Source of the DNA: a virus | Lineage: Duplodnaviria > Caudoviricetes | Reading direction: 5' to 3' (one strand) | Length of the DNA: 53,480 nucleotides | IMG/VR virus record: IMGVR_UViG_3300042347_000977 | Coordinates: 1 to 53,480 of that record | Shown: positions 1 through 53,480 of the stretch, one piece after another | How the letters are laid out: every line of letters starts with the position of its first letter | How positions within the stretch are numbered: position 1 is the stretch's first letter | The notes under the pieces: generated by a model | Seen by the model: the letters and a program-made list of their open reading frames with translations, nothing else | What the model was told of the DNA's origin: nothing | Database searches by the model: none | Made by a program: the position numbers and the translations under genes

Positions 1-466
1 GCGGAACCCATGCCGTGCCGTTCCATACGGGGATTTGCCCGTTTGTGGCAGAGCTTTGTTCAAGCTGGCTGAGAGGGTGGCTGTGGCTTGACGCAGCCGC
101 CCCAATATCCGCAGGCGTGAGCGCATCGCTCCCACCTACGGCATGGGAGGATTTGTGCGAGGTCGATGCCTTGCCAGCGTCAATCGTGTCTTGGTCTGAG
201 CTTGTTCGATAAGGCGTGAGAGCGTCGGGTTGCAAAGCAGAGTCGGCCTTGTCTCCCTGCGCGGCAGTGGCGTAAGCAGTAGCGTCGGTTGCTGCCGCCG
301 TTCCAAGTGTCGGCTTATCAGTGAGCTGGGTGTAGCTCGTAACCCCGCCGCCCGTGATACCAAGATTGATCCTCGCTTGTTCTGCCGTAGTCGCGCCTGT
401 GCCGCCGCCTGCTATGCTGCGGACACCGTTGGTTTCGACTGTGGTTCCGTTGAATTTCTTGTCCAT
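1..466 (-). CDS. Tail fibre-like protein, 5' part (runs off the window; not in the ORF track)
   Basis: ATG at 466 opens MDKKFNGTTVETNGVRSIAGGGTGATTAEQARINLG...GGVTSYTQLTDKPTLGTAAATD...SHAVGGSDALTPADIGAA...GQIPVWNGTAWVP with no stop to base 1. GGTGATTA..AR.NLG, ADIGAA and W.G..WVP are typical fibre motifs. Confidence 0.8.
   Translation of the reverse strand, partial: MDKKFNGTTVETNGVRSIAGGGTGATTAEQARINLGITGGGVTSYTQLTDKPTLGTAAATDATAYATAAQGDKADSALQPDALTPYRTSSDQDTIDAGKASTSHKSSHAVGGSDALTPADIGAAASSHSHPLSQLEQSSATNGQIPVWNGTAWVP
243..350. repeat. ~108-bp direct repeat shared with 2467..2574 (GGVTSYTQLTDKPTLGTAAATDATAYATAAQGxKAD)
   Basis: Near-identical DNA in two adjacent fibre genes; differences are mostly at synonymous positions. 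Confidence 0.9.
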
Positions 467-468
467 AC

Positions 469-681
469 TTAGAAGCGGATTTGCTTATGATCCCCGTTGA
501 GGCGGCAGTTAATGATGCCCGTGCCTTCGGGCAACAATATGTCTGCGGCAATAAGGTCTGCCCCTTCGATTTTATGCTGGTCGTAGATAGCCTGCGCTGC
601 GGCAGCATCTTCACTATCGGCGTCGATGAGTGATTCGACCCGCCGCTTCCAGTCCTGTCCAACTAATGTTATGTTTTTCAT
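469..681 (-). CDS. Small hypothetical protein between fibre genes (possible fibre chaperone)
   Basis: 70 aa. Start overlaps the stop of 678..4334 and the stop lies 2 nt before the next ATG. Confidence 0.65.
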   Translation of the reverse strand: MKNITLVGQDWKRRVESLIDADSEDAAAAQAIYDQHKIEGADLIAADILLPEGTGIINCRLNGDHKQIRF

Positions 682-3600
682 ACTTCCCCTTCTATTATGT
701 TCCTATTTTGATCCATGCAGTTAATCATGCGCGCTTTCCCTGTTGCTGGGGCAGTCAAATTAGGGAAAGACGATCCAGAACAATTTATGAATGTCCCGCT
801 AGCAACGCTAATGCTTCCAAAATCTCCCGTGCAACCTGTGAATGTCCCGCTGGCCGTGCCGCCACCGCCAAAGCTACCCCCGCCGCCTGTGCAGTTAATA
901 AATATACCGCTTGCCGTCTTACCAAAACTATTAGTCCCGCCTACGCAGTTTATAAATGTGCCGTTGGCTGTCCCGTTTGAGGCAAAACTGTTGTTCCCTC
1001 CTACGCAATTTATGAATGTCCCGCTCGCTATCCCGCCATTACCTACAAACCCCCAACTTCCTCTACCTACGCAATTCTCAAACACCTGCAAAGGCTTGTC
1101 ACTGGCGACGGTAAATGAATAGCCTGTTCCATTCCAATTTCTTACTTCAATGCCCGACACGCGAATGTCGTTGGCCGTGATATTAAAATAACCCCCCGTA
1201 TTAAAAATAACGGCAGGACGCTGCTCTTGCGCCCCAAGACCCACAATATCAACAAATTCTGCGTCAACCGGGATATTTTGTGTTTTCGTATTATATGTCC
1301 CCGGAAAAATTAAAAGATAAGCGCGATTGTTATTAGATGGAGACACCCCGTTTGGTTTTAAAGCCTTTGCTTGAGAGTATTTTAACTCAATATCATCTCC
1401 TGGCCTTGCGATGACATAGTTGCCATCGGAAATGTTTAATTTTGCGTTAAATGCCGCTTGAATTGCCGCCGCCGTGGGGAATGGCGGGGCCTCAAGCTTC
1501 ATGTCCTGTAAGAGCGGTGGTTCCCAGCCCCAACCTGACCCATTATAAACTCTATCGCCAACAGAAAATATATATTGTCCTCTTCTATCGGATGTGACAT
1601 TGACCCAATTCGTTAAGTTGCTGCTTCGATAAACATTCCCAGAATAGCCCATCACAAAAAAGAAACCGAGAGCGGCCGAATATCTAATTTGCGTATGCCC
1701 ATAACCTTCACTTGGTAGCGTGGAGGCCACCGCCCAGTTCACCCCGTCACTACTGGATACAACGGAGTTTGAGAAAACAGATACAGAATAAAACTGGTTA
1801 TTTGCGAAGCATACTGAATATGGGAAGTTCTGTATGGGATTGGAAGCCGTCCAATTTATACCGTCTAAACTATACGCAGCACCGCGTAGCGTCGCCCCCT
1901 CAAGCACATCAGACACAAGCACAAAACGCCCCCCTCCGTATACAATATCCTTAATTCTAGGAGAAGTCCCCGGAACGGTAGCGCTAACCCAATCTATGCC
2001 GTTCGCGCTATAGAAGACCTCCGCGCTACCGGAATTCTTATTTAGAGTAGCAATAAATTTATCGCCCTCGTAAATCAATCCTGTAAAAAAGCTATTTGAG
2101 GGAAACTGACTTGAAGACAAAGACCAGTTTATGCCATCATCGCTATACATCCATCCACCCTGAAGAGGAGAAGACCCTATCGTCCAATTTTTTGCTATTG
2201 CAACAAACTTGCCCCCTCCGTATTGAATATGAGTCCAAAATCTTTGATGCGGGAGGTCGTGTAAAGTCCAATTTCGCCCATCACTACTTATAGCTACTTG
2301 AGTTGAGGATATAGCGTAGAATTTAGAATTTGCGTATATTACTGAACCCCATTCTCTCGGAATCGTGTTACTCCCCCACCCAGCTTGCGGTGTAGCAGCC
2401 TTCGGATAGTCGAGCGGCACAGTCATCCAAGGCGTGAGGATCGGAGCGCTTAATTGGAGCGATGTATCGGCCTTCGCCCCCTGCGCGGCAGTGGCGTAAG
2501 CAGTAGCGTCGGTAGCGGCGGCAGTCCCCAGCGTTGGCTTATCAGTGAGCTGGGTGTAGCTCGTCACGCCGCCGTCCAACCCCGGCTCTCCAGCAATTGA
2601 AACATTCCAAGTCGAGTAAGTTCCGCTGCCGGATATTTTTGTGACAGTTAGCCCCCACGCATAAAACCCTCCCGCTGGGATGCCTACTGTCAGCTGGCCC
2701 TCTATCCAAGTGCTTGAGTTTGCGGACAATCTAACTCGATTACCAGTAGAATAAGCCGTTGCAAGCGCAGCGACCATATTAGGCGAATTGCTGGGTTGGG
2801 CCATACTACCCAAAATAAGCGCTTTAGTTCCCGTTGATACATCTATATTAAGAGAAGTAAATGTGAGGTTATACCCGCGACCATTGACTCCGTTAGAGCC
2901 CGCAGCACCTTTCAGATCATCCAGCGCAACAAGGTCAGTCCATGTGGTTCCGCCGACATACCGCCATTGGAGATGAGTCGTTCCTTTTTGAAGTTCTACT
3001 TCACTTCCGTCATCTCCCGCTGCGCCGTCACTCCCATCGGAGCCCTTCAGATCATCCAGCGCAACCAGATTGGTCCATGTGGCTTCGCCAACATACCGCC
3101 ATTGAATGTGAGTAGCGCTTTTTTGAAGCTCTACTTCACTTCCGTCAGCCCCATCAGCCCCGTCGCCTCCGTCACTTCCATCCAAACCCTTTTGGGCAAT
3201 CCTTGTCCAGAAAGCACCTTCGGAGGGGGTGTCCCCCACATTCCCGCCGTTACTATGCTTCCGATACCATGTTTCCCCTGAGTATGTAGCCACATCACCT
3301 ACCGCATACGGCAGGCCCGGATTGTAAGCGCCCGTGAAATTCCATAGAGCGTCAGCCCCCGCCGCTCCGTCACTCCCATCGGCTCCATCAGAGCCCTTCA
3401 GATCATCCAGCAGAACCAGATTGGTCCATGTAGTGCCGCCGACATACCGCCACTGGATATGAGTCGTTCCCTTTTGAAGCTCTATTTCACTTCCGTCAGC
3501 CCCCGCCGCGCCGTCACTTCCATCAACTCCGCCAGAACCCTTCAGATCATCCAGCAGAACCAGGTTAGTCCATGTAGTGCCACCGACATACCGCCACTGG

Positions 3601-4334
3601 ATATGAGTCGTTCCCTTTTGAAGCTCTATTTCTTTTCCATCATCCCCCGCAGCTCCGTCACTTCCATCAGCCCCGTCAGCGCCTTTCAGATCGACCAGCG
3701 CAACCAGATCGGTCCATGTAGTGCCGCCGACGTAACGCCATTGGAGATGAGTCGTTCCTTTTTGAAACTCGACATCACCGCCATCGACTCCCGCAGCGCC
3801 TTTCAGATCATCCAGCGCAATAAGATTAGTCCATACAAGGTCGCCAACATACCGCCACTGGACATGGGTTGCGTTTTTTTGAAGCTGGACTTCACGAAAA
3901 CTTACAGCGTTTACCGGAGCAGCCTCGTTCCCCTGGATATAATCCTTTGAGATAACGACTGGGACAGGCACGCTGGATTGAGTCACATTTTCGTAAACCC
4001 ACTCAATCTCCAATACAAGGTTTACGGATGCCCCAGTAAGCAGAGCATTTAGCTCTACCGTGTTGAGATTAAGGTCAAACTTGTATACAGCATTTGCTGC
4101 GCTGCCAGACTTGACCCACCCCAAAGCAGATGCCACAGGGAGAGCTGTATAAGCGCCCGGCTGCTTGAGCATAAGCTTCCCAGAGGCCATCGCAGGCCAC
4201 TCCACAAACTTGCCGGAAGAAATAAACTTAACCTCTACAGGGAACCGGTCCCCCCGCGTCATAGAGAGGGATGGCACCTCGCCGCCGCGCCATGTCAATA
4301 CTGTCCGAGTCTCTGCATCGATCGCTATTCTCAT
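678..4334 (-). CDS. Long tail fibre / receptor-binding protein
   Basis: 1218 aa. N-terminal adaptor domain, six ELQKGTTHxQWRYVG..W..L..LDDLKG repeats with Gly-X-Y linkers, a Y.VGDV..Y.G..W carbohydrate-binding-like module, S.DG.NW propeller-type repeats, and C-terminal GTFINC.GG..SF beta-helix-like repeats. Confidence 0.85.
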   Translation of the reverse strand: MRIAIDAETRTVLTWRGGEVPSLSMTRGDRFPVEVKFISSGKFVEWPAMASGKLMLKQPGAYTALPVASALGWVKSGSAANAVYKFDLNLNTVELNALLTGASVNLVLEIEWVYENVTQSSVPVPVVISKDYIQGNEAAPVNAVSFREVQLQKNATHVQWRYVGDLVWTNLIALDDLKGAAGVDGGDVEFQKGTTHLQWRYVGGTTWTDLVALVDLKGADGADGSDGAAGDDGKEIELQKGTTHIQWRYVGGTTWTNLVLLDDLKGSGGVDGSDGAAGADGSEIELQKGTTHIQWRYVGGTTWTNLVLLDDLKGSDGADGSDGAAGADALWNFTGAYNPGLPYAVGDVATYSGETWYRKHSNGGNVGDTPSEGAFWTRIAQKGLDGSDGGDGADGADGSEVELQKSATHIQWRYVGEATWTNLVALDDLKGSDGSDGAAGDDGSEVELQKGTTHLQWRYVGGTTWTDLVALDDLKGAAGSNGVNGRGYNLTFTSLNIDVSTGTKALILGSMAQPSNSPNMVAALATAYSTGNRVRLSANSSTWIEGQLTVGIPAGGFYAWGLTVTKISGSGTYSTWNVSIAGEPGLDGGVTSYTQLTDKPTLGTAAATDATAYATAAQGAKADTSLQLSAPILTPWMTVPLDYPKAATPQAGWGSNTIPREWGSVIYANSKFYAISSTQVAISSDGRNWTLHDLPHQRFWTHIQYGGGKFVAIAKNWTIGSSPLQGGWMYSDDGINWSLSSSQFPSNSFFTGLIYEGDKFIATLNKNSGSAEVFYSANGIDWVSATVPGTSPRIKDIVYGGGRFVLVSDVLEGATLRGAAYSLDGINWTASNPIQNFPYSVCFANNQFYSVSVFSNSVVSSSDGVNWAVASTLPSEGYGHTQIRYSAALGFFFVMGYSGNVYRSSNLTNWVNVTSDRRGQYIFSVGDRVYNGSGWGWEPPLLQDMKLEAPPFPTAAAIQAAFNAKLNISDGNYVIARPGDDIELKYSQAKALKPNGVSPSNNNRAYLLIFPGTYNTKTQNIPVDAEFVDIVGLGAQEQRPAVIFNTGGYFNITANDIRVSGIEVRNWNGTGYSFTVASDKPLQVFENCVGRGSWGFVGNGGIASGTFINCVGGNNSFASNGTANGTFINCVGGTNSFGKTASGIFINCTGGGGSFGGGGTASGTFTGCTGDFGSISVASGTFINCSGSSFPNLTAPATGKARMINCMDQNRNIIEGEV
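2908..3895 (-). repeat. Six dispersed ~100-bp coding repeats (QKGTTHxQWRYVGGTTWTxLVxLDDLKG) in the fibre gene
   Basis: Repeats visible in both DNA (cccttcagatcatccagc...) and protein. Confidence 0.9.
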
Positions 4335-4338
4335 AAAT

Positions 4339-4779
4339 TTATTCAGGAGCCTGGTCGCCAGGCCGCGTGTAGTCGTTATCCACCGTGAATGTCACCGCGC
4401 GGCTCGTGCGCCTCACGCCGCGATGCGCCCACTCCACCTCCATCACGAAGCTCACTTGCGCCAGTTCGCCCGAGAGGCTGGAAAATGCCTCCGCCACAGG
4501 CTCCGTGGCCAGGCTGAGCTGGAAAACATAGTAGGCCGCAGCCCCGTAGCCCACCTTGCGCCAAGTCGTGCTACCCGCCACCATCGGCCCGGAGTAATCT
4601 TGGGCGCTCTTGATCGCCAGCCTCCCCGTCGCGGCATGCGGGAGTTCTTTGCCTACACCGCCTTGCGTGAAGCGCACTTGCACGGGGAAGACATCGCCGC
4701 GACGCGCCGAGAGCACCTGCACGGCGCTTCCCGTGTAGTCCCCCACCGCAAAAGTATCCAGATCGATCGAAAGGCGCAT
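4339..4779 (-). CDS. Stand-alone baseplate/fibre adaptor domain (BppU-like), paralogue of the fibre N-terminus
   Basis: MRLSIDLD..RRGDVFPVQVRF..YVFQLSL..MEVEW..DNDY aligns by eye with MRIAIDAE..TRGDRFPVEVKF..YKFDLNL..LEIEW..SKDY of 678..4334. Confidence 0.7.
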   Translation of the reverse strand: MRLSIDLDTFAVGDYTGSAVQVLSARRGDVFPVQVRFTQGGVGKELPHAATGRLAIKSAQDYSGPMVAGSTTWRKVGYGAAAYYVFQLSLATEPVAEAFSSLSGELAQVSFVMEVEWAHRGVRRTSRAVTFTVDNDYTRPGDQAPE

Positions 4780-4797
4780 TTGCAGAAGCGCCGGGCG

Positions 4798-5283
4798 TCA
4801 ACCCTCGGCGTGAGGCGCTACAGCCTGCCAATACCCCATTGGGCACACGGATGTCGCCATGCGTAGCTTCACCTCCGTGCTGCACCCGCATTGGCGGCAC
4901 GAGCCCGTGCCTCCAAACCCCTCCGGGTCCCAGTATTGGCACGCCTTGCAGGTATCCAGCCGCACTTGCAGATGCTCCAGCGGCGTGCGCGGCAACCCTG
5001 CCGCCACAAACTTGGCCGCGCTGCTGAAAAAACTCTTCGCCATGTCCGTGATCGTCGGCGGCACATTGTCTGGCACCGGCACTATCGCAGATGCCTGCGG
5101 CACAGCCTCCCACTTCTGAAGCGGACACCCCACATGCGCCACCCGCAGCTTCGACTCGATCGGGCAGCCGCAAGCCAGGCACTGCCCCTTCCCCTCAAAA
5201 GCCTCTGCATTATGGTGCTCGCAGCCCTTACAAACCTCAAGCCGCGATTGGAAAAGCTCATCCGAAGCAAATGGAGTCGTCAT
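4798..5283 (-). CDS. Protein with two tandem Cys-rich (CxxC..CxxCGC..K....CP..W) domains
   Basis: RLEVCKGC..CLACGCPIESKLR....CPLQKW and RLDTCKAC..CRQCGCSTEVKLR....CPMGYW. Confidence 0.75.
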   Translation of the reverse strand: MTTPFASDELFQSRLEVCKGCEHHNAEAFEGKGQCLACGCPIESKLRVAHVGCPLQKWEAVPQASAIVPVPDNVPPTITDMAKSFFSSAAKFVAAGLPRTPLEHLQVRLDTCKACQYWDPEGFGGTGSCRQCGCSTEVKLRMATSVCPMGYWQAVAPHAEG

Positions 5284-5307
5284 ACGACCTTTTTGCGAAG
5301 CGTCAAC

Positions 5308-6018
5308 TTATGAGCGCACGATTTCCTCGCTGCGCAGGCTCCTTATCTCCCGCCCGCCTTCGTGCTTCACGGTATAGACAAGCCTGCTCCCCAGCAGCGT
5401 GCATTTATACACCGACTCCCCAGCCAGATTTGTTATCTCCTCGCTTTCAGAGAGGTCGGGAGAGCAAAGGTAGGATCGCGGCCGCCCCTGGTCTTCACCT
5501 GTAATAATGAGCCGCCCCTCTCCATGGACAGGACACACGCGATAAATGTATTGAAATCCCAGCACAGGCCCGAGATCCACGCCATCCCGCAACAAGTGAT
5601 CCTCTCTCGGCGTTTTTTTGACCTTGTAAAAAGACCCCTCCACCCACGAGGCGCTAAACCCAGCCTCTCCAACCGACCACTCCCCAGCCTGCTCCACATC
5701 CCAATCCGTTTGCAACGAGCAAAATCGATACACGATCGGCGTGTTTGGCCCCTTGTTGAACCCTGCCACATACCGGAGCAGCACCTGGTCGCCCTGCGCC
5801 TGGAGGTGCGGGTTGCACTCAAGGATCACCTGCCCGTGCTGCGGGTGCGAGCGCGGCGTGGGCACCTCGCGCTCTCCATCCTGCGAAATCCAAATCTTCC
5901 ACGGCATCAAAGAATAGGAGCCGCCAAAAACAAGCTCCACCAGCGCCTCCGCCCCACAGTAGAGAAGCCCCTCCTGCCCCCCTGGACTCTTAAAAAGATA
6001 AGGTTGATTTTTTTGCAT
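5308..6018 (-). CDS. Hypothetical protein
   Basis: 236-aa ORF tightly packed in the minus-strand operon. Confidence 0.6.
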   Translation of the reverse strand: MQKNQPYLFKSPGGQEGLLYCGAEALVELVFGGSYSLMPWKIWISQDGEREVPTPRSHPQHGQVILECNPHLQAQGDQVLLRYVAGFNKGPNTPIVYRFCSLQTDWDVEQAGEWSVGEAGFSASWVEGSFYKVKKTPREDHLLRDGVDLGPVLGFQYIYRVCPVHGEGRLIITGEDQGRPRSYLCSPDLSESEEITNLAGESVYKCTLLGSRLVYTVKHEGGREIRSLRSEEIVRS

Positions 6019-6021
6019 AAT

Positions 6022-7119
6022 TTAGCTCAGCGATTGCGTTGGCCCCCCGTTTCGCGTCGTCCACTGCTGCTCCGTCGCCCAGCCGTCACCACAATTCCTC
6101 TGCAATTCCATATATCCATTATAGGAGTAGGTTGGCGGCGTCCAAGAGCTGGGCGGCGTGCCCGTCCCGCTCTCATAAACAACACCATACCCCACCTCAA
6201 TAATCTGCCACTCACAACCATCTTCATCATCATCCACACACCTATAACAAGTCTGGCAGGGATTATCCGACCACACCGGCCCCGCAATGGTCTGCAATGT
6301 CTGCCCCTCCGAGCAAGCATTCGCGCCGCTGGACGGAGGCGCGGCGCTCGACCAACCCGCTGGGCACTCGCAGTCATCGTCGCATACCTCATCTTGCGCA
6401 CAACCGTTTCTATCGGATTTGTATCCTCCAACGCAATCAGACCAATCCGGCTGTATGATCCCCGTAGCCTGTTTTGTCTGGGGCGAGCAGTAACCGTTTG
6501 TATCCGTTTGAGTTTGCGTAAACGGGCCAGCCGAGGCGCATTTTGTGCCCTCACCCGGAGTCCAGACGCCCCAGCTCGGCACCCCTGTGCCTGTGGCTTG
6601 CTTTGTTTGCTGTGGGCATCCGCTGGTAAAAGTAGTGCCCCCGTATTTGACTGAGCTTTGAAGTGTTCGCGTGTATGTTGTTCCCTCACACACATTGGAT
6701 GGCTCCTTACCCGTCCAAGAGGAATTGTCATATGAACAAGTTCTGCACGCCGTGCAGGAACCCGCCGACCCGCCGAAATTTTGAGTATTTACTCCCACTG
6801 AACCAGAGGCACACGAAGACTGATACGGAACACCCTCAGAATCCTTGAAATCCTTGCATTCACAACCCCTTTTGGCTGTATATGACCCGACATCGTTGCA
6901 TTTGCTAAACTTTTGGCTGTAATCTATGCCTCCGCCCGGCTTGGGGACTCCCCAATTTTCAAAACAAATTTGGCAATTTATGGTTCCTCCGGTGGATACA
7001 CTAAATGTTGGCGTGAAAGTCACGCTTTTCCCCGGTTGAACACTTTTTGAGAAAGTCGACGATACCCCACCAGATCCCCCATTGGTAGTGCATTTTAATG
7101 TTGTCCAGTAATTCGCCAT
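6022..7119 (-). CDS. Cys/Thr/Gly-rich putative virion surface protein
   Basis: 365 aa with many Cys; internal repeat CPQQTKQATG / CSPQTKQATG. Confidence 0.7.
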   Translation of the reverse strand: MANYWTTLKCTTNGGSGGVSSTFSKSVQPGKSVTFTPTFSVSTGGTINCQICFENWGVPKPGGGIDYSQKFSKCNDVGSYTAKRGCECKDFKDSEGVPYQSSCASGSVGVNTQNFGGSAGSCTACRTCSYDNSSWTGKEPSNVCEGTTYTRTLQSSVKYGGTTFTSGCPQQTKQATGTGVPSWGVWTPGEGTKCASAGPFTQTQTDTNGYCSPQTKQATGIIQPDWSDCVGGYKSDRNGCAQDEVCDDDCECPAGWSSAAPPSSGANACSEGQTLQTIAGPVWSDNPCQTCYRCVDDDEDGCEWQIIEVGYGVVYESGTGTPPSSWTPPTYSYNGYMELQRNCGDGWATEQQWTTRNGGPTQSLS

Positions 7120-7120
7120 T

Positions 7121-8578
7121 TTATTCGAGCCTCATTCTCAGTGACACAGAAAGAACTCCCTCGCCTACCTCGCCGCGCACGAGCTTGTAGATCGCATAGG
7201 CACCACCCACCGGCACACTAGCCTCGCTCACCACCTCCCACGGCGGTCCATACGCCAGCACTTCAGTCCACGCATCTCCGCCCCCGCTACGGTATTCCTC
7301 TATACCCATACTGGCATGAGCGGCAAAAAACTTGATATATAGGCCGCAAAGGTTCCCAGTGGTCGGCTCGCCATCGAAATGCGACAGCATCGACACACTC
7401 AGGCGACCCGGATACCTTGGCGGTATCGCAAGCTCACCGATGGTCACAGCGCCGATATTCACCAAATTGCGCCCATCCAGATCCACCAATACATCCCCAC
7501 CCGAGGGCCACCCTGCGATATAACCCCCTTCGGAGTAAAGTCTATTATGAATCACAGTCCAAGTTCGAAGCATCTTCGTCTCATCCAATGAACTGGAAGC
7601 TGGAACCCCGCTGCCGGAGAGCACCCAATCTGTCGCCGACAAGTCCGCGTAGCCTATATCCGTAGCTTTCAAAGGCCGAGCGATAGCACCAGTGGCGGGG
7701 GCAGCATTTGCTGGGTTGTAATTATAGCCCCACAGCACCATCGAGTTAGCGGTCGACTCCCAAGCAGGAGAATCCGAAGGGCGCAGCCCGATCCACTTGA
7801 TATCTGTGGGCTCACCGGGGCGAACAAGTCGCGTGCCCGTCGTCGGCCAGCTATATCTCCTTGCGTGCGCAGTGCTTTTATTAAGCATCCGCAACACGCT
7901 CATCACCTGTCCAAGCGTGTATTTATCAAAAGGAAGAGATTTATTTATTACCAAAAAATACTGCTTGCAGCCCTCTGCACCACAAATCACAAAAGAATAG
8001 CTTCCTGAACTCCCCGCCGCAGGAGTCCCTACTATGGCATCCCCCACAATCGACAACCCCGCTGGCAACACGCCAACCGCTACCACATATTCCCCAGGCG
8101 GCGGCAACTCGTCGATGTAAAGAGAGCATCCCGATCCCGTGCACACAGAAGTCCCTGTAAGCAAGAGAGACTCGTTATAAAAAACACCCTCCGTTCCATT
8201 ATCAAGACCTATGCCAACAAGGTTCTCATTTTCAGAGATGACAACAACATTCTCCTCGCCGCCCTCGATTGGCAAGGGCTTCGGAGTCGGAGGAGTCGGC
8301 GAGGGACTCGGGCTTGGCGAGGGACTCGGGCTTGGCGAGGGACTCGGGCTTGGCGAGGGACTCGGACTTGGCGAGGGGCTCGGACTTGGCGAGGGACTCG
8401 GACTTGGCGAGGGACTCGGGCTTGGCGAGGGACTCGGGCTTGGCGAGGGACTCGGGCTTGGCGAGGGTCCGCCGCCGCCAGGCGCAGTCGATGTCAGGCT
8501 AGTTTCCCCATAAACACTACCCGAATTAACGCAATCAGATAGTATTTGATTGGGCGGGTTGTTTACAGTGAAGCCCAT
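7121..8578 (-). CDS. Putative virion protein with (Pro-Ser)n stalk and Ig-like domain
   Basis: Long PS tract followed by LPAGLSI.G.AIVGTP....GSYSF (putative Ig/He_PIG-like pattern). Confidence 0.75.
   Translation of the reverse strand: MGFTVNNPPNQILSDCVNSGSVYGETSLTSTAPGGGGPSPSPSPSPSPSPSPSPSPSPSPSPSPSPSPSPSPSPSPSPSPSPSPSPSPSPSPSPTPPTPKPLPIEGGEENVVVISENENLVGIGLDNGTEGVFYNESLLLTGTSVCTGSGCSLYIDELPPPGEYVVAVGVLPAGLSIVGDAIVGTPAAGSSGSYSFVICGAEGCKQYFLVINKSLPFDKYTLGQVMSVLRMLNKSTAHARRYSWPTTGTRLVRPGEPTDIKWIGLRPSDSPAWESTANSMVLWGYNYNPANAAPATGAIARPLKATDIGYADLSATDWVLSGSGVPASSSLDETKMLRTWTVIHNRLYSEGGYIAGWPSGGDVLVDLDGRNLVNIGAVTIGELAIPPRYPGRLSVSMLSHFDGEPTTGNLCGLYIKFFAAHASMGIEEYRSGGGDAWTEVLAYGPPWEVVSEASVPVGGAYAIYKLVRGEVGEGVLSVSLRMRLE
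8298..8467. repeat. 18-bp tandem repeat (ggcgagggactcgggctt) x ~9.4 encoding (PS)n
   Basis: Directly visible. Confidence 0.95.
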
Positions 8579-8587
8579 ACTTACGCC

Positions 8588-9370
8588 TTAAGGAATGTTA
8601 TCACGGTGCACACGCAGGAGAAACGGCTGCGTAGTGATGCGGTTTATTTCGCCAGGGCCAGCACCTGGGTAACGGCTAAAGATAAGCTGAAACTCGCATA
8701 GACAATTCGCCCGAGTGCCACTCTCCGCCTCATAGTCACCAAGAAACGCGAGAAGCGCGGCGTCCGTGAAATTCACATTCACAAAATAGCGGCGCACATA
8801 CCCTGAGCCATCATAGACCACAGAAGTCTTGTAATTCCAATCCTCTGTAACAAAAAAAACAGGGTCAGTATCCAGTCCTTTAATGCTAAATTTTGCGGCC
8901 AATAATTTAGGGAACACATTGGTCACAGACTGTCCGGTTGCGCCCTCCACGAATCGCAATGAAAAAGTCACAATATCCCCATAGCGCACCCCTCCCGCTG
9001 CGGCAGCGAGCGGCGTTTCTGCGGCAAATGCGTCGGGAAATGTCACCGCCCAAGTGCTGGTGTTGATTACTACCGCCTTTGAGATGTCTCGCCCCTGCGG
9101 CACATCGAAGAGGCCCATAGTAAAGAGCAGCGGCGCACTGTCGCCATCCGCATTTGAGGCGATAAACCTCACATCCCATACACCAGCGATCGTGCCAGAT
9201 CCATAGATGCGGCCCGAGGCTGTATCAAACAGCACTCCGTTTGGCAAAAAAGTGCCAGGAGCCACGCGCCAAGCCGTAGGCTCACCGGTCGCAAGGAGTT
9301 GAAAGGAAAATTCCTGCCCGACAGCCCATGCCAGCACAGTCTGAGTCGCGGAAATAGTCGGAGTAGCCAT
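8588..9370 (-). CDS. Ig-like domain plus BppU-like adaptor domain tail protein
   Basis: P.ISA......VGQEFSFQL.ATG.PT.W....LPNGV.FD..SGRI.G..T..G (putative Ig), then RYGD.V.F.LRF..FSIK..F.LRVHRD. Confidence 0.7.
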   Translation of the reverse strand: MATPTISATQTVLAWAVGQEFSFQLLATGEPTAWRVAPGTFLPNGVLFDTASGRIYGSGTIAGVWDVRFIASNADGDSAPLLFTMGLFDVPQGRDISKAVVINTSTWAVTFPDAFAAETPLAAAAGGVRYGDIVTFSLRFVEGATGQSVTNVFPKLLAAKFSIKGLDTDPVFFVTEDWNYKTSVVYDGSGYVRRYFVNVNFTDAALLAFLGDYEAESGTRANCLCEFQLIFSRYPGAGPGEINRITTQPFLLRVHRDNIP

Positions 9371-9397
9371 CTACGAGCGCACCCCAGCGTCAACAAT

Positions 9398-9853
9398 TCA
9401 TTCAGCCGCTTCCGGCTTCGGGCACCAGTAATCCAGATACCCCTGCCCATACCAAACCAGTATCTCCTCCCCCGCCTTGATAGGCTTCTTGGCCGTGAAA
9501 ACCAGCAAGCTATCGCCTGCATAGATATGGCTATCTGCAGTGGCGTCCTGCTCCTTATCGGCAGAATTATAAATAGCCCCATATCCCAGAGCGATCACAG
9601 CACTATCGCCATGCTTTTTGCAATCTTCGCACGCACACCTACTCCACCAGGCGTAGCGGCGTATCTGCGCGTCACCTATGTATTTTCTCTTCCACTCCAG
9701 CACAATCGCGTGGCAATACTCCACCACCTCACCCTCGGCAATATCCCGCCGCGCAAAAACACCCAGCCCCTTGCCCGGCGACTCCTTGATTTCCAGGTGG
9801 TCGAGCCGCACCCCCTGCACTTTCAGCCTTTTCCACTCAGCGATATGATCCAT
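9398..9853 (-). CDS. SET-domain lysine methyltransferase-like protein
   Basis: GKGLGVFARRDIAEGEVVE, YN(S)A at the NHS position, FTAKKPIKAGEEILVWYG..Y. Confidence 0.85.
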   Translation of the reverse strand: MDHIAEWKRLKVQGVRLDHLEIKESPGKGLGVFARRDIAEGEVVEYCHAIVLEWKRKYIGDAQIRRYAWWSRCACEDCKKHGDSAVIALGYGAIYNSADKEQDATADSHIYAGDSLLVFTAKKPIKAGEEILVWYGQGYLDYWCPKPEAAE

Positions 9854-9869
9854 TCCTCAAAAACTTGGG

Positions 9870-10463
9870 TCAACGACAGAGATTCACCATCTGCGGCTCC
9901 GGGGCGGCGAGACAATCCATGATCGCCCGCGACACATCCCCCACAGGCACCGTGCCAGCCGCAGCCTCCGCGCCAGAATCTCGCCAGAAATACTTGCCGC
10001 CACAGCACTCAAAACGCCTAGTGTAGTCGTGAGGCCCCACCACCACACACGGCCTCACCACCGAATGAGAGACCCCGCTTGCCGCAAGCCACCTTTCACA
10101 CGCCCTCTTTTGAAAACAGTAATTCAAAAAAGCATCGCCATGAGCCACCGATTCAGGCAGCCCAAGAACACAAGTCGTCGAGACAAACACATACCTGCCA
10201 TATTTCGGCAACCACGGCACCGTGTTCTCCAAATGCACAGGCGAGTAGCAGGAGAAATCCACCACCCCATCCACCGGCCCCAGCATACCCAGCCCCATCG
10301 GGCGACTCGCCGCATCGCGATCTATCGCCACATGCTCCAAATCGGGGAAAAGCCCCGGCAGCGTCACCCCGCGATTCGCCAGCACGATCGAGTGCCCCGC
10401 CATGTATCGCTCCACAAAGTCGCGGCCCAGCATCTGCGTGCCGCCCAGCACAAGGATTCTCAT
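9870..10463 (-). CDS. NAD-dependent epimerase/dehydratase (extended SDR)
   Basis: MRILVLGGT..LG Rossmann motif, YVFVST, YxxxK (YCFQK), VRP.VV.GP.D. Confidence 0.85.
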   Translation of the reverse strand: MRILVLGGTQMLGRDFVERYMAGHSIVLANRGVTLPGLFPDLEHVAIDRDAASRPMGLGMLGPVDGVVDFSCYSPVHLENTVPWLPKYGRYVFVSTTCVLGLPESVAHGDAFLNYCFQKRACERWLAASGVSHSVVRPCVVVGPHDYTRRFECCGGKYFWRDSGAEAAAGTVPVGDVSRAIMDCLAAPEPQMVNLCR

Positions 10464-11356
10464 CGCACCACCTCCGAGAGAGGCACAAGAAAATACCTGC
10501 CATAGTCGGGATCCCGATCGATCTGCCAGGGATCACTCTTTTTCCAGCGCTCAAAGAAATCCCCATGCCGCTGCCACCTGGCTCTGTATTCCGCAAGCCT
10601 GCGGTTCACGATATAGCTCGGGCTGCTGTGGAACCACTGCACCATCGCCGAGCGGTTGTAGCGCGCCCCCACAAAGCCATGGTAGGAATCCGGCCCCACT
10701 TCAAAGGCAAAGAGGCTATTATTGTGCGGGAAGATCGTCTTAATGGCATCATGCGTATCATATCTGTCGTAAATCCCCGTGCCGCCACCATCCTGCTCGG
10801 TCAAGCCCTCCGGGTTATTGAAGTAGTAGAGCATCGCCACGCTGCGCAGCACCTTTTGCGTATGCGGTTGCGCCCCCACGGTATCATCCGCGTAGTTGCA
10901 TCCCTGCGTGACCTGCACTGGCCGCGTGCTCGGCAGCACCGAGCACACGCTTAAGTCCAGGTGCGACCACCCGCTCTCCGAAGGAGCCTGCGGCGACCCC
11001 GCATGATAGTGTAGCGAATACGCCGTGTGGTTATTCAGAACTAAAGAGAAAATCCTCGCCACAAAATCCTTCCACCCCTCCCACACAAAAAACTCATACC
11101 CGTCTCGACAATCCCCATCCCGCATCGAGTAGATAAGCGCCTTGTAGAAATTCCCCGACTCGCCCACAGCCCCATGCGGGCGCTCCACGCGCCCGATATA
11201 CTCGGGGAACCTCGCACACATTGCTTGGTAAATATCAGGCCGCAGCAAATCCCGTATCACAAAATGCCGATACGGCGTCTCAAAAAACTCCAGCAACGCA
11301 TCCGGCGAAATATACGGATGCACCACCCCGCCACCTACACTGCTTAGAGGAATCAT
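10460..11356 (-). CDS. 2OG-Fe(II) oxygenase (prolyl-hydroxylase-like)
   Basis: PY.HFVI.D.L, HxD (HLD), LYY.N....DGGGT, distal H (SYHGF) and R.(S)....W. Confidence 0.85.
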   Translation of the reverse strand: MIPLSSVGGGVVHPYISPDALLEFFETPYRHFVIRDLLRPDIYQAMCARFPEYIGRVERPHGAVGESGNFYKALIYSMRDGDCRDGYEFFVWEGWKDFVARIFSLVLNNHTAYSLHYHAGSPQAPSESGWSHLDLSVCSVLPSTRPVQVTQGCNYADDTVGAQPHTQKVLRSVAMLYYFNNPEGLTEQDGGGTGIYDRYDTHDAIKTIFPHNNSLFAFEVGPDSYHGFVGARYNRSAMVQWFHSSPSYIVNRRLAEYRARWQRHGDFFERWKKSDPWQIDRDPDYGRYFLVPLSEVVR

Positions 11357-11384
11357 ACACCGCCAGAACGAGCGGTCAACAGAG

Positions 11385-12461
11385 TTAATTCAGCCCCGCA
11401 CCTTCACCATCCTCGGGATCGTCTCCAGCCCGCACGACATAGGCGGCGCAGCCCTTGGGATCGGCCACATTGTCCTCCACATCGAATTGGCCTATACGCA
11501 CACGGAGCATGAATTCATAGCCCTCTGGCAGCGAATCGAGCGGCGCAGCCACAGCCTTATCATAGACCTTTGCATAGCCTTCAAAACCGAGATCGTTTCG
11601 ATAAGGGTCCGCGATGGTCGTGCCATCGGGGAGCGTGCGTTCTTTTTCACCCCAGTTTTTGAGCCAGATGCCGAGCGCGTTCATCGACTTCATCTCCGTG
11701 AGGTGTATCTGCTCCTCCAGCATGGGCGGCAACCAGGTAAAACTTTCAATATTCGGCCCCACAGGCGCGCGAAAGGTGAGCGCCCGCGTGCCGCTGGCCG
11801 TGGCAGCGCGGCTTAATACAAGCGTTTTAGCCGCAAGATCGATCGATCTCACATAAGTCGTGCCATCGAGCCCCACAGGAATGCCAGTTCCAGTCACGAC
11901 CATGCGATAAGCCACCTCGCCTAACTGCGGATCGGTGATCTGCACGGTCTTGGAGCCACTGGTAAGCACAGCATTCATCGTAAGCTCAAAGGCTGGCGCG
12001 GTTGAATTGCTTCGCATGCCGATCTCAAAGATCACGCTCCATACAGCAGAGGTATTGTTCCCAAAGAGGCGGAAATAGAAGAGCCGATCCAACTCGAAAG
12101 TATTGCCGATAGGGAAAGTCGTGCCAGTAAAGGAAAAGTTATAGACCGTGCGCTCGAAACTCTCGGGATAGAAAGAGGTCGTTCCCGCCTTGTTGCGCAC
12201 CTGGTAGTAGAGACGCCCATCGCTGCCGAAGATATCGCCCTGTTGCATCTTTCGCGCAGGCCACTTCCCCGTGGCAGGCAGCACGATAGGGGTAGGCATC
12301 TGGTTTTTGAAGACACGCCCCTTAGCGCCCCCCGCCTGGGGCAATGCAGCCGCCCCGTCCACCACCGGCACATCCTCCACCTCGGCATCGTGTATGGCAG
12401 GCAGCAGCCCCAGTGCAGGCGAGGGCAACATGGCCACTTCCTTGAGAGAATTGATAATCAT
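11385..12461 (-). CDS. Tail tip/baseplate protein, paralogue of the C-terminal domain of 12458..15535
   Basis: LLPAIH..F.N...P..LPA..FGSDGR.YY..TTS.YP..ER and LRVRIGQFDVED are shared with the upstream protein. Confidence 0.65.
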   Translation of the reverse strand: MIINSLKEVAMLPSPALGLLPAIHDAEVEDVPVVDGAAALPQAGGAKGRVFKNQMPTPIVLPATGKWPARKMQQGDIFGSDGRLYYQVRNKAGTTSFYPESFERTVYNFSFTGTTFPIGNTFELDRLFYFRLFGNNTSAVWSVIFEIGMRSNSTAPAFELTMNAVLTSGSKTVQITDPQLGEVAYRMVVTGTGIPVGLDGTTYVRSIDLAAKTLVLSRAATASGTRALTFRAPVGPNIESFTWLPPMLEEQIHLTEMKSMNALGIWLKNWGEKERTLPDGTTIADPYRNDLGFEGYAKVYDKAVAAPLDSLPEGYEFMLRVRIGQFDVEDNVADPKGCAAYVVRAGDDPEDGEGAGLN

Positions 12462-15400
12462 ATTTGTTCCACAATAATCTGCGTTTCAGGCATAAACACT
12501 CCCACCTGCCCCGTCGGCGCAGGCGAGCTGTCATCCACATCCCACTGCGCCAAGCGCACCGTGAGCAGGAAGTCCCCGGCAGGAATGTCCGGCCCGATGG
12601 AGTCCACCCCATAGTCGGTGTATTGGCTGGTTCCTCGCAGCACGCTCTGGCCACCCTCAGTCACGATGGCTCGCCTGAGCTTGAGGGCAAATTGCCGCGT
12701 CTCGGAGACGCCTCGCGAAAAGGCGATGCGCGGCGCTGCGAGAAGCACAGGCGTGCCCAGCGCCCCCACATTCACCCCCGTCGTCGCTGGCACAGCAGCA
12801 TCCGGCATCGGCGTAGCCTCTACGAGCATGATGTAATTCGCTCCGCCCATCACAACCTCGGTGCTAAAAGAAAGATCGAGACTCCAAGCCAGAGCCAACT
12901 CGGAGCCGGTCGGGAACTGCGAGGCGCGCACGCCCACACGCATCAAATCTCGTTCCATTTCGATTGGGTGGTAGCTGGTTGTTTCCCCCACACGCCGCAA
13001 CGCATAGATAGCTCGCCCATCACCTCCGAAATACCCGCTCACAGGCACAGACTGCGCCTTGCGACCTCCACCAGCGGGAAGAGACAGCGGAACGGTGCCC
13101 GTATTGCGATACACGATCCCAGCCGCCGTTGCGACTGTTGGCACGCTGGCAATATCCAGCGCCGCCGCGCTGTGAATTGCGGGGAGGAGCATTGGGTATT
13201 TCCCATTTCGCAGTGCAGGATACATGATCGGCCCCTTGGTCTTTACAGTCACAGGAGTCACGGTGGTCGTGGTGCCCGTCGAGGTGGTGGTCGTGGAAGT
13301 CTGATTCGTTGTTGTCTCCGTAATGGTTCCGAATTGCTGGATTGCGATTTTCGAGATCACATTGGTTTTCTTTTGCTCGGCCTCTTGAATAGCTTGAGCT
13401 TTCACCTCTTCGGCGGCCTTTGCGGCAGCCGCCTGCACAGCAGCCACCTGGGCAGCAGCCTCGGCCTTAACCCGCAGTATCTCGGCCTCCATCGCCTTCT
13501 TCTGCTCGTCCAAATCTGTCCCCGACACCACCGCAGGCGGGGTATTCTTGCTCTGCGAACCTACGACCTGCGAAGCCAGCGACACGGTATCGCCCTCGCT
13601 ACCCTCCAGCGTGATGTCAGGCAGGATTTCACCCACAGGAGGGATCTGGACTTTCCTTTTTTCCTTCCCGCTGGGAAGGCCCAGCACATTATCGCGCGGA
13701 AGGAGAGCTTCCAGCCGCCCGATACGCCTGGTAAAATCCTCCAGAATAATCCTCAAAGACTCCGCGACATGACCACCCTCGGAAACCGTCTTGATCTGGT
13801 CAATAGGGTGCGTATGCGCCGTGAAGACGCTCTCCTCGCCGTAGCCGATCACCACCACTACCAAGGAATTTGCCGCATAAGATGCCGTGAATTGCAGCGA
13901 GATCGAGTTCGGGGAGAGAAATCTCAGCGTGTATTCATTATCTTGCAGTTGCCGCCCATCGTCCTTGTTCTCCCTCACGGCCACAGCGACCACGCCCCCG
14001 CCATTCCCACCGAGATTATGGTCGATTACGAAGTCTGTGCCACCACCGATCACCGCAGTATAAGCCGCCTGCTGGCCTGTCAGAACCTGAGTTGCCGCAA
14101 ATGGCACATAATCCACAGGAGAGGGCTGGCGCTGCCAGTTTATCGGAGGCCGCACGGCGGCTCCATCCCACAGCATATTGCGAGTTATCGTGGCATTTGT
14201 CTTCCAGAGCTTTATCTGAGTCGTGCCCTGTGTCGGGTCTTTCGGATCCACCCAAGTCGTCACATCCACCTCGAAGGGGAGCGTCACACTCTCTCGCGAT
14301 TGGAGCATGTGCGCCAGATCAGCGTTGTTCAGATCAAGCGTGAAGACATAATCCGGAGGCGGCGCGGAATATACTGAGATGTCGAGATCCTCTACATCGT
14401 ATCCAGCAAAAGCCCCCGTGAACTCAATGTGAGCCACATTGTTATTGGGATTTGTAACCTTCACTGTCGCCCCCTCATCGGCGAGCAAGTTATTCAAAAT
14501 CGTGGTGAGCGCGTTGATGCCATCGGCCTTGCTGGCAAGCGATGAGCGCTTTTGCTTGGAAGTGCGCTGAAATTGATATGCCCCCTCAAAATCTGTCGGC
14601 ACGGCCAGAGCCTGTATAGTATTCCAGATCACAGGGGGGAACCCTGAGCGACCCCCAGCCTGGATTTTTGTAATCGTAGGCGACGGCGGCAACTTGCGAG
14701 TTGTCCAGTCTGTGAAGACCACAGGAGCCTGCTCCAGCTTGATCTCGTATTCATGCCCGCTGGGATTTACGCCCCCCGCAAGGAACACCTCCGGCTGAGC
14801 AGAGGGATTCGAGGATCCATCCCCCAAAGCAACCACAACCAACTCGTTCGCAGCAGTATGTGTCTCGATAGCTCCCTTGATAGCCGCCGCAGCAGTGTTT
14901 TCTGATAGCCTAACAGTTATTTTGCTACCAGCGACAGTGACCAAGAGCGGCTGCCCAGCGCTTGGAGCGACATACTGCACAGAAACGGCATTCCCCAGCT
15001 CACCAACCGCCTTGGCTATAAAAGTCAGTGCGCCTATAGATACTCGCGCCTTTTTCTCAGGGAACCTCCTTCCGCCAAGAACTTTTCCGTATGCCGTAGG
15101 CCTTAACCCCTCCGGAATCACCGAGAGCGACACAGGCCCTTCATCCACAAGCCGCAAAACCAAACCCGCATCACCTTGGTCGCAAATAAAATCCGCAGGC
15201 CGCGCAGGCAAGGAATTGAGAGCCGCCTCCACCTCCATCGGGTCGGCATTCCAATCCAGCCTGCCAGTTGTATTCGAGGCACTTGAAGGCGCGTTGCCAA
15301 CCTTTATTTTATACCACCCGCTCTCGGGAGACGCCCCCTCGCGCCCCACCGCCGCCCGCAGGTTCAAAATCGGCAGCGCGGTCTCCGAGAGCGCTCCAGC

Positions 15401-15535
15401 GGAATCCCTCTGGAGAAATCGCACCGCATACGACACACTCTGCCCAGCCACCCATTTGAAATTCACAGGCGATCCCGTCGATCCCGTCGCCTCGCGTGTG
15501 CTGAGATTCGCGTAAATATACTCGTTCGAAGCCAT
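12458..15535 (-). CDS. Large tail tip / central fibre protein
   Basis: ~1025 aa downstream of the tape measure and hub genes. Adaptor-like segments, I.HNLG motif, coiled coil, Thr-rich linker. Confidence 0.7.
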   Translation of the reverse strand: MASNEYIYANLSTREATGSTGSPVNFKWVAGQSVSYAVRFLQRDSAGALSETALPILNLRAAVGREGASPESGWYKIKVGNAPSSASNTTGRLDWNADPMEVEAALNSLPARPADFICDQGDAGLVLRLVDEGPVSLSVIPEGLRPTAYGKVLGGRRFPEKKARVSIGALTFIAKAVGELGNAVSVQYVAPSAGQPLLVTVAGSKITVRLSENTAAAAIKGAIETHTAANELVVVALGDGSSNPSAQPEVFLAGGVNPSGHEYEIKLEQAPVVFTDWTTRKLPPSPTITKIQAGGRSGFPPVIWNTIQALAVPTDFEGAYQFQRTSKQKRSSLASKADGINALTTILNNLLADEGATVKVTNPNNNVAHIEFTGAFAGYDVEDLDISVYSAPPPDYVFTLDLNNADLAHMLQSRESVTLPFEVDVTTWVDPKDPTQGTTQIKLWKTNATITRNMLWDGAAVRPPINWQRQPSPVDYVPFAATQVLTGQQAAYTAVIGGGTDFVIDHNLGGNGGGVVAVAVRENKDDGRQLQDNEYTLRFLSPNSISLQFTASYAANSLVVVVIGYGEESVFTAHTHPIDQIKTVSEGGHVAESLRIILEDFTRRIGRLEALLPRDNVLGLPSGKEKRKVQIPPVGEILPDITLEGSEGDTVSLASQVVGSQSKNTPPAVVSGTDLDEQKKAMEAEILRVKAEAAAQVAAVQAAAAKAAEEVKAQAIQEAEQKKTNVISKIAIQQFGTITETTTNQTSTTTTSTGTTTTVTPVTVKTKGPIMYPALRNGKYPMLLPAIHSAAALDIASVPTVATAAGIVYRNTGTVPLSLPAGGGRKAQSVPVSGYFGGDGRAIYALRRVGETTSYHPIEMERDLMRVGVRASQFPTGSELALAWSLDLSFSTEVVMGGANYIMLVEATPMPDAAVPATTGVNVGALGTPVLLAAPRIAFSRGVSETRQFALKLRRAIVTEGGQSVLRGTSQYTDYGVDSIGPDIPAGDFLLTVRLAQWDVDDSSPAPTGQVGVFMPETQIIVEQI

Positions 15536-15553
15536 CAAGCCACACCGCGAGCG

Positions 15554-15739
15554 TCAACTCGGCTCTGGCAGCGAAATTTCGGCTTCAAAGTAGGCCGGAT
15601 CAAAGCCTGAAGGAGACGATCCAGACCATCCGCTATCGACCCATTGATCAAAAAAAGGGAACTGCGGGTCCATATTCGCAGGCGGGCGCATGGCTGCAAG
15701 AAATTCAATGATTTGCTGCTGCTTTTTATCCAAACTCAT
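15554..15739 (-). CDS. Small hypothetical tail-region protein
   Basis: ATG at 15739 overlaps the TGA of the upstream gene; MSLDKKQQQ...DPQFPFF. Confidence 0.5.
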   Translation of the reverse strand: MSLDKKQQQIIEFLAAMRPPANMDPQFPFFDQWVDSGWSGSSPSGFDPAYFEAEISLPEPS

Positions 15740-16845
15740 ATTGTCCAAAACCTCCCCTCTGGAACAGTCGCATTAAACAACCCTGCCGTAATCTCGTTAA
15801 TCTGGCTATCCATAGCCGCCTTGGTGGCGAGAGGCGCTACAGTATACCTTCCAATTAGCGGCAATAAACTTAAGTCACTCCCGATCTGCGCCCGGTTATT
15901 GGGAGCAATGCTTTTCCACCGATATTCCAAATTCCAAAAAGTATGATGCTTCACATAAGGGACCCACGCTTCATTAACCACTGGGTTCCCCTTATCATCA
16001 ACCGCCGGGTCTTCAGGGGAGAGAAGGTAAACGGTTGCGATTTTCCACAAGTCCATTCCATTGTCCTCAACAATACCCCTGCGCCTCTGAGCATCACTAG
16101 GCTTGTCAGGCATACCTCCGACCATCAACCTTGCACGCATACCTATCAAATCCAGCATTGCAAAATCATACATAATATTGAATTGAACAGGAGTCGTGAA
16201 ATCACCTGGCAACTGGACTTCCATTTTATGCGTAGGCCTGGCGCATTGCAGGTAGATTGATGTGCTGGCAACATATCTCGGATTAGTCGGAGCTTCCGAA
16301 ATCGTCATACTCATCGTGCTCTCGCTCCGACCAGTAACACTTATCCCACCCCCACCACCAACAGCCCCCAAGTCAGTTAATGCGGCAGGAATTCCTCTGC
16401 TCACAAAAATAAAACCATAGAGTGGAATCAGCGGCCCATCGAGCAAGCCAGCATCATCCTTGATATCCACCGGATCACCTCCACTCAGGAGATCGCTCGA
16501 TGTTTCCTTCTGCCCGATAGTAATCTTCGGCGCTCCTGGCACGACAGGATCTATTCCATTTACGAAGCCCGGATTCACCACAGCGGCAAATCCAGCAATC
16601 GGCTCATCTCTATTGTTTTTCAGCGTTCCAGACTCTTTTGTGAAGTAGGCTACCGTGGTATACCAGGGATGAACCCACTTTTGCGGCGAGTCGAGGCTGT
16701 AGAGGATGCGGTCGCCGAGCTTGCGCTCACGCACCTGCACCCCATCGTGGGTGTAAAAGATGTTTTTCTTACCATACGAACGCGCACCGACCCCAAAGCC
16801 GGAATCCACCGTATTTTTCCCCTTTTTCCTTGGTCGAAGAATCAT
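15736..16845 (-). CDS. Tail/baseplate protein (paralogue group B)
   Basis: V.PGFVNG.DP motif is shared with the two upstream genes. Confidence 0.6.
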   Translation of the reverse strand: MILRPRKKGKNTVDSGFGVGARSYGKKNIFYTHDGVQVRERKLGDRILYSLDSPQKWVHPWYTTVAYFTKESGTLKNNRDEPIAGFAAVVNPGFVNGIDPVVPGAPKITIGQKETSSDLLSGGDPVDIKDDAGLLDGPLIPLYGFIFVSRGIPAALTDLGAVGGGGGISVTGRSESTMSMTISEAPTNPRYVASTSIYLQCARPTHKMEVQLPGDFTTPVQFNIMYDFAMLDLIGMRARLMVGGMPDKPSDAQRRRGIVEDNGMDLWKIATVYLLSPEDPAVDDKGNPVVNEAWVPYVKHHTFWNLEYRWKSIAPNNRAQIGSDLSLLPLIGRYTVAPLATKAAMDSQINEITAGLFNATVPEGRFWTI

Positions 16846-17354
16846 AGTGCAGCAAAGTAGTGAAAACGCCCCTCATTTCCAGTAAAGTGCATATAGTCGA
16901 AGTAGGCCACTTGCCCGAGCACGCCGGACTTTGAGTAAGTCGCGATCGGGTGCAGCCAGTATTCATTGCCATACGAGTGCGCTTGCCGCGTCCCCTTGGA
17001 AATCACAATCGTCAAATCCTCCTCACCCGGAGGCGTAATCATCTTGCCAGTCGCGAGATCAACTCTTATCTTGATACAGACATAACAACGCCGGAATTTG
17101 TCAAACTCCAGATTACCCTCGATTTGCGGCTGGCCGCCTTGCAAAGTGCGCCCATCAGCGCCAGTGCCACTGATCGGCCTGCCATTCACAATCGGCTCAT
17201 AGCCATTCACCGTGCCACGACCCACAGTGACAATGAGCTTGTCATTCCCCTCCTTCTTCTTCGGCCTTCCCATCAAATCCTTCTCGACCATATTCGACCC
17301 CTTCACTCCATTCAGCCCGCCACGAACCTCCCATGCTCCTGTGAATTTTTTCAT
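16842..17354 (-). CDS. Tail/baseplate protein (paralogue group B)
   Basis: VTVGRGTVNGYEP.VNG.PISG and W.HPIA..S..G...QVAYFDY; TAATG overlap with the upstream stop. Confidence 0.65.
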   Translation of the reverse strand: MKKFTGAWEVRGGLNGVKGSNMVEKDLMGRPKKKEGNDKLIVTVGRGTVNGYEPIVNGRPISGTGADGRTLQGGQPQIEGNLEFDKFRRCYVCIKIRVDLATGKMITPPGEEDLTIVISKGTRQAHSYGNEYWLHPIATYSKSGVLGQVAYFDYMHFTGNEGRFHYFAAL

Positions 17355-18055
17355 TAGGATGTCCACCTCCATGCCTCCCGGCCATAAGTAGTAGCACCGG
17401 AAGAAACCGTCATATCAGTCTTATACAACTCCTGTTCAATTTCTAAAATATCTGCTATCGTCTGGAAATTAGCCTTAGACAAAGATGTTCTATGCCGCCA
17501 TTGGCTATCCCCGCTTTTCTTGTAAGCCTTGTAGGAAATGTCGAAATACGCAAACTGCGCCACCTTGCCGTATTGGGAAATCGAAGCAATCGGGTAGAAC
17601 CAGTTGCTACCAATAGACTTGCCCGATATGCCGCGATTTATCTCGATCGTTACAGAGCTTGTCGGCACGCCGCGCAGACCGGCTGGCTGGCCCGATAGCA
17701 CATCAAGCTTGCCCTCCTTGTTTGGCGTGATCTTCAAGCACACCCATGCCGGAGCCCCGGCAAATGACAGATACGGCTGCCCCGAGGCCACAGGCTCCCC
17801 ATCCAGCACACCGCTTATCGGCACGCCACCGATCGTAGGCTCCATCTCATTCACATACCCCCTATCCACCGTGACGCGGAAGTTCCCACTCGCGCCCTCC
17901 GACTTGAGGCGCACCCACCAAGATCCCTCAAATTTTTGCTGTGTGCCACGAGTCGCCAGCAGTTGCCGCCCAGAGATTTTCTTGAGTTCCATGCCATCCG
18001 CCACATCCACATGGAGAGGCTTAGCCTTACGAGGCAGGATGAGGAGCGGGATCAT
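17354..18055 (-). CDS. Tail/baseplate protein (paralogue group B)
   Basis: VTVDRGYVNEMEP.IGG.PISG and W.YPIA..S..G...QFAYFDI. Confidence 0.65.
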   Translation of the reverse strand: MIPLLILPRKAKPLHVDVADGMELKKISGRQLLATRGTQQKFEGSWWVRLKSEGASGNFRVTVDRGYVNEMEPTIGGVPISGVLDGEPVASGQPYLSFAGAPAWVCLKITPNKEGKLDVLSGQPAGLRGVPTSSVTIEINRGISGKSIGSNWFYPIASISQYGKVAQFAYFDISYKAYKKSGDSQWRHRTSLSKANFQTIADILEIEQELYKTDMTVSSGATTYGREAWRWTS

Positions 18056-18885
18056 GCGGTAGCCCCCATGGGTGATTGGCTGTTGCCGCCCAATCCAGGC
18101 GAGCTTGAGCTATTGCTATTACTAAACGAGTAGTCCTCGTCATACATAGGATCAGCCCAGCCCAGCACCCCTCCGTAGCGCCATGTCTTCGACTCGTATT
18201 GCTGCGTTCCCGCCCGGCGCACAGTATGAGATATAAGCAACCATGCGCGGCGACCAGTCGGCTTGGAGACATCGACAAACTTGAAAGCGATATCGGCTCC
18301 ACCCTTGCCAATCGGCTTTTGCTCTTCTCCATCCCTTCGAGAGTATCCCAGGCCATCGATCTGGTTGAACGACATATTGGAGCTTGGCTCGATCGTATCG
18401 CAACTCATCGTCACGCTCGGCACCAGAAAGTCGGTCGTGCCATAGTATGTGTTCTTAGCACCATTTATCATTCTCGGGAAATCCACCTCGCCATCGCGTA
18501 GAACCCCGCCGCCCACCTCCATGATCTGCATGAGATTGGGATGCGTTGTCAGAGGAGCCTGCATGAGCGAGACATCCATGCTCCACTGCGACTTCGTATC
18601 GCTGATCTGCCGATCTGTTGGCGAATCCGGGATCTCCTTGCCCGCACGGAATACCCACACAACACGCGTTGCCGTGCCGAGATTTTGCCTACGATACCCC
18701 TCCAGCACAGGAGTCACATCACCAAAATCCACAAAATCACCCACATTGGGATCACTCGGTTTGGTAAACCCGTCGGTGAGCGCGAAGCAAGATATCTCCA
18801 CCTCCAGTATCCCTGGCTTGCGCCATGAGATGCTATCCAGCTTATACGGGATCGACCGCGCATCGGGAGATACCACAGGTTTCAT
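18052..18885 (-). CDS. Tail hub/distal-tail-like protein (paralogue group A)
   Basis: Q.P..THPN...KN.YYG..DFL.P motif. Confidence 0.6.
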   Translation of the reverse strand: MKPVVSPDARSIPYKLDSISWRKPGILEVEISCFALTDGFTKPSDPNVGDFVDFGDVTPVLEGYRRQNLGTATRVVWVFRAGKEIPDSPTDRQISDTKSQWSMDVSLMQAPLTTHPNLMQIMEVGGGVLRDGEVDFPRMINGAKNTYYGTTDFLVPSVTMSCDTIEPSSNMSFNQIDGLGYSRRDGEEQKPIGKGGADIAFKFVDVSKPTGRRAWLLISHTVRRAGTQQYESKTWRYGGVLGWADPMYDEDYSFSNSNSSSSPGLGGNSQSPMGATA

Positions 18886-19625
18886 GCGTCGTATTTCGCC
18901 CCCTGGATACCACCTTTATAGACCTCTCTCGGCCAACCTCCCCACTGACTCCGCCAAGCCTTGCGCTCGATTCGGTCTATACCAACTACGGTGAATGATT
19001 TATCTGTCAAAATCCAATCGGCCTTCGATCCCTCGGCATCTGCTGCAAAAAATGAAAACCCAGCCGGTATATCCACATACCCCACCTCATTAAGCTGCGA
19101 GAAATCCATCGGGAATTCGCTATATCCGATCTCTACCGACACCTCCACCTGCGGCGCCAGGAAGCTTCGCACGCCAAACATCGGGTTTTTAATCGCCTTC
19201 TTCTCATCGCCATCCGGGTCTTGTATGTAGCGAGGCCACACCACACGATCCCCTGTCACCACACTGCCATTGTAGCGTTTTTTGATAGCAGGGAAATTCG
19301 GGTGGCGCTGTATATCTTGCTGGCCCAAGACCGTATTCATACCCCATTGCTCCTGGTAGTTTTCCTTATGCCTGTCAGTAGGCGACTTGGGAATGTTTCT
19401 TGCCATGCGATATGTAAAATACCGCATTCTCACCCCATCATTTACGACCACCCGCGACCCCGTGAGCGTGGCTTGGAAGTCCGTAAAATCCGCCAACCGG
19501 GGAGCCGTGGCATTAGCGCCAGGGCTCTCTTGCTGCGAAAGCGTGATCTCCACCGAAGCAGGCTTGCGCCATGCAATACTCACCAATTTCGCGGATTCGC
19601 TCGTATTTCCATTGACTCTAAGCAT
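18882..19625 (-). CDS. Tail hub/distal-tail-like protein (paralogue group A)
   Basis: SI.WRKP, P.SPTDR, Q.DI.RHPNF...KNPMFGVRSFLAP. Confidence 0.6.
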   Translation of the reverse strand: MLRVNGNTSESAKLVSIAWRKPASVEITLSQQESPGANATAPRLADFTDFQATLTGSRVVVNDGVRMRYFTYRMARNIPKSPTDRHKENYQEQWGMNTVLGQQDIQRHPNFPAIKKRYNGSVVTGDRVVWPRYIQDPDGDEKKAIKNPMFGVRSFLAPQVEVSVEIGYSEFPMDFSQLNEVGYVDIPAGFSFFAADAEGSKADWILTDKSFTVVGIDRIERKAWRSQWGGWPREVYKGGIQGAKYDA

Positions 19626-20328
19626 AGATTTCCGATTTCCAAAGACCCTCCGGCCTGGAACTTTGACTGCACATCCAAGAAATCGTGACCTGAAACGCGT
19701 CGCCCACCTGCCGAATACTCGCCCCGCAACGCAGCCACCTCCCTGTAGGCCCTGGGTTCTGAAGGTTGGTGGGTATGTCGATTTTCCCCACCTTACTCAC
19801 CAAATCTTGCGGAATACTCGCCCGATCGGTGTAAAACTGCGTGTATCGGTAAACAGCCTGTGCCGCCAAGTAATCGCGAACTCCATAGAGCGGGCTGATC
19901 CCAGATACTACATCGCCACTGGTGGATAGACCTGTCGCCTGGCTTGTGCCATCCGGGTCTTTCTCCATCCACACAGGCTCACCATTGCGCTCTGTAATGG
20001 CATATTTCTCATACAAATCCTTGTATCTCGGGTGGCTGGTAATCGGCTCCTGAGAGGTCGAGCCCTGCAAATCATAGACAGGCTGCCCCCACTCCGATCG
20101 GAATGTCCACACGATCTCAGCCACCCCGTCACTACACTGCACATTGATACTCACCAATCCACACGGCGCACCAGGATCGGGCGGCATTAAGTCCGATTCA
20201 ACAACCTTCGTATTCCCCTGCTCCAGCACCTTATATTTCCGCCAGACGATTGTGCGGCCGTTGTCGATATCCGCATCATCACTTATCAGATACGCGGGGG
20301 TATCCACTCCACTTAAACGCATAGGCAT
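19618..20328 (-). CDS. Tail hub/distal-tail-like protein (paralogue group A)
   Basis: QEPITSHPRY...SPLYGVRDYLA...VGKIDIP; first gene after the tape measure. Confidence 0.65.
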   Translation of the reverse strand: MPMRLSGVDTPAYLISDDADIDNGRTIVWRKYKVLEQGNTKVVESDLMPPDPGAPCGLVSINVQCSDGVAEIVWTFRSEWGQPVYDLQGSTSQEPITSHPRYKDLYEKYAITERNGEPVWMEKDPDGTSQATGLSTSGDVVSGISPLYGVRDYLAAQAVYRYTQFYTDRASIPQDLVSKVGKIDIPTNLQNPGPTGRWLRCGASIRQVGDAFQVTISWMCSQSSRPEGLWKSEIYA

Positions 20329-20349
20329 ACCCGCAAGCGACCAGTCAAC

Positions 20350-23300
20350 TTACATTCCCGGACCATCCGGCTGGTATGTCCTGGCCATGCCCTCCATCGC
20401 CTGCGTGCGCTGATCCATGCTCGTCAGCACCTCCAGCATCTGCTCATTGATTCGCTTGAGTTCCTCTTGAATGTTTTTGACCGGCCCCACAGACCCCGTC
20501 GCGCCACCGCCCACCGCCGTGAGACTATCTACGCGCGGAGTGCCCGCCTCGGCATCGTCCGCCAGCAATCGTTGCCGCTTGGCGTCCAGCTCAGCCATCT
20601 TCTCGGATTCCTCGGCTCCGAAGCCCTGGCCCTCATATTCCTGCTTAAGCTTCTTTTTCGTCTCGACATCCTCCAAATCCTTTCGCTCCTGCCGCCCCGC
20701 CTCCCGATCTGCACGCGTCACCCCAAAATCTTCCTTGGCTCGGGCCATAGCGAGCCGGATCCCCTGCTGAGCGTCCTTGCGATTAGCGACATCCTGCACA
20801 AGCATATTCTGCTGAGCCTGCCTATTCCCAGATATTTGGCTAGAAATCTCCTGCACGCTGGCCGCGTCATCCACACCCAAGGAAGCCATTTCCTTTCTTT
20901 TCTGCTCCGCAGTTTCAGTATCCCCCGCTGCGATCGCCGCATCCCTCTCCTCGGCAGCGACCCTAGCCTTCTCCAGATCGCCCTGCTGGCGCTTCAAGTC
21001 ATCCCGCTGCACATCCCGCTCGGTTTTCCGCCCCTGCTCATCACCACTATTATCCCCCATCTTGGTATTTGAGATTTTCAGCCGAATCTGATTGATCATT
21101 TCGGTGGATTTGATCTCATTCATCAGTTCATCCCGCCGCCGCTGCGCTGCCGCTTGCTCGATAGCGGCTTGCTGCTTGCGGATATTCAAGATTTGATTCA
21201 TGCCTTTTACTTCTTGGTCGACTGATTCCAAAGTATCCCCGTCCTCATAGCCCACCTTCATAGCCTCTACCCGCTGAGCGTTGTAGCTCGCCTGCGCCTC
21301 GGCGATCTGACCCTTATCGCCGCCCTGCTGCGCCGCCTTAACTGCCTCTTCGGCAGCGACCAACTTCTTCATAGCCTCTTGCTTTTTCTGCAACTGCGCA
21401 ATCTCTGGCCCCAACTCAGCTTCCGCCGCCTTACCATCCCCGCCCTCCATGCCGCGCAGTGCGTTGATCTGCTTCTGGATATTGAGCTTGCGCTGCCCAG
21501 CCTCGTTGGATGCCGTATCCGCCGCGACAGCCTCTCTGGCCTGCTGGGCTCGAATATCAGCGGCCTCCTTGGCCTCTCTTTTTTTGCCATCATCCTCTTC
21601 CTCTAATGCTTGGTTGATTTTTGAATCCAACCCGCGCATCTGCGCTGGATCAAGCGCCGCCTCCCCGAGCTGCTTGCCAGTGTCCAGATCGGTCAAAGTC
21701 ATGATTTGCTGCTGGACATCTTGCTGCCTACGCAGCGCATCCGCCGCACCCACCTTATCTCCCTGCCTCTTAGCCAAGTCTGCAGCCGTCTGCGCGGACT
21801 GCCTCTCCTGCAACAATGCTTCTCGCTTAGCCCTCTCGGCCTGCAATTTACCACTCTTTGACACAGCTTCCGCTCCAGCTTGGTCAAAACCCTCGACAGA
21901 GAGTGTCTCTGTAGGAAGACCCGCTTCGATTGTCGCTTCATTATCACGGAAAGACTTGTTTTTCTGCAAGCGCTCAATCGCCTTACGCCTTTGGTCTTCC
22001 ATATACGCTTCCTTGCGATCTCCTAGCGAATTAAGAAAATCCTCATCAGGGCGAACCCGATCCATTTCTTTCTCAATCGCGTCATCATTCGATTGCTTTG
22101 CAGAAAAATAATCGCCACGAACCGCCGCGATCTTGTCTCGGCCTTCTGCAAAATTCGCAGATGCCGCGTTCAACCTTTTTTCATCTTTGTAGGCATTCTC
22201 TCGCGAAGCCACCGCCGTATTTAATTCTTCGTTTGCCTTTGCCTGTTGCTGCTCAGCCATCTCCAGAGCCTTCTGCGGCGTGGCAGTGCCCTGAATGCGC
22301 TCGCGGGCATTTTTGGCAATCTGCTTCTCTTGGGCTCTTTGCGCCTCCTCCTTTTCAAAACGGGCATTGTCTGGCCCAGCGTCAGCTCCGCTCACCTTAG
22401 CCTTCAATGCCATTAACTCCTTCCTCCGCTTCTCCACATTAGTGAGCATCGCCTCGCCACCCGCGATCATACCTGGCCCCACGACAAACCGATCAAAGGG
22501 GTTCAAATACGAATTACTCTTCTCCCTCCCCTGCTCGATTGTTTTCTGCGCTTCAATCTTGGCATCTTCAAATGTCTTCAACTGCTGATCGATACTTTCC
22601 TCCTGCCTCTTTTGGTCTTCCGGGCTTCGTATATTCTGAGAAGCCCCCACGCTTGCAGCCGCAGACTTATCGGCCTCCGAGGTGAACTGCTTCATTTTTT
22701 CAATCAACCCCCGCAGATTATTCTCTGCACTGAGCGCTGCCACACCGATACCAGTAATCGCAGTGACAACAAGGGTCGCTGCCAAAGTTGCCCCCGAAAC
22801 AAGCGTCGAAAACACCTTTAACGCGGCCCCCGTAGTCGCCATGGCTACCCGGAGTGCGCCACATGCTACGATAAATTTCCCGATGCCCACAATCAGCGCG
22901 ACAATGGTGTAATTGATCGCTATCAGCGCAGCAATCGCCACCACAGACAAGGACTGAAAAATACTTTTTACCGCGTCCGTTTCAGCAATCCTGCCGAGCA
23001 TCCCACCCACAGCCTCCTTCACCGAGTTGATCGCCCCGAATAACGCCGACCACGGCCCCGCATTTGCCTCCTCCACAGCGGCGGTAAATTTCTTAAACCC
23101 AATCGCCGCCCGATAACCCGCCTTTTCGCCTTCGGCCATCATCTCGCCGATCTTCGTATCACTACCCTGCTGGATATTGGCAAGCTGCTGCTGCAAGCCC
23201 GCGATCGTGCCGCCCAGGGCACTCGCCGCGCCATTGGCTTTATTCAGATCCGCCTCCACGACCTGCCAAGTGGTAGCAAGCCCCACGCCCGAGGCATTCA

Positions 23301-23844
23301 GTGAGTCCAACCTCTGAGCCGTCTCCTGCGAGATAGCTCCCATGTTTTTAAGTTGCGCACTCGCCGCCTCCACGCCGTCTCCAGTTTTGAGCGCATTATA
23401 GAGATCCGCCACAGCAGTCGCCATGGTATCCACAGGCGCACCCGTAGCTGCCGCCACATCCTGCACCTTCTTAAGAGCTTTTTCACTATTCAGCGCGCCA
23501 TTAGTGAGCACCTGCAGGTTCTTGCTCGCATCGGCCAGCGAATCGAAAGTGAATGCGCTCCCCGAGGCCACCTTCGCCAGCATCTCCACCTGCCGCTTGG
23601 CTGCGGACGCGCTCCCCAGGAGTTGCTCAAACTGCTGCTTGAGCCGCTCCGCCCCATCGCTCGCCTTGAGCGCCTCGGCCATTCTCTGCGCATTCAGCGC
23701 AGCCCCTGCCGAAGCCTTCACGAAAGCCCCGGCTGCGATCGCCAACACACCCATCGGCCCCACGGTGTCCGCAATCATATCCCGCACCATCTTCCACCCA
23801 CCCTTAAGCTTGTCGGGATCAACCCCTGGTATTTGCATCGCCAT
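20350..23844 (-). CDS. Tape measure protein
   Basis: ~1164 aa helical Ala/Gln/Glu/Lys-rich protein. F..LLGSA..AK...L...A...F..L..A...L tape-measure pattern, central hydrophobic segments, C-terminal DSL.AVGGG. Confidence 0.9.
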   Translation of the reverse strand: MAMQIPGVDPDKLKGGWKMVRDMIADTVGPMGVLAIAAGAFVKASAGAALNAQRMAEALKASDGAERLKQQFEQLLGSASAAKRQVEMLAKVASGSAFTFDSLADASKNLQVLTNGALNSEKALKKVQDVAAATGAPVDTMATAVADLYNALKTGDGVEAASAQLKNMGAISQETAQRLDSLNASGVGLATTWQVVEADLNKANGAASALGGTIAGLQQQLANIQQGSDTKIGEMMAEGEKAGYRAAIGFKKFTAAVEEANAGPWSALFGAINSVKEAVGGMLGRIAETDAVKSIFQSLSVVAIAALIAINYTIVALIVGIGKFIVACGALRVAMATTGAALKVFSTLVSGATLAATLVVTAITGIGVAALSAENNLRGLIEKMKQFTSEADKSAAASVGASQNIRSPEDQKRQEESIDQQLKTFEDAKIEAQKTIEQGREKSNSYLNPFDRFVVGPGMIAGGEAMLTNVEKRRKELMALKAKVSGADAGPDNARFEKEEAQRAQEKQIAKNARERIQGTATPQKALEMAEQQQAKANEELNTAVASRENAYKDEKRLNAASANFAEGRDKIAAVRGDYFSAKQSNDDAIEKEMDRVRPDEDFLNSLGDRKEAYMEDQRRKAIERLQKNKSFRDNEATIEAGLPTETLSVEGFDQAGAEAVSKSGKLQAERAKREALLQERQSAQTAADLAKRQGDKVGAADALRRQQDVQQQIMTLTDLDTGKQLGEAALDPAQMRGLDSKINQALEEEDDGKKREAKEAADIRAQQAREAVAADTASNEAGQRKLNIQKQINALRGMEGGDGKAAEAELGPEIAQLQKKQEAMKKLVAAEEAVKAAQQGGDKGQIAEAQASYNAQRVEAMKVGYEDGDTLESVDQEVKGMNQILNIRKQQAAIEQAAAQRRRDELMNEIKSTEMINQIRLKISNTKMGDNSGDEQGRKTERDVQRDDLKRQQGDLEKARVAAEERDAAIAAGDTETAEQKRKEMASLGVDDAASVQEISSQISGNRQAQQNMLVQDVANRKDAQQGIRLAMARAKEDFGVTRADREAGRQERKDLEDVETKKKLKQEYEGQGFGAEESEKMAELDAKRQRLLADDAEAGTPRVDSLTAVGGGATGSVGPVKNIQEELKRINEQMLEVLTSMDQRTQAMEGMARTYQPDGPGM

Positions 23845-23907
23845 ATAGGGCAAACACCACAGTCAACGCTTGCATTTTTCTACCCAAGCCCTTAAATCTT
23901 CGGGACT

Positions 23908-24168
23908 ATGAAAGCCTGCCCAACCTGCAAAAAAAGCCTTGCAGACAACGCATCATCATGCCCCGCCTGCGGACATAAATTTGAAATAGACGCCCTGACT
24001 GGCTTGAAAAGAAATCTCCCCATTATCGCAATCTTGCTCGTGATATTGTATTTTTTTATGGTATCCAAATATGAGGAGACCAAGACCCGCATCGATGAAA
24101 AAAGTCAGGAAACCCTATCCAAAGTCGATGCAGAAATCTGGAAAATTCGAAAAGAAGTAGAGCGCTAA
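23908..24168 (+). CDS. Zinc-ribbon plus transmembrane protein (moron-like, opposite strand)
   Basis: CPTC..CPACG double CxxC, then hydrophobic LPIIAILLVILYFFMV; AT-rich. Confidence 0.75.
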   Translation: MKACPTCKKSLADNASSCPACGHKFEIDALTGLKRNLPIIAILLVILYFFMVSKYEETKTRIDEKSQETLSKVDAEIWKIRKEVER

Positions 24169-24172
24169 TCCC

Positions 24173-24976
24173 TCACGCCTTCTGCGCCTCGACCACCTTC
24201 TCCCAATACTGCACAGAAGCTTGGGCAAAGGCCATGTCGCGCGTGAGGATCGGCGTTTCAGCTTGGAGTTCATCGGCGATCTTAGCGATGTTTTGGTAGC
24301 GTGTCTTCTTGTGCGCTTCGAAGACCTGCTCATCCATCGGCGTCCAGATCGCCACTTCGCTGCCTTCCATTTTGAGGAAGCAAGCATTGAGCCACAGGAT
24401 CGCACCCATCGGCATATTCCAAGCCTCTTCGGCAGAGCGCCCGGCTTGCTTCATGTAGAGAGCGACTTGCTCGATCGAGTCATCAATATCGCGCTGCTTG
24501 CCCTTCTCCAGCGCGGCATCATTGCGCCACTCGGCGGCGCGTTGCAGGAATGAGACATCCCCCGTGAGGCGACCCATCTCATCGAGCGCCTCGGCGAGCC
24601 GTTCCTTGGAGCTTCCCTTTCCGCTCCATAGCTTTGGCGGGCTGGCAAAGTCGGCGATATGTGCCGTGAGCTTGTCCAGTTCCCGCTTCGCGCTGCGCCA
24701 GCCATACACGGCATGCCACCAGAGCATCCAGAGATTCGAGTAGCTTTTGCGGAAGCTCGCATTTTGCGGATACTCGGTAGCGCAAATCTTCGCCGCCACC
24801 CACGCATCCCACAATCCCGCCCCACCCAAGAGCACCTTGCTCTGCACATACTCCAACTGCACCTTATGCCAGTAAGAGAAGGGTCGCAGTCGCATCCCCA
24901 TAACCCTCGCCGGACGCCCCTCATGCAAAAACGCCTCCGCGAAACGCTCGTCAAATACAAAATACTCGCCACCCAT
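24173..24976 (-). CDS. Probable tail assembly chaperone
   Basis: Position just upstream of the tape measure; EEAWNMP.G...W motif typical of G/T-type chaperones. Confidence 0.6.
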   Translation of the reverse strand: MGGEYFVFDERFAEAFLHEGRPARVMGMRLRPFSYWHKVQLEYVQSKVLLGGAGLWDAWVAAKICATEYPQNASFRKSYSNLWMLWWHAVYGWRSAKRELDKLTAHIADFASPPKLWSGKGSSKERLAEALDEMGRLTGDVSFLQRAAEWRNDAALEKGKQRDIDDSIEQVALYMKQAGRSAEEAWNMPMGAILWLNACFLKMEGSEVAIWTPMDEQVFEAHKKTRYQNIAKIADELQAETPILTRDMAFAQASVQYWEKVVEAQKA

Positions 24977-24997
24977 GACTCATTTCCGCGAGTCAAC

Positions 24998-25032
24998 AAA
25001 AAAGCCCGCTGGTCTCCCAGCGGGCTTTTTTT
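24998..25032. terminator. Bidirectional intrinsic terminator
   Basis: aaaaaagcccgctgg-tctc-ccagcgggcttttttt. Confidence 0.85.
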
Positions 25033-25039
25033 GTAGGAA

Positions 25040-25687
25040 TTAAGCGACAATCACCGTTCGGGTCACGGGAGTCGCGGCATTCCCAGCCGCATCGCTTGTC
25101 GCATAGGTGCGTGTGTAGGTTCCAGCCACGGCTGTATTCACAGTGCCTGTGCCTGTGATCGTGCGGGCGGCATCGATATTGTCGGTCACATTGGCACCTG
25201 GGTCTGTGAAAGTATCGCCCACGGCAAGATTGAGAGTGCTTGCACCGATAAGCGCGATGACTGGAGCCGTGGTATCCACGATCGGCACGACAGCCGGGGT
25301 CGGATCCACAAAGGCATCCAAGCGCAGCGTGCCAGCAGCACCGGCATTCACGACATGCAGCGAAGTAATGTCATCCGCTACGAGATTTCCACCAGTATCT
25401 TTGAGCGCACCTTCGCCAAGCGGCCAGAGAAAACTCTGGTCGGCCGCCAGCACAAAGGTATTGTCCGGCGAAGTCGCGCTATTGGTCTTGATCGTAACTG
25501 CGCGATCCGAGCGGATCGCAAGCATTTTCACCTCAGAGACATCAAGCTCAAAGACAAGCCGCGTGGTGGCATTGGCTGGGATCGCCTCAAAGAGCGACTG
25601 GCGCAAGCCGGATGCGATTTCAGAGCTACTGGAGTAACTGCCTCCAATTTGGCCCGATACGGAAACATTGATATTTGCTGTAAACAT
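25040..25687 (-). CDS. Virion protein with C-terminal Ig-like (DUF5011/HYR-like) domain
   Basis: DTTAPVI.L.G......VG..F.DPGA...DN.D...GTVNT...GTY...Y...DAAGNAA.PVTRTV.V. Confidence 0.8.
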   Translation of the reverse strand: MFTANINVSVSGQIGGSYSSSSEIASGLRQSLFEAIPANATTRLVFELDVSEVKMLAIRSDRAVTIKTNSATSPDNTFVLAADQSFLWPLGEGALKDTGGNLVADDITSLHVVNAGAAGTLRLDAFVDPTPAVVPIVDTTAPVIALIGASTLNLAVGDTFTDPGANVTDNIDAARTITGTGTVNTAVAGTYTRTYATSDAAGNAATPVTRTVIVA

Positions 25688-25690
25688 AGA

Positions 25691-26047
25691 TTAAGAAAGT
25701 GAACTTCTTGTTGGTGATAATGCGCGGCCTTCAGCAGAAAATCGGATAAAATCCTCAGCCGTCGCCTCGATAGAGGCAGAGACAACCTTGCCTTCCGTGT
25801 TTGCGACTTTTATATTCGTGCCTAAAACAGCGCCCTGTCCGTCAGTGGAATATCCACTCACGCTCATAGTGATAACTTCCTTCCCCGTGAGAACCGCTTT
25901 CACATCACCAGCCCCATTCTTTGCCCGCACGACTGTGCCAGCACTTTTTTCGATGGAAGCCTGAGTGATATGAGTTATCCCAGCTACCGAGTTCTGAGCC
26001 GTTTCGATCCCCTGAAAGGGAGACCCTGAGAGTGTCATGAGTGCCAT
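25691..26047 (-). CDS. Small tail-tube-like protein (paralogue of 26049..26384)
   Basis: K.G.G.V..V and S.EA..ED..R patterns are shared with its neighbour; lies after the neck genes. Confidence 0.55.
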   Translation of the reverse strand: MALMTLSGSPFQGIETAQNSVAGITHITQASIEKSAGTVVRAKNGAGDVKAVLTGKEVITMSVSGYSTDGQGAVLGTNIKVANTEGKVVSASIEATAEDFIRFSAEGRALSPTRSSLS

Positions 26048-26048
26048 A

Positions 26049-26384
26049 TTATAGTGTGATTTCGAGCTTTTCCTCTGTTATCCGCACAAGATCCTCGTTT
26101 GAGGCTTGCAAGGAGATCTTTGTCGTAATTCCGCCGTTAGTAAGATTCCCGTCTCCAATTTTCGTAGCAGGGAATGTAAAGGCATTTGAAATCTTCGTTT
26201 CGGTAATTGTATTTTCCGCGCCAGAGTAGACGACATCATCTACCTCGCCGTTACCCTTTACGATTTCCACCTCAGAACCATACTTCTTCTGAACGGATCG
26301 ACTAAGAATGTCCAAGTTAAGCCCGCCTCCAGGCGCGGTGCCGAACTTGAGTTGATCGCTACCTTGTCCAAGTTTTAGTGCCAT
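26049..26384 (-). CDS. Small tail-tube-like protein
   Basis: GGAGG SD upstream; KGNGEV..V, SLQASNED.VR. Confidence 0.55.
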   Translation of the reverse strand: MALKLGQGSDQLKFGTAPGGGLNLDILSRSVQKKYGSEVEIVKGNGEVDDVVYSGAENTITETKISNAFTFPATKIGDGNLTNGGITTKISLQASNEDLVRITEEKLEITL

Positions 26385-26418
26385 AAATTTTTTCCTCCGC
26401 TTTCCCTCCAGCCCTATG

Positions 26419-26859
26419 TCAACTCACCACAAAACTAATCGACCCTGGTGACGCTCCGGTAGCCGTCGCCCCGAAGCGCACACGGGCGATTTCCGCGCGG
26501 CTGCGCTCGCCGTTCTTACTGGAGAGGCTGCGCATCACGAGGCCATGGATCATGAGTGTCGGGCTGTTGTAGGTGCGGAGAGGCGAGGTCGGCGCATTGA
26601 TGTAGTCCACCATCTGTCGGAAGCGCAGCTTCTGCCTTGCCGTGGCACCGGCATCGTCCAGCGGCACGACCGAACGGAATTCCATCTCCACCAGGTAGGC
26701 ATTGCCAGCGCGGTATTCCGCCTCCATGCCTACTACGCTCACATACTCGTCGGGGCGATCTCCCGTAGCCCCGCCTTCCAGCACAGCGCAGTCCACCACA
26801 TTGTCCGCAACAAAAAGTGCGGCGATCTCCTCTTCCAGCGTTCCTAAAACTTCATCCAT
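26419..26859 (-). CDS. Probable tail terminator / neck protein
   Basis: 146 aa; size and position between the head-closure and tube genes. Confidence 0.5.
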   Translation of the reverse strand: MDEVLGTLEEEIAALFVADNVVDCAVLEGGATGDRPDEYVSVVGMEAEYRAGNAYLVEMEFRSVVPLDDAGATARQKLRFRQMVDYINAPTSPLRTYNSPTLMIHGLVMRSLSSKNGERSRAEIARVRFGATATGASPGSISFVVS

Positions 26860-26862
26860 AAA

Positions 26863-27189
26863 TTAAAATTCCCCACGGCCCGACTGCCCGCTGGTGCTCA
26901 TGCACACCAGATCCACCGTGCCCCCACGCCGCCGCACCGCAGCCACGCGCCAAGTCTCCGTGCCCTGCACGACCTTCACGCCCACCTTCACGGCATACTG
27001 CGTAAAATCCGCGTGCGATATCTCAAACTTCGCCGAGTCATCACGGGCGAAGCCCCCATCTGCCGCTGTGCTGGTGGTATCGTTCGGCTGCCGGATCGCC
27101 ACGATCTGCGTGCCATTGATCGTAACCCGCGTGCCCATTTCCGTAAAAGCAACGGCATCAGAAAGTGCAAAGGAATCGTCGAAAGCCAT
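26863..27189 (-). CDS. Head-tail joining protein (gpFII-like)
   Basis: F.E.G..VTING....DGG.....G.KV.....WRV beta-rich pattern; 108 aa. Confidence 0.6.
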   Translation of the reverse strand: MAFDDSFALSDAVAFTEMGTRVTINGTQIVAIRQPNDTTSTAADGGFARDDSAKFEISHADFTQYAVKVGVKVVQGTETWRVAAVRRRGGTVDLVCMSTSGQSGRGEF

Positions 27190-27215
27190 ATCCTGCCCCT
27201 CCGCAGGTCAACCAC

Positions 27216-27647
27216 TCAGAATGGTATATCATCACTCTCCTGCTCCACCACGCGCGGCGATTCAGAAGCCGCCTCCACAGACCGCTCCTCGGTTGCCGCC
27301 TTCGCTGCCCCCTGCCGAGAGCCGAGAAGCTGGATGTTTTCCGCCACCACCTTCAGCTTCGTGCGTTTCTGCCCCGAGTCTTTATCCTCCCACGAATCCT
27401 GTTTGAGCCGCCCCTCGACATAGAGCGGATTGCCCTTCTTCACATACTCTCCCGCGATTTCCGCGACACGGCCCCACAGCTCCACATCCACGAAAGTCAC
27501 CTCCTCACGCTTCTCGCCCGAGTCCGCCTTGTAGCTGCGATTCACCGCCAGCGTGATACCGGCCACAGCCGTTCCCTTCGGCGTGAACTTCACCTCCACA
27601 TCCCGCGTCACATTCCCGATCAGTATTACCTTGTTTACATTTGCCAT
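27216..27647 (-). CDS. ssb: Single-stranded DNA-binding protein
   Basis: MANVNKVILIGN.TRD.E...TP.G.AV, VEGRL....WEDK..G.KR, C-terminal DDIPF. Confidence 0.97.
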   Translation of the reverse strand: MANVNKVILIGNVTRDVEVKFTPKGTAVAGITLAVNRSYKADSGEKREEVTFVDVELWGRVAEIAGEYVKKGNPLYVEGRLKQDSWEDKDSGQKRTKLKVVAENIQLLGSRQGAAKAATEERSVEAASESPRVVEQESDDIPF

Positions 27648-27675
27648 ACCCCGCAAAAGCGAGTCAACGCACAGG

Positions 27676-28104
27676 AGTTTTAAGTTTTAAGCATTAAGTT
27701 TTAAGTGTCCCTCTCCGTGCTCTCCGTGTCCTCCGTGGTAAAATCCCTTAGAAAAAGCGAGGCGTCCGGGCGTGAAGCCGGATCACGGTTTCAGTCGCGG
27801 CCCCGTGTCGTGCCGCTTGGGTGGTGATTCCTTTTAAGAATACGGGTTTCAAGGCTCCCCGCTCGCCGCCTGACTCCAGGCTTCGCCTCACAGCCAAGCC
27901 ACGCAGTCAACGGAGGGAGGAGTCTTAATGCTTAAAACTAAAGGAGCCGCCTCCGTGGTTAGGCCCGCTGGCGGCATGCGGGATAAAAGCGGGCAAACAC
28001 AAGTAGTAACACAAGCAGTAACAAACACCGCCCCCAAGGCACTCACGGCTTACCTCACGCAAACGAATGCGCGACTTAAAACTTAATGCTTAAAACTTAA
28101 AACT
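27676..28104. repeat. Perfect 31-bp inverted repeat (27676..27706 / 28074..28104) of 7-mer-like units; partial third copy 27924..27939
   Basis: agttttaagttttaagcattaagttttaagt and its exact reverse complement. Confidence 0.9.
27757..27891 (-). ncRNA. Candidate structured ncRNA (~135 nt)
   Basis: Starts 14 nt after a GTTGAC. 5' GUGAGGCG pairs with 3' CGCCUCGC followed by U5; several internal hairpins. Confidence 0.45.
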
Positions 28105-29205
28105 TCAAGCATTCCTCGCCTCACGGATCGCGCCTGCAGCCCATGACCTCAAGTGCCGAAGCACACCAGGGCGCGCAGCCCCTTCAGCCATCGAGGCGTA
28201 ATACTTGTTCCTCTTCCCAAGAGCGGCATAGTGCGCCTGCATTTTTGCAGAGTCACCACGCAGCGCACCGACAAGCCCCGGGACTTCATGCAGATGTCGA
28301 TCAGAAGGACTATTCAAAATCTTCTTCATCGCCGGAATCGCATAATCCCCCCGCGCAAACTCAAACCTGGAAAGCCGCTTCTCCTCAGTCCCCATGATCT
28401 CCTCGCGGCGTTCCTCGGGAGTCAGCTTCGGCGGCACGCCTGCCTTCTTCATCATGTCATACCCGCGCTCATTGATCACCAGTTGGCCCTTCACCATCTC
28501 GATGAGGCCGCTCTTGAGCAGCATCGCCCGCTGCGCAGACGACTCATCCGCGCTCGCCGCAGCCTTCAAAGCCGCAAGCACCGCCTCATCCGCCTCGCCA
28601 TCTCCAAACTCCACGATCCGCCCACTACGAGCAGCCAGCTCGCGGGCGGCAAAAGCCGTTTCCTGTTTCTGGCGAGCCAAGCGCCTTGCCTTTCTCTCTT
28701 GCAACAATCGCTCAACACCCATTCCAGCAACCCCGATTCCTAAAACTTGCGTTGCCCTTGGCAAGTGCCGCCACCCCCTTCCAAGCTCCTCAGCAGTTCT
28801 ATGCTGCCATGTGCCAAACCCAGTCAAGGCCGCGCCGCCAGCGACCGCTTCAACCCCAGAAGATTGCTGCCTTTTACCCCCACTTGGCAACTGACCAATC
28901 ACTGCACTCTCATCGCCAGGGATAGCCTCCGGGTGACGCATGAACCAATCCGCACTTCGAGCAACATCACGAGCCTTGGCCTTCCCTTTATACATGGACT
29001 CGGCGGCAGCCTTGGCGCGCATTTCCAAATCATCTCCAAACTCCACGATCCGCCCACTACGGGCAGCCAGCTCGCGCAGCTTGAGTTTTATTCCTCCGTG
29101 TCCTTTGACTCGCTCGCTCCCGCGAGTCTCGCCCCCTTGGGGCCAACCTTCGGTTGCTCTACCTCCCGCCTGCCCCGGCGCTCGGTTGTGGTTAAATTGT
29201 TTCAT
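28105..29205 (-). CDS. Modular basic protein with repeated RELAARSGRIVEFGD motif (putative head cargo polyprotein)
   Basis: 366 aa; motif duplicated as a 46-bp DNA repeat (28599..28644 / 29031..29076); Gly-rich hydrophobic segments. Confidence 0.75.
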   Translation of the reverse strand: MKQFNHNRAPGQAGGRATEGWPQGGETRGSERVKGHGGIKLKLRELAARSGRIVEFGDDLEMRAKAAAESMYKGKAKARDVARSADWFMRHPEAIPGDESAVIGQLPSGGKRQQSSGVEAVAGGAALTGFGTWQHRTAEELGRGWRHLPRATQVLGIGVAGMGVERLLQERKARRLARQKQETAFAARELAARSGRIVEFGDGEADEAVLAALKAAASADESSAQRAMLLKSGLIEMVKGQLVINERGYDMMKKAGVPPKLTPEERREEIMGTEEKRLSRFEFARGDYAIPAMKKILNSPSDRHLHEVPGLVGALRGDSAKMQAHYAALGKRNKYYASMAEGAARPGVLRHLRSWAAGAIREARNA

Positions 29206-29260
29206 AAAAAAAGAGGCAGACTTTACCCGGCCTGCCAGCGGTTGTGGTGGTGTGGAAAAT

Positions 29261-29331
29261 TAGCAGGACCGGGAATCGAACCCGGAACGCAAGGTTATGG
29301 GCCTCGTGAGATACCGTTTCTCCATCCTGCG
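29261..29331 (-). tRNA. tRNA-Met(CAU), initiator-like, no encoded CCA
   Basis: CGCAGGA/TCCTGCT acceptor with C1:U72 mismatch, A11-U24, anticodon arm CGAGG-CCCATAA-CCTTG, T arm CCGGG-TTCGATT-CCCGG. Confidence 0.9.
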
Positions 29332-29338
29332 ATTTGAA

Positions 29339-29848
29339 TTAGCGGAGCTTTAGCGCAAATCGACCGAGCCGCCCAAGCAACCCGGGACGACCAGCCGCAG
29401 AGTTTATGGCGGATTGCCCAGCCATGCCGTAACCGGCCTTGACCTTATCCATAAAGCCCATGCGGCCAAAGTTGCCCAATGCCCCCGCCTTGGCGATTTT
29501 GTAGTTTGCTGCACGCTGAGCAATCGGAGTAGAGCCAACGCGATCCGCCGCAGTCGCTGCCATGGCAGATTTTTTTGCATACTCGTCTGCACCGACGCCC
29601 ATCACAGCCTTATGGCCGCGATAGGCTCCATAGCCAGCGCCACCGACAGCGGCTGCACCTGCACCGGCTTTGACCGCCGTGCCCATGCCCATGCCACCTT
29701 CGTCCTCGACCTCGACAAACTGCCCATTGGCGTCACGCACCATGGCAAATTCCTTGAGCTTTTCAGTGCGAGCCGCCAGCTCGCGAAGCGCAGGCTTGAG
29801 ATCCTTCACTCCGTGTTCTCCGTGTCCTCTGTGGTTAAAATTCTTCAT
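29339..29848 (-). CDS. Basic Gly/Ala-rich protein with LRELAARTEKLKEFA leader (putative head cargo)
   Basis: 169 aa directly after the capsid gene; RDANGQF motif; GAGAAAVGGAGYGAY hydrophobic segment. Confidence 0.75.
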   Translation of the reverse strand: MKNFNHRGHGEHGVKDLKPALRELAARTEKLKEFAMVRDANGQFVEVEDEGGMGMGTAVKAGAGAAAVGGAGYGAYRGHKAVMGVGADEYAKKSAMAATAADRVGSTPIAQRAANYKIAKAGALGNFGRMGFMDKVKAGYGMAGQSAINSAAGRPGLLGRLGRFALKLR

Positions 29849-29862
29849 AAAAATTTCCTTTC

Positions 29863-29910
29863 AAAAAAAAGGAGGAAGGACTCAGCAGTTTCCTACTTCA
29901 TCCTTCCTCC
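29863..29910 (-). terminator. Probable terminator/attenuator after the major capsid gene
   Basis: Minus strand GGAGGAAGGA-N20-TCCTTCCTCC-T8; the large loop lowers confidence. Confidence 0.5.
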
Positions 29911-29922
29911 CTCATACTTTTC

Positions 29923-30879
29923 TTACAATCCGGTGGTGATGAGTCGGCCCGAGTTCGGGTTCACGATCTTGATCACGCGATTGCTGCGCACGCGGATCAT
30001 GTCGCCCCTGCGTTTTTCTTCGCGATATTGATCCGTGGTGAACAAGCCGCCTTCGCTGTCAGCATCCCAGATGATCGTGCGGCCTGCGCCACCGTTCATG
30101 AAGTCGCCGCCTTGCACCTCGCCGACCCAGATGTGGCTGTTGCCCCATACTGGCACGACATCGGTTTTACCCTTGATGCCGCGATCGTAGGACTTCTTGG
30201 CGATCACGATGTTCGGGATGCCAAAGGCCTCAGCGACGAGGCTTGGGGTAATGTTTGATCCGCCCTGGGTGGTGTTCAGGTGCCCGTAGAGGTAGGTCTG
30301 GAGCAGCTTGGAGCGCTTCAGGCGGTTGTAGACCGAGAGGCTCATCACGATCGTGTTGGGCTCTTCGCCGTTGAGCGTAAGCGCCTCGATCGTCGCGTTC
30401 AGATCGAACGGGAAGTCGATGGTGTCCAAAAGATTCTCAGTGTAGTTCACTTTTGCAGCGGCCGCTGTGAACACAGCAGGATCCATGATCGCGGCGGCAG
30501 CTTCCACCTCGTAGTCCAACATCAATTTGTTCATGCAGAACTTGGCTGTGACCATATCGGAATCGAAGAAGTCGCGCATTTGTTTGCGGACGGTATCGTC
30601 CACGCGTTTTTCGTGGCCGTATTCCTGAGTCTGGTAGCTGTCCCACTCGAATTGCTCTTCGCTCTCGTTGTAGGTGCCGGTGGCTCCGCGCTTTTGGCTC
30701 TCTTTTTTGAGGAGTTCGCCCTTGCCGATGCGGAAGCGTGGATAGCGTCCGACCTCGCGCTCACTGCCGTAAACGGGCAGGAGGCTGCTGGCGACGAAGT
30801 GTTTTTCCTGGTGGACTGCTTCCATCAAGAGAGTGGAGATGTCCCGCCGTGGAACGGAGTCTGAAGTATTGTATGCCAT
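29923..30879 (-). CDS. Major capsid protein (HK97 fold, lambda gpE-like)
   Basis: 318 aa; F.A..L.P.Y, KR...G, EPNTIVMS..VY..LK, ..FGIP.I......YD, VWG; follows the protease and decoration genes. Confidence 0.88.
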   Translation of the reverse strand: MAYNTSDSVPRRDISTLLMEAVHQEKHFVASSLLPVYGSEREVGRYPRFRIGKGELLKKESQKRGATGTYNESEEQFEWDSYQTQEYGHEKRVDDTVRKQMRDFFDSDMVTAKFCMNKLMLDYEVEAAAAIMDPAVFTAAAAKVNYTENLLDTIDFPFDLNATIEALTLNGEEPNTIVMSLSVYNRLKRSKLLQTYLYGHLNTTQGGSNITPSLVAEAFGIPNIVIAKKSYDRGIKGKTDVVPVWGNSHIWVGEVQGGDFMNGGAGRTIIWDADSEGGLFTTDQYREEKRRGDMIRVRSNRVIKIVNPNSGRLITTGL

Positions 30880-30905
30880 AATCGTTTTCTTTTAAGTGTT
30901 GATTT

Positions 30906-31265
30906 TTAGAGGATGATGGCACGGATCATTCCGCCGCCATTGCTGTTCGTTGGAGCGGCCTCTACGGCGTAGCCAGCCGTGGCGCCAGTGGTCTTGAGCA
31001 CATAAGTGCCGTTTGCGGCTTGCTCCAGAAGGCTACCCATGGGAATTGCCGTGCCATTGCCGATTTGCACATAGCGGAGGCCGTTTCCTTTAGTGAGGAA
31101 GACATCCGCAGCATTGCCGACAGTAGCTCCACGAAGGAGCGTGCCGATCACGACATCGGAAGCCCCGGCGATATCCACGCCGGTAGCGGTGAGTTTGAGT
31201 GAGACATGCTCTTTGCCGCGCAGATCTGCTGCGGCGGGGAGCGAAACAACGGTGTTGTAATTCAT
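30906..31265 (-). CDS. Capsid decoration/cement protein
   Basis: ~119 aa Ala/Gly-rich beta protein (AAADL, VIGTL, G.AVEAA...G..I) between the scaffold and capsid genes. Confidence 0.7.
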   Translation of the reverse strand: MNYNTVVSLPAAADLRGKEHVSLKLTATGVDIAGASDVVIGTLLRGATVGNAADVFLTKGNGLRYVQIGNGTAIPMGSLLEQAANGTYVLKTTGATAGYAVEAAPTNSNGGGMIRAIIL

Positions 31266-31288
31266 AGTATTTTTTTCCTTTGGTTGAA

Positions 31289-32050
31289 TTAGCCCTGGTT
31301 GCGGATCCAATCTTGGTGCGCGTCAGGATTTTCTTTGTGGGCGAGCATCACGGCCTGGGCGTGTGTCTTGCCCTGGTTTTTGTGGTTCTGCACGCGAGCT
31401 TCGAACTCATGGAGTTCGCCGTTTTTGCCATTGATGGCAGCACCCTCGGCGCTGAAGGCCAGCGGGCGGACGCCAGTTTTAAGAGCGTTGCGGAGCGCGT
31501 CGTTTTCGGCGACGAGCTTATCGGCAAATTCCTTAAGCTCGGCGCGCTCGGCGGCGAGTTGGGTCATGTTGCCTTCGATAGTCGAAAAGTAGTGTTCGAT
31601 CTCGTTGTTCTCAGCGGCGGCATCTTCGCGTTCGAAGCGGGCCGAGAGTTCACGGACTTGTTTTTGCAGAGCGGAGAGAGCAGTGCCCTCGGAGCCACCT
31701 GTGGAGCTTTCGACTCCTGCACCAGCACCGGCGAGTTCGCCAGCGGGTTCGTTGCCTTGCTCGCCAGCTTCATCGGCTTCCAGAGCGGCGATGACTTCGG
31801 CTTGGTAGGCTTGGATGCCAGCGGCATCCTCTTCGCTGATCTCTCCAGCTTGGACGAGAGCGGCGATGTCCTGCTCGGTGAGATCCATGATCTCTTCGAG
31901 GGAGATTTCTTCATTGTTCTCCGCACCTTGTTGCAGGGCGGCGATTGTCTCTTGCTGGGCAGCGACCTGCTCAGTAAGCGTGTTCAGGGCCGCCATGACA
32001 TCTTCAAGAGAAGGGCCTGCCGCTGCTTGGGTGTTGTTGGTGTTTTCCAT
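31289..32050 (-). CDS. Nested in-frame scaffold protein (internal start MENTNN)
   Basis: Internal ATG at 32050 has its own GTTGAC 18 nt upstream, like other genes; analogous to lambda C/Nu3. Confidence 0.6.
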   Translation of the reverse strand: MENTNNTQAAAGPSLEDVMAALNTLTEQVAAQQETIAALQQGAENNEEISLEEIMDLTEQDIAALVQAGEISEEDAAGIQAYQAEVIAALEADEAGEQGNEPAGELAGAGAGVESSTGGSEGTALSALQKQVRELSARFEREDAAAENNEIEHYFSTIEGNMTQLAAERAELKEFADKLVAENDALRNALKTGVRPLAFSAEGAAINGKNGELHEFEARVQNHKNQGKTHAQAVMLAHKENPDAHQDWIRNQG

Positions 32051-32593
32051 ACGAGAGTTGTTTGGCGTGTCAACTGAGGCCAGTTGTTTTGTGTCACCTT
32101 CCGGCAGCTTGGCCTCGAAAAGCCCAGAGGGGTTTGCCGCAGGGTTTGCGACCAAATCGACTGAAATGAGTTCGGAGCAACGGGCTTTCTTCTGGCCGTT
32201 TTCCATCTCGTCCTCGCCCATGAATGCGGCCGAGAGGCCCACATTTGCTGGCATGCGCTCGGCCATTTCGATGGCCTGGGCAAAGCGGTCGTGGCTCTTG
32301 AGAAGGTGCCAATCCCCGAGGAGCTTCGCGTCCTCGATGCGGAAATTGTCCAGGTAGCCATTCACGGCATCCGCCCCTGTGCGGTGGTTCCATTTCACCG
32401 GCACCGTGCCGAGCTTTTCGGCACATTCCTTGATCTGGTTGAGCGTCTTCGCATCCACCTCCAGATCGTGCCCGCGCGCCTTCACGCCGCTGGTGATCAC
32501 CGCCACGCCGTGGATCACGCCATTGAGAGCGTCCACCTTCTGCGCGCAGTTATAGGGGGTGTAAAATTCTTTAAGATTTGCTGTCGTCGCCAT
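31289..32593 (-). CDS. Prohead maturation protease with C-terminal scaffold
   Basis: GV.VIT.G..ARGH, V..NH, VGLS..F, ISVDLV.NPAAN..GLF (clan SH prohead protease pattern), followed by an acidic coiled coil. Confidence 0.85.
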   Translation of the reverse strand: MATTANLKEFYTPYNCAQKVDALNGVIHGVAVITSGVKARGHDLEVDAKTLNQIKECAEKLGTVPVKWNHRTGADAVNGYLDNFRIEDAKLLGDWHLLKSHDRFAQAIEMAERMPANVGLSAAFMGEDEMENGQKKARCSELISVDLVANPAANPSGLFEAKLPEGDTKQLASVDTPNNSRMENTNNTQAAAGPSLEDVMAALNTLTEQVAAQQETIAALQQGAENNEEISLEEIMDLTEQDIAALVQAGEISEEDAAGIQAYQAEVIAALEADEAGEQGNEPAGELAGAGAGVESSTGGSEGTALSALQKQVRELSARFEREDAAAENNEIEHYFSTIEGNMTQLAAERAELKEFADKLVAENDALRNALKTGVRPLAFSAEGAAINGKNGELHEFEARVQNHKNQGKTHAQAVMLAHKENPDAHQDWIRNQG

Positions 32594-32617
32594 GCCTCAC
32601 GGCACAGGCGTCAACGA

Positions 32618-32863
32618 TCAGTCTTCATCCTCTTCATCCTCTTCATCCTCGCCGCGCATATCCAGACACATCGGCAACTGCTCGCTCATACCTTCCACGG
32701 CAAAGGAATTTCCAAATTTCAGCGTGAGGTATTGCGTCTCGCCGTCCTCAGCCCACGAAACCATACCCACACCCGCATCAAAATGCTCGGCCAGCATACG
32801 CTCGACCCGCTCCACCACCTCGGCTCGGCTCTCGCACTTTTCGCGCTGGCGCTTGGAGGCCAT
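32618..32863 (-). CDS. Small protein with acidic C-terminus
   Basis: 81 aa in the operon; L.EHFD...FGN.FA..G. Confidence 0.6.
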   Translation of the reverse strand: MASKRQREKCESRAEVVERVERMLAEHFDAGVGMVSWAEDGETQYLTLKFGNSFAVEGMSEQLPMCLDMRGEDEEDEEDED

Positions 32864-32865
32864 AG

Positions 32866-33354
32866 CTAAAACTCCAAGAAAATATCGCCCTTGGCGATCG
32901 ACCTCACGGCAGTTTCCGTCTTCTTGCCGCTATCCCAGTCCACGCGCATACGGCCACGGACGATCTCGGTAATCTTTCCCATTCCACCCCTGCGCGAGCG
33001 CACCGTCATGCCCGCTACCGGCTTGGGGCGCTTGCTGCCCTTGGCGGGCTTGGACTTCACAGGCTTCTCCTCCCTCGGGTCGGTGTGTTTGCCCTTTTCG
33101 CGGTAGGCCACCACCTTGATTAGCTCCTTGTTGAGCCTATCCCATATCGTGATCTCGCGTCGCTCGATCTTCCCCGAGGTGATCGCGCTCTTGAGAACTG
33201 TCTGCACCTTGTCCTCGTGGCACTCCAGAGCCTCGGCCACCTGCTCGCGCTTGTGCCACCCTGCCTTGGCGTAGGTGTCCCATTGATATTTAGGAACACT
33301 CTCATGCTCCTCGACCATTTGCTGCTTCACGATGCGTTTCCAGAGGTTTGCCAT
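32866..33354 (-). CDS. Hypothetical basic protein (HTH-like N part, SH3-like C part)
   Basis: GW..REQVAE.L.C; G..V....G.GKI......RVDWD.G. Confidence 0.6.
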   Translation of the reverse strand: MANLWKRIVKQQMVEEHESVPKYQWDTYAKAGWHKREQVAEALECHEDKVQTVLKSAITSGKIERREITIWDRLNKELIKVVAYREKGKHTDPREEKPVKSKPAKGSKRPKPVAGMTVRSRRGGMGKITEIVRGRMRVDWDSGKKTETAVRSIAKGDIFLEF

Positions 33355-33367
33355 ATAGGTTTTGGTT

Positions 33368-34366
33368 TTAAGAAATTTTCTGACTGCCCTTGAGCAGCAT
33401 CCCCGCGTAGCTCACACCATCGTTGATCGTGACATTGATCATCTGGAACGCGCCGGTCTTGCGAGAGATGAAGCGGATCAAGTAGCCATGCGTCCACTCG
33501 GTCGGGCGCGTGTTGGCATAAAGTGGCTGCCGCTTGCAGAGGCAGCCGGGATTCCATGCGGAGATCAGCCCCAGCCCAGGAATGTTCTTGGGCTTGAAAC
33601 TCGCGCGGTGCGTGTCGAAGTAGCAAATGTTGCCCCCCGCCTTCGCCATAGCCACCTCCGCCGCATCGCGGGCGTTGCTGATCTTGTGGACGAAATACAT
33701 TTTATCCATCTTGACCCATCCCGGCACATCGCAGTCTCCGTGCGTCTTGCCTTGGTGGTAGTATTTGATGCCCCGCTCCGCGAGCTTCAGCACATGCTCG
33801 GCGCAGAAGGTGCGGCGAAGCAGGTCGATATCCTTGTGGTGCGCGAGCCGCTGCGTGAGCGCCCATCTTTCGACCCTCCACTCATGGTTGCCCTCGATGT
33901 AATGAATATCCCCGCAGCCCGAGTGGTGCATCACGGCATCGAGCAGATCGTTCGACACCCGCACATCATCCTCGTAGCTATCCTCCGTCTCGGCCACATA
34001 GCCCAGCGTGTGGTGCTCGGCCAGAAAGCCCCCGCAGTCCAAAAAGTCGCCGCCTATCACGATGCGATCTGGCTGGAGGGTCTTCAAGTCGCCCAGAAAA
34101 GCAGAGAACGCCGCCGGGTCATGTTTGTTCCCATGCACATCCGAAAAAATCACTTCTATAATGTCGCCCGCTCCTGGCTTCGGCGAAGTCGGCTTCGCCT
34201 TCACAATCGGGCGAGTGCCCGTGCGCGCCTTCTCCAGCGCCCGCACCGTCTCCGCGTGAGCCTTGCGCTCCGCATCGAGATCCGCCAGCGCCTGGTCGAG
34301 CTTAGATTTATGATCCGCCGCCTGCGCCGCCTGCGCCACCGCGCCCCATTGGGTTGTTTTTTTCAT
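33368..34366 (-). CDS. Calcineurin-like metallophosphoesterase
   Basis: SDVH, GGDFLD, EGNHE, H, THR motifs; N-terminal coiled coil. Confidence 0.88.
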   Translation of the reverse strand: MKKTTQWGAVAQAAQAADHKSKLDQALADLDAERKAHAETVRALEKARTGTRPIVKAKPTSPKPGAGDIIEVIFSDVHGNKHDPAAFSAFLGDLKTLQPDRIVIGGDFLDCGGFLAEHHTLGYVAETEDSYEDDVRVSNDLLDAVMHHSGCGDIHYIEGNHEWRVERWALTQRLAHHKDIDLLRRTFCAEHVLKLAERGIKYYHQGKTHGDCDVPGWVKMDKMYFVHKISNARDAAEVAMAKAGGNICYFDTHRASFKPKNIPGLGLISAWNPGCLCKRQPLYANTRPTEWTHGYLIRFISRKTGAFQMINVTINDGVSYAGMLLKGSQKIS

Positions 34367-34369
34367 AAA

Positions 34370-35128
34370 TTATTTTTCTTTGCGCTGTGTCAGCCAAGTT
34401 GCGCCGCCACCGCCAGCCACAGCCCCAGCCATCGCGCCGACGCGCATCGCCTGCACCTGGCGGCTCACCGCCTTGCCCGTGCCGATGCCACGCGCATACG
34501 ACTCGCAGTTGTTTGCTCCCGCTGGGCACACACTCTTCCGGTCCCAGCGCTTGTCGGCCTGCGAAGCCTCGTAGCGTTTGTTGAAAGCCTCCACCTCGGC
34601 ATCGTTCATCGTGCCAGCGCGCCCCTCCGCACGCTGCGGGATACCCCGCTCACGCAGCACCTTGCCATCGTTGTCGATATACACCTTCTTGCCGAATTCC
34701 GCCTGATCCACAATTTTGCGTCCACGCGATTTGCTCACCTCGGCGATCCGCCCACTGCCCACACCCACGCCATAGTGCCGCTGCGGCACGCCCAAGAACT
34801 CATCCGCCTTCAGCGCCGCACGCGAGAGCGCACCCTTCACGCCCGCCGCCTCGCGATTCTTCCGCAGCACGCCGCGCAAACTCCGCCCATTCGGCAAATG
34901 AATGATCTCCGCAGGCGTGGTGAGCCCTTGGTTGTTATAGACCACCTTGCCAAGAAGAGATTCCCCCTCCTGAACCAAGCGACCCTTCGGCAGCAAACGC
35001 GGCAGCGTGCGCATCCCCACCAAACCACCCGCCGCGACACCAGCCCCAATCAAAGCCGCACGGCCCACGCCGCTGCGCTTCTCCTCGGACTTCGCCGCCA
35101 GCTCCTTGAGTCGGGATTTAAGGTTCAT
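34370..35128 (-). CDS. LRAT-like (permuted NlpC/P60) domain protein with LKELAAK leader
   Basis: HYGVGVG.G.I and NNCESYA....TG...S.QV followed by a hydrophobic tail; start overlaps the upstream TGA. Confidence 0.75.
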   Translation of the reverse strand: MNLKSRLKELAAKSEEKRSGVGRAALIGAGVAAGGLVGMRTLPRLLPKGRLVQEGESLLGKVVYNNQGLTTPAEIIHLPNGRSLRGVLRKNREAAGVKGALSRAALKADEFLGVPQRHYGVGVGSGRIAEVSKSRGRKIVDQAEFGKKVYIDNDGKVLRERGIPQRAEGRAGTMNDAEVEAFNKRYEASQADKRWDRKSVCPAGANNCESYARGIGTGKAVSRQVQAMRVGAMAGAVAGGGGATWLTQRKEK

Positions 35129-36999
35129 GCCAGTAATCCCTTCACTGCACGCGACGGAAGATCCCCTTTCGGAGCAGGAATTACCTCCCAAGCACCACGC
35201 CGCGAACGATATTTTTTAGCAAGGTTGCCTGTCGCCTTTAAGATTTTGGAGCGATTGGCCGCGATAGCGATTGCACCTGCAATTCCAGCAAGACCAGGAG
35301 CAATTTTAGCGAGGGCCAGACCTGTATCGTCTCCAGCATTGGAAAGCAGCCCCTCCCTCTTCAGCGCTCGATCCTCCAATTTATTGATTTTTGGTTGCAT
35401 CGCCGCACGCCCCGCCAAAAGACCAGCCGCACCGAGGATTGCAGCCTTCTTATTGACTCCACGCTTTCCAAACAACACCCCGCCGCCCGCCAATCCAACA
35501 CCAGCCCCACCGAGAGCGGCGAGAGGATAAGAGCTAATATTGTCTTTGATATATTCAGCCCTGCGAATGTTGTTTACCGCATTTTTATCGGCAAGGCGGT
35601 CGTATTCACTGTTGGAAAACTCTTGCGATTTCAACCTCTCAGCACGATCTGGCACAGCCTGCTTCTTACCACCGACCAAGGCATTCACGCCAAAAACAGC
35701 GCCAGCGGGTATCCCAATAATTGCGGCCCGCTTCAAAATAGCCTTTCCTCGCACATTTTTAATACGAGAGCCGGATTTTATAGCGTTCAAAACACTTGCA
35801 CGCGGAAGGATTTTTTCACCGGCATAAGCCGCAACCGGCACGGCGGCGGCCGCTGCCAAAAACCCAGGAGCAGAATGCTTGAGCGCATCACGCTTGCGAT
35901 ACTCCACGCCCTTGTTTCCGTAATACTGCTGGGTCTCTATACCTTGGAGGGCATTCGGATACCCCCCCGTGATATAGCCAATATAACCACCTGTCCGCCA
36001 CTCGTCGGACTTCGCCGCCAGCTCCTTGAGACCTTGCAAATCCTCTTCAAAAATCCTGGAAGCCACCTTCTTGAAAGTCGGGAAGGTCGTGAGCTGCGTT
36101 TTGATCACCTTGCCAGCACGATTAAACCGCGCCGCCGCAACCCGCGCCGAGCGAGCCGCCTTGCGAGCCTCGGCAGAGGTCTTGAGCGCGTCATCCGTGA
36201 GCGTCTGCGCGCTCTTGGCCGCCTGCGCTCCGCGAAACCCTGCGTAGGCCACGCCTCCACCAGCACCCAAAGCGCCGATCCCGAGCGCCGCATTACGAAA
36301 ATCTCTGCCTGCCTGCCCCGGCTCCGCAGGCTGCGCCTGCACCGCATAGGGATCAAAGGGCGAAACACGAGCCAACTCGCGCAAGCGGAGTTTGGCGGAA
36401 AAGTCTTTCTCGCGCGTCGCAAGATACCCAGCCCCCGCGCCAGCACCCACCACGCCTGCGCCGACACCAATCGAAATGTTACGGCGGCGAACGCCTTCAT
36501 TGATGAGTTTTCTGGCTCGCCGCACATCATACTTAGCATAAGTGCCGCGCGCAATAGCCCTATGCCTCATCCCGCTTTCAATCTTATACTGAAGGTGAGG
36601 GTCACTGTAAGGGAACTTGTTCTGCTTGACGGCATCAGCGCGGTAAGCGTCTCTCAACGACCTGTTGTATTTCGCTGCATCCAACGCCTCGCGCCCAGCC
36701 TTGATCTGCGCCATTCCCGTGAGATCGGAAATTTTATTGAGAATCGAGAACTCCTTCACCCCTCCGTGCTCTCCGTGTCCTCCGTGGTTAAACCTCGAAA
36801 GCCCCCTCTGCTCCTGCGGCACGCTTTCCTCCACGCCACGGCGCAGGCCGATGGCTCGGCGGAGTTTCTCGGCGAGAGTCGCCTTACGCGCCTCGATGAT
36901 CTGCGGATTGTAAGCCGCAGAGGTGGTGTTGGCGTCCATGCCGCCGCCAGACTCGGGGGCAAACTGGCCGTTGTTGTTGCGTGGTCTTGAGTCGTTCAT
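35125..36999 (-). CDS. Modular polyprotein-like head-region protein (~624 aa)
   Basis: Junction motifs VKEFS, FSAKLRLRELA, LKELAAK and SQEFS separate modules with GxxxG hydrophobic segments. Confidence 0.75.
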   Translation of the reverse strand: MNDSRPRNNNGQFAPESGGGMDANTTSAAYNPQIIEARKATLAEKLRRAIGLRRGVEESVPQEQRGLSRFNHGGHGEHGGVKEFSILNKISDLTGMAQIKAGREALDAAKYNRSLRDAYRADAVKQNKFPYSDPHLQYKIESGMRHRAIARGTYAKYDVRRARKLINEGVRRRNISIGVGAGVVGAGAGAGYLATREKDFSAKLRLRELARVSPFDPYAVQAQPAEPGQAGRDFRNAALGIGALGAGGGVAYAGFRGAQAAKSAQTLTDDALKTSAEARKAARSARVAAARFNRAGKVIKTQLTTFPTFKKVASRIFEEDLQGLKELAAKSDEWRTGGYIGYITGGYPNALQGIETQQYYGNKGVEYRKRDALKHSAPGFLAAAAAVPVAAYAGEKILPRASVLNAIKSGSRIKNVRGKAILKRAAIIGIPAGAVFGVNALVGGKKQAVPDRAERLKSQEFSNSEYDRLADKNAVNNIRRAEYIKDNISSYPLAALGGAGVGLAGGGVLFGKRGVNKKAAILGAAGLLAGRAAMQPKINKLEDRALKREGLLSNAGDDTGLALAKIAPGLAGIAGAIAIAANRSKILKATGNLAKKYRSRRGAWEVIPAPKGDLPSRAVKGLLA

Positions 37000-39900
37000 G
37001 GTGTTTTCCAATTTTTTAAAATCTCGGCGGCTTCTTTTGCTGAGGGCGGGCGGTCTACAAACTTGCTCGGATCGATCGGCTTTTTCAAAAACCGCGAAGG
37101 GATGAGCGACTTGCCGGAGACGAGGCGTTGGCCGACGAGCATGGCCCCTGCGCCGCCGAGGGCGCTGGCTACGAGGCCTGCCTTCCAGAGCTTGCGCTCG
37201 TTTTCCGTCTTCTCATACCACTCCTTCGGGCGGCGTTCGCGGCGGCGGCTGCCAGGGGCAAAGACCCGTGCCGAGCGGCCACGCGGATCGCGGACATCCC
37301 ACCCTTCGTATTCCGCGATCGCATCGAGTTCGCGGAGCCTCTTCAGCTTTGCGGAGAATGCTTTTTTCGCGGTGACTTTGGTGAGGCCTTTCAAAATGTT
37401 CCCGCCGATCTCCGAGAGGCCATCCTTCGTAGCGCGCAGGCTTGCCTGGGTATTTGTGTAGGCTTTGCCGATCTTGGTATCCGGGTTGTTATTGGCATAG
37501 CGCACGGTGGCGAGCCCGCCCAATCCAGCCGCTGTCATGCCGATCTCGGTGGCCTTATTTTGGAACCAGCTTTTCTCCCACTCACGCTTCTTGATGCGCC
37601 CGCTGGCATCGCGCTCGCGTTCCTTACCTTGAAGGACTGCCGCCGCATCTCTCGTGAGCCGACCGCCGCGCTGCACAGTGACTCGCTTATTTTTCGCCTC
37701 GCGAGCTATCGAGTTCCAGAGCTGACCCGAACTCGGATCCCAGTTCACGCGAATCGCCTCGCCAGTCTCCTTATCCCGCACGACGCGGCCCGCGCTGTCG
37801 CGCTTGGCGACATACATCGGACGGTCGTTCGCCCAGCCCCAAGCAGGGTGTGCAAATTGCGAGTCTTCGTTGGACCGCACTCCACCGCCCTGCCGGGCAT
37901 CCCAGCGAGGTTGGTCGGAGCGGCCAAATTCCTTTGGCTCATCGAGCTTTTTCCAGCCCTTGTTCGACGGGCCATAGTAGCGAGATGCCGCCACCGAGGC
38001 TCCGACACCGGCCCCTGTGAGACCAATCGCCGTGCCATTCCGCTTCGCCCATCCGCCCACCGCCTTGGCGGCACGCTTGGCTGTATCCGCCATAGCGGAA
38101 AACTCGCGAAGTTTGATTTTTGTAGAAAACTTTTTCATATCCTTTCTCAGATTGCGAATCGAGTCCACCTGCTGCCCTTCATCCGCTCCCATGCCGCCGC
38201 CATAAAGCGCACCGCCCACGGCTCCGATCCCTGCGGCCCCCGCCAGAGGGGCCTTACGCAACCACATGGCAGGCCGTGAAAACGGCTCCGACTTCTTGGA
38301 TGCCGCCACAAGCGCCCGCGCTCCACCCCTGGTCTTGCGAAGCAGCAATGCCCCGCCAAGTCCTGCGCCTGCACCCACCAGCGTGCCGCCGATAGCCGCC
38401 CGCTTCATAAAGGGAGCGGACTCCTCCTTGCGCGGATCGCCCACGATCTTGCTGCCGAGCAACGCCCCGCCGCCGACGATACCCGCCGAGGCCAAACCGA
38501 GCTTGCCCGCCGTCTTCGCCGCGCCACGGAATGTCGCCCCACGCTTGAGCAACGCCAGAGAGCCAAGCGCCGCCCCACTGCCAAAGCCCGAGAGCCCAGC
38601 ACCCACATAGGGGTTCATGCCGCGCTTCTCACGATCCCGCTTCTCGAAAAATTTGATAGTGCGGAGGCGGGCGGAAAATCCCTTGAATCCATCTTTCCCA
38701 ATATAGTGATCCTTCCCATCTTGATCCCTATAAATTGAACCGCCGCCTTTTTTGCCATCCCAGCGACCCGCCCAAGACCATCCTTGAGCGCGAAGATGCC
38801 GAGGAATCCGCGCGTTCTCTTTCCTTAAATTCTCTTGCCAGAGCACCTCCCTTTCGGCCTTCCGCTCTGGGGAATTCCAATACTCGGGCGAGTTTTTGTC
38901 GTAAAAACCCGCAGGAGGCCCGAAACGCTTTCCCTCGAAAAATCTGACGCGTATCTTCGCCGCAAGCTGTTTCTCCTTGCGCGTAGCCAAATATCCAGCG
39001 CCAGCACCAGCAGCGGTTAATCCTGCCCCAGATATCACAGCGTCTCGCTTGAAACGATCAGCCGCCTGCTTGCGGTTGTCCTTTGCTATTTTTATGTATC
39101 GTTTCAGCCCAAATGTTCCGAACTTGGGTTGATAGTTTTTGCCAAACATTTCCCGACCATAAGCCGCCGCATCTTGACCAAAAAGTTCCCGAGCCATATC
39201 TGGGTCGTTTCCGTATACGCTTTCAACAGAACGCCGTGACTGGACCCCCGCCCACGCGCTATCCTTTGAGCGCATATCTTTCGCCCACTGAGTGTTAAGT
39301 TTTGCCGTCCGCCGCGCGAAGTGCCCAAAAGGATCATAATCAGTAATCAAATCAATACCCCTTTCTATTACCGGCACGATTTTTGACTTCAACACCCCAA
39401 ACTCTTTCAATCCGCGCAGCTTCGCACTCAAACTCTTCCGCGCTGGCCCCTGCCCACGGCCCTTGCCGTAACGGGATTGCCCAGGCGATTTGCCATCGCG
39501 CCGAGTCCGCACCCAAATGCCACGCGCCATCTGGCTTCGCTCCGTCTCATTCGGCGTGCGCACAGCGACCAACTCATCACCGCCACGCTTCTTTTTCTTA
39601 CGAGCCTCCTCCGCGCTCCGCGCGGCAATGCCTGTATTCCGCCCCTTGAAGTAGTAGAGCCGGTAGTCAAAGTTCTTCACGCCACGCAGGCGAGAGGAAA
39701 GATACTGGAAGCGAAGGGGCGTGAGATCGATCACATCGAGACTACTCGTAACGCCGCCACGCTCCGCCTTGGCGATGAAGTGATGGCCGTCCACCACCTT
39801 GCCATTCAGGATCAGAACGAATTTCTCGCCTTTCTTCAACTGATCGAAAACCATTTTTGCCGCCTTCGCTTTTTCGAGCTTGGAAACATTTGCGCGGGCC

Positions 39901-42074
39901 AGCTTGAGATTCGGAAGGTCCGCCATCATAGCCAGCTCCGAGGCAACCATGCCGTAGTGGATCACCTTATCGCCCGGCTTCGCATTGATAAAGCGAGCGA
40001 TGTCGGCCTGCACATTTTTAGGAAGACCCTCGATCGCCATATCTTCGACATACGCGGCAAACTCCTTCACCCCTCCTCTGTGCCCTCTGTGCCCTCTGTG
40101 GTTAAATTTCTTGTGGTTAAACTTCGCCGCAAACGCCTTCAGCCGCTTACCCGCCAGCCAGGCCGCTGCGCCGAGTCCACCCACGGCGGGGAGCAACTCC
40201 GCGCGCTTGCTGCCGCGATCACGCTCGCCGTAGATGTCGCGGTCGTTATTGGTGAGGGCACGGATGCCGATCACCCCGAGTCCGCCAGCGCCCGCCCCGA
40301 TGAGTGCGCGCTTGCTCGCGCCGATGCGGCCACGAGCCATAAGCCCCGCCAGCGCACCCGCGCCACCGGCGCGCAGGATATTCGCATCGCGGCGATCCAA
40401 GTCCTCATCGCGGAGCTTCTTCACGAAGCGATCCCTCGCCACGCGCCCCGTGAGCGGGATGCCCGCCTCGTCGGTTTGAAATTGATTGAAATAGCGCACG
40501 CGCTGCAAGAGCGCTGAGAGGTTCTTGCCATTCTTTTTGTCGCGCTTCGCCTTGACCTTGGCAGCGAGCCTTTCGGCATAAGAAAGTGGAGCCGCATCTT
40601 TTTTACCTTTCTTGGATTTTGCGGCAGGCTTGGCAGCAGGCTTGTTGGAGCCTGACTTTGCGGCAGACTTCTTGGCGCGCACTTGGGGATTCTCCTTCAG
40701 CTTTGCCTCCCAATCGGCTTCTTCCGCCGAGGCATCCGGTTCATTGATGTCGTCTGCCTCATCCAGATCGTCGAGATCGTCAGCCTCATCGGCATCCTCT
40801 TTTTTGGCCTTGGACTTTTTCTTACCTTTAGGCTTCGGATTGTTTTCCTTCCCTGCCGCGCGAAGTTTATCGCTGAGTCCTTCTGGAAAATCGGATTTCG
40901 GTTTCAGCGAAGCGCGGGCCTCATCGATCACATCGGCAGCGACCTTGCCATTGAATCCCCCGGAGGCGTGAGTGTCTTCCAATTTTTTGCGCAGGGCAGC
41001 ACGCTGCTCGGGCGTTCCTGTGAGCGGAACCTTGCCGACGCCTTTTTTCTCCCAAAATTCCTCATTCGTCGCGCTGGCGACTTTTGGCGCAGGCGCGCCA
41101 TCATCCACACGCCGCACGGACGACTTGATAGCCTCGACGCGGGACGCGGGGGTGGCAGGAGTCTCTGTTTTTGCAACTACGGGAGCCTTTGTTTTCGGAA
41201 CGACTGGCGCTGCGGGCGTGGACGGCACGGGGGCCGTCCCTCCAGACTGAGCGGCGGCAAATTTTGCGACCTTCGCTTGCCGCTTCGCCAGCTTTTGTTG
41301 CCTCGGCGTGAGCTTGCGGGGGGCCTTGGCAGCTTCCGCAGCCGCTGCGATTTCCTCTACTTCGGCAGCGGCATCGGCATTGGATAATGCCCCCTGCTTG
41401 TTGAGATTATCCACTGCCTTGACTTGCTGCGCCGCCGCCCCTTTCACTTTGGGAAGCGTTGGCGGTGGCGTCTGTGGCGGCGGCTGTGGGGAAGGTGTCT
41501 GTGGCGTCTGAGCCTGCGGTGTCTGTGGAGCAGGCTGAACGGACTTCGGGCGGCCACGAGGAGCAGGCGCGACATCCGCGACGTCGGCAGCGGCCTTACT
41601 GGCACGCAGCTTCGAGAGTTCCTCGGCTAGATCCTCGGCTCGCCGCACGGCCCCGCTGTTGCCGACCTTATACAACCCACGACCCAGCAAAGCTCCACCA
41701 CCAAGCAAACCCGCGCCCACGATGCCCGCTTTGATCAACCCGTTGCGTCGCTCTTTCTGCTTCTCCTGAGCAAAATCCTTATCGTAAGGATTTCCGTAAA
41801 AGCCGCCTGGAGGTTGATAATAGCGAAATTCTTTAAGCCTCATACCCAGCCGCCCTCGCGTCAACAGCTTGAATTGCCCATTATCCTCGATGTCGGGCAG
41901 TTCTGGCCAGCGATCCGCCTGCCCGGGATTTGCCTCGCGCAGATACCGACGCAGGGCTTGGCGCGTGCGGTGTTGACCCACCACATTCACGCCAGTCGAT
42001 GCAGGCGGCCTCAGATGGGGCTTGTTTATCAGAATCCTTGCCTTCTCGGCTGCTTTGCGAAGTAATTCACTCAT
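36996..42074 (-). CDS. Giant modular polyprotein-like head-region protein (1692 aa) with a ParB-like module
   Basis: About ten junction motifs, Lys/Arg-rich modules, Gly-zipper segments, VVDGHH. Confidence 0.8.
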   Translation of the reverse strand: MSELLRKAAEKARILINKPHLRPPASTGVNVVGQHRTRQALRRYLREANPGQADRWPELPDIEDNGQFKLLTRGRLGMRLKEFRYYQPPGGFYGNPYDKDFAQEKQKERRNGLIKAGIVGAGLLGGGALLGRGLYKVGNSGAVRRAEDLAEELSKLRASKAAADVADVAPAPRGRPKSVQPAPQTPQAQTPQTPSPQPPPQTPPPTLPKVKGAAAQQVKAVDNLNKQGALSNADAAAEVEEIAAAAEAAKAPRKLTPRQQKLAKRQAKVAKFAAAQSGGTAPVPSTPAAPVVPKTKAPVVAKTETPATPASRVEAIKSSVRRVDDGAPAPKVASATNEEFWEKKGVGKVPLTGTPEQRAALRKKLEDTHASGGFNGKVAADVIDEARASLKPKSDFPEGLSDKLRAAGKENNPKPKGKKKSKAKKEDADEADDLDDLDEADDINEPDASAEEADWEAKLKENPQVRAKKSAAKSGSNKPAAKPAAKSKKGKKDAAPLSYAERLAAKVKAKRDKKNGKNLSALLQRVRYFNQFQTDEAGIPLTGRVARDRFVKKLRDEDLDRRDANILRAGGAGALAGLMARGRIGASKRALIGAGAGGLGVIGIRALTNNDRDIYGERDRGSKRAELLPAVGGLGAAAWLAGKRLKAFAAKFNHKKFNHRGHRGHRGGVKEFAAYVEDMAIEGLPKNVQADIARFINAKPGDKVIHYGMVASELAMMADLPNLKLARANVSKLEKAKAAKMVFDQLKKGEKFVLILNGKVVDGHHFIAKAERGGVTSSLDVIDLTPLRFQYLSSRLRGVKNFDYRLYYFKGRNTGIAARSAEEARKKKKRGGDELVAVRTPNETERSQMARGIWVRTRRDGKSPGQSRYGKGRGQGPARKSLSAKLRGLKEFGVLKSKIVPVIERGIDLITDYDPFGHFARRTAKLNTQWAKDMRSKDSAWAGVQSRRSVESVYGNDPDMARELFGQDAAAYGREMFGKNYQPKFGTFGLKRYIKIAKDNRKQAADRFKRDAVISGAGLTAAGAGAGYLATRKEKQLAAKIRVRFFEGKRFGPPAGFYDKNSPEYWNSPERKAEREVLWQENLRKENARIPRHLRAQGWSWAGRWDGKKGGGSIYRDQDGKDHYIGKDGFKGFSARLRTIKFFEKRDREKRGMNPYVGAGLSGFGSGAALGSLALLKRGATFRGAAKTAGKLGLASAGIVGGGALLGSKIVGDPRKEESAPFMKRAAIGGTLVGAGAGLGGALLLRKTRGGARALVAASKKSEPFSRPAMWLRKAPLAGAAGIGAVGGALYGGGMGADEGQQVDSIRNLRKDMKKFSTKIKLREFSAMADTAKRAAKAVGGWAKRNGTAIGLTGAGVGASVAASRYYGPSNKGWKKLDEPKEFGRSDQPRWDARQGGGVRSNEDSQFAHPAWGWANDRPMYVAKRDSAGRVVRDKETGEAIRVNWDPSSGQLWNSIAREAKNKRVTVQRGGRLTRDAAAVLQGKERERDASGRIKKREWEKSWFQNKATEIGMTAAGLGGLATVRYANNNPDTKIGKAYTNTQASLRATKDGLSEIGGNILKGLTKVTAKKAFSAKLKRLRELDAIAEYEGWDVRDPRGRSARVFAPGSRRRERRPKEWYEKTENERKLWKAGLVASALGGAGAMLVGQRLVSGKSLIPSRFLKKPIDPSKFVDRPPSAKEAAEILKNWKTP

Positions 42075-42334
42075 CGTTTTTTCCCCTTTCCAAAAATAAA
42101 ATCATTCCCCTCCCGACCAAATCCCTTGTGTGCCTCCAGATAGTTCTTCTGCACCCGCCGCCGCTCCGGCGTCTGCCGCCAGAAATACTCGCTCCCCCGC
42201 TCCATATCCCGCTTGAGAGCTTCCATCCAAATCTGCTCCCGCTCCTCCTGCGACAGATACCGCCGCACCCGGCCCGCCTCCTTGAACGACAGGCAACCCG
42301 TGCCCTTTAACGAATTTTGACCTGCTCGACTCAT
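42071..42334 (-). CDS. Small basic hypothetical protein
   Basis: 87 aa with ATGA overlaps at both ends. Confidence 0.6.
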   Translation of the reverse strand: MSRAGQNSLKGTGCLSFKEAGRVRRYLSQEEREQIWMEALKRDMERGSEYFWRQTPERRRVQKNYLEAHKGFGREGNDFIFGKGKKR

Positions 42335-42828
42335 AATCCCCTCCCATAAGCCAACTCCCGCAAGCGCACCTTCGCGGAGAAGATGTTTTTCTTGGTGAAT
42401 CGCGCTGTTTCGCCGCGAGCGGCTCTCGCATCGTCGTAGGCATCGGCCAGCGTATCATGCACATTGTGCGAATGCGGCACGATCGCGCCTTTCGCATAGT
42501 CCGTTTTATCCAGAAAATCCGCCTTGTCCTTGCCAAGCACTTTTTGGCGCAACAAAAAGGTAGTCCTCCACTTCCCTGGACTCTCGATGTCCGGCGATAC
42601 AAGAGTGATGCCGGTCTTCTTGATCTTCGGATAAGAAACATCCCAACGCGTCTCGGCAGGATGAATGACAGGCTTGCCCACAAGCACCCCGCCCTTGGGA
42701 TTCTCGGCAACAAACTTCGCAAGCCGTTTCTTAAAGTCCTTGCCAGCAGCCTCCCACTTCTCGACATCAAAAAAATCCTCATCCGCCAACTTCAATCGCG
42801 GAATCCGCGCTAACTCCCGCAACCTCAT
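42331..42828 (-). CDS. Hypothetical protein bracketed by LRELA motifs
   Basis: Begins MRLRELAR and ends FSAKVRLRELAY; coupled to the portal stop. Confidence 0.7.
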   Translation of the reverse strand: MRLRELARIPRLKLADEDFFDVEKWEAAGKDFKKRLAKFVAENPKGGVLVGKPVIHPAETRWDVSYPKIKKTGITLVSPDIESPGKWRTTFLLRQKVLGKDKADFLDKTDYAKGAIVPHSHNVHDTLADAYDDARAARGETARFTKKNIFSAKVRLRELAYGRGL

Positions 42829-44534
42829 TTCTCCCCCTCCGTGCTCTCCGTGTTCTCCGTGGTTAATTTCTTTGGCCCATCGGGGATCATCTTCTCAGCC
42901 GCATTCCGCTCCACGCCATACAGGTTCATCAGATTGATAATCGCGCTTTCGCGATCCAATATCCCTTCGCCCACATTTTTCAGCAACTCCAAGAGCGGCT
43001 TCACATCCAAGCCCTGCGGAACGAGTCCAGGTGGCGGCGGCTGTGGCGGCTCGGCCATGGCGGCGAGGGCTTGAGTCGGCCCAGGCAGGCGTTGATTGAT
43101 GAGTTCGATCGGCACACCTGTCTCGGTGGCGACCCGTTGCAGGTAAGCCACTTCGCTCGCGCTACGGCGCACCACTTCCTCAAAAGATTGTCCTGTCTCG
43201 GCGATGAGGTCAGTAGCCGTGACGAGTCCGGCAGAGAGAAGCTGGAGATTTGCCGTAGTGTCGTGGCCGTAGTCGCCTGTGAGCGAGCGGCCAAAGCCCC
43301 ATCGGCCACTGCGCCATTTCGGGTGCGCTGGCAAGTCGCCGAGAGAAATACCAAGGCCGATCACGCGATCCCGCAGCGGGTCGAGGGCTTTCTCGCTAAG
43401 AAGTTTCTGGTAGCGGCGGATCGAGCGCATGGCTTGGGCGATTTCGATGCGACCCGTGTGACCCGAGAACGCCGTCATGTCATAAAGGAATCCGTAGGGC
43501 ATATTCAGCCCGCTCGCGATCTCGCGCACCATCACCTGCACCAGCGCCATAAAGGCTCCGCTCGGGCGGTTCGTGCCAGGAGCGAACTGGATGTCCTCGC
43601 CTTGCGAGAGCCGTTGGATTTTCCCTGCCTCCATCGCCATCGTGCCGGGCGAGTCGGGGCGGTTATCCTTCGTGCCATTCCACGCCGAGATGCCGCCATC
43701 GCGCCGAGTGGGGTCTGAAACCTTGATGAATCCCGCATGGCCCACCTGCCACTTCGCGGCGAGCTTCTCAAAGTGATACACCTCATACAAATCCCGCGCA
43801 GGAGCGATCACGGTCGAGAGCGCCGTGACGCCTCGGTATTGATCCACCCGCATCGGGTCGAAGATGTGAATGAACTGGTCGGCAGGGATTTCCTTCTCAA
43901 AGGAATACAAGGCCGTGCGCCGCTCGCGCTTGAAGATGCGGTAGGATACAGGTCGGCCCAAGTCGTCCACGATAACGCCGCCGATGTCGTTGTTGTTGCC
44001 GGGGTTCATCGGGTTGTTCGGATCCCCGATGCGGTCGGCCTCTATACTCTGAATGCGAAGCTGTTGCTTGCCGCCCTCCTCGATCTGCACCAAGTGCCAG
44101 CCGTGATCGCCGTCGACCAGCAAGCTCCACATCGCCATCCACACCAACGCGCCAAGCCGGTGACGGCCAGTAATATCCGCCTGCTCGCACCAGGCATGGA
44201 AATAGTCCTGATACATCGAATCGATCTCCTCATCCCCCGTTTGCGACACATACTGGACGGTATCCGCCGTGTATTGGACGATGCGCGAAATGATGCCGCG
44301 CAGGATCGAAAAATTCCGCACCACATCCCGCGCATCCCACAAGAGCACAAGACGATCCCGCTGCATCCGCCATGTCTCCGAGGAAGAGTTCTTCTGCCTC
44401 CCGCCGCTGCCCCCGCGATTCGTGCCAGGCTGAGCGGCGTCATACCCGAAAGCCTTCAACCGCTCCCGCGCCATCGCCCGACTCACCCCCGCCTCGGGGT
44501 CAAAAAAAGATACCGCTCGATCAAGAAAGTTCAT
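42825..44534 (-). CDS. Portal protein, lambda family
   Basis: YDAA, AR..VRN, LRIQ.IEADRI, GV..D..GRPV.Y, IH.F...R..QYRGV, IA.GL.MPY. Confidence 0.95.
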   Translation of the reverse strand: MNFLDRAVSFFDPEAGVSRAMARERLKAFGYDAAQPGTNRGGSGGRQKNSSSETWRMQRDRLVLLWDARDVVRNFSILRGIISRIVQYTADTVQYVSQTGDEEIDSMYQDYFHAWCEQADITGRHRLGALVWMAMWSLLVDGDHGWHLVQIEEGGKQQLRIQSIEADRIGDPNNPMNPGNNNDIGGVIVDDLGRPVSYRIFKRERRTALYSFEKEIPADQFIHIFDPMRVDQYRGVTALSTVIAPARDLYEVYHFEKLAAKWQVGHAGFIKVSDPTRRDGGISAWNGTKDNRPDSPGTMAMEAGKIQRLSQGEDIQFAPGTNRPSGAFMALVQVMVREIASGLNMPYGFLYDMTAFSGHTGRIEIAQAMRSIRRYQKLLSEKALDPLRDRVIGLGISLGDLPAHPKWRSGRWGFGRSLTGDYGHDTTANLQLLSAGLVTATDLIAETGQSFEEVVRRSASEVAYLQRVATETGVPIELINQRLPGPTQALAAMAEPPQPPPPGLVPQGLDVKPLLELLKNVGEGILDRESAIINLMNLYGVERNAAEKMIPDGPKKLTTENTESTEGEK

Positions 44535-44538
44535 ACGC

Positions 44539-45363
44539 TCATTGCGGAGCAGTCAACGACTGGCGCGTGTATCCTTGACCAGCCAGCTTGTAGGGCCGTA
44601 TTTTTAACAAATTGTCTCCGTGAACTTGCGTAATCTCCTGCTCAAAAGGGAAAGCATTATTAACGATTGATGCGCCTGATTTTTTTTGTTGATTGCGAAT
44701 TAAATCATTCAGCGATGTAGCATACACGCCAAGCACAGGCTCCTGCCCCGTAAGATATTCACGACTCACGGCTGGATTAACTGAAGTGCTTATAGCATCT
44801 CCGGTATTTTGGGAAATATGCGACCTCATCGGCCCCTCATTATCGATTCCCGCCCGCTTTAATTTGACTCTTGATTTTGCAGATTTACTATACTTTTGCC
44901 TGATTTTCTCAGGGAACCCCTCGCTCGCCAACCCCTTGCTATATTCGCCGCTTAATACAAAAGCATCATGCCTTGGAGTCCTTAAAGAATCCACTGTATC
45001 AGCCCCCCGATAATGCAAGATAGATTTTTTCCCGTCGATATCTACCAACTTCGGAGTAACCGGATTCCATACCTTGGCCCAAGCGTGAGCGCCTGTCGTA
45101 TGATTAAAAACCGGCATCGCAGCGGTCTGCGGACGCGAAACGCCAAATACACCGCGCACAGCCTGCCTGTCCCCGCCCTTTTCCAATTTACGCCGCAAAG
45201 ATTTAAGAATCGGGTCAGCAACTTTTCGCGGCACAGGGCTGATATTAAGAACCTTCCCACTAACAGACTGCACTCGCGCCAACTCCACCAACCGCCCGCT
45301 CACCTGCGCCAACTCGCGCAACCTCTCTCTGTGTCCTCTGCGTCCTCTGTGGTTAATCATCAC
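44539..45363 (-). CDS. ADP-ribosyltransferase (R-S-E class) with RELA leader
   Basis: HYRG, ISTS and FEQEI in the order and spacing of cholera/LT/pertussis-type ARTs. Confidence 0.75.
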   Translation of the reverse strand: MMINHRGRRGHRERLRELAQVSGRLVELARVQSVSGKVLNISPVPRKVADPILKSLRRKLEKGGDRQAVRGVFGVSRPQTAAMPVFNHTTGAHAWAKVWNPVTPKLVDIDGKKSILHYRGADTVDSLRTPRHDAFVLSGEYSKGLASEGFPEKIRQKYSKSAKSRVKLKRAGIDNEGPMRSHISQNTGDAISTSVNPAVSREYLTGQEPVLGVYATSLNDLIRNQQKKSGASIVNNAFPFEQEITQVHGDNLLKIRPYKLAGQGYTRQSLTAPQ

Positions 45364-45899
45364 ATCGACCTCCTCGCACTAAGCATGGCCTTGAATGTCG
45401 GGAACAGCCGTTCCACGATGCTTCTGCCGGGTCTTCTTCGGTTTTGCGTGGCGTAAGCGCCCACCTCGGCGATGTATCGCTTGACGGGGTTCATCATGCT
45501 TCTCACATAGGATTGCCCTTGGGATGCCGCCTTGGCCCGCTGGATCGAGTGGACGATCTCGTGTCTGAGCACGCTGCGCTTCACATCCGCCGCGCGGCTG
45601 AGGCCGTTTGCTTCAGCAATCGCCTGCCACCCTCCGGGCGAGGTCTTCTTGAGGCCGACAGAGATGGCTCCGTTTTTTCTGACTTTGGCTATTGCCGCCT
45701 CTTGGCCAGGAGCAAAACTTTCCCCTTGGTTGGTGAGCCGAAATGCCTCGGGAGCCTCGTATTCGCCACTCCCTCTCGGCAGGCTATGGTCTCCATAAAT
45801 GTATGGGCGCGAGTATTTGAGCGGATGTCCAAGTAGTCCAAACTCTCGGCTCACCTGCGCCAACTCGCGCAACCTCTCTCTGTTGCGGCTAATCCCCAT
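45360..45899 (-). CDS. HExxH zinc-metallopeptidase-like protein with RELA leader
   Basis: VLRHEIVHSIQ plus downstream E..AY. Confidence 0.65.
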   Translation of the reverse strand: MGISRNRERLRELAQVSREFGLLGHPLKYSRPYIYGDHSLPRGSGEYEAPEAFRLTNQGESFAPGQEAAIAKVRKNGAISVGLKKTSPGGWQAIAEANGLSRAADVKRSVLRHEIVHSIQRAKAASQGQSYVRSMMNPVKRYIAEVGAYATQNRRRPGRSIVERLFPTFKAMLSARRSM

Positions 45900-45917
45900 G
45901 CCCACAACGCATGGCGG

Positions 45918-46229
45918 TCAACCGAGCTTCAATGCCATCGACCTCAACCACAGCGGCGAGGAGGCTGTGACCTTCAGATTCCACTGCTCCAAGGCCGGAG
46001 TGTAGGGGATTTCCTTTGGCTTCGGCACGGGCTTGGGCTTTTGAACTTTCGGATTCGGCTTTCTTCCTTCATCCTTCTTCCTTTTGACTTTCGGAAGCGG
46101 CGCGGCAGTCGGAGCTTCCAGCGTATAGGAGAGGTGAGCTTTCGCACACTTGCGCCTGCGCCACACACCGCCTTCGCGCGGACGGCTTTCGACCACGCGC
46201 GTATCGCCACCGCACTTCGGGCAATTCAT
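45918..46229 (-). CDS. NrdR-N-like zinc-ribbon protein
   Basis: MNCPKCGG.TRVVESR......RRRKC...H...T.E. Confidence 0.7.
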   Translation of the reverse strand: MNCPKCGGDTRVVESRPREGGVWRRRKCAKAHLSYTLEAPTAAPLPKVKRKKDEGRKPNPKVQKPKPVPKPKEIPYTPALEQWNLKVTASSPLWLRSMALKLG

Positions 46230-46414
46230 TTCGCCTTCCGACTCCGCCAAAAGGGAATCAATTTCGCATACAGATCGAGCTGATCCATTCCCCTCTCGCA
46301 GCAAGGGCAAATCGGCTCGCGTTGCCTCTGCTCGGGCGCATTACTCCGACGCCCCTTCATGCCGCAAGAGATGCAAGTGTATCGCCGCGAGGGCAGTGAA
46401 GCGTCATCGCTCAT
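46226..46414 (-). CDS. Small zinc-finger protein
   Basis: CISCG...CPCC; ATGA overlaps. Confidence 0.55.
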   Translation of the reverse strand: MSDDASLPSRRYTCISCGMKGRRSNAPEQRQREPICPCCERGMDQLDLYAKLIPFWRSRKAK

Positions 46415-46710
46415 TTCTTCACCGCCTCGTAGGCAGCGACCGCATTCCGCAAATCATAGATAAAACCCGCCGTAGGGGCGACATCCTTCCACGAAGGTTG
46501 ATCCCATCGCGCCACAAGGGCTTTCGCCTTCTCGGCCACGGCATCGGCCAGACGCCGCGCGTCGTCGCGCTCATCATTTTCCTCGGCGTAGTTGCAAATC
46601 TCATCGATCCAGATGCCGATTTCTCGCGGATCGGGCTGCGGGAGTTCCTCATCGCCCCGCCGCCATTTATTGTAGAGGCGAAGTTTTTTGATCGTTTCGT
46701 GCATTTTCAC
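46411..46710 (-). CDS. Hypothetical phage protein
   Basis: YNKWRRG......P.EIG..ID; coupled ORF. Confidence 0.6.
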   Translation of the reverse strand: MKMHETIKKLRLYNKWRRGDEELPQPDPREIGIWIDEICNYAEENDERDDARRLADAVAEKAKALVARWDQPSWKDVAPTAGFIYDLRNAVAAYEAVKK

Positions 46711-46967
46711 TTCACTTCCTCCAGTTTGATTTTGAAGCTCACGACGGGGACTTGCTGGAGTTTCTTCTTTTCCTCTACGATCAGAACCGGAGCCGCCCAG
46801 CTATGGTCTGGCCCGAGATTTTCCGGCTCGTTCCAGGATTCAAAGGAATCCCTTGCTTCGTCTTTCAGGCTCTTCTCCGCCTCGGCGATGGATTTGAACG
46901 GGCCACGCGCGGCGGCTGTGCCTTCGGCCATGCCGAATTGTTCGAGGTCGATGATCCAGTATCTCAT
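46707..46967 (-). CDS. Hypothetical phage protein
   Basis: 86 aa, coupled on both sides; GPF.S..EAE. Confidence 0.55.
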   Translation of the reverse strand: MRYWIIDLEQFGMAEGTAAARGPFKSIAEAEKSLKDEARDSFESWNEPENLGPDHSWAAPVLIVEEKKKLQQVPVVSFKIKLEEVK

Positions 46968-47623
46968 CTTGCCCCCTTCGGCTCCTCGTCCTTCTCAATC
47001 GTTTTCTTGAACCCCACATTTCCCGCGACATGGAAGACCACGATGCCTTCCGGTTTCATAAACCCCGGAGCGGCCTTGCTGCCGCCGATCATCAATTCAT
47101 CCAAAGCCATATCGCATTGCAGGACAGAAAACCGCCCCCTATGTAGCACCGGCACAAGGCCACAGCACTCAGGCAGAGGCTCTTGATACTTCTCAATGCG
47201 AGGATCGGCGGTCGGCACACGCTGCGGCTCCTGCCCGTGCAGGCACCAGCGCGACACATTGAAAAGGCTCCAGCGCCGCTCATTCAACCTGTAGTTGCGC
47301 TGAATGCCTCGCCCCCACCACTCGCCAAAGTGCCGCCCAAAACCCAAGCCGAAAAGCTCTTGAGCATGATCCCTCACCCACGCCGCGAAACCGAAATGGT
47401 CATCCTGCGGCGTGATGAACCGCAAGCGCGATCCGGCAAAGATCACCGCTGGCTCCCCACCACAATTCCCCTCCGCGATCACCAAGGGATCGGGATGCTT
47501 CGCCGTATAGAACCCCTCGGGGTTCCCCACGATATAGACCTGGGCATTCGTGCCGTCGATCTTCTCGGTCACGATCATCTCCCGCGACAAGCGCGGCATT
47601 TTCGGAAACTCTTGAAATTCCAT
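46964..47623 (-). CDS. RNA ligase, Rnl2-like nucleotidyltransferase
   Basis: F..FPK.PR, TEKIDGTN (motif I), FGEW, PVL..G, EGIVV, K. Confidence 0.85.
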   Translation of the reverse strand: MEFQEFPKMPRLSREMIVTEKIDGTNAQVYIVGNPEGFYTAKHPDPLVIAEGNCGGEPAVIFAGSRLRFITPQDDHFGFAAWVRDHAQELFGLGFGRHFGEWWGRGIQRNYRLNERRWSLFNVSRWCLHGQEPQRVPTADPRIEKYQEPLPECCGLVPVLHRGRFSVLQCDMALDELMIGGSKAAPGFMKPEGIVVFHVAGNVGFKKTIEKDEEPKGAR

Positions 47624-47629
47624 AGTTTT

Positions 47630-47809
47630 TTATTTTTTTTGAAACCAATAGGGGAAATGCCCGTAATCGCGTGGCTCGGTGACGCTTTTATGGCCGCCGC
47701 ACACATCGCATTGGCCGTAGTGCCAAGTCGAAACGCGATCCATCTTGGGCTTGGCTCCATGCTTCTCACCGCACTCTTGGCAAGCCCACCTGGGGTATTC
47801 TTTATTCAT
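47630..47809 (-). CDS. Small zinc-finger protein
   Basis: C.ECG...STWH.G.CDVCG....VTEPRDYG. Confidence 0.6.
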   Translation of the reverse strand: MNKEYPRWACQECGEKHGAKPKMDRVSTWHYGQCDVCGGHKSVTEPRDYGHFPYWFQKK

Positions 47810-48359
47810 GTTTTTTCCTTCGGAACATTCCATCCCGCCATTCCCATCCGGCGGCGACCAATCTCCTTGGATCAGCGGCATCGTCCTGTGGTATCTCCGA
47901 TTTCGGCTCGTCAACCTGCGGCGGCGACCAATCTTCTTGATCCGCCTTGGCCGCATTACACGCCTCGCAAGCCACCACGCAGTTCGACAAATGATCCAGC
48001 CCGCCCTTGGACTTCGGCACCACATGATCCACCGTGGCCTTGGGGCCGTCCCTGCCTGTAAAGCAAGTCTCCACACCACAATAGGCACACTGCCACCCAT
48101 CGCGATGAGCGAGCTTCATAATGCGCTTAGCACCCACAGGCGGCATGAGGATCTCGTAAGCCGAGGCCAGCTTGCGCCAGCGGCGGGCAGACTCCCGCTC
48201 TGCGTCGCGTTCAGTGCAAAGCTTTTGCACGGCCAACATATTTTCTGTCAGAAGGGTTGTATATTTTTCCCGCGCGTCGTCTCGCTCACGCTTCAACCTC
48301 TGATTCTCCAACACCAATTCGGTAATGGCCTCTTGCTGGGCTATTTTGATATCCATCAT
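47802..48359 (-). CDS. HNH endonuclease with N-terminal coiled coil
   Basis: RDGWQCAYCG..TVDHVVPKSKGG.D..SN.V.AC..CN..K. Confidence 0.9.
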   Translation of the reverse strand: MMDIKIAQQEAITELVLENQRLKRERDDAREKYTTLLTENMLAVQKLCTERDAERESARRWRKLASAYEILMPPVGAKRIMKLAHRDGWQCAYCGVETCFTGRDGPKATVDHVVPKSKGGLDHLSNCVVACEACNAAKADQEDWSPPQVDEPKSEIPQDDAADPRRLVAAGWEWRDGMFRRKKHE

Positions 48360-48591
48360 TTTGCTGCCTTCCACCTTTCAAGATGATATTGATCAAACCA
48401 TTTCCCAAACGCCTTCCAAACAGCCCTGCTTGGGTTCTGGCACTTGCGGTCTGACCCGTCTTTTCTGAGCCAAGTCGGCCAAGGTGCCGGTCAAAATCGA
48501 ACCTCCACACCCGCCCTTTTACAACGATCTCATTGTCAGGCGCATCGCAGACGCTGATGATCGTGGTTGGCGAAACTCGGATCGATTTCAC
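48356..48591 (-). pseudogene. Small phage gene with an apparent 1-nt deletion near 48478
   Basis: GTG at 48591 overlaps the upstream stop. Adding one C gives ...DRHLGPTWLRKDG...AVWKAF.KW...AAK*, whose stop overlaps the next ATG. Confidence 0.55.
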
Positions 48592-49175
48592 ACCTTGCCC
48601 TCCAACGCCGCTCTGGCAATGTTGCCCATTGCCCTCCAGCCTTCGTAAGTATCCTCGCCATCGACAAAGACATCTTCGATCTTCATCAACGCCTCCAACA
48701 TCTCTGTGCGCTCTTTTACTGCCAATGCAGCCATTCGTTTTGCCGATGAAACGCATTTGCCCATTTGGTCTAATTGGTTTCGACAGTCGGCAGCGGAGGC
48801 TTTTCTCGCTGCAATCGCTTCGTCCCGCTCGCGCTCTACTGAATCACTTTTTTGAATAAAGTAGTTTTTTGATTGGATGAGTTTTTCGACCATTTCAGTA
48901 ATCGAATAATCATGATCTCCATTTCCAATAGCCTCTCCGCTTTCGGATAGCGTCTTGCGAATGTTATTAATTTCCTGCCTCGCCTCGTCGCGCTTGCGCT
49001 TTGTCTGGTTGTGCGCCTCGCGCTCTCGTCGTAAATCTTTTCCTAAGTCACAAATTAAGGTCGGTGCGGATGAATTATTTGGAAAAATCTGTGTTCCGCA
49101 CCGATAAATGGTTATATTGCTTGGCGTGTCAGTTTCTTCTGGCTCTCCGCAATAAGGGCAGTTCGTGTCGCTCAT
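48588..49175 (-). CDS. Hypothetical coiled-coil phage protein
   Basis: CPYCG N-terminus, (E)RDEA(R) repeats. Confidence 0.6.
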   Translation of the reverse strand: MSDTNCPYCGEPEETDTPSNITIYRCGTQIFPNNSSAPTLICDLGKDLRREREAHNQTKRKRDEARQEINNIRKTLSESGEAIGNGDHDYSITEMVEKLIQSKNYFIQKSDSVERERDEAIAARKASAADCRNQLDQMGKCVSSAKRMAALAVKERTEMLEALMKIEDVFVDGEDTYEGWRAMGNIARAALEGKV

Positions 49176-49633
49176 TTTGCGCCCTCCTTCAGCGATGTAT
49201 CATCGGCGCACTCCCAGCATTTCTCGGCAGGTGTGCAAACGAGGCATTTCGTGTCCTCCTTTACAAAATCCAATACATCTTCTGGATGCTTGTTTGCAAA
49301 CTGCGGGAGGGTTGAAAGTAACCCAACCGCAATGCGTAGTTGCTGCCTCGCCTCGTCGCGCTCGCGTCTTGCCGTTTCAAGGTATTGTTCTTGAACCTTG
49401 TAAAGCTCGCGACGAAACTCCAAATCCTTATGTGCGGCATGAATAAGAGCGTCACCGAGCCGCGCGGTCACCTCATCCCGCTCGCGTTCCAGTCGGTTCA
49501 ATAACTCGACCAATGCCTTCGCCTCTTCCCCATGCTGGAGGTGATACCCATCATTAAACCCCCGCTCGTCCTTCCGGCGCACCCGCCACAAATGGTAGTA
49601 GCTGATGTCACAAAATGTTTCCCACTCACTCAT
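49172..49633 (-). CDS. Hypothetical coiled-coil phage protein
   Basis: ERERDE repeats; purine-rich leader. Confidence 0.6.
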   Translation of the reverse strand: MSEWETFCDISYYHLWRVRRKDERGFNDGYHLQHGEEAKALVELLNRLERERDEVTARLGDALIHAAHKDLEFRRELYKVQEQYLETARRERDEARQQLRIAVGLLSTLPQFANKHPEDVLDFVKEDTKCLVCTPAEKCWECADDTSLKEGAK

Positions 49634-49765
49634 AATCTTCCTTCTCTGTGTCCTCTATGGTTAAAAAAAATGAAGGGGGTCGCTTTTATGCGGTTACGAC
49701 CCTGGGGCTATGCTAACCAGCGCGAAACCCGCGCGCCGCCGCAATCCCATTTCCTCCAAAAATGT

Positions 49766-50311
49766 TCATCCCAGCAACTCGCGGAAACACGCCAGAGTAA
49801 GCAATGCGTCCTCCAGCGCGTTATGTTTCTCGCTCGTGCGACTCAAGCCGAGCGCACCCGCGATGCTGTCGAGCGAGAGCTTGGGGTTGCCATCCTTGCC
49901 GATTGCAAGCTCCAGCCCCTTCGTCTCATAGGCGAGCCATGCCGCTCCGCGAATATCGAGCGAACGGCCAGATTGCCACTTCAAGCCGCACCGCTTCGCC
50001 GCAGCGTCCAAAAACCCGAGGTCAAAGGCCACATTACAGCCAGCCACCATCGCCCCACGCCGAGCATCCATCCAGAGTTGAAAATCAGTCATCACCACCG
50101 ACTCGGCGCGGCCCGCATCGCGCAGGAAATCCAGCGTCAAGCCATTTACCTCCAAGGCTCCCGCCTCCACGATCCAATCCGCCGAAGGGCGTATGAGAGC
50201 GTGAAACGCCTCACCACTTTCCGCATCGACCGCCGCTATAGAGAGCAACGCATGGCGATCCGCCCGCAAGCCCCCTGTTTCCGTATCCACCACCACCATT
50301 TTTGTTTTCAT
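49766..50311 (-). CDS. DEDDh 3'-5' exonuclease (DnaQ-like)
   Basis: VVDTETGG, N..FD..FL, H.ALEDA. Confidence 0.9.
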   Translation of the reverse strand: MKTKMVVVDTETGGLRADRHALLSIAAVDAESGEAFHALIRPSADWIVEAGALEVNGLTLDFLRDAGRAESVVMTDFQLWMDARRGAMVAGCNVAFDLGFLDAAAKRCGLKWQSGRSLDIRGAAWLAYETKGLELAIGKDGNPKLSLDSIAGALGLSRTSEKHNALEDALLTLACFRELLG

Positions 50312-50601
50312 AAATCTTCGTCTTCCTCGCTCTCATCGCTGTCATCGCGCTCGGCGTTTTCCTCGGAGATGGCTCGCTCCAAGTATCCCTTCAACCCCTC
50401 CAGAGCCTCGGCGTAGGTATTGTATTCCTCCTCGATCCGCTCAAAGGTATATCCCTCATGCACGACCACATACACTTGCGGCAACCCATAGCTCCAGCGC
50501 GTCTCGACATACCAATGGCAGTCCCGATCCTTATGGTGCTCATCCCCGATGAGTTCATACCATTTCTCTGTCAGCCCTGTGATCTCGTCTTCGATTTTCA
50601 T
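50308..50601 (-). CDS. Hypothetical acidic protein
   Basis: 97 aa; HHKDRDCHW. Confidence 0.6.
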   Translation of the reverse strand: MKIEDEITGLTEKWYELIGDEHHKDRDCHWYVETRWSYGLPQVYVVVHEGYTFERIEEEYNTYAEALEGLKGYLERAISEENAERDDSDESEEDEDL

Positions 50602-50619
50602 TTTACTTCAAGTTTGCTG

Positions 50620-50802
50620 TCATCTCTCCCCGCGCTTCCGTGCCGCGATATACTCGGCAAGCCCCATCTGCCGAAGCGGGGGGACGGCCTCTGTGTCGTC
50701 CGCGATGGGCGGCTCGACAGGCAAGAGCGGACGCCTGAACTTTTCCCGCAAGGCATTGAAAAACAGCAGTCGCGAATCGACGGCGGGCTTATTTTTTTCC
50801 AT
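50620..50802 (-). CDS. Small hypothetical protein
   Basis: Fills the gap in the operon. Confidence 0.4.
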   Translation of the reverse strand: MEKNKPAVDSRLLFFNALREKFRRPLLPVEPPIADDTEAVPPLRQMGLAEYIAARKRGER

Positions 50803-50977
50803 AGGATTCCACATATTTTTTGATCCGCTCCAAGTCGGCCTCGGCCTTCTCGCGCCCCTCGGGCGTATCGGGGTAGCTCAACTCATAGCGGGGAAATGGC
50901 TTGTCCCTGTGCAAGCGCGGCCCCACGGCCACATCGTTCGCGCACAGCACCAGCCGAATTGAAAAGTCGATCTTCAT
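50789..50977 (-). CDS. Small hypothetical protein
   Basis: MKIDFSIRL...; start overlaps the kinase stop; GGGGAG upstream. Confidence 0.55.
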   Translation of the reverse strand: MKIDFSIRLVLCANDVAVGPRLHRDKPFPRYELSYPDTPEGREKAEADLERIKKYVESYGKK

Positions 50978-51492
50978 GTCTCCCCCAGGATGACCCGCGC
51001 CAAATTCTCCGGCGTCCCGTGGTTTGCAAATTCCGGCATCCACACCCCATCCAGCGCGCATTCCGAGAGATGCTCGCCAGCGCCTCCAGCCCCCTCGCGC
51101 CATATCCGCACAGGCACAAACCCCAGCGACCTCGCCGCTTCCAACTCGTTCGGGAAGCGGCAGTCATCCACCACGATCTTCGCCCCCACAGGCATCGCCT
51201 CGACCCGCCGCCGCCAAGCATCCACCCACAGCGACTCACCCAGCATCTGGCGACCCCACTCCGTGCCAAGACTTTGCATCGCCCAGCGCGGTGACTTGCC
51301 GCAGAGCAACTCGCTCGGCGCAGCCTTCTTGTCGCCCTCCAACTCAGCCACCCCCAAGCCCAGCACCCGCAGCATATCCTTGAGCGGATCTGCAAACTTC
51401 ACCACCGCATACCCATAGTCGCGCGCCAGCACCCGAGCCAAAGCCGACTTGCCAGCACCAGCCACTCCACACACACACAGACGGCCCGCCAT
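50974..51492 (-). CDS. Deoxynucleoside monophosphate kinase
   Basis: G.AGAGKS P-loop, FADPLK, PR..MQ.LGTEWGR, VVDD.RF.NE, H.SE. Confidence 0.9.
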   Translation of the reverse strand: MAGRLCVCGVAGAGKSALARVLARDYGYAVVKFADPLKDMLRVLGLGVAELEGDKKAAPSELLCGKSPRWAMQSLGTEWGRQMLGESLWVDAWRRRVEAMPVGAKIVVDDCRFPNELEAARSLGFVPVRIWREGAGGAGEHLSECALDGVWMPEFANHGTPENLARVILGET

Positions 51493-51494
51493 AT

Positions 51495-51641
51495 TTAATC
51501 TGCGGACTCGTCCGCTTTTGATTGCTTTCCTCCGTGCCCTCTGTGGTTAATATTCCCGCACTTGGGACAGGCAGACGGCGGCTGCCGCATCTCGCGCTCC
51601 AGCATCCGCACCTTGTCCTCACCTTCCAGTCGCTTTTCCAT
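51495..51641 (-). CDS. 48-aa hypothetical protein (below ORF-track cut-off)
   Basis: MEKRLEGEDKVRMLEREMRQPPSACPKCGNINHRGHGG...; ATTGAC 16 nt upstream. Confidence 0.45.
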   Translation of the reverse strand: MEKRLEGEDKVRMLEREMRQPPSACPKCGNINHRGHGGKQSKADESAD

Positions 51642-51658
51642 ACCCACCCGAAATCCTG

Positions 51659-51901
51659 TCAATGAATCCCAGCCGAGAAGTCCGGCACACCCCAGCTCGG
51701 CACATCCCGATTGCGCCGCTCATTGCGCACACGGATCGCCGCATGGAGCCGGTTCCGCACTTCGTCCAGGGACTTCTGGTAGCTCTTATCCGCGATGTTC
51801 TGCGAGAGATACACCGTCGCCTCCTGCTTCATGCGCGTGATCTCCGCATCCAACTCATCCCCCGCATAGTCGCGATAAATTTCCAACCAGTCCGTGCTCA
51901 T
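51659..51901 (-). CDS. Possible gpW-like head completion protein
   Basis: 80 aa helix-hairpin-helix pattern (EL..EI..M....SQ.I..KSY.K.L.E....L..A); GTTGAC 17 nt upstream. Confidence 0.45.
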   Translation of the reverse strand: MSTDWLEIYRDYAGDELDAEITRMKQEATVYLSQNIADKSYQKSLDEVRNRLHAAIRVRNERRNRDVPSWGVPDFSAGIH

Positions 51902-52082
51902 ATCCCCACACAGCAACAGTCAACGCCCCTCAAAAATCCTTATCGTAAGGATTTTCATCACCCCCTCTGATCAATTCCACGGACGGCTCAAAAACACACC
52001 ATTTTTCAATCGACGGAAATAAGCATAATTATACATAAGTAAACATCTAAAAAAGCCCGAAAAAGCGATTTTTTGTTACTTG

Positions 52083-52095
52083 TAAGTTATTGATT
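52083..52095 (-). promoter_or_regulatory. IHF-box consensus match
   Basis: AATCAATAACTTA matches WATCAANNNNTTR, in the AT-rich divergent intergenic region. Confidence 0.45.
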
Positions 52096-52123
52096 ATGAA
52101 TTTATTAAACTCGAAAAAATATC

Positions 52124-52151
52124 TTGTTTCCTTTTCGTTTTCTGGTATAGT
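52124..52151 (+). promoter_or_regulatory. Probable sigma70-type promoter for 52218..53261
   Basis: TTGTTT-N16-TATAGT with an extended -10 TGn. Confidence 0.5.
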
Positions 52152-52217
52152 GTTTTCAGTTGCTTGCACGACGCAAGTAACTGAAACGCAGTAACAAACA
52201 CAAACAAACGATAGAAA

Positions 52218-53261
52218 ATGAAACCACAAAATAACACGCAAGTAGTTGATCAGCAATATGTTCAGAACATTCGCGGAGCGGCGAAAAAGAGAAAAGCGGC
52301 GGAATTGCCACAATACAAAAAGGAGGATGTCCGCTCGCAACACCTTGAAAAGCAACGGCTTGAGATTGAAACCTATCTCATGGCCAATCCAAGTGAAGCG
52401 GATCGCGTAAATGACTTAAATACAACGGCTTGGAGAGTCGTCTGGCAGCGGGCGAAATACTTCACCTTCGGCGGAACCGCTTATCAGACAACGACTAAGA
52501 AAGGCGTTGCAAAGCAAATCAGCATCGGCAAGTATAACTCGTTGACTGACAAGCAGAAAGCGAAGTATCAGAAAATCGCTCGCGATGGCTCAGGGCAAAT
52601 CGTTGAGGCTCAACGCCTTATTGAAATGCACAACGCAGCATTGACTGGACTGATTGCTGGTCATAAAACATTGACGGGCAAGGTTTTAGAGCCTGGAATC
52701 AAAGCGGCCTCATCCGCCGCCGCTTCCGAGCTTCGCAGATCATTGCAAATGCCTCTCTTTGAGGATGTTGAGCAAGCCGAAAAATTCCATGAGAAAGCGT
52801 GGAAACTCCTTCGCACTGAGTTGCAACACTCTTGCGATGAACATGATACAGAGTATTTCAATCGCGATGAAATGGCAAAAATGCTACGCAAATGCAAAAA
52901 TCGTTTGCATCTCGCTTATCCTCAACGCTTTACTGACAAGCGCACATTCAACGCATGGGAAGCAAAAAGCAAACTCTTACGCAATACTGCCGCAAGTATT
53001 TGCAAGGGAATGTTTTCCGCACCGGAAAATAATTCATCGGAGCGAAAAGCGTTGGATAAACTTGCGGAAATCATGCAGAACACGCTGATTCCGAGTGACT
53101 TGCAAGACCTGCAAGATGGCGCGGTAGTGGAATTGCCGCAAAGCGTTGAATCCAAGCAAGTTAAAACTCAAGTCATTGAGATTGGAACCGGCTGGGCTTC
53201 AACTACTTATGCAAAAACCTTGAAGCGGCGCTTTCCGAAAATTGCCGCTAAGTTAGCGTAA
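52218..53261 (+). CDS. Hypothetical basic helical protein (347 aa), divergent transcription unit
   Basis: Long ORF with its own promoter, A/C-rich leader and terminator; no motif recognised. Confidence 0.75.
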   Translation: MKPQNNTQVVDQQYVQNIRGAAKKRKAAELPQYKKEDVRSQHLEKQRLEIETYLMANPSEADRVNDLNTTAWRVVWQRAKYFTFGGTAYQTTTKKGVAKQISIGKYNSLTDKQKAKYQKIARDGSGQIVEAQRLIEMHNAALTGLIAGHKTLTGKVLEPGIKAASSAAASELRRSLQMPLFEDVEQAEKFHEKAWKLLRTELQHSCDEHDTEYFNRDEMAKMLRKCKNRLHLAYPQRFTDKRTFNAWEAKSKLLRNTAASICKGMFSAPENNSSERKALDKLAEIMQNTLIPSDLQDLQDGAVVELPQSVESKQVKTQVIEIGTGWASTTYAKTLKRRFPKIAAKLA

Positions 53262-53276
53262 CAAGCGCAAAACATT

Positions 53277-53310
53277 GGCCCTCAACGCAATGCGTTGAGG
53301 GCCTTTTTTT
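53277..53310 (+). terminator. Intrinsic terminator
   Basis: ggccctcaacgca-a-tgcgttgagggcc-ttttttt. Confidence 0.85.
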
Positions 53311-53312
53311 GT

Positions 53313-53480
53313 TTCCTTCGCCATTTGATATATGGCGAGAGGGGAAGAGGTTCTTTCCTTCGCCATTTGATATATGGCGAGAGGGGAAGAGGTTCTTTCC
53401 TTCGCCATTTGATATATGGCGAGAGGGGAAGAGGTTCTTTCCTTCGCCATTTGATATATGGCGAGAGGGGAAGAGGTTCT
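53313..53480. repeat. Perfect 42-bp tandem repeat x4 (reaches the window end)
   Basis: Unit ttccttcgccatttgatatatggcgagaggggaagaggttct, with internal palindrome tcgccat-N7-atggcga. Confidence 0.95.

Follow-up and report, generated by a model that had tools for sequence, protein, structure and literature searches.

Weaker copies of a head-module cargo label in a protease-scaffold fusion of a Caudoviricetes virus

Introduction

How a phage chooses the proteins that are packed into its head is, to our knowledge, understood in detail for T4 only. The question is raised again by a gene in a 53,480-nucleotide stretch of viral DNA (IMG/VR record IMGVR_UViG_3300042347_000977; Duplodnaviria, Caudoviricetes), which was analysed as a whole and is referred to here as the window. 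A first-pass annotation had claimed that a motif recurring in the cargo proteins of the head module also occurs, with identical spacing, in the protease-scaffold itself. Does the protease-scaffold carry the cargo label, and what would the label do in either kind of protein? A literature search found no paper on the protease-scaffold family or on the label.

Results

A protease-scaffold fusion recognized by its fold

Judged by its modelled fold, and without a Pfam or PHROG match, the 434-aa gene (Table 1) is a protease-scaffold fusion, in keeping with the name that it had been given at the outset. The capsid protein is encoded at 29923-30879 of the window. The protein would consist of a gp21-fold serine protease, a disordered linker, a coiled-coil scaffold and a small helical end domain. 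The AF2 model places the protease at residues 18-158, followed by the linker, helices at residues 196-373 and a C-terminal domain (residues 396-433) made of helices 396-406, 411-421 and 423-433; protease and scaffold lie in one reading frame, as in nested genes of the herpes UL26/UL26.5 and lambda C/Nu3 type. The fold found for the protease domain is that of assemblin and gp21. Alignments of the domain with herpes structures extend to residues 158-159, and 23 of 30 ESM Atlas matches were Peptidase_S77, an assignment that runs from language-model features to PF03420. Residues H70, S121 and D146 were invariant in 110/110 homologs and 124/124 representatives, and H42 was invariant or nearly so. 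The three residues are spaced 51/25, and in gp21 the similar-looking stretches NH, GVS and VDAV are spaced 55/25; their conservation and the gp21-like local context make H70/S121/D146 a candidate catalytic triad.

Searches by sequence gave a different picture. No family was matched by the 434-aa protein in Pfam and PHROGs, a Pfam search of 34 family members at E<=5 found no S77 or other protease family, and hhalign of the family profile against T4 gp21 found nothing (probability 0.5%). Phmmer and profile searches against PDB sequences, and tblastn against 50,697 GenBank phage records, returned no protease name, the results being blank or coiled coil only; a PDB profile search with residues 283-380 returned coiled-coil proteins only. 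The protein shares the S77 fold but its sequence profile is unmatched, and it is therefore not a family member by sequence. Its own family is large: 347 homologs were found at E<=0.001 among 7999 candidates scored, the protease domain alone as query retrieved 1693 cluster representatives, and an N-terminal protease domain in a protein of 350-480 aa was the layout in most of 150 representatives among the matches listed.

Within the linker, G157 was kept in 110/110 homologs, residue 159 was F in 98/110 and L in 12/110, and M182 was kept in 98/110 homologs and 82/124 representatives. M182 would be a candidate internal start for a scaffold-only product, although no Shine-Dalgarno-like, ribosome-binding sequence precedes its codon. 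F159 (G-L-F-E-A) was dropped as an additional label site: it closes the protease fold, and the Glu that follows was aligned in few of the 124 representatives.

Table 1. Positions of the protease-scaffold, its label-like sites and the label-bearing cargo ORFs in the window
Feature	Position	Strand	Description	Score or basis
366-aa cargo	28105..29205	(-)	3-4 label copies, two identical R-E-L-A-A-R-S-G-R-I-V-E-F-G-D	24.0, 25.3, 23.8 bits
169-aa cargo	29339..29848	(-)	bipartite label, residues 17-34	18.7, 27.8 bits
Protease-scaffold fusion gene	31289..32593	(-)	434 aa	ORF translation; fold-based name
Site d	31391..31420	(-)	G-E-L-H-E-F-E-A-R-V, residues 392-401, first turn of C-terminal domain	
Long scaffold helix	31475..31687	(-)	residues 303-373, predicted coiled coil	AF2 pLDDT 84-90
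Site c	31520..31558	(-)	L-A-A-E-R-A-E-L-K-E-F-A-D, residues 346-358, mid-helix	
Site b	31634..31678	(-)	L-S-A-L-Q-K-Q-V-R-E-L-S-A-R-F, residues 306-320, start of long helix	
Disordered linker	32015..32125	(-)	residues 157-193; conserved G157-L-F159, V174-D175, M182	pLDDT <50
Protease domain	32120..32542	(-)	residues 18-158, predicted T4 gp21/herpesvirus assemblin fold	
Candidate triad	32384-32386 / 32231-32233 / 32156-32158	(-)	H70 / S121 / D146	
N-terminal tag	32561..32581	(-)	A-N-L-K-E-F-Y, residues 5-11, segment modelled as disordered	
273-aa ORF, cargo	34370..35128	(-)	probable start M22, opens M-N-L-K-S-R-L-K-E-L-A-A-K-S	25.5 bits
628-aa cargo	35125..37011	(-)	three pattern-found labels (residues 88, 213, 331), two >=10 bits with the family matrix	
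1692-aa cargo, polyprotein-like	36996..42074	(-)	9-10 label copies	
165-aa ORF	42331..42828	(-)	label at both ends	17.8, 21.2 bits
Two ORFs upstream of portal	44539..45905	(-)	274 aa and 181 aa, N-terminal label each	22.9, 23.4, 20.8 bits

A label specific to the head module

The cargo label is real and specific to the head module. It has two halves, an amphipathic helix, [F/L]-S-A-K-L-R-x-L-[K/R]-E-L-[A/S]-A-[K/R], and, about 10 residues after it, a short anchor, hydrophobic-x-E-F followed by a small residue. At least eight head-module proteins bear it, at their N-termini, at module junctions and sometimes at their C-termini. In the 1692-aa protein the labels (residues 83, 529, 648, 672, 802, 892, 1046, 1143, 1325 and 1583) lie at module junctions, and the 165-aa ORF starts with M-R-L-R-E-L-A and ends with F-S-A-K-V-R-L-R-E-L-A-Y-G-R-G-L. 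At 10 bits or more, the family matrix gave 22 matches in 8 cargo ORFs, 1 in the scaffold and 0 in 35 other ORFs; the 22 cargo copies scored 12.6-28.4 bits, most of them 17-28. The pattern hydrophobic-[K/R]-E-[F/L] occurred 12 times in 3128 cargo residues versus twice in 11,380 others.

The label recurred in 54 related viral loci and in 8 genome loci, including loci in which the protease-scaffold is just 35-40% identical. Among 193 distinct cargo copies, 83% had E(-1) and 96% had L/V/I(-3), and Ala directly followed F(0) in 49%. A label fell within the first 40 residues in 32 of the 87 distinct label-bearing ORFs, as an N-terminal tag would, the density being 12.4 per 1000 aa there versus 3.0 internally; 9/185 matches were at extreme C-termini. 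Glu-less variants (V-R-Y-F, V-K-N-F and L-K-A-F) were kept in relatives.

The 169-aa cargo was followed through 22 orthologs of 42-93% identity, in which L21, E23, L24, A25, A26 and E33 were invariant and F34 was kept in at least 90%, with variable flanks; a helix was modelled at residues 18-33 with low confidence (mean pLDDT 49). Its MKNF start was not conserved, many relatives having MKNINH, and MKNF and MKQF were dropped as minimal labels, since many relatives have Ile in place of the Phe. Another opening, M-K-(K/R)-L-H-E-F or similar, which puts hydrophobic-x-[E/F]-F among the first 12 residues, was found in 23 of 63 relatives. For the 273-aa ORF, an ortholog in a related locus begins at the Met corresponding to M22. 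ADP-ribosyltransferase and peptidoglycan-hydrolase assignments for two cargo proteins were dropped, having no Pfam support.

Could the label be a relic of module shuffling, that is, a junction sequence left by cassette duplication or recombination with no present function in the protein? The label-coding DNA does form repeats of 35-49 nt, some 98-100% identical, and modules that are fused in part of the relatives are separate in others, where a label stands on either side of the split. However, the label codons vary synonymously where the residues are fixed, and both the persistence of the label beside distant protease-scaffolds and the invariant residues of the 169-aa cargo amid changing flanks argue against a relic, which we regard as very improbable.

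Four unequal sites in the protease-scaffold

The protease-scaffold bears weaker copies of the cargo label at four sites that differ in standing: site b is a heptad repeat, site c is specific to a clade, and the N-terminal tag and site d are short tags centred on F. All the strings cited in the first-pass annotation are present where it placed them, namely LSALQKQVRELSA (residues 306-318, 31640-31678; within site b), LAAERAELKEFAD (residues 346-358, 31520-31558; site c), ELHEFEA (residues 393-399) and the start MATTANLKEFY, together with RLKAFG in the portal (residues 25-30) and RLKAFA in the 1692-aa protein; the portal scored below 10 bits with the family matrix. The identical spacing was found as well, since sites b and c share L(-10), S/A(-9), A(-8), hydrophobic(-3), K/R(-2), E(-1) and F/L(0), as do cargo examples such as LSAKLRGLKEF and LAAKIRVRFF. 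The broader claim, that the cargo motif itself recurs in the protease-scaffold, held for the spacing and for scores above those of shuffles, but the scores are weaker than in cargo (9-14 bits), site c is missing in 33/110 homologs, and the four sites are unequal.

In site b, the likeness is with the first of the two halves of the cargo label (L-R-E-L-A-A-R-S). With a window matrix built solely from 19 cargo copies, site b scored 14.1 bits at residue 316 and site c scored 12.4 bits at residue 356; with the family matrix the scores were 9.1 and 12.6, and site b reached at least 8 bits in 54/110 homologs. The maximum of the window matrix in every ORF outside the head module was 8.0-8.2, and the 1167-aa tape measure gave 4.3. 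When the whole protein was shuffled, 14.1 was reached in 0.25% of 2000 shuffles and a second match of 12.4 in 0/2000; when helix 303-373 was shuffled with the heptad phase preserved, the top score was matched in 0.18% of 5000 and the second in 0/5000. Counted against the sites, T4 gp22, an unrelated scaffold, reached 12.3 bits, and one tape-measure-like protein among 20,951 aa of tail ORFs reached 15.0. Site b (LSALQKQVRELSA) beats shuffles, yet its conservation is that of a coiled-coil heptad only, the residues kept being L306, L309, V313, L316 and F320. The segment of site c (LAAERAELKEFAD) is the one missing from a part of the homologs, and residue 356 was F in 33/110 and L in 29/110.

The other two sites are of another kind. 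The N-terminal tag, in which residues 1-15 were modelled with pLDDT below 50, is of the same kind as the MKRLHEFYTAG that opens cargo relatives, and the LHEF of site d (residues 394-397) has the same letters as the M-K-(K/R)-L-H-E-F of cargo relatives; the two also match the M-K-T-Y/F-x-E-F of T4, and both sites adjoin segments modelled as disordered. The two did not co-vary: among 101 proteins, 68 flanking positions were identical versus 59.8 +/- 6.1 in shuffled pairs (P 0.10). Site b and the cargo label are alike in one clade (L010-L016, E-L-S-A-R in both); in another (L013/L019/L056) site b is V-R-M-L-Q-A-R-L and the cargo retains R-L-R-E-L-S-A-R-S, so that site b and label do not co-vary there.

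These results bear on the view that the matches in the protease-scaffold are structural by-products, arising from L/E/K/R-rich heptads and core Phe residues, and that the true label is on cargo only. The low scores relative to cargo, the retention in site b of only the a/d heptad residues across 124 representatives, the clade-specific site c, the scores of unrelated helical proteins and the failure to find co-variation all fit this view, and a place in the hydrophobic core could by itself account for the conservation of F397, V401, G-L-F159 and the heptad residues. On the other side are the heptad-preserving shuffles, the near repetition of cargo M-K-R-L-H-E-F-Y-T by L-K-E-F-Y-T and by the L-H-E-F of site d, the opening M-E-L-H-E-F-E-F of the protease in one relative (L030), the N-T-Q-L-I-Q common to the cargo and protease N-termini in another (L058), and the position of the N-terminal tag in a disordered segment rather than a core. 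We consider the by-product view doubtful, although it retains appreciable weight. A complex prediction with protease 1-175, scaffold 296-434 and the first 55 aa of the 169-aa cargo gave scores of 0.06 and 0.01, the mark being 0.32, and no verdict; it speaks neither for nor against binding.

Conservation of Phe and Glu, and cleavage

According to the alignments, the Phe of both the N-terminal LKEF and LHEF is conserved and the Glu is not. F10 was F in 102/110 homologs and 101/124 representatives, compared with E9 in 69/110 and 26/124; L316 of site b was L/F in 87/124, compared with E315 in 66/110 and 25/124; F397 was F in 105/110 homologs and aromatic in 112 representatives (100 F, 7 Y and 5 W of 124), compared with E396 in 43/124, and E398 was E in 75/124. 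The earlier proposal that F/L rather than E may be the key residue gains from these counts; part of its original basis did not hold, since VRFFE and IKFFE have a Glu one residue later.

The same counts weigh on the possibility that the label is a cleavage site only, cut after the Glu of hydrophobic-x-E with Phe/Leu preferred at P1', so that scaffold and protease would be chopped to leave the head and no docking would take place. Proteases of the gp21 fold from T4, phiKZ, 201phi2-1 and SPN3US are described as cutting after Glu, in L/I-x-E or A/S/G-x-E (parts of PMC5694885 and PMC10052503). The prevalence of E(-1) and L/V/I(-3) in cargo copies fits such cutting, as do the labels at module junctions of the 1692-aa protein and the selection by the matrix of G-L-K-E-L-F in T4 gp22, a known gp21 substrate. 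In addition, L7-K8-E9 of the protease coincides in residue number with L7-I8-E9 of T4 gp21, whose LIE-9 site near the N-terminus is reported in a section of PMC9026906. However, the Glu is poorly kept at the protease-scaffold sites where Phe/Leu is conserved, Glu-less variants persist in relatives, sites b and c lie within a confidently modelled long helix, and cuts would be pointless where 3-6 residues precede the Glu or where the label is 6-20 residues from the C-terminus; labels at the extreme C-terminus make little sense as cut sites. Cleavage without docking therefore seems unlikely to us. A literature search on lambda portal cleavage found no paper.

Hosts and a host protease

The hosts are Verrucomicrobiota, as judged from 7/8 genome loci, of which one lies within a 1.95-Mb contig. 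A host enzyme was weighed as the agent that cuts the label: a Prp-type protease would cleave it. Prp takes off the N-terminal extension of ribosomal protein L27 and, in Staphylococcus phage 80alpha, trims both capsid and scaffold protein between Phe and Ala. Prp cuts F/A at 13-14 residues from the N-terminus, the 80alpha scaffold site being FF|A (PMC5744158, in part), and the frequency of Ala after F(0) in cargo fits such a cut. However, Peptidase_Prp (PF04327) was found in 0/4 related host genomes (incomplete MAGs) and not in the window, and L27 in 4/4 host genomes begins M-A-H-K-K-G-Q-G-S, without an N-terminal extension. On these two grounds we reject Prp cleavage, to which we attach next to no probability. 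The 80alpha system is nevertheless instructive: a short N-terminal motif ending in Phe is common to its scaffold, capsid and other proteins, and its scaffold needs the N-terminal sequence for assembly even without cleavage (both from portions of PMC5744158). It differs in that the enzyme is a host cysteine protease, not found in the likely hosts here.

Discussion

The reading that we put forward, tentatively and with not quite an even chance of being correct, is that the label is a Phe-centred docking label, like a capsid-targeting sequence (CTS), through which cargo and protease-scaffold enter the core of the prohead, and that it is overlapped in this clade by a gp21-type hydrophobic-x-Glu cut site. 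We infer the docking, its partner and the cleavage; fold, label, distribution and conservation are as reported above. By analogy, the label would act like the T4 capsid-targeting sequence: the hydrophobic(-3) and Phe/Leu(0) residues would dock a protein onto the scaffold core during prohead building, and the overlapping hydrophobic-x-Glu would be cut to free the modules. The protease-scaffold has the anchor as L-K-E-F at the N-terminus and as L-H-E-F where the C-terminal domain begins, and the rule for its loading, and probably for its trimming, would thus be that of the cargo. Both look-alikes in the long helix are mainly coiled-coil heptads, which may offer a packing surface for cargo helices.

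The closest known analogue is the CTS of T4 IPI-III together with gp21, rather than a cleavage site alone. In T4 (NC_000866), ipII and ipIII begin M-K-T-Y-Q-E-F and ipI begins M-K-T-F-K-E-F, so that head-internal proteins carry M-K-x-(hydrophobic/aromatic)-x-E-F; the openings here are M-K-(K/R)-L-H-E-F and M-K-L-H-E-F, and the protease is modelled with the gp21 fold. Part of PMC9026906 attributes T4 targeting to hydrophobic and aromatic positions (residues 4 and 7) and processing to the neighbouring hydrophobic-x-Glu (residues 8 and 10). The likeness is between short tags and could be convergent. There are also clear differences. The tag here forms the last part of a longer helical label and is also found inside proteins, with up to 10 copies in the 1692-aa one; the protease is fused to a scaffold that has label look-alikes; and the cut site, which follows the tag in T4 (I-A-E), would overlap it. 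Neither T4 gp22 nor gp21 contains hydrophobic-x-E-F in its sequence, and the T4 parallel thus misses the point of the present finding, the label in the protease-scaffold. The host phylum and the lambda-type portal (PF05136) indicate that this is not a T4-like phage.

In herpes scaffolds of the assemblin (UL26/UL26.5) type, cuts fall between the protease and the scaffold and close to the C-terminal tail that binds the capsid. These places correspond to linker 157-193 and site d here; a difference is that the herpes sites have Ala/Ser around the cut. In giant phages (SPN3US gp245, phiKZ gp175; MEROPS S80), a gp21-related protease has its sites in many head and ejection proteins; it cuts long propeptides repeatedly and also cuts itself (sections of PMC10052503 and PMC5694885). 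The protease of those phages is unfused to the scaffold, unlike the one described here, and the same sections give the motif as A/S/G-x-E with only a Ser preference after the cut and describe no Phe anchor or helical label.

A bolder extension, improbable in our estimate, is that the bipartite label serves a large group of uncultured phages (at least 1693 protease-scaffold clusters) as a general and portable code for head loading. Cargo helices would copy and pair with the conserved first scaffold heptads (site b), and labelled modules would be co-assembled into the core and set free by the gp21-fold protease that is fused to the scaffold. If this were true, many ejected modules could be strung into polyproteins and freely exchanged.

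The docking reading with an overlapping cut site would yield simple rules, Phe for loading and Glu for cutting. The T4 tag has already been used for loading foreign proteins into capsids, and the label described here could serve the same purpose. For the family itself, the analysis offers a fold-based name for a large group of unannotated proteins, without Pfam or PHROG match, in phages and prophages of Verrucomicrobiota. If a second, unrelated group of phages combined a tag like that of T4 with a protease of the gp21 fold, such addressing would prove to be old or recurrent. The stock of tagged modules is far richer in the group described here, and includes one of 1692 aa that bears about ten labels.

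Fold of the protease-scaffold

Sequence methods gave no name to the 434-aa protein (the protease-scaffold): no Pfam or PHROG family matched it, 34 homologs searched against Pfam at E<=5 yielded no protease family, a PDB sequence search recovered no relative, 50,697 GenBank phage records held no match, and a sequence profile did not place the family in Pfam S77. A family profile searched against the PDB detected coiled-coil chains only, at residues 283-380. The AlphaFold2 model, built with 34 homologs as input (mean pLDDT 70.6), has a confident domain at residues 20-150, helices at 196-277, a single long helix at 303-373 and a three-helix end at 396-433, with disorder at 1-15, 157-193, 278-302 and 376-389. 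H70, S121 and D146 are invariant (110/110 homologs, 124/124 cluster representatives). Their context (N-H; G-L-S; V-D-L-V) resembles that in gp21, the T4 prohead protease, as read from the T4 genome, and the spacing of this candidate triad is 51/25 compared with 55/25 in gp21, which argues that the protein is a protease with a predicted gp21 fold, the name resting on fold. At E<=1e-3 the family comprises 1693 cluster representatives. Of the 150 that were listed, the majority have lengths of 350-480 aa and carry the protease domain N-terminally.

The disordered linker contains a conserved Met 182 (98/110 homologs, 82/124 representatives), and V174-D175 is conserved along with it. By analogy with nested protease-scaffold genes it might start a scaffold-only product; no ribosome-binding sequence was found upstream of it.

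The cargo label in the head module

The window, a 53,480-base IMG/VR virus record whose completeness is estimated at 56%, carries every gene on the minus strand, and its head module is ordered as in the table. Verrucomicrobiota are the hosts at 7/8 genome loci, one of which lies within a 1.95-Mb contig.

Head module in gene order, followed by other located features
Feature	Coordinates	Strand	Basis
181-aa ORF	45360-45905	-	ORF calls
274-aa ORF	44539-45363	-	ORF calls
Portal, lambda family		-	PF05136, E 4.9e-49
165-aa ORF	42331-42828 (42331-42866 with the His-rich stretch ahead of its ATG)	-	
87-aa ORF		-	
1692-aa ORF	36996-42074	-	
628-aa ORF		-	
273-aa ORF	34370-35191	-	PF04970, E 0.19 (weak)
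Calcineurin-like metallophosphoesterase	33368-34366	-	PF00149, E 7.7e-6; phrog_221, E 1.8e-15
Two small ORFs		-	
434-aa ORF (protease-scaffold)	31289-32593	-	
134-aa ORF		-	
Major capsid protein		-	phrog_1005, E 1.4e-33
169-aa ORF		-	
366-aa ORF		-	
Met 182 codon	32048-32050		
Second motif, five copies	29790-29838, 36743-36791, 40057-40105, 42818-42866, 45308-45356		
Prophage protease-scaffold ending in label	L059:9989-11191		
Prophage cargo and protease with shared N-terminus	L058:6062-6442 / 9968-11293		

The family-wide matrix of the cargo label was built from 193 distinct copies, with those of the protease-scaffold left out. Counting from the Phe/Leu at position 0 (L 50%, F 49%), it has R (49%) at -4, L (73%), V (14%) or I (9%) at -3, R/K (71%) at -2, E (83%) at -1 and A (49%) at +1. 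[F/L]-[S/A]-A-[K/R] precedes this core, and the complete label consists of two halves, as in L-R-E-L-A-A-R-S-G-R-I-V-E-F-G. When the window was scanned with this matrix, 22 matches of at least 10 bits were found in 8 ORFs (range 12.6-28.4; 19 at 17 or more), one further match in the protease-scaffold, and none in the 35 other ORFs. Codons at the label vary synonymously, indicating selection on the protein.

Labels occupy N-termini, module junctions and sometimes C-termini; 32/87 distinct ORFs carry one within the first 40 residues, and the density per 1000 aa is 12.4 N-terminally, against 3.0 in internal regions and 4.1 over the final 25 residues. Both ends of the 165-aa ORF are labelled. Modules fused in some relatives are split in others, with labels flanking the split on both sides. 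For the 169-aa protein, 22 orthologs share the label as an invariant block, with 3 to 40 residues ahead of it, and in a low-confidence model of this protein helix 18-33 ends at the label Glu. The metallophosphoesterase, which the protease-scaffold and the cargo genes flank, is without a label.

Other features of the cargo proteins

The 165-aa ORF is read in the -1 frame with respect to the portal, and the stop codon of the portal overlaps its start ATG. In this frame no start codon lies within the 22 codons ahead of the ATG, yet they encode a His-rich N-H-G-E-H-G-E-H-G-G resembling a stretch found in three of the cargo proteins. Module exchange could have left it as a relic, or it could be a sign of an unusual start or part of a portal-joined frameshift product. 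A second motif, present as five 49-nt DNA copies that are 65-100% alike, encodes F-N-H-R-G-H-G-E-H-G-G, usually followed by V-K-E-F, with Phe often replaced by Ile in relatives; its His/Gly pattern might bind metal.

The cargo-tagged 181-aa protein has an H-E-I-V-H (HExxH) stretch and could be a small head-packed metalloprotease; it had no Pfam match at E<=5. In the cargo-tagged 274-aa protein, Y-R-G, S-T-S and E-Q-E stretches follow the order typical of ADP-ribosyltransferases, an idea for which Pfam gave no support. A T4 enzyme to compare it with is Alt, which is CTS-loaded (CTS, the T4 capsid-targeting sequence). The weak match of the 273-aa protein is LRAT / NlpC-P60-like, covers residues 138-241 and includes N-C-E; this cargo protein is a candidate cell-wall hydrolase. 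In the 1692-aa protein, labels alternate with hydrophobic stretches that are Gly/Ala-rich and with two further tracts, one rich in Pro/Gln and the other in Lys/Asp.

Label copies in the protease-scaffold and portal

The first-pass annotation had reported the label, identically spaced, in the protease-scaffold and read it as a protease site and/or a scaffold-mimic helix. ORF translations bore out every quoted string, its coordinates and its spacing, and the fold upheld the identity of the protein. Overall the observation was confirmed in part and its interpretation supported in part. The four scaffold copies are not equal in standing. Site b (residues 306-320) scored 14.1 bits with a matrix of window cargo copies only, compared with a maximum of 8.2 in any ORF outside the head module, and exceeded 99.75% of shuffles and 99.8% of heptad-preserving shuffles. 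With the family matrix, however, it scored only 9.1 bits. What the 124 representatives conserve of it are the residues at heptad positions a and d; Glu 315 is present in 25 of them. In one clade site b reads V-R-M-L-Q-A-R-L, though the cargo there retains R-L-R-E-L-S-A-R-S. Site c (346-358; 12.4-12.6 bits) lies mid-helix and is missing from 33/110 homologs. As controls, the T4 scaffold gp22 scored 12.3 bits at G-L-K-E-L-F, and a tape-measure-like protein reached 15.0 bits among 20,951 residues of tail ORFs. That the scaffold matches are structural by-products would agree with these controls and with the persistence of the heptad, and less readily with the shuffles; we consider it unlikely, if far from negligible.

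The N-terminal L-K-E-F and the L-H-E-F of site d (394-397) are below scorable length for the matrices. Their Phe is conserved in 101/124 and 100/124 representatives, respectively, and disordered segments adjoin both in the model. Both nearly repeat the cargo opening tag M-K-(K/R)-L-H-E-F-Y-T, found in 23/63 cargo relatives, and M-E-L-H-E-F-E-F opens the protease of one relative; the two did not co-vary within proteins (P 0.10). The portal R-L-K-A-F-G is kept among related portals and scored <10 bits with the family matrix.

In a Verrucomicrobiales prophage the protease-scaffold C-terminus is itself a label (R-L-K-E-L, then stop; 17.3 bits). In another prophage, N-T-Q-L-I-Q is common to the cargo and protease N-termini.

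Comparison with T4

T4 internal proteins start M-K-T-Y-Q-E-F (ipII, ipIII) or M-K-T-F-K-E-F (ipI). According to the review PMC9026906, the first 10 residues are enough for loading, residues 4 and 7 govern targeting and residues 8 and 10 processing, and L-I-E ending at residue 9 of gp21 may serve in autocleavage or in targeting. The 434-aa protease has L-K-E at residues 7-9. The gp21-fold proteases of T4, phiKZ, 201phi2-1 and SPN3US cleave after Glu, as described in PMC5694885 and PMC10052503. Cleavage after Glu would also suit a label that is a cut site and nothing else, but the hydrophobic -3 and Phe 0 are conserved and Glu less so, and we regard that reading as improbable. Because of this conservation, the T4 CTS rules and the cleavage after Glu by proteases of this fold, we tentatively favor, at slightly less than an even chance, a CTS-like docking label that would overlap a gp21-type cut site in this clade.

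In phage 80alpha, Prp cuts between F and A, according to PMC5744158. Host Prp was rejected as the label protease: Prp was found in 0/4 related genomes, all of them incomplete, and L27 was without an N-terminal extension in 4/4.

Unlike the T4 CTS, the label is longer and helical and recurs along cargo proteins of polyprotein-like build. Protease and scaffold form a single fused protein, and the scaffold has label look-alikes, whereas T4 gp21 and gp22 are without hydrophobic-x-E-F. Searches of open-access text turned up no paper on this protease-scaffold family or its label. If cut at its ten labels, the 1692-aa protein would fall into fragments ranging from about 24 to 446 residues. We regard the system as a probable new form of a known arrangement, the pairing of CTS-type loading into the head and a protease with the gp21 fold.

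Follow-up and report, generated by a model that had tools for sequence, protein, structure and literature searches.

A string of exchangeable modules separated by a recurrent junction peptide in a 1692-residue protein of an uncultured lake phage, and its possible processing by a prohead protease

A large modular gene among the virion genes

The window, which is the whole stretch of DNA analyzed (53,480 nucleotides, IMG/VR virus record IMGVR_UViG_3300042347_000977), derives from an uncultured lake phage and contains an open reading frame of 1692 aa at 36996..42074, open throughout and predicted to encode a cargo polyprotein; here and below, features between 28105 and 45905 lie on the minus strand. 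The frame, which a preliminary description made from the letters of the DNA had already recorded, comes right after the gene for a portal protein of the lambda family (42825..44534; Pfam and PHROGs), with a 165-aa gene (42331..42828; start MRLREL, end FSAKVRLRELAYGRGL) lying in between, and ATGA-type overlaps with the neighboring genes are found at both its start and its stop. It is followed by a second modular gene of 628 aa (35125..37011), which carries VKEF, FSAKLRLREL, and LQGLKEL, by a 273-aa frame (34370..35191; likely start MNLKSRLKEL), and by a prohead protease fused to a coiled-coil scaffold (31289..32593). Beyond these lie the gene for the 318-aa major capsid protein (29923..30879), which is without the junction motif described below, and two genes of 169 and 366 aa (28105..29848), whose leaders contain LRELAAR and LKEF. 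Upstream of the portal gene, a separate 181-aa gene (45360..45905) encodes a candidate zincin-like peptidase with the leader ..RERLRELAQVSREF and an HEIVHS (HExxH) motif, and a 274-aa gene (44539..45363) has the leader ..HRERLREL. The tape-measure position is held, judging by position only, by another frame of 1167 aa (20350-23853) behind a tail-tube-like gene with an Ig domain; a Pfam search of eight tail-side frames returned the Ig-like domain only.

Neither Pfam nor PHROGs returned a family for the 1692-, 628-, 273-, and 165-aa products, and a tblastn search of the 1692-aa frame against 50,697 cultured-phage records gave no match. Identity to any cultured phage is below 30% for the portal protein and about 22% for the capsid protein, so that there is no studied relative that could lend proteomic data. 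A backbone search matched 334 cluster representatives, and 63 homologues of 1003 to 2622 aa were available for comparison.

The preliminary description had divided the protein into about 10 modules separated by a junction motif, and all 11 strings that it quoted are found within a few bases of where it had placed them (positions of the strings are given in brackets, and a hyphen marks the module border). M1 (residues 1-82; 41829..42074) ends in a degenerate junction, MRLKE-F (41826-41843). M2 (residues 83-528; 40491..41828), which ends in LSALLQRVRY-F (40488-40520), passes from a Gly-rich hydrophobic stretch into a tract rich in Ala, Pro, and Lys that bears an acidic patch (residues 413-482). 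M3 (residues 529-671; 40062..40490) is a Gly/Ala-rich, Gly-zipper-like backbone module that ends in LKAF..FNHRGHRGHRGGVKE-F (40122-40142 and 40053-40070). It is followed by M4 (residues 672-801; 39672..40061), a compact cassette with a ParB/sulfiredoxin-like fold (DGHHF) that terminates in ..DLTPLRFQY, immediately before the junction LSSRLRGVKN-F (39669-39701), and by M5 (residues 802-891; 39402..39671), a small compact Arg/Lys-rich module with the junction LSAKLRGLKE-F (39399-39431) behind it. Two further cassettes, M6 (residues 892-1045; 38940..39401) and M7 (residues 1046-1142; 38649..38939), end in LAAKIRVRF-F (38937-38966) and FSARLRTIKF-F (38646-38678), respectively. M8 (residues 1143-1324; 38103..38648) is again a Gly/Ala-rich backbone module, with 16 GxxxG-like runs and FSTKIKLRE-F at its end (38100-38129), and M9 (residues 1325-1582; 37329..38102) has an inner border, PKEFG (residues 1380-1384; 37923-37937), and ends in FSAKLKRLRE-L (37326-37358). 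The C-terminal M10 (residues 1583-1692; 36999..37328; ..GWDVRDPRG..) is the most widely conserved module.

The characters that had been ascribed to individual modules agree with what we find: the Lys/Ala/Pro tract with its acidic patch lies in M2, M3 and M8 are the Gly-zipper units (32-36% Gly+Ala, with many GxxxG-like runs), M5 is the Arg-rich peptide (28% Arg+Lys), and M4 is the globular ParB-like unit, with a model pLDDT of 93-98 and best PDB matches to ParB-N and sulfiredoxin folds at weak E values of 0.1-3. In an AF2 model, M4 and M5 form two separate compact domains (pLDDT 91-98), with the junctions at 63-77. The HExxH motif is absent from the 1692-aa protein.

A junction peptide and the exchange of modules

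Seven sites (residues 519, 792, 882, 1037, 1133, 1316, and 1573) fit the strict consensus (K/R)x[LF]SA[KR]LR(G)[LV][KR]EF, a pattern composed post hoc, after inspection of the data, which occurred on average 0.0015 times in 2000 residue shuffles of the protein (at least one match in 3/2000). A looser pattern applied to the whole window matched nine times in the three minus-strand frames versus once in the three plus-strand frames. The motif is limited to the genes that surround those for the portal, protease, and capsid proteins (45905 to 28105); in tail and replication genes there are only isolated four-residue matches without the FSAK-type half. Between the junction copies, identity at the third codon position is 0.27-0.28 against 0.57-0.72 at the first and second positions, and the same codon is used for only 15/50 and 14/33 of the identical residues. 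As the codons differ among the copies, selection acts on the peptide and not on the DNA. A reading of the K-E codons (AAG GAG) as a hidden Shine-Dalgarno sequence for internal starts was dropped because the codons vary (AAA GAG, CGC GAG, CGC GAA) and no start codon stands at a fixed distance.

Besides the strict sites, there are three degenerate ones, namely, MRLKEF at 78-83, LKAF..VKEF at 645-674, and PKEFG at 1380-1384. The break-points of homology are nevertheless concentrated at residues 640-679 and 1370-1389, with few at 70-89. While a peptide motif at the junctions is thus borne out, one of the 10 junctions (40051-40146) differs in nature in that it contains a DNA element of 21-49 nucleotides, which runs in frame from 40057 to 40105 as TTAACCACRGAGRRCRCRGAG plus following bases, is read as FNHRGHRGHRGG, and is followed by GTG AAG GAG TTT. 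Eight copies of the element are found in the window, where none is expected, and all are on the coding strand; a second in-frame copy (36743-36791) precedes VKEF in the 628-aa gene, and another precedes the leader of the 274-aa gene. Rfam returned only tRNA for the window. It is possible that the copy at 40057-40105 is an internal promoter or start. Such a promoter-like element would offer an alternative route to a shorter product, a point that counts against the processing proposed below.

The borders set by the motif coincide with those at which homology begins and ends. A motif is no more than 12 aa away from 211 of 338 BLAST HSP end-points (54.7 expected), which bears out the division into about 10 modules, and domain borders coincide with the motifs instead of crossing them. 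Among 64 homologues, modules are absent, replaced, or reordered: most of 63 homologues lack M4, M6, and M7 or carry other modules in their place, the position of M4 varies, and P0062 and P0187 have reversed orders, so that collinearity over the full length is not seen. In P0002, identity to the window protein is a mosaic of 96% in M5, 59% in M6, and 98% in M7. Pieces also stand alone, as the preliminary description had anticipated. M5 occurs as 20 proteins of 72-97 aa, none of which carries the motif (0/20) and which start a median of 4 residues before xYYF; in the polyprotein, 3 residues lie between the motif Phe and xYYF. M4 forms the C terminus of two portal-like proteins, P0211 and P0216, which stop with it at ..DLTPARFQ, precisely the point at which the window protein enters the motif, and it forms the N terminus of P0038, whose start Met aligns with the motif Phe preceding M4.

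Further, modules of the neighboring genes occur embedded in polyproteins of other phages. These are residues 84-203 of the 628-aa product (in the polyproteins of five other phages), residues 61-273 of the 273-aa product (in polyprotein P0055), residues 47-265 of the 274-aa product (in P0025, P0026, P0028, P0030, and P0055), and the 181-aa module, which is embedded in P0059 and, in L005 and L006, is fused behind LSAKLRLREF. Homologues of the 1692-aa protein also contain InPase (PF18823), SNF2 helicase (PF00176/PF00271), and HExxH modules, the last embedded in 13/64 family proteins and 2/37 shorter ones. The motif is hence a spacer between modules, outside any fold, and the noncollinear homologues together with the stand-alone pieces support the view that the 1692-aa protein is a string of independent modules and not one folded protein. 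To this extent its earlier designation as a polyprotein stands; in the strict sense, of a chain cut into separate proteins, the term depends on the cleavage argued below.

In all, 96 instances of the motif are found in 41/64 family proteins, and other lineages carry other versions of it, with one version at every junction of a given protein. Where the M10 junction is of the KR version (38 proteins), the other sites comprise 51 KR and 1 TPA instances; where it is of the F.TPA..LIEF version (25 proteins), which contains a central Thr-Pro and lacks a net positive charge, they comprise 45 TPA and 0 KR instances. Shuffles gave at most 0.65 for these counts, and 51/1 versus 0/45 is not to be read as a probability because the lineages counted are related. 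Additional versions are LSAREELxxIIEF, present four times in P0189, and MS[AS][KR]xxPIQF in P0062. A version that is uniform within a protein and different between lineages is what would be expected of a shared recognizing enzyme.

A prohead protease and the possible fate of the chain

Three genes downstream, the 434-aa protein combines a protease (approximately residues 17-150) with a coiled-coil scaffold. A Foldseek search with its model returned T4 gp21 as the best match (5jbl; E 4.8e-3, prob 1.0, TM 0.50), followed by herpesvirus assemblins, all at modest E values of 4.8e-3 and above, and H70 and S121 are invariant in 42 protease sequences; PDB sequence searches with the 434-aa and the 181-aa proteins gave no match. 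A locus search with P0281 alone found no relative, and one with alignment A4 yielded 49 loci. The protein itself carries MATTANLKE9-F at the N terminus, where at least 90% of the 42 sequences keep F10, and LSALQKQVRELSARF at 306-320, after a disordered acidic linker and at the start of the scaffold helix; in the printed leaders of all 45 locus homologues, read by eye, a Phe lies close before the conserved domain. As a pattern only, the signal h-x-x-F is thus common to the junctions, the cargo leaders, residue 10 of the protease, and the protease/scaffold border. The sites in the protease-scaffold protein share only the second half of the motif (h-x-x-F, then an acidic or small residue), which is short and could hence often arise by chance; the first half (FSAK.. 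or F.TPA..) was not found in them, and in four TPA-version loci a version-specific first half was ruled out as a mark of the scaffold's own site. A complex prediction for protease residues 1-165 with a 40-residue junction piece gave a score of 0.01 (mark, 0.32) and says nothing either way.

Taking these findings together, we propose, as an evenly balanced call, that the frame encodes a polyvalent cargo polyprotein that is packaged in the head and cut at its junctions by the prohead protease. Cleavage of the 1692-aa protein we infer from the distribution of the motif and the presence of a prohead protease. About 10 independently folding or low-complexity modules (membrane-type Gly-zipper, ParB/sulfiredoxin-like, and small basic ones) would be strung in one chain, with the 11-residue junction peptide between successive modules, and this chain would coassemble into the procapsid beside the portal. 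There, the scaffold-fused serine protease would cut at the junctions, most likely at the invariant Phe, either directly after it or between it and the preceding residue. The latter is Glu in only 51/83 unique sites (Phe in 14, Asn in 12, Tyr in 5, and Gln in 1), for which reason a strict Glu specificity of the T4 type does not fit. The freed proteins would then leave the capsid along with the DNA and be delivered into the host. The same short signal also heads the stand-alone cargo genes around the portal gene and the protease itself, in the manner of the T4 capsid-targeting sequence. The junction peptide would turn any module into a plug-in cassette, which would account for the transfer of modules between genes and phages precisely at these borders.

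Other readings of the motif have to be weighed against this one. A distinctly less probable but serious alternative is that the chain stays uncut and that the junction peptide, as a short peptide or an amphipathic helix, is a repeated docking signal for the scaffold, the portal, or the capsid interior, which loads the procapsid, would load stand-alone cargo proteins too, and may additionally keep the chain extended for passage through the tail. Both junctions modeled by AF2 come out as helices at moderate confidence (pLDDT 63-77), as would suit a docking helix, and the scaffold protein has a similar stretch where its coiled coil starts. Uncut delivery is known for the N4 virion RNA polymerase and for some plasmid polyvalent proteins (PMC5512222), and the T4 capsid-targeting sequence shows that 10 residues can be enough for loading (PMC9026906). 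However, 10 loading signals would be superfluous in a chain that stays whole, the Thr-Pro and the lack of net positive charge in the TPA version rule out both a conserved helix and a basic surface as general features, and the start of a stand-alone module maps right after the motif Phe, as for a processing site. We consider it unlikely that a zincin-like metallopeptidase, instead of the prohead protease, makes the cuts, whether within the capsid or once the protein has been ejected into the host. The candidates would be the 181-aa HEIVHS protein of the window, for which SprT-like and Tox-MPTase4 are weak Atlas leads (0.90-0.92), and the HExxH modules embedded in the relatives; the same processing role has been proposed for MPTase domains by Iyer et al. 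(PMC5512222), and the absence of the version-specific first half from the prohead protease's own sites would also fit. Against this, the window polyprotein has no HExxH, Pfam gives no family for the 181-aa protein even at E 5, and the eight TPA-version loci keep 2-5 junctions each with a module-X homologue in 0/8 and with HExxH, within 10 kb on the coding strand, only in three short or overlapping frames. The protease was seen in five of these loci.

A purely DNA-level role, in which the junctions are homology boxes for the recombination of cassettes and the peptide has no function, would account for module exchange falling exactly at the junctions, one of which truly is a DNA-level element. 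It is nevertheless very improbable: third-position identity is about random, different codons encode 35/50 and 19/33 of the identical residues, no stretch is long enough for homologous recombination, and the peptide is kept across lineages. It is scarcely credible that the frame encodes one folded structural component, for instance, a tape measure or a fiber with an internal repeat; the length of the protein, its Gly-rich hydrophobic stretches, and its regular short repeats would suit this, but the gene directly follows the portal region, with the protease/capsid genes on its other side, the 1167-aa frame already stands (by position only) where the tape measure is expected, and the modules are mutually unrelated, are singly lost and gained, and stand alone elsewhere.

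Returning to processing by the prohead protease, a broader form of the proposal, which we put forward tentatively and with somewhat less assurance, is that the tailed dsDNA phages of this lake clade handle their injected cargo by a genuine polyprotein strategy, in which a universal 11-residue adapter would be both a loading signal and a prohead protease site, and each lineage's adapter would be matched to its own protease, much as polyprotein sites are in RNA viruses. Two such peptides on either side of a protein would then be enough to have it packed into the capsid, freed, and delivered to the host, and transplanting the adapter could bring foreign proteins into capsids. Foreign proteins have already been packed into phage heads by means of the T4 capsid-targeting sequence; should the junction peptide prove sufficient for both loading and release, it would offer a compact tag for this use. 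As a rule for annotation, splitting at the motif gives searchable units from hundreds of unannotated phage frames of 1000-2700 aa.

Comparison with known systems

Polyproteins of eukaryotic RNA viruses yield many products from one open reading frame by means of virus-specific protease sites. The junction peptide is like these sites in that it is short, uniform within a virus, and different between lineages; unlike them, it is found in a dsDNA tailed phage and in a chain that holds accessory cargo in place of replication or capsid proteins, with cleavage a prediction in this case. A signal of similar appearance is the Prp/ribosomal protein L27-type cleavage signal on the capsid and scaffold proteins of phage 80alpha (PMC9405229). 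KLKFNLQFF'A and KLKLNLQHF'A resemble AKIRVRFF-E and AKLRGLKEF-G here, in pattern only, and both kinds of signal are basic, Leu-rich leaders ending in Phe that are also found on a scaffold protein. Prp itself (PF04327) was found in 0/5 records, namely, the window and four related ones, each 44-77% complete.

In T4, gp21 cuts after L/I-X-E and has such a site of its own, LIE-9, and the internal proteins are targeted to the head by a cleaved N-terminal peptide (PMC9026906). Likewise, a leader ending in [LIV]-x-E is found here on both cargo and protease (LKE-9 in the latter), the protease has the gp21/assemblin fold, and the cargo genes vary between relatives. Unlike in T4, the signal is 11 residues long and is tandemly repeated inside one frame, its best-kept residue is the Phe after the Glu position (the Glu being replaced in 32/83 sites), and the portal is of the lambda type and the small capsid gene of the HK97 type. 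In the giant phages phiKZ and SPN3US, head and ejection proteins are cut at several sites (PMC10052503, PMC9026906), which is comparable in that head-internal proteins have several sites of the same motif and the prohead protease is of the gp21 type, although the cutting is predicted here. What remains in those phages is a single mature piece, the propeptides being fragmented and discarded, whereas the pieces here look like separate functional modules that are exchanged as cassettes.

The closest parallels are with the polyvalent proteins of phages and conjugative elements described by Iyer, Burroughs, Anand, de Souza, and Aravind in 2017 (PMC5512222), which combine 2 to 15 distinct domains per polypeptide and are predicted to be packaged, delivered with the DNA, and processed into units, and of which InPase, SNF2, and HExxH-type modules are hallmarks. 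The window protein likewise is a very large multidomain protein whose gene lies beside virion genes, between the portal and the protease/capsid genes, and M4 is fused to the portal-like P0211. Its roughly 10 modules have separate histories and are shuffled among relatives, and ParB-like, InPase, SNF2, and metallopeptidase modules occur in its family. In the window protein itself, conflict or effector domains may be represented by M4, which is ParB/Srx-like by fold only (E 0.1-3). Unlike the polyvalent proteins, it has no self-processing MPTase, the HEIVHS gene being separate; it has no match to the Pfam families taken from PMC5512222; and much of its chain is Gly-zipper or low-complexity sequence rather than enzymatic. 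Listings and abstracts yielded no description of a junction motif in phage polyproteins or polyvalent proteins, and the word "linker" is absent from the main text of PMC5512222, whose Files S1-S4 may hold architectures of this family. Polyvalent phage proteins have so far been defined by their domain content, their division into units being a proposal based on embedded metallopeptidases. In the family described here, a regular, conserved junction peptide lies between all the modules in lineage-specific versions, and the module borders can be read from the sequence itself.

Modules of the 1692-aa protein

The 1692-aa ORF (36996-42074, minus strand) is open throughout, as the preliminary description claimed, and all eleven peptide strings that it read as junctions are present, a few bases at most from where it placed them. 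Seven of these sites match one strict pattern, composed after the data were seen; when the protein was shuffled 2000 times, matches averaged 0.0015 per shuffle, and only 3/2000 shuffles had any. We split the protein at the motifs into ten modules (M1 to M10) and examined how each is represented in 63 homologues of 1003-2622 aa (P-numbers below). A backbone of M1-M2-M3 ... M5 ... M8-M9-M10 recurs, while M4, M6, and M7 are found in few homologues, other sequence replacing them. The position of M4 varies: it precedes M3 in P0038 and follows it in P0039 and P0049, and P0056-P0061 have it near residue 110-240. In P0062 M8 comes ahead of M3, and P0187 has M5 then M4, the reverse of the window. Identity jumps at module borders (in P0002, 96% for M5, 59% for M6, and 98% for M7). 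Further, 185 BLAST HSPs have 338 inner end-points, of which 211 fall no more than 12 residues from one of the 11 motif positions, a zone covering 16% of the length, against 54.7 expected; the homologues being related, this count is descriptive and carries no probability.

A search among shorter proteins recovered 37, including 20 apparently complete proteins (72-97 aa) made up of the small, basic M5 and nothing else, some of which come from contigs of 11-38 kb. The motif is missing from all 20. Their starts lie 3-22 residues (median 4) ahead of xYYF, where the polyprotein reads F|DYR-LYYF, and they end 2-15 residues past G.GP, where it continues ..ARKS-LSAKLRGLKEF. P0211 terminates in M4 at ..DLTPARFQS, the window equivalent being ..DLTPLRFQY-LSSRLRGVKNF, and the fragment P0216 also ends in M4; the portal domain on record for P0211 scored 27.2 bits in our own Pfam scan, below the 32.9 cut-off. 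In P0038 M4 is N-terminal, its start Met aligned with the final Phe of the motif. As the ends of stand-alone and terminal modules thus meet the motif edges, the motif is an 11-residue spacer between successive domains. Products of neighboring genes also occur as embedded modules: residues 84-203 of the 628-aa ORF, the stretch from its VKEF to its FSAKLRLREL, after M3 in P0018 (74% identical), P0016, P0010, P0031, and P0007; the 273-aa product in P0055; the 274-aa product in P0025, P0026, P0028, P0030, and P0055; and the 181-aa product in P0059 and, as a fusion behind LSAKLRLREF, in the related loci L005 and L006. These neighbors are part of the same module pool as the 1692-aa ORF.

Splitting at the motifs, the check suggested by the preliminary description, hence reveals order changes, replaced modules, stand-alone pieces, and HSP ends clustering at the motifs. 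That the protein is a string of independent, exchangeable modules and not one folded protein is well supported and very probable. The compositions that it ascribed to M2, M3, M5, and M8 likewise hold. An AF2 model of residues 655-900 (aligned with 14 M4 and 17 M5 relatives; mean pLDDT 85) gives values below 50 for a His/Gly stretch at 655-670, 93-98 for M4, and 91-96 for M5; across the first junction pLDDT falls from 77 to 63, with a helix drawn over 785-798, and the second lies at ~68-70. The best PDB matches of the M4 model are ParB N-domains (5k5d, 7bm8, 6sdk), Atu1540 (2hwj), sulfiredoxins (6ky4, 1xw3), and Noc (7nfu); with all of these weak (E 0.1-3, probabilities up to 0.8), "ParB-like" is a reasonable but unproven fold assignment. 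The M5-alone family (P0193-P0221, relatives of 39402-39671; ..LYYFxGRNT..KKKRGG..WVRTRRDGKSP..YGKGRGQGP..) is very basic, with a confident predicted fold, and matches no Pfam family.

The junction peptide and a DNA element

The motif occurs 96 times in 41 of 64 family proteins (83 unique sites counting flanks). Across the unique sites, K/R at -2 is followed by L46/F32, S62, A63, K47/R31, L73, and R64, an optional residue, mostly G, in 67/83, then L38/V37, K47/R36, E51/F14/N12/Y5, F69/L14, and finally D38/E15/G14. Between the window's copies, third-position codon identity is 0.27-0.28 versus 0.57-0.72 at positions 1+2, and identical residues share a codon in only 15/50 and 14/33 cases; the copies are free to differ at synonymous positions, and therefore the conserved object is the peptide. 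Elsewhere in the window the motif forms the end of the 165-aa protein (FSAKVRLRELAYGRGL) and is internal to the 628-aa ORF, and its second half stands at the start of several neighboring genes (MRLREL.., MNLKSRLKEL.., MATTANLKEF.., ..RERLRELA.. twice, and ..LKLRELA..). The FSAK-type half is absent from the tail and replication genes, which have only isolated four-residue matches. In the ORF at 28105-29205 (minus strand), a 46-nt stretch at 28599-28644 and 29031-29076, 432 nt apart and 98% identical, encodes LRELAARSGRIVEFGD twice; a module opening with the motif's second half is thereby duplicated within the ORF.

Searching M8-M10 against 1.84 billion representatives returned 334 proteins at E <=1e-3 (235 at <=1e-10), M10 being the commonest shared part. 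In every lineage a stretch of 11-13 residues directly before M10 ends in F (or L) then D, but its make differs: FSAKLKRLREL-D in the window, F.TPASRLLQF-D in another large group, and ..LKQF-D, ..PHFF-D, ..IQF-D, and others elsewhere. One version is common to all junctions of a protein. The 38 proteins with the KR version (as in the window) before M10 have 51 KR-type sites and 1 TPA-type site elsewhere, and the 25 with the TPA version (F.TPA..) show 45 sites of TPA type and none of KR type; shuffles gave at most 0.65 per set, and example proteins have 4-5 sites each. P0189 contains four copies of LSAREELxxIIEF and P0062 six to seven sites resembling M/LS[AS][KR]..PIQF, and the distant relatives L008 and L009 retain weaker forms (FSSIEF, LSSRIKDF, LSARLKNSVQMF). 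Uniformity within a genome and variation between lineages are to be expected if a single co-evolving partner recognizes the site as a signal.

One junction, described at 40051-40146 (..KKFNHRGHRGHRGGVKEF..), differs from the rest in that its peptide comes from a DNA element read in frame, TTAACCACRGAGRRCRCRGAG plus following bases. Its 21-nt core has eight copies in the window, all on the coding (minus) strand (27722-27742, 29818-29838, 36771-36791, 40085-40105, 42846-42866, 45336-45356, 49644-49664, and 51530-51550), with none in 100 shuffles, and is followed by one or two further CACRGAG units. Six copies lie at gene starts or just ahead of them, the last codons of the portal gene overlapping one in another frame; the other two are in frame within ORFs (40057-40105 in the 1692-aa ORF and 36743-36791 in the 628-aa ORF), both followed by GTG AAG GAG TT. 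The element, which has no Rfam match, is conserved in the related loci L002-L004 and L006, its places in L002, L003, and L004 corresponding to those in the window, and ..FNHGGHGEHGGVKEF.. follows M3 in at least 12 of the 64 family proteins. The element resembles a phage-specific promoter or start-region (translation-start) signal, and the copy at 40057-40105 could yield a shorter product starting at M4.

Genomic setting

The window, a single IMG/VR virus record, is an estimated 56% complete; relatives are found on contigs of up to ~97 kb. Two lake-water metagenome runs, one of which may be where the window came from, contain more than half of its sampled words. The minus strand carries nearly all of the long ORFs. 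In transcription direction, the 181-aa and 274-aa genes precede the lambda-family portal (42825-44534, minus strand; PF05136, E 4.9e-49), followed by the 165-aa and 87-aa genes, the 1692-aa, 628-aa, and 273-aa ORFs, a metallophosphoesterase, a 162-aa, the 434-aa, and a 134-aa gene, and the major capsid gene (29923-30879, minus strand; phrog_1005, E 1.4e-33). Among cultured phages, the closest similarity is below 30% identity for the portal and ~22% for the capsid protein, and the 1692-aa ORF has no match. No terminase large subunit was recognized among the ORFs scanned near the portal; its gene may fall outside the ~56% complete record.

The calcineurin-like metallophosphoesterase (33368-34366, minus strand; PF00149/phrog_221) is encoded mid head-gene block, with the cargo genes on one side and the protease on the other, and lacks the junction motif. 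The gene directly upstream of the cargo genes (45918-46310, minus strand) has a 130-aa product containing an NrdR-like zinc ribbon (PF22811, E 5.5e-9), and a tRNA-Met (CAT) gene (29260-29332, minus strand) separates two head-region genes. At the extreme end of the record (53267-53476), a 42-nt unit (..CCTTCGCCATTTGATATATGGCGAGAGGGGAAGAGG..) is repeated in tandem, with 4-5 copies that share 99-100% identity and each contain an inverted repeat; the array may represent an origin, iterons, or the genome end. A tail-side 485-aa gene (7121-8578, minus strand) has ~10 tandem 18-nt repeats at 8256-8503, encoding a six-residue peptide repeat. The 1218-aa ORF at 678-4334 (minus strand), with six copies of a 144-nt (48-aa) repeat at 2864-3898 (67-100% identical), is probably a fiber or adhesin with repeated domains.

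Candidate processing enzymes and known systems

The most economical account of the motif distribution would be that the module chain is cut at the motif into separate proteins. A candidate enzyme is the 434-aa protein (31289-32593, minus strand), which has no Pfam match and no PDB sequence match. Its AF2 model (42 relatives aligned) has a beta-rich domain at 17-150 (pLDDT mostly 77-92, ~60 at 71-80), followed by acidic disordered linkers and long helices. With Foldseek, the best PDB match is T4 gp21 (5jbl; E 4.8e-3, probability 1.0, TM 0.50 on target), followed by herpesvirus assemblins; Atlas leads are Mu-like_Pro and Peptidase_S77/S80 (scores 0.92-0.93). H42, H70, H101, S121, and D146 are invariant, and ..KWNH.. 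and ..GLSAAF.. are sequence contexts in which the catalytic His and Ser typically occur in this protease family. The fold, invariant residues, and long helices thus identify a prohead protease fused to a scaffold.

The protein itself bears the signal. Its residues 1-10, MATTANLKE-F, lie in an AF2-disordered region, with F10 retained by at least 90% of the 42 sequences; in the leaders of 45 locus homologues, read by eye, a Phe (as in ..TIFF|D, ..QLIEF|E, ..PLYTF|E, ..SVFSF|A) stands shortly ahead of the conserved domain, and LSALQKQVRELSARF (306-320) follows a disordered acidic stretch at the start of a long scaffold helix. As described for T4 (PMC9026906), gp21 cuts after L/I-X-E, has its own site, LIE-9, and removes the 10-residue leader by which internal proteins are loaded. 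SPN3US and phiKZ head proteins are reported to undergo several cuts each at sites of one motif (PMC10052503). The scaffold site in four TPA-version loci (..VLQYF|EAR, ..VVQHF|EAR, ..VRHL|SAK, ..ALQYL|HEK) lacks TPA; junctions, leaders, and scaffold share only the motif's second half (hydrophobic-x-x-Phe, then an acidic or small residue), and the version-specific first half may serve another purpose, e.g., loading or a second enzyme. Because Glu precedes Phe in only 51/83 sites, and so is not general, the scissile bond is not fixed to Glu; natural N-termini mapped from sequence (the P0038 start and stand-alone M5 starts) favor a cut directly after Phe. The pattern also resembles the Prp/L27 signal reported for phage 80alpha, KLKFNLQFF'A (PMC9405229); searches of the window and of four related, incomplete records returned no Prp gene.

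Taking these findings together, we see an about even chance that the prohead protease cleaves the junctions. That the modules instead remain one uncut chain, the junctions being docking peptides, appears rather unlikely. A zincin (HExxH metallopeptidase) as the junction enzyme we regard as quite improbable. The 181-aa gene upstream of the portal (45360-45905, minus strand) encodes HEIVHS and stands alone here but is embedded in polyproteins elsewhere; it has no Pfam family and only weak Atlas leads (SprT-like and Tox-MPTase4, 0.90-0.92). HExxH modules of two kinds (HE[IA]VHS and HE[AH]GH) are embedded in 13/64 family proteins and 2/37 shorter ones, in line with the MPTase idea put forward by Iyer et al. 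(PMC5512222). However, the window's polyprotein has no HExxH, and eight TPA-version loci with 2-5 junctions each have no homologue of the 181-aa module and, over 10 kb of coding strand, no HExxH bar three short or overlapping frames, whereas a prohead protease is seen in five of the eight; these loci being partial, the comparison is only suggestive.

In its design, the 1692-aa family falls among the polyvalent proteins. A regular junction peptide of this kind was not described in the literature searched. What is new relative to known polyvalent proteins is this regular junction peptide, which has lineage-specific versions and is absent from the stand-alone modules.
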